A stretch of 44,770 nucleotides of DNA from Catajapyx aquilonaris (lineage: Eukaryota). The stretch's first letter is position 1. Each line of letters opens with the position of its first letter. Made by a program: the position numbers and the translations under genes. Of the stretch, positions 1-44,770 are shown piece by piece. The DNA lies in NCBI GenBank assembly GCA_000934665.2, contig JYFJ02003244.1, positions 1-44,770 of the forward strand. The letters run 5' to 3'. The notes beneath the pieces are model-generated. The model searched no databases, had not been told where the DNA came from, and saw nothing but the letters and a program-made list of their open reading frames with translations.

Positions 1-1044
1 AAAAAAAAAAAGCCTAACTCAATATTTGCGATCGCACGTGCCTTAAAAAATTGCATTTTTGCCCCCGTAGAATTTGCAAAAATTTGGCACTAATCTTGCA
101 CAAAAAAATATATAAGCAGTGACAGAATTTGACACAGCAATATGCTTGGTTCCCGGTGCAAAAAAAAATGCAAAAAAAAACAACTCATGTGCATGAAAAT
201 ATGTGCATGTTCCGATCTATTATATTATAATCGAACACCTGGATTGTGTCGAATGAAAAATGCTGACAGCCCAATACCCGGTTCATTATTCGCCAAAAAC
301 CCTGCCGCATATTTTACAAAAGAAAATGGCTGCGGGCACCACCTCCATAAAAATGAGTGTCAATTCGGGGGAAACAACTTCCCCCCCCCCCCCCAAAAAA
401 AAAAATCCCCGTGTATCCTGCCCCCCCTTTACCAAAAAAAAAGGGTGCCCCCGCAATCCTCGATGCTCATTTGTCACCTCCTCCCACCATTAAAAAAAAC
501 CCTCCCCAACAAAAGAATGTTTGATTTTGGCAACTCTTCCCTCCCCCAACGTATGACAGGCAGGTGACAGGAGTGTTCGGCCCCGAGTTTTAGCATTGCA
601 ACTCACCTGCCCCGGTTGTCATGGAGTTTGCGGGCGGTTTTACAAAAAAAATGGCAGCGTCGTGGTGTCTTGCGTGGGAGGCAGGCGGGCGGGCAGGCAG
701 GTGGGGGGAGGGGATGCCGGGTCGGGGGGCGCCGCCTCGTCGCGACGCGCTTCCTTCGAAAGAGTCGCCCTTCTTTATGCCCGACAGTCCAACATGGCCG
801 CCTTTGTGTTCCACTCCTCCCTCCCCCTCCCCTGCCCTCTTCTGTCCCTCTTCTGTCCCTCGCTGCTTGGACGGTGCTGCCACCTGGCGAGAGCGCCCTG
901 GTGACAAAGGCTGCGAACTAACAAGGACATCTAGCGGATACCGTCGTAATCGTGCTCGTAATCATTAAAATTGCGAGCACAAGTACGCAAAATCGCGCCT
1001 GTGTCGTATTTAACTACACTCTACTCCCGATTATCCGTGCTAAT

Positions 1045-1290
1045 GGGCGGAACAGTGGTGTAGTGGTTAGCGCCACAGCCTTCCGCCTCTGAAGTCCCGA
1101 GTTCGAGCCCCGGGTCGGACAGAATGTGGATAGACGATAGGATGTCGATGGGTTCTCTCCGTGTTCGCGTGGGTTTTCGCGCCCTCCACTATCCCGTTTC
1201 CTCCCACAATCAAATCCCATCGCAGAACAGGCAATGAGATGGTGTACCCTGAAAATCCTAGGCACCGCAAAAATGAGCCATTCACAGGCT
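1045..1290 (+). mobile_element. tRNA-derived SINE with V-SINE-like core
   Basis: Seen: Pol III A box TGGTGTAGTGG (1056-1066) and B box GAGTTCGAGCCC (1099-1110) in a degenerate tRNA-like head, followed by CTCTCCGTGTTCGCGTGGGTTTTC...GTTTCCTCCCACA. From memory this resembles the V-SINE central domain. The 3' end is approximate and I found no TSD. Confidence 0.7.
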
Positions 1291-1311
1291 TTAAATGAAC
1301 TACTGCACGGT

Positions 1312-1425
1312 CACTTCCAGGAGTAATAAGGTAGGAGACCTGAAGCTCAAACTAGCCTCCAAGAGATGCGCTACTATCTTTTCCTCAGTTTGAGCTTCAA
1401 GTCTGCTAACTTGCTCCTACAAGTG
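1312..1425. repeat. Imperfect ~40-bp inverted repeat (small MITE-like hairpin)
   Basis: Left arm CACTTCCAGGAG...GTAGGAGACCTGAAGCTCAAACT matches the reverse complement of the right arm AGTTTGAGCTTCAAGTCTGCTAACTTGCTCCTACAAGTG. Confidence 0.65.
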
Positions 1426-1703
1426 TATGCTGCTTTAAATAAGGTTTAATAAAAAATAATGAAACTTACCATAAATATTTAGTGTGATTTCCGGAAAAGA
1501 TATACAAAGGTAGAGAAAACGCGTTATGAAAGGCACGTAATGAAAAATATCCTTCTGATTTAAGTGTCGTAGCAACAGTGTTTATATCGTGTCACCCCGC
1601 CTGGTTCGAATGAACCGGCGGGATGGGAGCAGACGACGCGAGTGGTTCAGCCGAATGGCGGCGTGAGGCGCCACTGTTCCGAGGAAGGACGGCCTCTTCC
1701 AAA

Positions 1704-3539
1704 ATGGCGGTCGCCTTGACGAAGGGATCAGGAGCGATGAGCGGCTCGGCGCCTCCCAAGTCCGAAGATCTGTACGGGGAGAAGTGGGACCGCTGCCTCA
1801 CCGACACACTCATCAAGTGCGGTCAGTAACGCGGGGGAGGGAGGCTGCAATGGATCATTCCCCGCACTCCTTTAGTTTGCTTCCGTTCTTTTTTTCCCCC
1901 CGTTGCGGTGTCCGGTCGTTCCATTTTTGATCGTGACTGTAATATCGAACAATCTTGGCAAGGCGGGACGTGTGAGAAATAATCCGACCTCTGGGGTGAG
2001 GTGCTAGTTGTAGCTCTGCTGGTACCTGTGCTAGGTTATTGCCTTGAGCTATCCGAGGAATTTAATTATGGAATGAGATTGTTCCTAGCGAAGAAGAATC
2101 CAATCAGAGAATGCAATATTCATAGTTTCTGGCATATTCTAGCAGTGGCATGCAGAGAGCATAATGTACAAATCAATGTTATGCAATTGAGCTGTAACAC
2201 AAATGTAATAACCCATCTGGGTTGCATCGAATTATTATATTTCTTGGTCAACTGCATCTCGCTGGAAAAGAGTCCATAGGCACTAACTTCTGTGTCACAA
2301 TGCTTCAACCAGAGACTGGAACAGAATTAAATTGGCCAATGAGTCACCAAAATCAGCAATGGAAGTAACCGTGAAGCGCCTGTCATGTTGGTACTGTTCT
2401 CTGGCTGAATGAATTCCACAAGCAAATACTTATCAACACCAAAACATGTGTGAGATTATATTTTCATGAATTGAAAATAATGATTTCAGTCTTAAGATTT
2501 TGAGGCATACGCAGTACTTGATATGAGAGCCATAATAAAATGATTTACAATTTTTTTTTTGCCACAAATACAGTTCCCATGCAGGTCGGCAGATAGTGAC
2601 ACATTGTAGAGTCCTCCTGGAGCCAAATACCAGAGATTTGTCAACCACTCCAGGCCCTCCAGGAACCACTTTTTGGAGGTGCGACATTCCCACTACCGGA
2701 CAATTGCTCACAGTCAACACCTGTAAACAATGTCCTTGAAATGGTGTCGGCGAAGGGTTTTTTTCCTGGATCTGGGTTTGGGTGCTTCCACACCCGCTGT
2801 ACTCACCTGACGTGGCACGCAGTACAGTAACAGTCTCCTGTTCAGAGGCATGAGAAAAAACCCTTTGCCGGTGCCATGTCGAGGACTTTGTTAACTGTAA
2901 GCAGTTGTCTGGGAGTGGGTGCGCCGGACCTCCAAAAAGTTGTTCCTGGAGGACACAGGTTCCACACCCATGACTCCTGCATATTCAGCTCCAGGAGGAT
3001 TGTATCGATAATCTGTGCAGATCTGCCAACCTGTACGGGCACTGTGTTTGTGGCATTGTAAATCATTTTAGTACAGCCGTCGTACATATCCTTCAATCGA
3101 TAGTATCAGCTGCAACAACAACACTGATGATGATGATTATTCACACAGTGAATGTTACTGGGATTAAATTATGTCCCCCNCCCCCCCCCCCCCATTGTGT
3201 AAATCTGTCAATCTAATTCTGACCTTTGAAAATACTCCAATCATGCACTTGCATATATTGCTAAATTCAGTTGTTCATTTACTTATTATGTTTTGTTTTT
3301 CTCCAGGGTCTGGCCTACTGGTGGGCTCCATCTTCTCCTTGACTCTATTCAGACGTGAGTATAAGAAAAAAAATACCTTCACTGTCATTACAATTATCTT
3401 GTTGCCAGGTCGCCGCTGGCCAGTCATTTTTGGCTTTGGAGTGGGGTCTGGGATGGGCCTGTCCAACTGCCGATTTTCTTTCAACGAGCCCTTCATGGTT
3501 CCGGCTGAGAAGGTCAAAGTGAAGACGTGCGATAAGTGA
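1704..3539 (+). CDS. MICOS10: MICOS complex subunit MIC10 (98 aa, 3 exons)
   Basis: Exons 1704-1821, 3307-3354 and 3409-3539 (GT-AG, 297 nt). The product ...SEDLYGEKWDRCLTDTLIKCGSGLLVGSIFSLTLFRRRRWPVIFGFGVGSGMGLSNC... has the KWDRC motif, two Gly-rich TM segments and the basic loop of Mic10. An alternative ATG lies 33 nt downstream. Confidence 0.95.
2536..3070. mobile_element. Foldback/MITE-like element with ~230-bp inverted arms in MICOS10 intron 1
   Basis: Termini TAAAATGATTTACAAT (2536-2551) and ATTGTAAATCATTTTA (3055-3070) are exact reverse complements. Arms ~2561-2773 and ~2843-3054 align in inverted orientation (e.g. CCTCCAGGAACCACTTTTTGGAGGT vs ACCTCCAAAAAGTTGTTCCTGGAGG) around a ~70-bp spacer. 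Confidence 0.85.
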
Positions 3540-3946
3540 AGACTTTTGGCCAGTCAACCTCTTCTGATGCCTGCCCCATCATCACATCCTCCCATAGCTT
3601 CCCCCCATACTATGTATGGTTGTAGTCATTGCTAAGCTAAAAAGAAAACTGAGTGAGATGCCAGGGAGAGGTTTGTTAATATGTTTAGATGTAATAATAT
3701 AAAGTGGAAAGAACAAGCCTTTTTATTGACATGCTTTTGTGGGGGATCTTACAGTGCATTGGTAATAATAAACAATAATGTTAACCAGCTGCCTATTTAA
3801 GTATAGAGAGAGAGACAGAGATTCAATATGTAACATTTTGTATATGTGTATATTGTGTCAACTTGAAGATTTCTGCCTTGGTGGCTGCCTGAGACCAGCC
3901 ACTATATATTTTTTTCATCTTGGTACGTATTCAGATATGATTTGCC

Positions 3947-6900
3947 TCACTTGATAGGAAAGTCTGGCCAATAATTGATGTGGTAGCGACGTGTGGATCC
4001 CTCAAAAAGGCGATCCATCCAGTTGGGCAGCCCGTCCAGCAGGTGCTCTTGGAACAGGATGCCTGCACTCTCAGAGGAGTCAGCCTGTCCAACGAGAGAA
4101 AATGTTGGTTACAAGATGTGCTGCTCTAACAAGTGCTAATAGGCAATAGAAGTACAGTCTGTGTGCTATTAACCGGGATAAAATGCAGGGAAAAAGAAAT
4201 AACCCTCACCTGCTTCCACCTCGAACGTATAAGTAAACAAAAAGTTACCCAAGTGGCTATGCTGCCCAGGATGGCAGTCTAGGGACCTTAGTTGAAGTCA
4301 TAAAGAATGGCCAAGAAAATCTTAGTTTAGAGGTGAAACATGCCAAGAGACATGTTAATTTCTTCTGTGAATCGTCTACTAGTAGCTATCAAAGAATTTT
4401 TGCACTGAATTAACGGTATAATTATGATGAAATGGAAAGGTTTCATCACTGGGCACACACACACACCAGTTCATTTTGTTATTCGTTGAATTCACTGATC
4501 GTACCTCCCACTGAAGTTAGCGGATGTGACTGTTCTTGTCTCATTGGATGCAGTTCACAGAAAATGGATGGCCAGTATTAAATTCTACTGATATTGCACC
4601 TACTAATCATTCAGGGGAGAATGAGATAAATCAACAAGATCAAAGGTCGCCTACTCTGATGTGAGATTATTAAAAACAGGCCAACTTACACTCAACCTCT
4701 CCTTCTCTCCAAGTCGAGCCCTTCGTCCACTCTCAACATCAGAACACTCAGAGTCTGACTCGCTTGTGCTTTCAAATCCCATGAAGGCACCCCCGCTCAT
4801 CTCCTGCATCTCGTTTGGGTCACCTCCAGCTGCTTGCTTGACCCCTCCACTGACCCTCTGCCTCACCCCACCATTTACTCCACCCAAAACACCGCCTCCT
4901 CTCAATCCCATCTGGGGCACTTGTTGAGAGACCCTTGTGACCCTCCGCTTTGCCCTTCGACCTACCGTTGCCCCTTCTGGGTGCTTAGCATGGAACATAC
5001 AGAAATATTTGCGGTGGCCATTGAGTGACAACACCGTTCCTACGCAATTCCTGGGATTGATCTGGAGTGGTCTCGGCTCCGGAAGGCTTAATTGCAGTAA
5101 GGAGCGGTACCACTCTAGACCACGCTCAAGCTGCATAAATCCAAACATGAGCGAGCGGTTCTTGCGGAATGGCCAGCAGGCAGCGTGGAAGGGTGGGATT
5201 AGAGCTGAGCGGGAGGAAGAATCAACCAGTAGAACCAGTGTACGACAGCCTGGTTTCAAAAGACGGATCATCCCATTGTATGTCTCGCCTCGAAGCTCAT
5301 GCAGTTTAAGCTGTGGGCCAGGGTCGGGCTTTTTTGGAGGAGCAGTGCCTGGGATTGGACGACCTTCACGCCGGTACTTCTCTTGGATGCTTTCCTCCTC
5401 CAATTTGCTGAGGGAATGAACAAAGAGAAGTGTCATTGCTTCGGTTGTAATACCTATTTCACTAATTAATGCAGCTAATTATTACAATGCAGTTAAAAGT
5501 GATGCCTTCACTGATAAAATCAAAATTCTGTAACTTCCAACATATTAAGAAACTCACACTAGGTAAGACATGATGTACCCTCCAGCAGCCACAAAGAGAA
5601 CTGTGACAACAACAGAGAGGGCAGGCACTACCTCCTGCTTGCTCAGCTTCTCTTGCAAGAATTCCAAGATGGTCACCAGGCGTTGGAGGATGCGTGTGAG
5701 GAGACCCTGGGCATGCTCATCTAGAAGTTCCTGTCACAGGAAAAATAAACATGAATATCACTATGTGGCATACTTTTTTGGGCATGAGCAATGCCACCTG
5801 CATCCAGTCACAGCCCTACACCAACAAGTACCTTGACAAGTGTTTCATGAGAAAGCATGGCATTAGAGGTGACCAAACGATGTAGGGTGGCTGTCAGCTG
5901 TTGACGTGTCCTATTCCACTGCTGTGGTCCTACCCTCCATCCACCAGGGAGACCCTCAAACTTCAGGTGCTGCTGATCTTTCCGCCACAGGATGACAAGC
6001 CATGGGGGCTGAGGATCCTCATCTACCTTTTCATCTTCCTCTCCACCAATAGCCCTTTGTCGTGTTTCTGCCCCTCCTCTAACCAATGCCCTGATGAACT
6101 CCTCCTGGCGTTCTCGGAAGACATATGCAAACCTCACTCTTTCTGGGCTGTATCCAGAGTCACGAGCAAATTCTCGTAGAGCCTGGCGGTATATGTCATG
6201 GTTTGGACTATCCACAGAAACCAGGACGACGCAAAGCCTTCGCCTTGGTCGTGAAGCTTCAGGTGGACACAGCAAGTCAAAGACACGCTGGGAGCTCAAC
6301 CTAGGTAATTCCAAGAACTGGTTTGTCTCAACTACCTGCCTCAATGCCTCAACAGGGACTTCAGGCATAGACAGGCTTGCAACTGGACGTCGCACATCTT
6401 CTTTGAACACAAGGACTGTGTCCACTTTCCCCTCATCAGTTGCAGACAGTCCAACGCGCTCCCAGACAGCATCGGACTGAGGGGTACCAACCTGCACATA
6501 CCCAAAGGCTGCCCGTTCCCGGAAATGGTATGCAGCTAGGAGGTAGCGCAAACGGACTATTGGTGCCCTAGCTAGGACTAGCACTCGAACTCGATTGTCT
6601 TTCCATCCTCCCAGGAAGGCCTCAAGATTTGGGAGGTCACCCACATGGGTTACAAGGCCGCTCGGGAGCTTATTGCGGATGAATTCTGGAAGGAAGGTAG
6701 GCACCACAATTAGGGCACAAATCTTGTATGAGATCTGCTCTTATTTTTGTTCTGTTAATAGAGAAGAGGAGAGTTCGGTATGTCACACAAACTCCATGCC
6801 ATCAAATCAGATGACTTACCTACAAGCTTAACAGTATTAAAGACGTTCTCAAGGTATGGCATGGCCTTCCCATCAAGAACTAATACAAGATGTGGTAGGG

Positions 6901-9170
6901 AGGTGACCCCAAGCCTCTTGGCTAGCACTGGCTCATGCTGTGCATGAGCTGTGGCTACCCCAACTCCAACTGGTTCCAGTTCCTCCACTGCTCTTCTCCA
7001 TGCAGGTTCCAGCTGCACACACGCACTGCACCAATCTGCATAGAACAACACCAAGTATGGCTGGCCTTGGCTTTTTGGAACCACTGTTGTCTCATAAGCC
7101 CTGAAAAGAATACGGAAAAACTGTACTATTTCCAATAGTAAAACGTGCAATATGAGTAAAATATGCAATCCACTCGTGGGTGCGGAAGGACAAATTAAGT
7201 GTTACCAGAGGGAAGTAGGTCGATCCAGCATCACTATATGTTAATGAAGAGAAATATAAGGCACTAGTTCTGTATCGCTGCTGTAAAATTGCTGAGTGAG
7301 TGCTCAACACGAGACTGACCTAGCATACCCGTCTCTCCATTGTCGTTATACTATAGGCTATTGTTGGTGCGTGTCATTGATGCATTTTGCTGTGGGAAGG
7401 TTTGATTTCAACGCCTCAAAATTTAAACAATGTCACTTCTGCAGGGGTAGTAGCCAGGTCAGTCACATGGAATCATATTACAGATCATACTAACCTACAG
7501 GGAGAAAATAATATCAGAATATGACTTACAGTATACATTTTTCGGATGGATAAAAATCATGGATGGAAGGGTGTTGCAATGATCTTAAACTCACTTGATG
7601 GTGATGCTTTGCTTCCTGAACACTGACCCATCTGGGCCTCCAAACCGGAACCGGAAGCCACCTCCAGAGCCAGCACTTCCACCACCTGATCCGCCTCCAG
7701 GGCCAAACCCAAACAGATCGTCCCATTGTGGCTCAAAGCGGCCATACTGGCTGTAGTCATGGCCCTGATGGAAGTTGGGGGTGTCTTCTGTCACACCATG
7801 ATGATCATACTGCCTGCGGCGCTCTGGGTCACTCAGCAACTGTAAATGTACCTTGTGATTTTAGTGGGCCAAAAATTGGGACTGAAACCGATTTCACAGC
7901 AATGGTAATAATGGCTGGCTTCCTCAAGTACTTTTACACAAGTCTAATACTGTGGAAATACCCCATGGAACCAGTTGTTTAAAAAGAAGGTGATTCACCT
8001 CATAAGCCTTGTTGATTTCCACGAACTTGGCCTCGGCTGCTGGGTCATCATTCTTGTCAGGGTGCCTTGGAGGTAAATAAAGAGGAGGAAGCAAAATGAT
8101 TGTATGCCCTGCATTAAATTTGCAAACAATGGTTGCCCATATAAAGATTGTGGACTTTTCTGGTTGGGAAACAAGCCAAGGTGGAAACAGGAAGTTGCCA
8201 AAAAGGTTATGTGCATTAGGAAGAGTCATGCTGCAATATTCCTGTTGAACATCTGGCCGGTACCTTACATTTTTAGAGTCGGAAACTAATGAAACATCCC
8301 CCTTCCAGAGAAGAAATGTTGTAAGTCTTTCAAGATTCACAGTTAACAATATTCTTGAATTAAGCCGTGAATTAGTGCTACGAAAAGTTGCAAGAAGAGC
8401 AGAGTCTAATTAAATTCAATTATGCTTAATACATATCAAATTTCATGATTGGTCTTGTTATTCCATTGTTATACCTTCATTGCTGTATTAAGACAGAGAC
8501 ACAGGGATAAGCCACTTATGCACAATCACAAACTGCTCAAAAATTCAGTCCTTAATTGGCTTTTAACCAGCAAATAGCATTTAGATTATATCACTTTGAT
8601 ATATATGTGGCCGCAGTGCAGGTATTGTCCCTACGGGCTGCGTGGTCAGAAGGAGTTTGAGAACGCAACTACGTTAGGCATATTGCAGTGCATGTTGTCA
8701 GTCCCTCCCTGATAATATCATCAATATCCAAGTCACTGCCAGTGTAATTTATTCATGGCATAAAAGGGATCAAATTCTGCAATGCAATGCTGCTTTCATT
8801 TCGCAATATTCAAACGGCCATGGGAATTCCCTGCATTCGCCCAACCTGAGTGCCGCATGTGTCAATTGGGCTAATTCGAACTGGTGCATTATATCCGGTA
8901 AATTCCTGTACAAAATATAGGGCGTTGCGGCTACCACCAGGTGTCAGCATCTGCCCCACCACCACCCCCCCTCCCAAATTCACAGCAGAAATGGAACAAG
9001 GAGGGGATCCCTCACCACTCCCTGGCCAGCTGTTTGTAGGCCTTCTTGATCTCTGTGATGGAAGCGGACCTTGCGACGCCCAGCACCTCGTACGGGTTGC
9101 CCAGCAGGAGGTGGGAGGTCGGGGAGACGCTCAGGAGAAGGAACACCACGGGCAGCAGCAGCGCCGCCAT
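3947..9170 (-). CDS. DNAJC16: DnaJ homolog subfamily C member 16 (J domain + thioredoxin-like + TM; ~876 aa, 8 exons)
   Basis: Exons 9170-9016, 8065-7999, 7839-7595, 7100-6820, 6685-5832, 5730-5558, 5407-4690 and 4084-3947 (2631 nt, frame consistent). Encodes a signal peptide, NPYEVLGV...AREW-HPD J domain, WCSAC thioredoxin motif, a TM helix, ELRGETYNG and the C-terminal WMDRLFEGSTRRYHINYWP typical of the family. Confidence 0.95.
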
Positions 9171-9441
9171 CTTTGCCTCCAAAGACCGACGCTCCCGACG
9201 CCCAAGACGCCCCTGCTCCCCTCCCCTACTACAGCTGATCGATGGCAGCACCGCACCCCCCTACCGTCGGTCGGCGCATGGCTTCGGAGCTGGGCAAGTG
9301 GGTCAAGGACACACGGAATTTGAAGAGAAAAAAAAAGAGGGGAAGATTGATGGCCATTTCCTCCCGAGATAAAGAGGAAGCGGATATAAAGGTACTGTCC
9401 AATGATTTGCAAAAGTTGACCGGTCGGGATTCTTATGTGGA
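9171..9441. promoter_or_regulatory. Probable bidirectional promoter (DNAJC16 / CAT-like)
   Basis: Only 271 bp separate the head-to-head start codons. The region is GC/CpG-rich, and a YY1-like AAGATGGCGGC overlaps the DNAJC16 ATG. Confidence 0.6.
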
Positions 9442-12185
9442 ATGGATGCGGTTGCAGGTGCTGCGGAAGCAGGCGATGGAAGCTGTGACCGGAGGGATTC
9501 GTCCGTGTCCGTTATGGTGGTGGAGGACTTCTACCACCGGATGGGGAGGACCAAGAATGCTGAGGGAGATGGAGGAAGCAACAAGCGACAGATCAGCATC
9601 TTTGAGTTGGCACTTCTGGGTGAGTTGGAAGTTAACATCGAAGGAAAGTGCTGGAAAAATCAATATTGTATCATTAGAGGAGCACCGATTATTTTGTAGA
9701 TTCCCTCTCAAAACTAAAAAAATTCAATTCGCTTTTGTAATCAATAGGCAAAAAGGCAATTGCCTAAGGGCGGCCAGGGGGTAAATCTGGCGCTGTTTGT
9801 CACATACAATATCAAAGCAATTCAATCCATTACAATTCATGCAAGCGGTATACCATGTACACGAATTTGAACAGCATGTTAACTTTTTTAAATATGGCAA
9901 TCACACCGAAGCAGGTTGGTGTAGGGGATAAGGAGCCCGCCTGCTAATCGGGAGGTCCTGGGTTCGAATCGTGGGGCCGGCGACCCAGACCATGGTTTTC
10001 TGTGGTTTTCCATGGTCCCCCCAGGACAATTCCGGGGTCGGTTTCGTAAAAATAGGCCACAGCCGCTTCCTTCCTTCCCTATCCCTGGTTCCATCCAATG
10101 GTGGTAATCCACCCCCCTAAGGGAGCCAAAGGCTCTAGCACGGGGTATGATAAATAAATAAAAAATAATATTAAAAAAATAATAATAATAAAATAAAAAA
10201 AAATATGGCAATCACAATATTGGCAATAAAATAATTATGTCAATTGCCTTCCATTAGGGCTGTCCAAGATGGTGGGTGCTGGCATATATGTCTTGGGAGG
10301 CTCGATAGCAAAGGACTTTGCCGGACCAGCCTCGACACTTTCTTTCCTTCTGGCTGCTGCATTGGTGATGCCATCTGCCCTCTGCGGTGCTGAACTAGCC
10401 TCATATCAACCTCGGGCCAACTCTGTGTATGCATTTGTGTACATCACTGTTGGAGAATTCCTAGCATTCTTTGTTGGTTGGACTTCGCTGCTACGAAGTG
10501 CTATGGGTATGTTTTAGGTGATCAATTGGTGCCATTTTTTTCATTAATAAGATGTTGAATCTTGGTATTGCGTCATACAGTTTGGTGTTATAAAATACTT
10601 CTTGTTGGAAGGACTGATTTTTTATGTAATTGCCTGTACAATTTTTAAAATGCTGAGGGAACTCACTTATAATTCACTGTTACCTTCTTGAAAAATCAAA
10701 GCCATGAATTGCACGTTCTTCCTTTACACACATGATTAGTGCAATACTAGAACCATCACTTACTGAATTAATTTGTTCTTCCAGCTTCAGCAGCTGTTGC
10801 ACAAGCCTGGAGTGGATGCTTAGACTTTTTGCTTGATCATAGGCTCACCAGCTTTGGGTTGCACCTGACTTCGCAGATGCCATTCGTAACTCACCTTGGG
10901 CTGCCTGACCCACCAGATATACCAGCTGCTGCCTTCATCCTAGTCATTGCCGTGGCCAGCGTGGCCTCTCGAGGAATTTCATCCAAGTTTGGCTGGGCAT
11001 TTGGTGCTGCCATTCAAGCATTGAACTTGTCATCAGTGCTTCTGGCCATGTTCCTTGGATTCTTTTGGGGTGACCTGGCTAACTGGGCTGAATATGCCCC
11101 ACATGGATGGCGTGGGGTGGCTGGCGGTGCTGCGTCTGCCCTGTTCGCATTTGGAGGATGGGATGCCATGCTGGGTGCCAGTGGAAGGACAACGAAGCCT
11201 GCAGCATCAGTTGCCATAGCAGTAGCGCTGGCAGCATTGCAGTACATTGGGTTTTGTGCTGCTTTGACTCTCTTGGTGCCATGGGATACTGTGGCACCAG
11301 CTGCTTCCTTCCCTGAAGCTCTGAAGTGGTGCCTGAGCAATGGGTTGGCCTCAGTGATGGTGGCAGCAGGGTCTCTTGGAGCCATGTCGGCAACTCTGTA
11401 TGGTGCTGTGTGCCAAGGGAGTGCTGCACTGAGGGCCCTGGCAGCTGATGGTTTGATACCAACCGTACTGCCTACACTGGCAACTGGCTGTATTCCAGCA
11501 GCCATTTTGGCAGCACTGGTATCACCAACAGTCCTGATCCAGTTGCTCTCATTGTGTACGCTGGTGTCATATGCTGCCACCTGCGGCACCTTACTCCTGG
11601 CTCGGATTCCCAAACAGAACTCTCTGGCCCTTCCAGGCATAGCAGTGACTTTACTTGGCCTGTCAGGTGGTTCTGGAGCATTTCTTCTGCGGCATCATTT
11701 ACTGGAGGGTCACTGGCCCACATTCATGGCTGGGATCGGAGCTGCTTTTGTTGCATTTGCAAGTAAGGGATCATAACCTAGACATTTTGCAATTGTCACC
11801 TATCCACCTTAACTGTGCTATTCTTTTTTAAGGCATTGCTATATTGTGGATGATGCAGCTTATGGGAGGATCAGTAGGGCCAAAATGGGAGGCCCCGTCA
11901 TTCCAAATGCCCCTGGTGCCCCTGTTGCCTTCAATTCTCCTGTGCTTCCATGTTGGTTTGGCCACATTTTTGCAGCCACTGGTCTGGTTTCTGTATGGAA
12001 TCTGGACCTTGCTTGGTATGTTGATTCTCTTCATTCATGTGACGCATGTTGACATAAGGCTTCTTGCAGGTGTGGTTGTGTACCTGACTTACAGCTGCAT
12101 TCACAGTAAGCAAGTGAGTGAATCAAAATTACCAGCACATGCAGAGATGAGACGGGACAGTATGGACCGAGCATTTGGAGCATAG
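9442..12185 (+). CDS. Divergent cationic amino acid transporter (SLC7 CAT / APC family; ~567 aa, 5 exons)
   Basis: Exons 9442-9619, 10258-10506, 10785-11762, 11833-12015 and 12070-12185 (1704 nt). Motifs: KRQISIFELALLG-LSKMVGAGIYVLGG..AGPA..LSF, ALCGAEL, YAFVYITVGEFLAFFVGW, ALAADGLIP and C-terminal FQMPLVPLLP. The start codon could instead be 9514. Confidence 0.88.
9906..10200 (+). mobile_element. tRNA-derived SINE, full length with 16-bp target-site duplication
   Basis: A box TGGTGTAGGGG, B box GGTTCGAATC, body with TAGGCCACAGCCGCTTCCTTCC and an (AAT/AAAT)n A-rich tail at ~10150-10200. It is flanked by identical AAATATGGCAATCACA at 9890-9905 and 10201-10216 and lies in intron 1 of the CAT-like gene. 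Confidence 0.92.
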
Positions 12186-13039
12186 GTAAGATATAGCTCT
12201 TCTATCTGTGAGACCTGCACAGAAGAGTACTGCGACTTTCAGTATATCACGCAGTCCTTTTGCTTAGGTTTTGGTGTTGAAGAAGGCATTGTCCTAGAGA
12301 TGAGTAACATAGAGGGCAGTCTAAGAATATCAAGAACTTGCCATGGTTGACTGACATTTATAATTTTCTTGAGAAGAATTGTCTGTGATCTGAATAAGTC
12401 TGAACTGAATTTGTATTGGAGCATTTTTACAATGGAGATGCCAATAAAAATTTGTGACTTAATCATGAAGTGTTACACGTATTTCCTTACGCTTCTTGAT
12501 TCTGGTGTACAGTACTGTAAATCGTGTACTCTGAAGTTGTAACAAAGAGCACTTGTGGGAAATAGTAAATATTATTCATGCAGAGTAAGTGGAGTGAAAT
12601 GAAGTGGTCAATGCCTGGCATTCCTATATGAAGTCCATAATAGGTGGAGACAGTTTGCAATTTTGATATGGTCAGTTGCATTTTACTAGTTACTTCATCT
12701 GCTTAATAGTGTTGTCAGCTCTTCTATTCACAAGAATGACATTTGAATAAAAACAGCTACATATGACAACGGAGAGCTCTGTTACAAACCTTGAGAAAAG
12801 CACTAATAACTATGGGCTGGCAGTTTATTATTTTGTCTCCCCACCCAACCCATGTGATATACTGAGCTCATTCTCAAAGCAGTACTTAACGATCACTAAT
12901 ACAACTCATGACCATGAATTGTCTCACTAGACATTCCACATATACCAGCAATTACATGTTGATTAAGAGGCAGCAGCAACTGTCTGCAATTACAACAAAT
13001 TATCAGGTGCATGTTACTGACCATATCCTTAAAGACAAG

Positions 13040-13147
13040 GGGTGGTATTTTCGTCCCACTGCTAATTACTGCTAACTTAGCAGTACCATTGCCAACACTG
13101 GCCCTGCTAAGTTTGCAGTAACTAGCAGTGGGAGGAAAATTCCACCC
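13040..13147. mobile_element. ~100-bp palindromic MITE-like element, copy 1
   Basis: GTGGTATTTTCGTCCCACTGCTAATTACTGCTAACTTAGCAG...CTGCTAAGTTTGCAGTAACTAGCAGTGGGAGGAAAATTCCAC forms a near-perfect hairpin; a second copy is at 44283-44377. Confidence 0.85.
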
Positions 13148-15164
13148 AAGGAAGTGCTGGCCCATTTATTCAGATCTGCTGTTGTTGTCCCTCCAAGAAT
13201 TGTGATCTTGCGTATAAATTATTATTCATTTTAATTGGACATTTTTTTAAAATCATTGCATGGGTGCCAAAGACCTTCAGTAACATAATAACCTGCCTTA
13301 TGAATTACGGCCAATTAAGACTGGCATATATCCCACTTTTTTCCTAATGTTGCACAACTACTTTCTTGGACCACTTTCATTGGTGTTTCTCCTGTTTTGT
13401 TACCTGCCTTGACCGTGATAGGTCTCTCTCATTCCTCACCAGTGTGTGCTTGTGAAATGAGTACTGCATAGACAAAGTACAGTATACTGGGACACTTACC
13501 AGTACCCAACCATACAGTTGTACCTGTAACTACATTTTTATTACCATCATCACCATACTGCTAAACTGCTACTACTGTATTACAATTGCTCTTTTTGCTC
13601 ACTCTCCAATTGCATACTACTCAAGGAAAATGTAGGCAATCACAGGTGGAAGGTTTTAGGTGGCCACATTTTTGGAGACTAGAAGACAAGTCTCTTTCCT
13701 TTGCTTGAGGGAGTATTGGCAAATGTGCAATTTAAAAATGGTAAATTTAAATTTTAAAACTTTGTTAGCCACTTTCATGTGTATTGAATCCCATTTGTGT
13801 AAGTGAAAAAGCCAATTGAGTTGCAACATTTTACATATTGTGACTACATAGGGGCCAATAATAATAATCAATAGAAATACAGATCCTGACTTCCAAAAAA
13901 AAGTCAGAAAAACTGCCATGTCACTGCTCATCTTGGCCAATGATACACTTTTGTTACAAAACAGAGGAGAAAATTATCACAAACAGATAATGATTCATTG
14001 GCTGCTGGGTACTGCACCAAGTTTCACTTGAATATATTTCTGTTATTAGAGGGCTACAGGGCAACTTGGTACATACGTATCTTATGATTCAGAAGTGAGC
14101 TCACATTTGTACTTGTGGAAATATCATGGGTGCTCACACCTGTGAATTCACCTTCAAGTTGGATGTGCAATCATGGTCCCATAATTATATGTGCTTTCCA
14201 GTGATGCATGTAACTCATTGCCACACCCGTGGGGAGGTGAGGTGCCAAGAATGAGTGGAAATGAGCATCTATGGCATGTTTATCAATGTGTATGAGCTCA
14301 ATTCTGAAACACGTGGTATAACTCCTACTGTCTAATCTAGGTAAATGAATCATTTCATGTAGCATCACTTGAGTTGTTGTGTAATATTTCAAAAATATAC
14401 CAGCACAACCTTGAAGTTCAGGCACACCTATACCATAACCATTGAAGACATCACCTTTTCTCACTGCCCCTCAGCATGATGTAATATGCGCAAGTTTTTT
14501 TTGTCGTGTCCAACTCAGTTTTCCTGCTTTCATAGTATAAAATATTGCACAATCCGTGATTTCTGATGTATCATTGAAGTTTGTGTGCCTGTCATGTTTG
14601 AAAAAATTCTTCCCATTGCAACATACGACTAAAATATTAATTCAGGACCACCATGCCATTGTGTTACGCTCTACAGCTATTGCAACACGTTCACCTGTTT
14701 ATTTCAGGCTCAGTGATCCATCACCTCGGGTTACTTATCTAATCTGCATATTCTGCTTGCCAATTGAGGTCAGTTCCATTGACGAGTCATTAAAAACAAG
14801 CTTGCGACCCAGCTGGTTGCATATGTAGACCGCAACCTGCTGTGGCTGCTTTTCATTCCCACTTGCCAGGAATGAACACAATTCGCAAGTGAAATGAAAG
14901 AAGCACACCTGTCATCACATGTGACAATAAATGAGACAACATGTGTGACTTAATACGTCCCGCATTTTTATTTCCCGCTGTACAAAAAAAACAAAAGTCT
15001 GCTTGCACCAAGTCGACTAAAGATGAATGCTTGAAGAAGAGGGAAGGCTTTCCCCTGACATAGGAATGAAGGTCACTTGAGCATGGAGGATCCCGTCTGC
15101 CAAATGAATCAGGTCAATTAACAAATGCCCCCCAACAAATGAAAGTATGACCTCTTTTTTGTTG

Positions 15165-18100
15165 TCAAGAAGCACATACCTTCCTCAAGGTACCCTGGGA
15201 ACAAAAGGTACGTATGGCCAGCATCAGAGCCTCCCTTGGGTCCTCTGTGGTCTCTGCTGAATGTGGCATTGTGTTCCATCGGGCGGATGCTGATGACATA
15301 TTGGATTGGGGAGAAGTTGGTGACAAAATGACAGGTGGAGGTGGAGGAGGTGGAGGCAATGGTGGCTCCTCTGGGGATGGTTCTTGTTGCCTCCGCCTCT
15401 CATGATCTGCTCTCTGCTGAATGTACAGAATGCACAGTATGATTGTGTGTTGATCTGTTAGTCGTATGTGGGTAATTCACCTGTTCTAAATCATGCAATT
15501 GGCATTTAGTACATAAAGACTACCTCCAGTAGGTTATCAAAAATCTCCTGCAGTTTCTGCCTTCGCAAGCTTAGTTTAGACTAAAGCCCTACACCCGACA
15601 CGATGTGCAACAAGCTCACCTTATTCGCAGCACTAGCACTGAAGACATTCTGCGCACTGATGTGATTTCCAACCTTGCTCCCTGACCAGTTCACTCGAAC
15701 CACTGGAGCCCTACTGACCACAAACGATGGCTGAGGATTAGATGGTTGCAAAACAGGTGGTGGTTCCGGGGTTGCCACACGTGGTTCTGGTGTCTCCACT
15801 CGTGGTTCTGGGGATGGTGTTGATGGCTCTGGTTGCTGCCTCATAACCTCAGGCTGTTGCCTTGATGTTCCCAGGGCAGCACCACCGAGGACATAATCAC
15901 TGTCTGCCTTGAGGCTGACTACCCGTTTTGGCCTCTCATCCCACGAACCAAGTTGCACTGTTGGTGGTGTCCAACGTTGACTGACTCTGGCAGGTGGTGC
16001 CTCGGCTGTTGGTTTCTGTGCTTCTGGAGGTGCTGCTGATGACTGCAACAGGGTGTGGTTACGGAGCAGTTGCTGCTGCCACTTCATGAGCTCTTCCCGC
16101 AACTCACACAACTCTGCCTGAAGCTGGTCATCTTCCTCTTCTTTCTGAACAGCACCTTTCTTCGTTTCTTTGCTCTTATTGCGTGTTTCCGCTGATATGT
16201 TGTTCATGGCATTTTCAAGTGGAGGAGGATCTTTCATGACTGGAATGCTTGAGCTCTGAGGATTATCTACATGCTTCTTCTCCTTTACAACAGGTGAAGA
16301 TACAGCAGGGGTTATCACAGGTGGGGTTGCCATTTCTGGAGGCACCACTTGCGGAGGCACAACTACTGGACGCACAACTACTGGAGTGACCATAGGTGGA
16401 GGTACAACTGCTGGAGGCACCACTGGTGGAAGAGCAACTTGTAGAGGTACCTCCTCAACATGTGGTGGTGTTCCTTGGAGATGTTCCGTAGATTTCGTCG
16501 CTTTGGATGGTGGTTCTTCCTGTAGCACTTCTGGTACAGTGTGATTTTCGTTGTTGACATGACTATTGTCTTCTTCCTCTTGAGCAGCAGCCAACTGTTC
16601 CAAAAGGGCCTGCTGTGTCTGGAATCGCCTCAGTTCCAGTCCAGACCACAGTGACCCTTCCACTTCCTCTTCATTCTCTTCCTCAACTGTACCTTCCTCC
16701 TCCACTGGTGGCTCCTGACAACGATGGTTATCCTGGAATGGCGTTGGAGGCTCTGGAATAATGACTTCCTCCGTTTCTTCATCTTCCAATATGCTGCCTT
16801 CACCTCTTTCAACCACATTCACTTCCTTCTTCTCTTTGAGGGACCACACTTCCTCATCATCTACCTCCAAATCATCTTCTGGCTTTACATAACACAACAG
16901 TCCATCATGTGCACTTGCATCACTAACAACTTCATGGACCTCTGAAGGCACACCCTTTTCTTCCTCCTCTTCAACTTCTTCCTCTTCTCGATCACGCTGC
17001 TCTATTTCCTCCTCATCAGAGAATTCCTCACACTGCTCTTGAGTCTCTCGATCTAAATTGTGGGAGAAAAAAACCACATAAGCTTGCACATCCTTCTGAG
17101 TGGTGCTCATGTTCAAGCACAGTGAAGATTAAGTGCAGAAATAAGGAAACCTGATTCAGATTCAAGAGAAAAGAGGGAGTCGCATTCCCTTGCCCAACTC
17201 GCTTCATCATAATCATTGGTGCTGTTAGTAGTAGCAGTGGGAAGGAATATAGTGCGTCCTGGAGTGAAGGAACAAAAACATCTAAAGAAGTGTTAGTGTA
17301 CTACGGTACATGCTTTCCATCCACACACTGCATTAGTGGACCAAGAGCTTTTTTCCAAAGGGCAGGAAACAATTTGGATGCTCTTAAAGCATGAGTTATT
17401 ACCAAGGAAAATGTCAGATTACTTGTTTAAAAATTGCACTTTGGAAACAAGCGTTTCCCTGTGAAAATACCAAGGCCACAGGAAATATTACCAGGAGGAA
17501 CGGGTGGAGGGGGAAGCTCTGGAGATGCCTCCACAGTCGTGTGCACCACTGAAGCATGGGAATCTGCTACTGGTGGAGGTGGGGGTGCCCTTGACTTCTT
17601 CCTTGTTGCCAGTGATGCCATTGAAGCAGAGGAGGTGGTGAGGAGGCTGCTGGATCGTTGAGCATGCCTTACGGGTGGAGGAGGAGGTGCGTTTCCTCTG
17701 GCTCCTCCAGCAGTGCCTGCCAGGGGTGGGGGAGGTGGGGATGGGGAGGATCCAGCACCATTGACTGGAGAATCGCTGCTGAGAAGGGATGCCTCATGGT
17801 AGCCGCTGGAATCTGAGGACTGCCTGGAATGATTGGCCATCACCGGTGCGCCACCAGCAGCACCAGCTGGTGGGGGTGGGGGAGCCGGGCGCTTCTTGCG
17901 CCTGCGAGGGGGAGGTGATGGTGCCCTCCTTGGAAGCGTTGTCGGAGGAGTTGGAGATGCACTGCTACCACTTCCACTGTCGCTGCTAGCACTCTGAAAA
18001 AATATGGTCGATGTAAATATCCCAGTACACAAATGCCTTCCCACATACAGAACAATTCCACAATGATAAGGTGTTCACTAACCGACGCCACTGAAGCAGG

Positions 18101-19509
18101 TGGCCTTCTCCTAAGTGCCAGAAGGTCTTCCCTTGAAGCTGCATACAATCTCGCATCTTCATCCGCATCCGACTGCTCCGGAAGCAGGAGAAGGCGCTGC
18201 AAAGGCCCCAAAAGTGCATCTCCAGGAAGCCTCCTCCGAGGTTCCTCTGGAAGGCGAAGGGTGTACGCCCTTGCGTCCAGGCCCTTCTGGTTGCACACAG
18301 TGGTCAGAACCTCTGCCAGGGGCGTCTCCGGAGTCAACCTGAGGACGGCCATCTGCTTCCTTGGCAACAGCACCTGCAGACGGTGGGACTTGGCCACCAT
18401 GTGAGATGACATTGTGTTGGACACTGACGGCAGGGAAGGCGCTGGTCGGCGAGTGGACGTCCGTCGAGGCCTCAGCACCAGGACACAACCCGAGTCAAGT
18501 GTCCCAACTGGAGACGACGGCGCAAACGGCGGAGGAGTAATGCTGTCCTGTCGTCGAAGCTGACCGACGTACGCCGTGGGGCTCTGACCGTGTGCTGTCG
18601 CAACCTAATAAAAGACGTGTCCTTGTAGTTTCCCAGTTGGACAACCCCGTCCAGACAGTCACCTTTCCAACGCAAACTGCTGGTATTTCGTATCAAGCAC
18701 CCTGCACTTCGATACCTGACGTATCCGATAAGAGATATCTCAGGCGTCAACAGGATGACTTATCACCGATTATCCGCCTGCAACTGATGTAAATCCAGAG
18801 ATACATGCTCCAATTAACCGCTCAAGGGTCCTTATTGGTGCCAATAACAAGGTCGAAACCCGCGCTGTCTACACAGCCTTGTATGTCGATATGCTTCGAT
18901 GACCTATTGATTGAGAGGCCAAAAAAAAAGACGCCCATACCTCATAATTGCAGGGTGTACCTAAATATCCAGCAGGATTTAAACTCGAATGCATTAAACT
19001 TTATCGCCGTAGTAATCAGCTTCACTAAGCAATAATTAATGTGCACCTGACCTTGAGGTATGACAAGCAACATTGGAATGGGGGAGCTGGTATGCCGCCG
19101 CGGTGGGGAGGTAAGAGTAAAACAAATTACATGATGGCGAAGGTTACATAATGAAAAGGAAGTGGAGCGGGTTTTCAATTCAACATCACGATTTAATACT
19201 TTACGTGGCTACCGGTACGTTTCAGTGCGCCAGATCTAGATCCCCGATACGATGTGCAAATTGGGCGAGAACCATTTTTCACTGCAAAGTGAATGGCTAC
19301 TGGCGGTACCAACCCAGCGGGTTATTACCCAGTATAATGACCAGACAGTTAGTACCAACCTGCACCAAGACGTCCATCATTGGCATGGATCGTGGCACCC
19401 TGACCGCAGAAGTCTCCTTTTGCCATGGCAGCTCCACCGACACTTCCATCATGCCGTCCAGGTCTTCAGACGACGACGCCGACGACGCCCTCATCACTGC
19501 CGACGACAT
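15165..19509 (-). CDS. Cordon-bleu-like protein (N-terminal Cobl/ubiquitin-like domains, Pro-rich and acidic middle, C-terminal WH2; ~988 aa)
   Basis: Exons 19509-19360, 18604-18083, 17993-17492, 17258-17151, 17052-15620 and 15416-15165 (2967 nt, frame consistent). MMDVLVQVATAHG and HRLQVLLPRKQMAVLRLTPETPLAEVLTTVC resemble the Cobl homology region. KKRPAPPPP and KKSRAPPPP are KrRAPpPP-type motifs, and DPREALMLAIR..TLRKV is a WH2. The last codons are uncertain because of a possible donor at 15179. Confidence 0.8.
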
Positions 19510-20395
19510 TCTGCACACACAAACAATATTTTTTTAAATCAAGTCCAGTTCGTGATGCGTCTTAGGAATCCGTGCAAGTCACGTCATCGCATGCCGATGC
19601 GCAGGTGACATCACCTGCACTTTCGCATTATATCAACAATTCCGGTACCCGCAGGTGTACTGGCAAAATGTCGAATTTTTGACACTGTGAGCCTATAATA
19701 ATTTACCTTTCCTTCCCAAGAAACGGCTCAAGGTAACGTTTACGTAACTAGTAACATTACGTACATTAAAAAATCCCTTGCAAACTAGTTGCTGGCTCAA
19801 TCTCCGTATGCACGATCGTGACTGGCACCTGTACCGGTTAGAACAAACCCGTCAAAAAAAATGCTCATGAATAAATCCAGACTAGTTTGTCAAATGACGT
19901 GCGCACAATGCACCGTATGCAAATCGGAAAATTTAAAATAAAAAAAATTAAAGACGGGGGTCCACACCGTTGTGTAACCGCGGATCCGAAAAAACGTGCT
20001 CTTTTCGCCTCGAAGAAGAGTCTGAAACGATGCGCGACGGACTGGGAAAGAGGGCAGAGTGGCTTCCCATACGAAAAGCATACCGTAAACCCCAAAAGGA
20101 TTTCATTAATCCCAAACCTAGAGGTGAACGCACTTAATTCGCACATCGTTTTTTGCACACAAAAATATTTAAAGTCGGGTCCCCCCCCAGGAATGTGAAT
20201 CATAGGACGGAACAACAAGCAAGAAGCAGCAACAAAAAATAATCATATATACGGCGAAGAAGTTGCAATTAGGAGAGCGGTCCTTGGCCCGAATGGTAGG
20301 TGGCTACGCCCTTTTGCCGCCCGTGACGATGCGTGGCCAGCGTGACCGCATCTCATCCCCACTGAACAAACCATTCACCTCCTCCGATCGGGGAT

Positions 20396-20492
20396 AATTA
20401 GAAAAAAGAAGCCGTATCTGCACATATTCGGAAGAACACCGTATCTGCACAATTAGGAAGAAAGTCGTATCTGCCAGATACGGCTTTCTTCC
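20396..20492. repeat. Three ~27-bp direct repeats plus one inverted copy
   Basis: The core GAAG(N)..CGTATCTG(CAC) occurs three times and is followed immediately by the reverse-complement copy CAGATACGGCTTTCTTCC. Confidence 0.7.
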
Positions 20493-23400
20493 AGACCACA
20501 CTAATTAACAAGTTTTCCCTCCGAATCGGTGACAATGGCCACTGTCCACGCTCCGTGTCGTTCGACTAATCTACCCATCCGTGACTTTCAATTGGGAGAG
20601 AAAATACTGTCACGTATGTAGGAAGAAAAAAAAAAGGATAGCCAGTGATTCTACCAGTTTTCCAGCTACCTACCAGCAAGTGACGTCAGACGACCGAGAA
20701 AATGAATAGAAAAAAAAGAAGGAGCTTGGGCGGCCTCAATTGCGCTTCTTCATCCTTTGCGCCGTGGCCTCAAACCTACATCTAAAAACACCCACGTTAA
20801 AATATTACCCGCGCTTTAAAAAACACCCGCACTTTTTTAACACGTCACATCCGGGCGGGAAAAAAATCCGTGGTTCAAAAAACTGATCACTGGTCACAAT
20901 AACTTACCCCCGGAGTGTTCGCGAGAAACGTGGCACTACATTGTGGTTTTATCTGGAGTGTTGTGAGGAAGGATGGGTCCAGGGGCAGTGACTGAGGAGG
21001 AATGGTCGGCTCCACTGGGCTGTTGGAAAAAGGGCGACGTTGGCCATCCAACGAGAAAGAAGAAGGGGGGTGTAGACTCGCACTGTGGTTCGTCCCAAGC
21101 TGGTCTGGCGAGCCTACTTTTACCTGCCCAGCTGTGATGAGATAGGTTCAGGTGGTGGGCAGTGGTTGGCATATAAAAAAAATACAACTCTTCCTTCAAC
21201 CGACCGACCACTCCTCAGAAAACCACGATACGTGGCTACATTCCTCCGGAGGCTAGGAAATTATTGTGAAGAGGGGGGGTCAACCATAAAAAGATTGCAA
21301 CACGTCCACATACATGATGAATGGACATGATATGGCTGTACATGGTTGTACTGCACACTGTCCACGAATCAAATGGAGGACGTGACCTTGACCTCGACCT
21401 TGCTCCTTTTTTGGGGGATTCCAGACTCCAGAGTGCTGGGATGGGCCAAGACAACTTTTTATCGCATTATCAGCCCACAAGAATTTCGGAGTTCCATAGG
21501 TGCCATATTGCCGCTTAAATATCACAGAAAAACATGCTAATAGCATATGACCTGACAATAACATTTTTAATGTACGGGTTTATCACGGATAACCTGCCGT
21601 AACGCCATTTACTTGATACTTAACAATTGGCTTTTAAAACCATCGTAAACGGCAGACTTTGTGATACGATTTATCTGCATGGAGCTGCATTTATCAACTA
21701 ACAAAATGGTTTAAAAATAACCTTGCGGTATCCTACGGTACCTGCACCCCGGAACGTATGAAGTATTCCCAATCCTATTAAAAAAATCGCACGTCTGGTG
21801 CTGTATACCTTGCCGAATTGGGTTAAACCCGCGATCATAGCATAGCTTTCGCTGTTTCGCCCCCACCTCCCCACATTTTTTTGCAACCTAATCTGCCCTG
21901 CACGAACACCGCAAGTAATTGCTCGCAGGTAGCCAACTGCGGGAAATACCTCGCATTTTTCAGTCTTACAAAAAAAGATGGGCCGGATAACTTGCGAATA
22001 TTTCCACCCAAATTACACCCCCGCAGTTCAAATTAGCCCCTATTCACACCATACATGATATCTCCGGGTACGCCCCATACCCAGCAACAATAGTGCGCAA
22101 CAATGGCAAGGTCAAATTGACGCAACAGCAAAAATGAAGGAATAGTGTGCGCAAAAAAAGTGTTGACGTCACATGTTTCCAAGTGAGAGAAGGGGACAAA
22201 AGAGGAAGAGCTGGATGAAAGTGAGCGAACCGGTCTGCTCTTCCGGCTTTTCTCCTCTTCCTAGTAGTTAGATCGAGGCACCACACACCGCAGACACTAT
22301 GTAACACAAGCCGCACACTTGTCAACCCGATCCTATTACACTATACAGGTCTACCTTGCAAATACAGCCAAGGTCTAATGGCGTTCTGTTTACGGTCCCG
22401 AGGTTTATAAATGTGAAGGTCGTTTCCACGTTCGAGCAGGAACTGCAGGTATTTCCGTTCAAAACTTGGACCATTTTGCCGTGTCCGAATCGGTCGAAGG
22501 TCGCTGGTCAAATATCGGGGAAGCCAAGGACATCCTAGTTCACAGCCGCTATTGTGCTAACAAAATTGTGTGTGTACACGCGTCGCACGAGCACGGCATT
22601 TGCAGATGGCTACACCGTAGGTTCCGGAGCACCAGGGAACCCCAAGGCCCCTTTTTACGCCCCCACAGGAAAAAAAAGAAGAAAAAAAGTATACCTCGCA
22701 ACCCTGCCGTCACGCCATCGCCAATCCTTCTTCCACCATTATAACGCAATCCCCCCCTTATTTTCTCCTCACATCTGCATATGTATGTGACTTGCAGCAA
22801 GCCAAGCGCGAAACCTTATTCCTCGCCCAATAACAGATAACAATGATTTTTACAGCTTATCTGGTTGCATCATCCAGGAAATATCTTTGGAGAAAATTGG
22901 GCTGAAGATTCAATTGGCCTTCGTTGCACCCAATTTATGTCACATCGACCCCTAGTTTCACTCCGGTACTGCAATAACCGATAAGCAGAATTCCCAGCTG
23001 ATTATAACCAAGGAGTGGCACATGGGGAAACGGCCTCCAAAGCTTACCCTAATATTAGTTATTGGTGCTGACAAGTGTGCTGCTATAAATTACCGAACGT
23101 ATCGTGAAGGGCATGTCCTTTCCTAGTTTCCACGTACCTTTTTCAACGACGATTTTTCCCTGCACGCGATCTTAGGAGGAAAAAATAGCACGAGTTGTCC
23201 TACTAGCTATCTGCCTGATTGTCACCACCGCTATACACTGCCAACTGCCGATACCATTGTTTGCGTACCATTTTTTTAAAAAAAGCGTTTCACATTTTAC
23301 GCTCCGTTGTATTCGGCACTTCAAAAAATCCGTCCTAACAATAAAGCAGTGCCCCACATTCCTGGTGCGAAGTGTGTCTTCTTTAGAACTCGAAGAAAAA

Positions 23401-25249
23401 TTTTCAGGTCAAGTATACTGTTTGTTTGAGATCGTATATACTGTACTAGGATGGAGATCTGAACAATAAATCCCGTACGTTAAACCGGTACAGAGTTCCT
23501 CGAGGCTGTCACAAACCGGAAATACTGACCGTTCTGGAAACGCGTGGTCCTGATGATGCCTGAGCACCACCTTCCGTCTGGTGGTACCTGACGACCGTCG
23601 TCTCCTCTTGAGACACAACATGGTTGACGAGTCCGGTCCAGCACCGAGCCGGAGCCCTTACCTCCTCGGAGGCGGTTGTGCCTGCAAGTGAGACCGTTGC
23701 GATGAAGTGCACCGTCCATCCGGAGTCTCTCTTCCGGAACGGCGCCCGGCCCAGTGCGCCTGGCCGTGACCGAAATCCACCTCTTTCCCCTCCCACTATC
23801 CACTTCCTTTAACTCGTCTTTTTTACAGTCCTCAAGTGATGCTTCCTTAGTTCCGGATGCTCGCTACAATGAGCTAATCATAATTATGAGCACGTGTCAT
23901 CAGACACTTGTAACTGGACTATTCCCTGAATGGTATATGAGGCCGGTATTTTGTCGTCGGGTATTTGCATCATGTATGGTGGGACAAACAATGGGATGCT
24001 TGACACCATGGGAATGTGGCTTTCTGGGTGTCATTTGCTTCAAATTGGCCGGGCGCCTTTGTTTTCGGCAGAATGTACCGTAAACACTTGAAAGGTGCTG
24101 ACCTAGGTTTGACCACGTCGCGGCACAAATTTTTTTACATTGCTTTGTGTGCACTTGAGCGTGTCAATGACTCCCGGTGCTGTGGTAGAGTGATATTACA
24201 CACATTTGCAGGAAAAAATTTCGTTATCACTTGCACGACTAGAGATGATACAAGGAATAACACGAACCATTGCCTAACATTCAGCTGAGGCGCAAAATGT
24301 TTCAATAAATATTCACGAGAGCAATAATAACGATGATGCATCATATTGTAATGAACAGAGCAATTTATTATTGTTAGTGACTACGCCGCAACTTTGCATA
24401 CATACATACCCATCTACAGTAGACGTTTCCATATACAGTATAAAGTGGATGACTGCATGCAAGTCAAACAACTCATAAATATGTAGCCTAAACACACAGC
24501 CTACTCCCATATAGGCGAGGTAATAAATGCACTAACAGCCCGTATAATCTCCTAACAATCTGACTGAAACTAAACGAAACTATAGCTCGTAATACGTGCG
24601 GGAGGGAATTCTCTCAGATTTAGATCGTGCGATGAGTGGAAGAATAGCAGCTTACCAAGTCAGTAAAAATTTTTGCAGCGGAAGTTTGGTCATGCCATGA
24701 TAACTTAACGCTGTAACCAATCAGGAGAAAAATGTCGCCATAAATTAGGCCTATACATGTAGTGAAGTACAAACCTCCGCTATACAGTACGTAACATAAG
24801 CAATCCAAACAAGCCCATATAAATTTTTAAGTTAATCTTAAAATCATAGTTGCAATACTTATCAGTTATCACTATTCTAAAATGAGATTTTAACGGATTT
24901 TAACCACAACTATACAGCAATCTTTGTTTTTTCACTTACCTGTTTATAGTCACTTTCCCGATTAGTGAAGCACATCACTTTCGATATGTCACAGGTGGTG
25001 GCGCACACCTGTATGCATTATGCATCATACCTATTGGCACACTGCAATTGACACCTGTCGGGCAAACTTCCTGTACGTAATAAGCGACTGCATATTAAAC
25101 TCGCAAGTTTCTTCTGCAAAACTGGCCAATTTCCTCCGTACACATGCTACACCAGGTGCATTTGAGGCGATTCTATACTAACAAGTTCGAAGGTTCTACT
25201 CTACTTTTACTACAGTCTAAAGGCGGTTGTTGTGCTTTCCATATGTCGT

Positions 25250-26000
25250 GCAAGGCCGCCCGCATACGTTGCGTTCTCGCTCGTTAAGCACAAGCCTGCC
25301 AGATGGCAGTAGCAGGAGCGTCGCGACGCCCCGTGGCGGCGTCGCAGAAAACTCGCACCCTTTCGTCGGTGGGTGCTGTATGAATGAGCGCGCGCTCTCC
25401 AAAATTCCTCTCTCAATTGGACGCGTGTTCATTAAAGGAAATTAGGTCCCTGATGGGCAGGTGCTGAGACTGCCGTTACGTCACAACCAACGGGCGTCGG
25501 CGTCGTCTCCCCCCCTCTCCTGGCTCCCGAAAAAAGAGCCGAAAGCCGGCGAAGGTGCGGGGGAGGGAAGTAGATGGCCAGCGCATGCACCGTTAATTGG
25601 AGGCGTCGGTGACGTCGGCAGGCGTCGCCTATCGACCCGATGGCCAGAGAAGGGGCGTCGAGAGCTTGGAGAGCGTCGGATCGAGTTCAGTGCGGGCTGG
25701 GAGGCGCGGGGGAGCGCGTCGGCGCCGTCTCTATACACGGCGGCGTCAGCAGGTGCGTCCTTTTCTTATCTCCCTCCGATATCCTCCGTCGCGTGGCATC
25801 GGGTGTCGGTGGCTGTCCGGGACCCTCGGACACCCATGGCCACGACGACGACCAACGACGCTGGCGGCGCCCGACCCGTGGCATTTCCATCGTGACGTCA
25901 TCCTGCGGAAAGTCCCGGCCGGATTGGGGGAAAGAGGGGGAGGTTGTATACGGGGGGAGGAGGGGGGGGGGCGTCGGTGGGAGGAAAATGGGTGACTCGA
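25250..26000. promoter_or_regulatory. CpG-island-like promoter/5' region of the SLC7A14-like gene
   Basis: Very GC- and CpG-rich non-coding stretch upstream of the acceptor (~26381) that precedes the ATG at 26421; perfect CRE TGACGTCA at 25893-25900. Confidence 0.5.
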
Positions 26001-26420
26001 GGATTACCAGGCCTTGAATAAGAATAATGTCGGTTGTTGGGTCCCGACAATGTCACCTCAGAGCCTCGTTATTTAAATGATCGATTAGGGCTAGGGGATT
26101 TATGGCGCATTAATTGCGGCGCGTCGCTGGATATACGCTGGTAGTCAATCAATGGGATTTGTCAATTGGCCGGATCAGAGGTGGCTAAAAATAGGTCGTC
26201 CCCGGCCGTGTCGTTACCTGTTATGGGCACCGTCAGTTCAGAGTTCGGGAATGATTCGATTTGTAGCAATTTGTGGGGGCAATCAAGGGCTTGTCCCCTG
26301 GAGGCCTGACCCGGCGCCCAAATTGAGCGTCGGTTTTTTCCTTAATAAGGCTGGTGGAATGGGTTGTTCTGTCGCCGGCAGGTGGTGAGAGGTGTGATCT
26401 ATAGCATCCGAGCAGTCAAG

Positions 26421-29400
26421 ATGACAATGCGGATGAGACTGGGTGCCGGCGTGAGTGGCGGCGACGCGCTCCGGCTCTTCCAGAAGTTCATTCGGACGAA
26501 GGACCCGGCGTCGCTGCAGGAGACTGACGAAGATGACCTGGGTGCTGCGGGCGGGAAGGGCCGCCTCAGGAAGTGCCTGACTGCCCTCGACCTCACCTCT
26601 CTCGGGGTTGGCAGCTGCGTGGGTACCGGCATGTACCTGGTCTCCGGTATGGTCGCCAGGAAGGTGGCCGGACCTGCAGTGGTACTCAGTTTTCTCATCG
26701 CCGCCGTCGCCTCCATTTTCTCCGGTACGTCATCCGGCTATGGGACGGACAAACTGATCTGGAGACGATGAGTGTTGCAAGGGTTGTCACAATGACAATA
26801 GAATCTCTTTAAAACTTGTTGCTGGGGCCCTTGCAACACGTAGTACTGCCAGCATTACTTTGTCTGTCGTATATGTTGAGTGTATTCTTGTATACATGTG
26901 AGAAAGAGCAGGTACCACGTGGTGCTTCTTCACCGTGTAGGAGCCTGCTACGCAGAGTTCGGGGTTCGAGTCCCGCACACGACGGGATCGGCGTACATGT
27001 ACAGCTACGTGACGGTGGGCGAGCTGGTTGCTTTCGTCATTGGGTGGAACATGGTGCTCGAGTACCTGATTGGCACTTCGGCGTGTGCATGTGCCCTGTC
27101 GGCATGCTTCGACGCCCTGGCCGACGGTGCCATTACCAGATCTGTGGGCTCCGCCTTTGGCACCCTCGCCGGTTCGCATCTCTACAGTTGTATATTCTCG
27201 CACTGCACCATCATATTTATACCAGTGTATATAGCCTGCAATTCACGTGCATGCACAAGACCAATCCGTCACGAGTCCTCAATCTGTAAACAGATATAGG
27301 ATCGCTTGGATTATTCATCCAGGAAAAGCTCTGTCGCCATTAACTGCACGGCATTCCATATCGTATGTCTTTCCATGTAAATTTAATCAGGTACAAACCA
27401 CTGACTTGTTCAAACTGTGCTGCCTTACAGTGGTACAATTTTTTGTGCCCTCTCCTCAGCGGCTCTGCTTTTCTTATTGACTTTGCAATGAAAATACTAG
27501 AGGTGATTTATTTAGAGTCGTCTTTCATGATAAACGAAACTGGGCCACCACCAATGCATTCAGCGTGTCCGCAATTGATTTTGTGCTCACGTAATCAACG
27601 TAAAGTTTGCTGCGTGTCTGTGGGATTCAATTCTCCGGTTGGAAATTCCCATTTCCTTACAGTTCTGCTGTCGTTTCTGCCTCAAGTATCAAAGCAGCGC
27701 AGAGCTTGAACTTGACGATATTGGCCTTATTATAAAATAGTGTTAGCAAAACTTTGCACATAAAATAGTAGTTATGCATGGCGCATGTCGGTTCCTTTCT
27801 GCCTCTCCCGACGGTTCAATACAATGATGTTCCGTCGTAGGGAGGCCGCCGGACTTTCTGGCGTTCGGGATCACGGCGGCTATGACGGCGCTTCTGGTGG
27901 CTGGAGCCCGGAAATCCCTGCTATTCACCAATGTGCTGAACGTCATCAATCTGGGAGCCTGGGTGTTTGTCATGACGGCGGGCCTCTTCTACGTCGACGG
28001 CGCCAACTGGAGCCAACACGGCGGTTTCCTGCCCTTCGGCTGGTCCGGAGTCCTGACTGGCGCCGCCACCTGCTTCTACGCCTTCATCGGATTCGACATC
28101 ATCGCCACCACAGGAGAGGAGTCGGTCAATCCTCGCAAGGACATCCCCTTAGCCATCGTAGGATCACTACTCATCATCCTCGCTGCCTATGTCACCACCT
28201 CCATGATGTTGACTCTCATCGGTACGTCTCTGTGCTCCAGAAGGTCCTTGATATGTTGATACCATCCAACAACTGCGTTTTCAGTTCCTTATGACCAAGT
28301 GGACACCGACTCGGCTCTGGTGGCCATGTTTGCTCACGTGGGGGCCCCTACGGCCAAGGCTCTGGTGGCCATCGGTGCACTGGCAGGCCTCTCCGTTTCC
28401 ATGTTCGGATCCATGTTCCCCATGCCTCGAGTTGTCTACGCCATGGCCAAGGACGGACTCATTTTCAAGTAAATGTCCTTGGTGTGCCTGCTGGACATGT
28501 GCTAATTGCTTGTATGTGCAGGAATCTGGCTCAGGTGTGGGAGCCGACTGGGACGCCGGCGGTGGCCACGGTCATCTTCGGCGCTGCGGCTGCCTTCGCG
28601 GCGCTTCTCATCCGGCTGGACATCCTGGTGGAGATGATGAGCATCGGAACCCTGCTGGCCTACACTCTGGTGTCCACCTGCGTGCTTCTCCTGCGCTACC
28701 AGCCCCACTCCACCACCTTGATCGACCTGCTTCCCGAGGCCCTGAGGACCCCCTGCCCTGGGAGCCCTGTCAGGGACGCCCCCGACGCCCGAGATCCTTC
28801 TTACCTGCTGGACACTGCCGCTGCTCACCAGCATCCTGCTGCCAAAGTGCGTAGCAGAATATACCGTCAATTAGGGGTGGTGGCTCGTCTGACGACCTGA
28901 TTTGTCTTTGGGCTCAGCTTGACTTCGGCGATTCTTCCGAGGTTCCTCAACTGGGACGACGTCCCAGTCAGGTGGCACAGATGGGTCCTGTCACAGTCCG
29001 CCGGGTCACCCGCTTCTCACCTGACAGCGACGAAACCACCCAGGTTTGTACATGGTCCTGGCCGGTGCGGTTCGCAATGGCGTCGTTGTCTTTTGGCCAC
29101 AATCGCGCTCGAAGACAACGACGCTCGTGCGAACCCAGCTTGACACTGGCATTGCAGGGCGACACCGACGCCGACGCCGAGCAGGATGACACCTACCTGG
29201 TCCGCGAACGAGGTGAGCCCACTTATTACGGCGGCACTGCTGGAGGAGGAAGCGCCGGTCGAGGGAGCATGGGCAGCAGCATCGGTGCCACTGGCATACC
29301 CATACCGGGTATCGGTGCTGTGGGTGGCGCCGTGGGGGGCGCCGCTGGGATAGCCGTGGGCCTTTGGGAGAAGCAGAACCGACTTCTCCAGCAGTATTTC

Positions 29401-29987
29401 CCCCGCTGGTTTCCCTGGATGCCCACGGGTCCGGCCACCGTGGAGTCCGGTCGGCTGGTGACCCGGCTGGTGGGCATCCTGTACCTCCTTATCGTGCTTC
29501 TGGACCTTCTGGTGGTGACAGGCATCGGCGCCCTAGAGCGCGGATCTGGAACCGCCGTCTTCTTCCTCCTGCTGCTGTTGGCTTCCATCATCGCCGTTCT
29601 GCTGCTCATCTCCAGGCAGCCGCAGAATCGCAAAGCCCTGCTTTTTCTCACCCCGGGGCTCCCCTATGTGCCCGCCATTGCCGTCACTGTCAACATCTAC
29701 CTCATCTTCAAACTATCCATACTCACGCTCGTCCGGTTCACTGTCTGGATGACTATCGGTAAGTACACCATTCTGCTGGTCATGTCCGAATATTTTCTTT
29801 TCAATTTCAATATGTCTGGGCAGGTTTCGCAGTGTACTTCCGCTATGGCATCAAGAACAGCACACTGGAAAGTCCTCAGGACCGAGATCAGTCTATGGAG
29901 CTGAGCGTGGCGTCGGCCATGGACAATCGCGACGCCCAGGACAAGACGAAACCAAACGACTACTACAACCACTTGTCCGCTCCTTGA
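26421..29987 (+). CDS. SLC7A14: SLC7A14-like probable cationic amino acid transporter (~771 aa, 8 exons)
   Basis: Exons 26421-26724, 26941-27171, 27841-28221, 28285-28468, 28522-28846, 28918-29043, 29158-29758 and 29824-29987 (2316 nt). [79 protein letters not shown] and the long cytosolic insertion before the last TMs are characteristic of SLC7A14. Confidence 0.93.
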
Positions 29988-32213
29988 TAGTCTGCTTGAT
30001 GGACAGACCATGACGTGGACGACCATGACGGCGACGACGACACTATACTGGCACAAATCTCGACGATGAATGGATGGATGGATGGATGTTGGTGGATGCT
30101 AATGGGCGGCGTCGGTGGCGTCGGATGAGCTCCTCCGGGTGGAAAAAAAAAGGTTGACATAATGAGTCTTCCCAGGTAGCATTTTTTTGGTCGACAAAAA
30201 AAAAATTACATGAAAATTTTTTCCTAATGCACACTCTACATGTGCTGTTTGTGATGTCTGTGCTACGGCGTCTGATCCACAAAAAAGTAGAACCATAACA
30301 TATCGCATTTAAATGGGAGTCACTCTATCTAGTCCCCACCCAAATTTTTCCCGAAAAATAAGTGAGACATCCTATATTCTATAGATCCCATCCTTGGTAT
30401 CAAATATAGCATAAGTTGTATTTTCCATTCAGTAGGTTACTTTAAACTTATTTTTGAGGGTGGGAAAAACCGACTCAAGTGTGCAAAGTTGCGAAACGGT
30501 GTCCCAAAGCCTAAATAACTGGGTTGAGGTCACACTGCTGACCCGACGCGCCTGGGGGCTGGGGAAAAAAATAACTAATCACGTATATATCTTGCATTGT
30601 GGTGGGCTCTGCTAAGTTATAAGGCTGTTAACCAATTAAGTTGTTATTTTGGATTTCACTGCACTGGTCGCACTGCTTAACTAAGCTTGCGACTCTTCCT
30701 AGTGGTCTACGAAACCCAAGATGACAAAATACACAAGCACTATGATTACAAAATAAATAAAAAACCCCAGCGGAAGTGCCTTAAGTTGCCCCGCTCCTTT
30801 TGTTGCCAGCTTCTCTCACTTCCGTCGTTGCTCCCTCCATTCATATCATAATATCAATTATATGCGAAAAAGTGACTAGTAATAACCCACGGTATCACCA
30901 CTAGTAACGATAGTAATAAATCCTTCCCCGGATCGAGCACCCGGATATATGATGAATGGACAGTTTATAAGGCAGCCGCCGACGCCGCCTCAAGTGGGCT
31001 ACATATCCCCCAATTTAGACACATGTCAGGCACGTGGGAGCAGCTGAGGAGGTGGGGGGGTGCAATGTGTTGCTGGGGGTGGTGGAATAATTATTATATA
31101 AAAAATATGAATAATTAAGGGCCGCCATTGTTGCCTCTCCGTTGTTCTTGTCGTGTTTGTCTTTGTCCCAAGCGGCCCCCCAACATGTGACCCCGCACAC
31201 ACTCACACACACCCCCTCCCCCACCGTGAAAACGATTTTAAAATAAATAACGGAGTGGGAACATATAACTACATAAAAGTAATATTAGATGTGCAATAAG
31301 TGCCCGCAGCAATCAGCAGCTTCTCTGGTGATGAAGTTAATGATGATGTTGATGATTTTTTGATGTTGGGCTATACTTGTGTGGGGTTCAATTTTGTTTT
31401 TAAAGATGGGAGGAGGTGAAGAGAGAGGGGGGGCTATATCCGTGATATAAATATATACATAACGTAAACTATACACACATGCGAATTATTTAGGCGCCAA
31501 GCCAACGACCTCGTCACATATCACACGACTTCTTCCAAAGTGGGGCTACATGTTATTATTTGTATGTCAATTTCTTTTTTGAGGGTTGGGGTGGGTGGTG
31601 GGGAAGACAGGGGGGGTAAAACGGGGTTGGGGTTGGGATGGGAAGGGTAGATTATTGTTTTTTTCTATTGTTTTTATTTGTTGGGAGAACCTGGCAGTGC
31701 AGTAGTAGTAATCTACTGTTTGCATATCATCATCACCTATGAAAGAGAGAGAGAATAAAGAGGATGAGCCAGCGAACCATGTTCGAAAAATATCGTTTTA
31801 TGATGGCTGTTCATTCTTGCCTGTGACATCATTGTTGATTTTCATTGTTGGCCTTGTCTCTGATTATTATAATAACCGAGATGTCATCCAAATAAATTGC
31901 ATGAAGGATGTGGCGCATTTTTTTCTTCTTCTTGCTTTCTCCCACTCCCGACTCCCACACACCCTTATTCCAGCTCCATTACACGGATGAGGTACAGGGC
32001 ATTGCGCACGGATGGTCATTAGTTGTGTATCAGGTAATGACGATCATCAGTGCACCCAACTAGTGTGGTGCTGCTTGGCAAGTAAAAACCCTGGATCCGA
32101 ACGGACCGCGGCGAGTGTGTGACGTCACGCGCTGTGACGACACGCGGCGTGGTGCCAGCGGATGGGGGCCTGGCAGCACTAGGCCAGCGAATGGGAAGCG
32201 AATAACCAAGAGC

Positions 32214-32286
32214 GCCGGGATAGCTCAGTTGGGAGAGCGTTAGACTGAAGATCTAAAGGTCCCCGGTTCGATCCCGGGTCACGGCA
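32214..32286 (+). tRNA. tRNA-Phe (GAA)
   Basis: GCCGGGATAGCTCAGTTGGGAGAGCGTTAGACTGAAGATCTAAAGGTCCCCGGTTCGATCCCGGGTCACGGCA, 73 nt, folds as a cloverleaf; T7 terminator at ~32300-32306. The acceptor stem has one G5:A68 mismatch. Confidence 0.93.
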
Positions 32287-32506
32287 CATAAAGCGCTCCT
32301 TTTTTTAAAAATTATTTTTACTTTTCCCCCCAATTTTAATTTCGCAAATTTGATTCAAAATAATTGACGAACCATGATTAATCAGCATTAATTTCAACTG
32401 AATTTACACTGGCGTCTCACTTTTTTTCTCCAGCGGCGGAGCAGGGGGTTGTGGCTCGACACGACAGTGCTCGACACCGTTGATGTGACAAAAAGGTCGG
32501 GCCATT

Positions 32507-32578
32507 TGACCCCGACGTGACTCGAACACGCAGCCTTCGGATCTGGAGTCCGACGCGCTACCATTGCGCCACGAGGTC
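32507..32578 (-). tRNA. tRNA-Trp (CCA)
   Basis: Reverse complement GACCTCGTGGCGCAATGGTAGCGCGTCGGACTCCAGATCCGAAGGCTGCGTGTTCGAGTCACGTCGGGGTCA, 72 nt; paired anticodon stem TCGGA/TCCGA; T5 terminator at 32494-32490. Confidence 0.95.
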
Positions 32579-32765
32579 ATCCACTCTCTTCGGGCGCCCC
32601 ACGTCGATTCTTCAAGTCGGACGCCTTCCTTCCAGGCACTCCTGCCAGGTGGCGCCACCTGCTTGACGACGATTCTCCAGGGAGGCAGACAGGAATCTGG
32701 ATGGCCATGGACGACGTGTGAGGAGGAACATATGGTGTGAGGGACCACAGCCAGTGCCATGAGAT

Positions 32766-35456
32766 ATGGGAGTCAGGTGGAGAATCGGTGGGTACAGCGA
32801 CGGTACAGTACCCAGTGACAGTTGGCCTAGTGCAGGATGGGTTGTTAACATTGATTTTCTGGCCAAGGACGGTGCACCAGGTGGCTAATGTCTGTTTGTC
32901 ATGGTCACTCCCATATAGGAATAGCCTGCTGTTATTAAAAAACTGCATGACGTATGCCAATCCAACTGTTTCCTTTTTTACAGGGGCGTTGGGCCTGCTT
33001 CTGTTCTGGGTTTTTATCCTGTACTTCTACATGGACTGGGGACAGCCGGAGATCACAGATAGTGCTTTCCATGCTGACCGACTGAGCTGGAAGGTGCCGG
33101 CCAGCACTAGTGATAATAAGACAGGTATTTTTTTTGCACTGACTCACCCCAGCCCAGAAGGTGAGTGTTCAAAAAAGGCGGGTGCCTCTAGTTCACTCTA
33201 ATTTGGTGCTTCAATCTTGCAGCATTGTTGGTGGTGGTCTCGTCTGATGGCACCTCTTTGGGGGGACTAGTCACTGTGGTCAACTCGGTCTTGAAACACA
33301 CACGACGCCCAGTCTTCTTCTGCTTAGCAGTCGACTCGGAAGAGACATTTGCCCATCTCCAGCGATGGTTCAGGCTTTCTCCAGAGTTGAGACGTGTTAA
33401 TTACACTGCCAGAATTTTCCCTCCGCAAAGAGCCAAGTCGTCACTGCCCGAAGTCTGTCCCGAAGCTGGAAAAAGGCGAGTCATATATCTTGACCGTGAT
33501 GTTGTTGTCCAGTCTGACTTGTCTAGACTGTATTCGGTGAAGATGGTAGCTGGTCAATGGGCAGTTGCAGCAGACGAATGCGCTGCCCCGTCTCGGCGAG
33601 TGTTTCCGCAGCCCGCTGCTGCCATATATGCGGGTCGTTTTAAGATGAAGGACCCAGCACTGATTGCATTGAAAATACCACCACAAGCATGCCTTTTTGA
33701 CACAGGGGTAATGGTGGTTGACCTTGCTGCCTGGAAGGAGAACAGGTTGTCGGACAGGATCAAGAAATATCAAGCGTTAGTAAATTCCCTGGGTATAGAA
33801 TTCCAGCAGCATGAAGTTTATATAACTGCATCATAGGAATAGGTTTCACCAGCTCTTGGTTTCACTAATACGATGATGGGAACATCCTCACTTGTGCATG
33901 TGTACGTAGGGGTCTTAGCTTCGGGTTGGGACTTGGGGGTGACATCAGAATGTTCATATTTCCTATTTGACTAACATCTTCTTGCGCTTGTTTAACCAAC
34001 CTAACATTCAGGCCCATTTATTCTACATGTGGAAGACATTTGCAGCAGGATCCAAACTCATGAACGGTGGAGGGGACTCCAACTCGTCAGCGCATTTCTG
34101 GCCCTTGACACAAGTGACTTCTCCATGCAATATACTAGGGCTTTCCAGTGTAAATACTTCATCAGAACAAAACTGAAGTATTATTTCTCAAACTAATTTG
34201 ATTCAGAATAAGGTCAAACATTCATCACAATTAGGCAGCGTGGTTCTAACTTCGACCCTAGGTGTCATTGTTTCTTACACAGTTCTTTTTTTGTTGACAC
34301 TGTTTACTCATATTGTTATGTGAGGGTATTGCCATGGAAAACTTAATGACGTAGGGTCAAAGTTAGGCCGGCCCGCCTATAACAGAAGCATTGTAAGTAT
34401 TGCAAAAATTCTGGGTGTTTTTTGCCAGCTTACCCTCTCTTTCATCTTTCATTTTGGGGTAGTGGTTCCAGTTGCGGGTCAATAGGCTTATCCTCGTAGA
34501 AGGACATGTGGTTGTCAGGCGATATGAGGGAGTGGATACAGAACTAAAGCTTAGGCTGTAGGCCACATACGTGCAGTGTGTTGCAAAATTGGGACGCTTC
34601 CTTTCGGGTATAGGTTGCATGTGATATTCAAAGACATATCCTACATTAGGCTACTTTGATCTTGGAGTGTTGCAATCATCAGTGGGGAAGTCCGTCGATT
34701 GAGCAACACCATGTAAGCATGTAGAGATTGGGTTGGATGCTTTAACAAAATTACAGTAGTATCCTCATTGCCACAAGAAAGTATGATTATGTTAATTGCA
34801 TTGTTAGTCCATATGTATAAAGTGGCCTTACAAACCTCTTCTGAACTGTGGGGGGTATTCATATACATTTCATTCAATTACTGATGCAGATTAACAAAAA
34901 ATTCACTTATGGATAACATGCATTTACAATAATACACTTTAACCACATATTCTACATGTACGTATACAATGCATTTTGCATGACGGTATTACACTATACC
35001 TAGGACATGACTTTAGCTCTCACGCATGTAATTGAAATAATGAAACTTCTATTACCACTCACATCTCTCCTTCCTCCAACTTGGCCCCCCGTCACTTAAT
35101 CAATCCATGTGCGCTAAGAGTAGGGAATGAATTAGAAAATTAAACTCTGTCTCCATTGCAGGAACCCTTCCTTCCTGGTTCGCCCAGACTCAGACATATC
35201 CTCAGCTGCGCTGCTGCTTGTGATGCATGACCACACTGCCCCACTGGACCCTCTCTGGAACGTCCGCAGCCTCGGACAGACCAGAAGCTCTATATACTCA
35301 CCATTGTTCGCATCCAAGGCCCATATCCTCCACTGGTCAGGTCACTTCAAGCCCTGGGGTCGGAAGGCCCCCTTTGCACACTTGTGGGACAAGCACTATG
35401 TACCTGACCCCACAAATAAGTTTAAGCCAATCAGAATCAACCTGAAAAAATACTGA
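32766..35456 (+). CDS. Glycosyltransferase family 8 protein, GLT8D1/2-like (type II membrane; ~345-348 aa, 4 exons)
   Basis: Exons 32766-32787, 32984-33160, 33223-33775 (or -33792) and 35162 (or 35188)-35456. N-terminal MGVRWRIGALGLLLFWVFILYFY anchor, VIYLDRDVVVQSD (DxD), FDTGVMVVDL..WK, LDPLWNVRSLG and ILHWSGHFKPW. The first exon and the last splice junction are inferred. Confidence 0.85.
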
Positions 35457-38433
35457 AAAGGGAATGTCTGGAGAAGGGGAAAGCGAGGAGGATATTTTTT
35501 ACACTTTTAAAATAAAGGTCTTCCCAATTTTCTTTCTCATTTCTTTTTTATCTTTCTCTCATAAATCGCTACTTTTTTCTTCATCGCTCAATTTGCGGAG
35601 TAACACAAACACTTGCAGATTCAATTTGTTTTTTGGCATTTTTGTATTTTTTACCTCATAAAGACAGGACCCTCTACCAAACAAAAAAAAACGTGATTTG
35701 TCAAGGGAAAACAATTATGGCTGTTTTTTAATATTTCTCACAACTACACAAGTGCTTAACTACAATCAAAATAAACTGGCTTTTTTCCGTTAGTAAAAAG
35801 ATGAACAGATTTTACTCAACTTCCATAAGCAAGTAAAAGTCCAAGACAAGGGATGTGGGATTATTATGCATGTGTTTTAAAAGTCAGGCCAAAATCGGAG
35901 GAATGCATTGTTGGCTATCTTCAGTCAGAACATATTTAAACAAAAAAAAAGCAGACTTATTATGCAACTATGCTTGAAGGGCGGTTATGTGATAATGGGG
36001 TGGGTGTCAGGTGAGGAGGGGCAACAACATGCACTCCCAACTCATTCACTCATTCATTCACTCAACCTGTCAACTGCCCTAACATTAGGTTTATAATGCC
36101 CTTTTCTGGGGGTGCACCGGGAGCAATAAAACAAACATTATGCAGGTGAAAAATCGCCTCTCGCACTATTATGAGGTCACAATTGACACTCAAAATTTTG
36201 CCCAGCTTCCAAATTAGCAGGGGTGTCGTCTTAACCACATCAGGCTATAACCTTTATGTCACAACTGCATAAATTTCAAAATAAGCCAGCATCCCTGCTA
36301 ATCAACTATCGAAAGCACTTTCCATGGACCAATCATTGATAGAGGTCAGTTCTAAATCACACAGGCAAAAGAAAAAGAAAAAAAAAAAAAGTGTGAAGCT
36401 TTGGAAGGTAGGAAGGAGAAATGGAATTATTCATTTCCATATTTTAAAAAAACACGACACTGCTCTTCTTAAAAAACACCACACTAATTGCACGAGAGAG
36501 AAAACATTCTTTTGGGCGTGGGGGGAAATAACTGTGTGTGTAGCCAGGTCACAAATTCCTCAACATGCCAGTCCGCATATTTCTCTCCTTGCTTGCTCTC
36601 GAAGTATTGCTAGTTGAAAATAAGTTCTTATAATTAACCAGCCAAGAACAGTGGACTGGGAAAAACTGAGGGCAATTATACCAACACTTCTCACCCACAC
36701 ATGGAAATATGGGGAGAGGGATACACTTTTTAGCTATAAAAAGAAAAAAAAATACTCCCATTCCTTCTTCTCTCCCTCTTGCTTCCAATCTTAAATCTGG
36801 TAGATTCTGTGTGTCCTTTTTTTTTTTTTCAGGTGCTGCCAACCTCCATTTTGTACACAGCCTGCCAAAATAAAGAGAAAGTGCATAAGTCCCTGTGCAT
36901 GATAATCCATGAACTTGCATTTAAGAATTGTTGGATAATATTCTTCTTATGAGTCAGTCTTGTTAACTACTTAGACTTTCGAGTACCTAATACTGCTATT
37001 ATTGATATTATTGTGTGTTCACATTATCAACCTCTTATTCCAGTCTTAGGGACCATACTGTGATTTTACGAACTTCTCCCATATTGTTGAAGCCTTAGGA
37101 ATGTGACCAATTATTGTCTTCACACATTCATATATCACATTATTGTAATAACATTAGGGACCTGATTATATCAAAGTGATTCTAAAATATGTAATGAATG
37201 TAGACAATCAAATAAAATCTTCCACTATGCAAAATATTCTAAATACTTTATTCCCATTAAAAAGTGCAAGTTTATTGTGCCACAACATGTCTGAACTAAA
37301 TCAAGCAACTATCACAAAAACATGTCCAAGACAGTTTTTCTTTAAAGCATGAAGGGATGGAACAAGGATCCTCACACAGAAGGTGCGAAATCCATAGATC
37401 CCTCCCTACCTTGCATATTCATTCCTGGTGCATAGGCGCTTGATAATATCTATTAGAACAGGGAAATGCATGGGGCTCCTCTGTTTCTTCCCAGCAAAAA
37501 ATCAAGCGGCAGTGCAGTCAATGAAATTATTTCCTGTTCCAAATGGCCATGGCATGTGCTAGGAACCAGTGAAAATTTCAATTCCATTTTTATGGCACTC
37601 CTAGATGTTGCCAAATTGTTAAAATTTGTGCACAGTGCAGTCTTACAGGCAATCTTTGGTCAGGAAGCAAAGATATGTTTACATGAGCACCATTTCAGGG
37701 GACAAGTGAACATTGTGAGGTACCCCACTCCTTATGGATTAAACCAGGCAAAACACATAGCCAGCCATGTTTTCCATGCTCAAATTGGAGTACGGAAGAA
37801 GATGGAGAGGTAGAGGGCAGGGCTAAGCACAGGTCAGCTGGTGAAGATCCTGGCCACACAGAGATGACCTATGGCCAAGAACTACCCTGGCCACACATTC
37901 TGTGAGTGGATCTAGGGATCCCTAATGCTGACATTTACTGAAGAACTTGACAATGCAAGACTGGTTACATTCTTTAAAAATTATGTATTGCGGTAATTCC
38001 GAATCGAGAATATTTTTAATTTACAAAATTGTGACTCCTGAACAGTTGACAAACCTCGCCTGGCAAATATAACTCTTTCTAGGATGTTAACAAGCGCTTA
38101 TGCACCAAAAATCTTGAAAAATAATGATTCAAAGAGCATTACCAACAGATTTCCTATCTTACATAAGATCATTTCCCTGCAAGAAATCAAAACAAGAGAA
38201 TACTCCTGCATGTTATGGACATTGCCACCTTTTCATTTAAATTTCAGAATAGACAGAAGCAAGTGTGACTAAAACTGTGCAATGCATGCATCAAATTGTG
38301 TTTTGGCACCTGGACCAATTAGCATCTGCTCCCTTCATGGCTTGCACTTTAAGCAACTAAGAAAAGTAGAGAATTAAACTCACTCTTACAAATAATAATA
38401 TTAATTTTAAAAAATTCAGGTACGAGAGGAGGC

Positions 38434-41400
38434 CTAATGAGTGGCAGCAGCCTCCTCCCGGCTGGTGTCCGTGTTATTGGTAGCAGCAGCTGGGCTGGTC
38501 TTCTGCTGTGGCTCCTCTGCTTTCTTCTCTTCTCCATCGGCAGCAGCCTTCTGGCTTCCATTCTGTGAGGGGGCCTTGGTATCACTCTGCTGTGGGGGCG
38601 TTGTTGGTGCCACCGAGTTGGTCGTTGCAACTGCAGTGGTCGCCTCCTCTGCTGGTGTTTCCTCCACTCCATTGGACTCTTTCCCATCTTCCTTGACCTC
38701 GTCCTTCATCTCTTCTTCATCCTTTGATTCCTCCTTGTCTTCTTCCTTATCTGTCTTTTCAGGTGATTTCTCATTGTTAGCAGCAGTGGCAGCATTCTGA
38801 TCTTTACGTGGACGCCCCCTCCTCCCACTACGAGGAGTTGTCCCAGTTGAAGAACTGGATGATGCAGAGGAGGAAGATGCCTTCCTCTCCCGCTTTGCTG
38901 GTGGGGGAGGAGCTGCCAGCGGAGTGCCACCACCACCTCCACTGCTGCTCCTGGTTGAGGAACGTGTCTGCCTACGACCCTCAACTTCTGTCCCTTCAGC
39001 CTCTCGATGGCCCAACTCCTTCAGAAGGGCCTCTCCTTCCTGGGCAGCCCGTGCAAGGGTGGAAACTCGCTTGCCAGAGCTGCGCCGAGTCTTGCGCTCA
39101 TCTGGCTTGGCTTCCTCCTGGCAGGCCAAATAAGGAAGAAGAGAAAAGAAAACCATTAGTTAAGCACCCAGATTTTTGAAACAGGTAACAATGTCACAAA
39201 CGAAGTTCCTGGGCTGCACTTCCCACCTGTTGGTGGCATCACAAATGTCAAGTTGCAGAAAAAACTACAGACTCTTCATGAATATTAGACTCTTGTGCCA
39301 CTTACAAAAGTGCCACCTTAGCCTCAAATCCATGATAGTCATTGGTGATTTCCTCTGCAACGGCATTATTTCCTCAGACAATCTGTAACACAGTGTTGGT
39401 GTTGCTGAACCGCAATGGGGTGAGGTTAGCTTCGTATATGTGCCAAAAAGGGACCAGCTACGCAGAAAGTTCTAATTTCAAGATGTTTAATAACATTCAC
39501 CACAGATGATACATGTTTACAATCAAATATATTGATCATGTCATCAAGCACATAAATATTCTACATGGAATGATCTCTAAAATGCCATAGACAGTCTCCC
39601 TTTGACATCAACTCGCTTGGCTTACAATACTTCAATTTTGGTGCATTCTGCTGTAGACAGTACAAGTCCACAACAGTTGCTAGTGCTACAGGTTGGCCAA
39701 AGCCAGAGATTTCATTCACAACATTATTTCTTCACAAGGTCTCCTTGCTGTACCTGAGCCTCTTCCTCCCCTTCAAAAGACTGGAGAAATGCAGCTCCTT
39801 CCTGCAACAGACCTTCCTTTAGTCATCTGCCAACACGGCCATACAAATGACAAACCTTGGCCGTGGCCTGCATCGTCCCTTCCCTACGTGCCTTCGACGG
39901 GGAGCCCGCCTCCGTCCTCTGAAGGAATTCTGCACCTTCCTGCATAACCAACCTTATTTAGCAAATACCTCGACATATGCAGCCTCTTTAACAAACCTTG
40001 GCAGTAGCTTGCATGGTCCCCTCCCTCCTCAACTTTTCTGGAGAGCCAGTCTCCTTTTCTTCCATCCTTTGTAAGAATGCTGCCCCTTCCTGCATGATAA
40101 CCTTTCAGTGTACCTGTGTCTGATCATACTGCCATGTTGATAACTCAATTCATACAAATATTGTAACTAATGAGGCATATTCTTGATGCAAGTGAAGATT
40201 ACAATTCAATATTGTGAAAATGATTGTGGCCTGGATAGCTTGTCAGAACAGGCAAGTTACAACACTTGTATACTGAGCAATCAATATAAACAAACCTTGG
40301 CTGTGGCCTGCATGGTCCCTTCCCTGCTCATCTTCCCTGGGGAGCTAGCCTCCTTCTGTGGCACCCCATCCTGCACAAACCAACCCATAACCGTAAGGCA
40401 CATGCTCAAGGACAGCCCTTACAAGCCAACGAACCTTGCTTTGAGATGAGTCCCCTTCCCTGCGAACCTTTGCTGGAGGACCTTCATCCCTGGCCTCCAT
40501 CCTCCGCACAAATTCTGCCCCTTCCTGCATAATAACACTTTATAGAGTAGGCCTTTACCAGTCAGCCATTTCACAAACCTTGGCTGTGGCTTGCATAGTC
40601 CCCTCTCTGCTCATCTTGGCAGGAGAGCCAGCTTCTTTGGCTTCCATTCTCTGCAGGAATTCTGCCCCTTCCTGCGTAAAATTCCCATAATTGCTATAAT
40701 GTACAACATATGCGACAAAAAATGGCCGCAAGTTCAAACCTTGGCAGTGGCCTGCATGGTTCCTTCCCTGCTCATCTTTCCAGGAGAACCTGCCTCTTTG
40801 GCTCCCATCCTTTGCAGAAACTCTGCCCCTTCCTGCATTAAACCAATCCCCCTTTATGCAACAGACAGTGGCACACAACAGCTGATCAGATCCAAGCAAG
40901 TGCCATACCCAAGCATAAAACCAAGGCCAGTGCAACCAGGAAAACCAAGTAATATAGCTTGTTTTCGCAATCATTTTTGTAAAAAGCCCAAAAGCAGAAA
41001 CCCAACATGGGGAAATAAACCTTGGCTGTGACGGCCATTGTGGACTCGCGAGACAGTCGAGTCGGAGGCTCCTCCTGGCCACTGTCTTCAACGTCACGAG
41101 CCAGAAAGGAGGCACCACTGGAGCGAAGGAACTCGAGGCCCTCCTGAAAATTGTCTCTTTACATTCTAGGAGCTTCTTATCATGTCCATTAAAATACCTG
41201 CCATTTACTACCAGGCCTTAAATAATATTGACTGACAATTCAATTGAATACATATTTAAAACACAGTTGGAATCGTATCAACACAGCCATGCTTGATTAC
41301 GCCATTCGAATGTGTACAATATAAATTTATTTCTGAATGTAGAATCCTATGAAGTAACATTCAATCATTTTATGCATGACCTTCACATAATACGGATAAC

Positions 41401-43680
41401 CTTCTCAAAGATGCCACCAATTCTAAGTGATAGGTCAGATAACGTGGACTACTCATTGCAAAGCACTTGTATTAGTAGATTAGATTGATTAGCAAGCACA
41501 AATTTTAGAAAGTCTTCACCCCAATTGCAGCCAGCAGATAATCTGATAATGGAATATCCTAACCCTTCTCAATAATTTACCAATTGTCTTTAATTTCAGA
41601 TGTGAAAAAATATTTCTCATCTAATGATACAGGGCTCTTTCCTTATAAAAGAACAATGAATGGTTATAATCAATATCAAGATTACGTTAAGTTTTAACGG
41701 AACTTCCGCCAGCCTTGGATACTTGTAGGTGATTACCAGAGGCCAATCTCACTTTGTATGCTCTGAACAACCTGTAGAATTAGACAAAATACCGAATCGT
41801 GATATCAGCTGACAGGGTTGGTCTACTTTTGAAGTCAATAATTTTTTTTAAAGGAAGAACTTGCAATTTTCAATTAATTTAGAGTTGTTGTTGAGCGTTA
41901 TCAGCAGCACTTTTTGGAATGGATATTCCCGAGTGATGCAAATATACTGTTAAACAAAAAAAAATTACAATTTTATTGGTGTCTAGTTAAATTAAATCAT
42001 AATTTGACATTCAAGCCTGAATTCCAAATGGCAGTGCAGGGGTGGATGTGCACACTCAATCATGCACCCCCATTGGCTTCCAGGTCATTACAGAACTCTG
42101 TCTCATTAGCTTTGCCAGTAAATTGCGATCAGTTCCAGATCAGCTGGGAAGGGATTTCTTATACTTTGGCTTGAAACCCACTCTTCATTCAAATGAGATC
42201 AAAGTAACTGCTGCGTTTTCCAGGTACTGCCTAGGCCAGAAGTTCTGTTAAAGCAGAAGGCACTTATTGGCTGTGTTGCATTGAGTGCACACTTGTTGAA
42301 AAATATATATAGTTAATCTTGTCTATGACCAAAGCTGTACACAATACACAACTTTCCATCATTAAAGTCTTCGGACTCCAACAGGTGATTTTCAGTGCAA
42401 AAAAAGCTCATGGGAAAGTAACTCCATTATACATAGGTTTCATTACATATGCAAAATTATCCAGCCTTTGGTCTAATATCCCCTATTACAATATAAAATT
42501 AAGTTATACATTCCCAAGACACCAGGTGCAATCTTTCCCAGTCAGAATTAATTCTTCGACAATAAAAACACAAAGGCTTCCCATGGCTACTTCCTGGTAT
42601 AAATATGTCTAATTTTAGAAGCCAAAAATGAACCCAGTCTAAGTAATAACACTGTAACAGCGACAGGCTACCAAGAGACGAATTACTCCTGGTCATACAC
42701 AAAAAATGTGAAAAAGTGAAAGTCACACTCTTTAAGATATAATACACACTTGCTTTCAATCAATATCAGCATTGATAATGTAATCTTGATATGCCAATGA
42801 CAAATACATCAATAAAATCTGAAGGGCAAAGCTGCAGAAAGAAATTAAATATTTTCGATACGAAGAGTTGGGATTTTATATTATGTAACACGAATAAAAC
42901 ATAATTTACCATCTGCGCACAAAAATATTAGCACTAATCTATAACTACAAAATTTTCTATGACGGCGACATTACATAAATTCACAATATATTTTGGATAA
43001 TTTTACCTCAGTCAAAGGGATATTTGGCCTTTCCTCATTATATTTAAGTATACTCAAGCAGATGTCATCAAATCTGTGCCAGGTTTCAACTGTAGACAGT
43101 TTAAATTTAACGCCAGCTGCGCAGCAAGCTTGAGTTTTGATATCCTCCCTTACCTGGGTCTAGTAAGCAAGGTTGTTGAACTCAATGACAGCCCATTACC
43201 CTCTTACATCACCCCTCTGAGTTTGGCTCCCAAAAATGACATGTCACTACCCTTGCCCAAGAAACCCATTTATATCCCTTGCATTCCAAGTAGGTGGGGG
43301 GAAAAAAAGAATAGAAAAAAAAGAGTAAAATGTACACGAGTAAACTTCCGTCGGCTGCCACGGGAAGGCAGCACCACCGCGCAATTTTCCCTCCCTTTTA
43401 CGCCATTCTCGACCCCTGACTCCCACCCCGCCCAAGTAGCCACTGCCCCACAGCTGCCCGCGGGCCGCCCCCACCAGACGCGGGCCGCCCAACCGCCCGA
43501 GCTACATTTCCCCCGCCAACTGCGCGTTTCGAACAAGCACAACTGAACAGTTGAAGGTCGGCCAGGCCTACGTTCGATTAAATGGTTTTGGCTCAAACAT
43601 GTATGGAACAAGGGTTGTTTCACCTTGGCCGTGACCTCCATGGTGTTCTCCTTGGCGAGCTGGGTCCTCTCCTCAGACAT
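38434..43680 (-). CDS. Uncharacterised repeat-containing AT-hook protein (~479 aa, 10 exons), probably chromatin-associated
   Basis: Exons 43680-43624, 41143-41021, 40832-40740, 40671-40579, 40524-40435, 40370-40296, 40089-39997, 39939-39856, 39801-39754 and 39117-38434; all introns are GT-AG phase 0 and no exon has a premature stop. RRGRPRK AT-hook at ~38803-38823, followed by an acidic/Ala-Thr tail. Confidence 0.8.
39754..41143 (-). repeat. Tandem array of eight duplicated phase-0 exons
   Basis: Recurrent + strand blocks AAACCTTGGC(T/A/C)GT..C.TGCAT.GT.CC and TGCCCCTTCCTGC correspond to minus-strand ...GCCAAG|gttt donors and gcag|GAAGGGGCA acceptors. The intervening introns are not similar to each other. 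Confidence 0.9.
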
Positions 43681-43739
43681 GGCTAGGCTGGATCTCCTTC
43701 CTTCCCTTATTTCCGACGGCAAGTCCACCTCCCGAACGG

Positions 43740-43850
43740 CCTCGACGGTTTCTGCCGAATCCAAGATGGCGGGTGGCGTGGTCACGTGACCTCCCCTTCC
43801 CCCCCCCCCCCCTTTTTTTCCATCCCCCCTTCCCCTCCTCCCCTCGGTGG
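43740..43850 (-). promoter_or_regulatory. Putative promoter of the AT-hook gene (YY1-like site, palindromic E-box)
   Basis: CAAGATGGCGG at ~43762 and GTCACGTGAC at 43781-43790, about 80-110 bp upstream of the ATG in a CpG-rich patch. Confidence 0.5.
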
Positions 43851-44282
43851 TCTGACAGGTTGCAGTCAGGGCCTGGTAGCGACATCTGTGTGCGGGTGTC
43901 GGAAGTGGGTGAAGGGAGCGAGAGAGCAGGTGCTTCCTGGTGGTCAATGTCAAAACCAGCTCGGGGCTGTAGGGTGCGTGGAGGGTTGCAGGGGCAGAAG
44001 GGGACGCGCTTCTCTTCACAAGTTGGGATTGTTGGGGCTCTGCAGGGAATGATGGAGTGTTACAATTGATTTACAAATGTCAACAATCAGAGTATTAACT
44101 CAAGGCTACTGGCATCAGAAGCAATAATATTGTATAAGTTATTCTCAAATTTTTATAATGACTATTTGCACATATGATGAAACCTTGCTGCTCAGGTAAG
44201 CTATTTAAAATAGTAAAAATACAAACTGATATTTTAGGGAAGAGTATAAAATTATATCCTACAAGAAGATAAAAACGTTGCA

Positions 44283-44377
44283 TGGAATTTTCGTCCCACT
44301 GCTAGTTACTGCTAAAACTTAGCAGTGCCAGTGCCAGTGCTTAGTTAGCAGTAACTAGCAGTGGGACGAAAATTCCA
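44283..44377. mobile_element. ~100-bp palindromic MITE-like element, copy 2
   Basis: TGGAATTTTCGTCCCACTGCTAGTTACTGCTAA...TTAGCAGTAACTAGCAGTGGGACGAAAATTCCA has perfect 33-bp arms; same family as 13040-13147. Confidence 0.88.
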
Positions 44378-44770
44378 CATATTATAATTTGAAGATTTTG
44401 TCAGGTAGCGTGTGAAATGATTCCCCTACTAACACACACAAGATGAAAGAATTCCCCATTCAGAGGCAAATAACAGGGATGGTCCCATACACGCTTTGCA
44501 ACATTGGAGTCAAAGGACCCCGAAGTAGGCTAGGTTGACAACCAGGGAGAGGTGCAGTAACGAGCCACTCCGAAGAAAATAACAGTGATTAATAAAAGAA
44601 CCACCCTCTTTATATATAAAGTGGGCGGTTCACAATAGGGGTTTGCACAAAAAGCTGTGGGAGGAAACAGTTCTTCCGCTCCAGGCAATAAGCTGGTTTG
44701 ACTGAGGCACAGAAGCATAAAGAGAGGTTTTGCTGGTGGTGGGGGTCCGGGTTTGGGGGGTACATGGAGG

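Follow-up and report, generated by a model that had tools for sequence, protein, structure and literature searches.

An exon array in Catajapyx aquilonaris that rebuilds a short motif across splice junctions and belongs to an unnamed animal gene family

The microtubule-binding repeats of tau, MAP2 and MAP4 are 31–32 residues long, end in a conserved P-G-G-G and are encoded at about one repeat per exon; whether 3- or 4-repeat tau is made depends on a cassette, the 93-nt exon 10 of tau. In the multi-repeat beta-thymosin/WH2 proteins of invertebrates, short helix-forming docking units are strung along a disordered chain, and their copy number varies between species and isoforms. By analogy, the product of the gene described here would resemble the tau group as a disordered protein with ~31-residue binding units counted exon by exon and with in-frame cassette exons, and would resemble the beta-thymosin/WH2 proteins in its disordered array of short docking units that form helices. 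There is, however, no sequence likeness to tau, MAP2 or MAP4 and no Pfam match, tau repeat model included, and the exon border falls here inside the motif. Its motif also differs from that of the beta-thymosins, where L-K-K-T-E-T follows the helix, and neither the Thymosin nor the WH2 model of Pfam matches.

The window is the whole of contig JYFJ02003244.1 of C. aquilonaris (44 770 nt). A 10-exon gene with a product of 479 amino acids occupies its minus strand from 43680 to 38437 (Table 1). Nine phase-0 exons lie between 43680 and 39754, with AG/GT borders where the initial annotation had put them; the eight exons listed there were recovered on the minus strand with the same positions, lengths and translations, and for all of them the lengths are multiples of 3 and the ends are in phase 0. 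AG precedes 8/8 internal exons and GT follows 9/9 exons (E1–E9). With exon 10 counted, the gene has 9 intact donors and 9 intact acceptors, and its exons are free of internal stop codons. The introns measure, in order from exon 1, 2480, 188, 68, 54, 64, 206, 57 and 54 nt. Upstream of the ATG, the two elements of the promoter-like stretch, which may be E-box and YY1-like sites, are surrounded by a G+C-rich patch (GC = 0.62 over 43681–44000). The exons are genuine, and the gene codes for a mostly disordered protein whose animal family, which has no name, ranges from sponges to acorn worms.

Table 1. Features of the ten-exon gene and its flanks (positions in the window)
Feature	Coordinates	Strand	Remarks
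Promoter-like stretch	43763..43788	-	CACGTG 43783-43788 and GCCATCTT 43763-43770; 90-108 nt upstream of ATG
Exon 1	43624..43680	-	57 nt, ATG at 43680 to donor; MSEERTQLAKENTMEVTAK; front half of motif 1
Exon 2	41021..41143	-	123 nt / 41 aa; counterpart of cassette exon in mollusc and hemichordate relatives
Exon 3	40740..40832	-	93 nt; repeat unit EGAEFLQRMGAKEAGSPGKMSREGTMQATAK
Exon 4	40579..40671	-	93 nt; repeat unit
Exon 5	40435..40524	-	90 nt; divergent unit, last residues REGDSSQSK
Exon 6	40296..40370	-	75 nt; unit without EGxxFL half
Exon 7	39997..40089	-	93 nt; repeat unit
Exon 8	39856..39939	-	84 nt; repeat unit
Exon 9	39754..39801	-	48 nt; EGAAFLQSFEGEEEAQ; back half of last strong motif
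Seven short introns between exons 2-9	39802..41020	-	
Exon 10	38437..39117	-	227 aa; stop TAG 38434-38436
Possible polyadenylation signal ATTAAA	38015..38020	-	416 nt past stop; pattern only

The conserved unit that spans the junctions is ~18 residues long and reads [LVM]-x-[RK]-x-x-T-M-x-x-T-A-K-E-G-x-x-[FL]-L; its family-wide form is [LVM]-x-[RK]-x-x-T-M-x-x-T-A-[KEQ]-E-G-x-x-[FL]-L. A motif HMM was made from relatives only (186 motif instances out of 122 relatives), the instances being chosen by a strict pattern, so that T0, T4, E7 and G8 are fixed by construction. In the spliced product this HMM found the motif rebuilt at seven junctions, as had been proposed (7 matches, 30–39 bits); the arrangement goes beyond chance. 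All seven strong matches cross a junction (after residues 19, 60, 91, 122, 177, 208 and 236), and in each a phase-0 intron directly follows the TAK codon; unspliced single exons match as half motifs only. The junction between exons 5 and 6 has no motif because exon 5 ends in REGDSSQSK. The further claim that the repeat is built only across splice junctions holds for the seven strong copies and fails for an eighth, a degenerate copy lying whole inside exon 10 (5 bits). Scanned in six frames, the window gave 7 exon matches at E <= 5e-15 and exon 9 at 0.011; no additional copies were found in the whole window, the remaining matches being noise (E >= 1.6). Tandem Repeats Finder reported no array over 39500–41400; the repeat is therefore hidden at the DNA level. 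Five S-P-x-K sites occur in the linkers between repeat motifs.

The gene is a member of an animal family that lacks both a name and a Pfam model and whose proteins carry several copies of this motif. A profile of the exons matched 5 of 1.84 billion representatives, three of the five with the motif; a search with a coral family member gave 40 matches, and a search with the family profile gave 136 at E <= 1e-3. Among the 120 listed of these 136, the named relatives are molluscs, echinoderms, the hemichordate Saccoglossus, cnidarians, sponges, nemerteans and annelids, and none of the 120 bears an arthropod name. With exon 4 as query, a 5.8-billion-sequence collection yielded no protein in which these exons are joined. 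RefSeq members are called 'uncharacterized protein' or carry misleading automatic names (nucleolin-like, hmg-12-like, CHZ1-like, caldesmon-like). That the repeat is not a named domain, as first suggested, was borne out: none of the 8 window pieces matched a Pfam family (E <= 1), nor did exon 10 and 4 relatives (E <= 10), and among 20 spliced relatives no Pfam family is common to more than 2. Text searches of the literature turned up no paper on the family.

This gene shares with its marine invertebrate relatives the motif, its N-terminal register, the phase-0 intron after TAK and a 41-aa exon 2. In 17 of 20 aligned relatives the first motif occupies a shared N-terminal register, with its Thr near residue 13; exon 1, which reads MSEERTQLAKENT(13)M, matches that register with its Thr at residue 13. 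The usual family protein is 200–320 amino acids long and has 1–7 motifs (mode 4) separated by long variable acidic linkers, whereas this gene has 7 strong copies, the family maximum, at a 31-residue spacing produced by duplication of one exon.

Cnidarians and molluscs have the intron after TAK in common with this gene. Genomic ORF fragments from Pomacea, Mytilus, Acropora, Montipora and one more contig match the protein as far as TAK, TAS, TIE or TAE and then continue with Val (GTN), and four of the five canonical motifs in genomic contig L003 have GT right after AAG. The 123-nt exon 2 of L003 aligns with exon 2 of this gene, as do segments of 41, 38 and 49 amino acids that are absent from Pomacea X3, Aplysia X2 and older Saccoglossus models, respectively. 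As judged from these sequences, the split motif is not peculiar to this gene and is the family's ancestral gene structure.

To assess selection on the exon copies, the four best-kept repeat exons (E3, E4, E7 and E8) were compared in all 6 pairings by the Nei-Gojobori method. Synonymous change has reached saturation (pS 0.62–0.81) and replacement sites are kept (pN 0.03–0.14), with dN/dS of 0.01–0.08 in the 4 pairs for which dS could be computed; these four are therefore old, selected coding exons. Constraint is looser in pairs that include the divergent E5 or E6 (ratios 0.13–0.87; E5–E6, 0.87). Exons 5 and 6 being degenerate, some units have not been kept.

The explanation that we favour, and hold to be probable, is that of a family member encoding a largely disordered, multivalent docking array on the ancestral split-motif gene structure. 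In that structure the phase-0 intron lies right after the TAK codon, and each internal exon closes one motif with its back half, continues through a linker and opens the next motif with its front half, so that a duplicated exon brings in a complete motif and a skipped one takes a complete motif away. In this lineage, one internal exon type would have been duplicated long ago to give exons 3–8, with a short linker that usually carries S-P-x-K. Each motif would fold into one helix on a conserved partner, and the protein would therefore act as a multivalent docking array. The array is probably phospho-regulated at the S-P-x-K sites and at the invariant Thr, whose surroundings (R/K at -3, hydrophobic at -5) we take to be a kinase consensus, the protein would be nuclear, and the AT-hook-like tail could tether it to DNA.

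Splice-tuned motif number in this gene, as envisaged in the initial annotation, is plausible because the motif is split, the intron is shared and relatives have one-exon isoforms. In its full form, this reading holds that the repeat exons are cassettes and that skipping, under regulation, decides how many motifs a molecule carries in different tissues or stages; it is a serious possibility to which we nevertheless give rather less than even weight. All internal exons are phase 0-0, and any subset of them could be skipped in frame. In RefSeq, isoform models differ by exactly one TAK/EG-bounded exon in Pomacea (247 versus 206 aa) and Aplysia (224 versus 186), the same is true of two Saccoglossus models (239 versus 190 aa), and the Oculina X2 model drops the 12-aa front half of a motif; these are, however, annotated models, and the exon that relatives skip corresponds to exon 2 of this gene, outside the duplicated series of exons 3–8. 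The seven repeat-exon donors (GTTTAT, GTTTGA, GTTTGT, GTTCGT, GTTTGT, GTTTGT and GTTTGT) are non-consensus, with T at +3 in 7/7, and AAG/GTTTGT, found in this gene, recurs at two of the four motif introns in an unrelated contig. Acceptors of the short introns end in ..TGCAG (6/7) or, ahead of E4, in ..CGCAG, and have no pyrimidine tract, the pyrimidine fraction at -23 to -4 being 0.30–0.55 in the seven short introns versus 0.80 before exon 10. Mean pairwise identity among the seven introns is 0.51 at the donor (+3 to +10) and 0.53 at the acceptor (-12 to -4) versus 0.27 in the interiors; the intron ends have thus stayed alike despite the saturated synonymous sites of the neighbouring repeat exons. 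Such splice sites are consistent with regulated skipping, but weak-looking sites may be normal for 54–68-nt introns under intron definition, and the strong protein constraint on E3, E4, E7 and E8 suits constitutive use equally well.

The helical character attributed to the repeat at the outset is matched by the AlphaFold model of a Lottia relative, in which one continuous helix is predicted across T-M-x-x-T-A-K-E-G-x-x-L-L. Predicted helices in this protein (10–28, 57–71, 112–123 and 195–220) lie over the motifs, mean pLDDT is 64.7 and pTM is 0.18; an ESM Atlas model has a pTM of 0.14. For the exon 4 unit, AlphaFold gives two half helices (2–13 and 17–29) with a break at A-G-S. Confidence in the helices of these two AlphaFold models is only moderate (block pLDDT 53–87). 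The models thus predict isolated helices over each motif without a global fold, and the protein looks disordered. On a helical wheel, 4/4 alignment motif blocks place R-3, T0, M1, T4, A5, G8, F/L11 and L12 in an arc of 140 degrees; overall conservation has a weak helical moment (0.09–0.17) because charged positions are conserved as well. Could the seven close units instead make up a stable alpha-helical repeat domain or bundle, packed through the conserved face? Helices of ~27 residues, broken only at G-S-P, would succeed each other every 31 residues, and conserved small or apolar residues have an a/d/e-like spacing (positions 1, 4, 5, 8, 11 and 12). We regard such a bundle as unlikely: AlphaFold packs no motif in the Lottia relative, and the motifs of relatives are far apart on their long variable linkers and differ in number. 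No solved structure matched the family profile. Its alignment to ALKKNATMLYTAS--QAFLRHPDVAATR in the M-domain helix-turn-helix of alpha-N-catenin, of the alpha-catenin/vinculin type, would favour a bundle, but is not significant (E 0.6–0.9 against PDB) and requires a two-residue gap that shifts the helical register; kinship was rejected in favour of chance or convergence.

The head of exon 10 contains the unsplit degenerate motif KRVSTLARAAQEGEALL (39022–39072), followed by EGRRQTRS (38959–38982). The order of elements is the same as in a mollusc relative, KRGVTIAKTVEE/AKFML..NEGRRTRSQS, where a degenerate motif likewise precedes EGRRTRS. The family also has a T-R element following a motif (..G-x-T-R-x-E-T or K-T-R-G-Q-Q), of which the K-T-R-G-Q-Q type was not seen in exons 2–9. 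The canonical C-terminal motif of relatives, E-G-x-E-F-L-K-R-x-K, and their basic tail are absent, and in their place this protein has gained a Ser-rich stretch, an AT-hook-like GRRGRPRK (38803–38826) and a long, acidic, Ala/Thr/Pro-rich tail; in all, ~195 residues follow the degenerate copy. The earlier label of a chromatin protein would draw on this single GRRGRPRK. As in HMGA proteins, a basic R-G-R-P core is followed by an acidic tail; unlike there, where several copies are usual, the element occurs once, and it has no Pfam AT-hook match (E <= 10). A [KR]GRP string was present in only 1 of 59 proteins scanned, 2 of the 59 being unrelated repeat proteins. A transcript that ends after exon 9, with exon 10 belonging elsewhere, would have a product (~260 aa) that fits the usual family length; if the exon 9 donor is not used, the frame closes 9 codons on (..VQQGDLVKK*). 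Given that the head of exon 10 has family elements in family order, EGRR(Q)TRS included, and that exon 10 joins exon 9 in phase 0 after a good pyrimidine tract, we find such a mis-joined model improbable, and equally so an unexpressed relic, which the degenerate exons 5 and 6 might suggest but which is at odds with the intact donors and acceptors and the open exons.

It is very improbable that the units are surface-seeking amphipathic repeats of the apolipoprotein, synuclein or LEA type, serving membrane binding or stress protection and not protein docking: the tandem helices with G-S-P punctuation are A/K/E/T-rich and disordered alone, and T-A-K-E-G is, as we read it, locally like the synuclein core K-T-K-E-G-V, but no synuclein, apolipoprotein or LEA model of Pfam matches (E <= 10), the period is 31 residues and not 11 or 22, motifs are far apart in relatives, and the residue-specific conservation (invariant T, T, E and G) points to a specific partner.

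Between sponges and corals at one end and echinoderms and a hemichordate at the other, the motif has been kept residue by residue, yet neither a Pfam model nor a solved structure covers it; in a disordered protein, such conservation usually marks the docking site for an important conserved partner. More tentatively, we suggest a split docking motif that predates the cnidarian–bilaterian split, in which the exon would be the unit of gain, loss and skipping and would serve as a valency-setting device for an adaptor protein, one that vertebrates and arthropods may have lost. Skipping would join a front half and a back half that come from different motif copies, and unusually weak, conserved splice sites together with the split motif would amount to a built-in valency setting of a widely conserved adaptor. 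Exon duplication, of which this gene is an example, would let the valency of the docking array evolve, and exon skipping, as in the annotated snail isoforms, would let it be adjusted. The family would thus offer a tidy natural test case for how function depends on the number of motifs, and a profile model and a name would keep its members from being annotated as nucleolin, caldesmon or a Salmonella protein.

The window gene is a minus-strand gene of ten exons spanning 43680-38437. The eight exons proposed in the initial annotation (123, 93, 93, 90, 75, 93, 84 and 48 nt) are correct in length and in translation; AG precedes each internal exon, GT follows each of exons 1-9 and all lengths are multiples of three. 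The introns between exons 1-9 measure 2480, 188, 68, 54, 64, 206, 57 and 54 nt, and with exon 10 the spliced product comes to 479 residues. If the donor of exon 9 is unused (39727-39801), the frame closes nine codons on (..VQQGDLVKK, then a stop), which would give a product of roughly 260 aa, a typical length for the family, without the AT-hook-like tail. Pattern matching alone places CACGTG and GCCATCTT within a patch of high G+C upstream of the ATG, and ATTAAA 416 nt downstream of the stop; a G run of >12 nt lies at 43800-43830 (-), within the presumed promoter or 5' flank. Position 3180 is the only N of the window. Neighbouring genes occupy 4651-9130 (-), 10230-12185 (+), 15581-18604 (-), 26349-29904 (+) and 33192-35456 (+); one encodes DnaJ plus thioredoxin, two encode amino-acid permeases, a Pro-rich gene weakly matches a Raf-like RBD, and a glycosyltransferase family 8 gene is convergent on the 3' end of the window gene.

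Features of the window gene and exon borders at the motif intron in relatives (a slash marks the point of read-through; L003 is a metagenome contig carrying a relative's gene)
Feature	Sequence	Coordinates	Length	Strand	Details
Exon 1	Window gene	43680-43624		(-)	ATG to donor
Exon 10	Window gene	39117-38437		(-)	Phase-0 join to exon 9; pyrimidine-rich acceptor
GRRGRPRK (AT-hook-like)	Window gene	38803-38826		(-)	In exon 10
Stop TAG	Window gene	38434-38436		(-)	Stop of exon 10
Read-through at motif intron	Pomacea				T-A-K/V-C and T-A-K/V-R
Read-through at motif intron	Mytilus				T-A-K/V-I
Read-through at motif intron	Acropora				T-I-E/V-G
Read-through at motif intron	Montipora				T-A-S/V-R and T-I-E/V-R
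Read-through at motif intron	One further contig				T-A-E/V-G
Exon 1	L003				Ends M..T-A-K, then donor GTTTGT
Exon 2	L003		123 nt		Then donor GTACAT
Exon 3	L003		156 nt		Then donor GTATGG
Exon 4	L003		150 nt		Then donor GTTTGT

The repeat was described by an HMM of a motif of ~18 residues, [LVM]-x-[RK]-x-x-T-M-x-x-T-A-[KEQ]-E-G-x-x-[FL]-L, built from 186 distinct instances in 122 relatives; four of its positions are fixed by construction because the instances were chosen by a strict pattern. Applied to the spliced product, this HMM detects seven motifs (30-39 bits), every one across an exon junction, and single exons score as half motifs; the claim that the motif is rebuilt at seven splice junctions thus holds. 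Family members carry 1-7 copies at ≥10 bits (mode 4), with the seven of the window gene at the top of the range; coral genera differ in copy number too, with five by pattern count in Pocillopora and six in Oculina. The Thr of the first motif stands at residue 13, in exon 1, a register shared by 17 of 20 aligned relatives, and exon 2 (41 aa) aligns with the E-G-I-x-Y-L-K-x-x-G-K-x-x-L-L-x-x-Q-G-L..T-M-x-x-T-A-K of molluscs and Saccoglossus. The head of exon 10 (K-R-V-S-T-L-A-R-A-A-Q-E-G-E-A-L-L .. E-G-R-R-Q-T-R-S) follows the order found in molluscs, K-R-G-V-T-I-A-K-T-V-E-E-A-K-F-M-L .. E-G-R-R-T-R-S. The canonical last motif and the basic tail of the relatives are absent from the window gene; in place of the last motif, exon 10 has a Ser-rich stretch, GRRGRPRK and a long acidic Ala/Thr/Pro tail. 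When the N-terminal 91 residues were used as a phmmer query, coral proteins of 278-322 aa ranked first, but the score rises with motif number, and the ranking was therefore not read as a sign of taxon.

Exons 3, 4, 7 and 8 were compared in six pairs (Nei-Gojobori). Synonymous differences are saturated (pS 0.62-0.81) while pN is only 0.03-0.14, so the copies are of old date and were maintained as protein. Four pairs allow dS to be computed, and in these dN/dS is 0.01-0.08. Exons 5 and 6 are looser (pN up to 0.44; ratio of 0.87 for the pair): the former has lost its T-M-x-x-T-A-K end and the latter its E-G-x-x-F-L start. Tandem Repeats Finder reports zero arrays in 39500-41400 and an Rfam scan of 37000-44770 no match. 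Scanned in six frames with the exon profile, the whole window yields seven units at E ≤ 5e-15, exon 9 at 0.011, and beyond these noise only. The repeat is visible in the protein frame only. We have little doubt that this is a real gene and a member of the family.

A search of 1.84 billion representative proteins with a profile built on the seven exon units yielded five matches at E ≤ 1e-3. The motif is uninterrupted in three of them (e.g. L-K-R-D-S-T-M-A-V-T-A-K-E-G-E-A-F-L), and one motif-bearing match represents an uncharacterised Pocillopora protein cluster. The coral protein as query retrieved 40 relatives, and a profile of 20 relatives, over protein lengths of 91-415 residues, gave 136 matches at E ≤ 1e-3, 120 of them listed. 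Named members among the 120 come from bivalves, gastropods and a chiton, from sea stars, sea cucumbers and crinoids, from Saccoglossus, and from stony corals, sea anemones, an octocoral, two sponges, two nemerteans and two annelids; there are no vertebrate or arthropod names among these 120 matches (lengths 91-415). P0059 and P0123, clear family members, stand in NCBI under 'Salmonella sp.' as hypothetical proteins and are probably mislabelled eukaryotic sequence.

The initial annotation recognised no named domain, and Pfam likewise has nothing for the exons of the window gene, exon 10 included. The listed relatives have no precomputed Pfam domains, and when 20 members were scanned against Pfam directly, no shared family emerged. 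The automatic names of members (nucleolin-like, hmg-12-like, CHZ1-like, caldesmon-like, eIF5B-like) are composition artefacts. In the literature text no relevant paper was found with the motif strings or locus names, the matches to 'TAKEG' being names only, such as Takegawa and metaKEGG. The family appears to be undescribed.

Several other leads were set aside. Two exon-profile matches, P0001 and P0002, have other repeats, without T-M-x-x-T-A-K. P0002, a 208-aa metagenome protein, carries A-D-A-A-F-V-R-R-M-x-x-K-E-S six times. This sequence is similar to the second half of the unit in the window gene (E-G-A-E-F-V-R-R-M-E-A-R-D-E) but comes without the T-M-x-x-T-A-K half; P0002 may be a relative or a chance likeness. 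A 41-aa read-through query from exon 4 yielded two word-sharing protein candidates, neither of which scored. The best PDB matches are at chance level, both by sequence (P-glycoprotein linker, E 0.76) and by family profile (YraP, E 0.18; alpha-N-catenin, E 0.6-0.9). The last is a weak, non-significant resemblance to ALKKNATMLYTASQAFLRHPDVAATR in the M domain of alpha-N-catenin, with a 2-residue gap, though it spans most of the conserved motif positions. The ESM Atlas gave no usable feature match for the Lottia relative. For exon 10 it pointed weakly to arthropod DUF4775 clusters (score 0.92, recognition below the bar, four of the ten best matches sharing a family), a lead that was rejected because Pfam itself has no match to exon 10.

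The position of the intron within the motif can be followed in the relatives. Prokaryote-style ORF calls on their genomic contigs agree with the mature protein as far as the residue preceding E-G, after which they read Val (GTN; see table). Intron DNA of a relative's gene is shown by L003 (9.7 kb), in which internal exons begin with E-G or E-A directly after AG; in a degenerate motif there the intron is in phase 1 and lies one base downstream. The last motif of L003 sits undivided within the final exon; in Pomacea and Crassostrea the last motif is likewise undivided. From L003 and the read-through borders, an internal exon therefore opens with the second half of one motif and closes, after a linker, with the first half of the motif that follows. 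To judge from these sequences, the split-motif intron is the old gene structure of the family and not a peculiarity of the window locus. The long intron of the relative's gene in L003 also holds a tandem array (3545-3854) with a period of ~66 nt, which is a minisatellite since T-T-K-T-S-P-A-E-Q-Q-K-P-H-P-L-N-N-K-N-L-T-R is read in all three frames.

The donors after exons 2-8 are of the AAG/GTTTGT type (GTTTAT, GTTTGA, GTTTGT, GTTCGT, GTTTGT, GTTTGT, GTTTGT). T stands at +3 in all seven, a position at which metazoan donors normally carry a purine. The repeat-exon acceptors lack a pyrimidine tract, the 20 bases upstream of them being 30-55% pyrimidine versus 80% before exon 10. Among the introns between exons 2-9 (39802-41020), mean pairwise identity is 0.51 and 0.53 at the ends and 0.27 in the interiors, and the ends are thus alike although exon synonymous sites are saturated. 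This points to selection for these weak-looking splice sites, which would suit regulated exons. Alternatively, such sites may be the local norm for short introns of this genome. GTTTGT is the donor at two of the four motif introns of L003 (965-971, 2998-3004), an unrelated contig.

Annotation models of relatives differ in units bounded by the same borders. Isoforms X1 and X3 of Pomacea (247 and 206 aa) differ by 41 residues and X1 and X2 of Aplysia (224 and 186 aa) by 38; the Saccoglossus models (239 and 190 aa), which are successive models and not declared isoforms, differ by 49. In all three the missing piece fits exactly between T-A-K/E-G borders and is the counterpart of window exon 2. Oculina X2 is without a 12-residue motif front half, ending at T-A-K/E-G. 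For the window gene itself, copy number tuned by splicing, as the initial annotation suggested, is possible though somewhat doubtful.

AlphaFold2, with a 20-sequence alignment as input, predicts the Lottia relative without a global fold (pTM 0.18, mean pLDDT 64.7; the ESM Atlas model has pTM 0.14) and places a helix over each motif (10-28, 57-71, 112-123 and 195-220), unbroken through T-A-K-E-G, which fits the description of the repeat as helical. In the window exon 4 unit two helices are predicted, 2-13 and 17-29, interrupted at A-G-S. From the two predictions, the spliced unit is therefore expected to form a ~27-residue helix per junction, punctuated by G-S-P. Numbered from the Thr before Met (T0), residues R-3, T0, M1, T4, A5, G8, F/L11 and L12 fall within 140 degrees on a helical wheel in all four motif blocks; charged positions are conserved as well, which keeps the helical moment of overall conservation low (0.09-0.17). 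Of the 186 instances, 181 have L/V/M/I at position -5 and 185 have R or K at -3, which is the spacing of basophilic Ser/Thr kinase sites. S-P-x-K, the full CDK consensus, occurs in five of the seven repeat linkers, and molluscs have S-P-A-K-K-A-K-L at the matching place.

In our preferred reading the motifs would act as a multivalent array of helices that fold on binding and dock on a conserved partner, with phosphorylation as the switch; in the lineage of the window gene, the AT-hook-like tail perhaps tethers it to DNA. We hold the docking mechanism to be an evenly balanced proposition and put forward a chromatin role for the protein only tentatively. In working principle the nearest known cases are the tau/MAP repeats and the multi-repeat beta-thymosins, disordered proteins in which binding valency is set exon by exon; Pfam scans of the exons, exon 10 and the relatives give no sequence membership in either. 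The observation in the initial annotation is confirmed and its interpretation partly supported. What is new is the motif family, together with the split-motif gene structure that it conserves, not the principle of cassette repeats.
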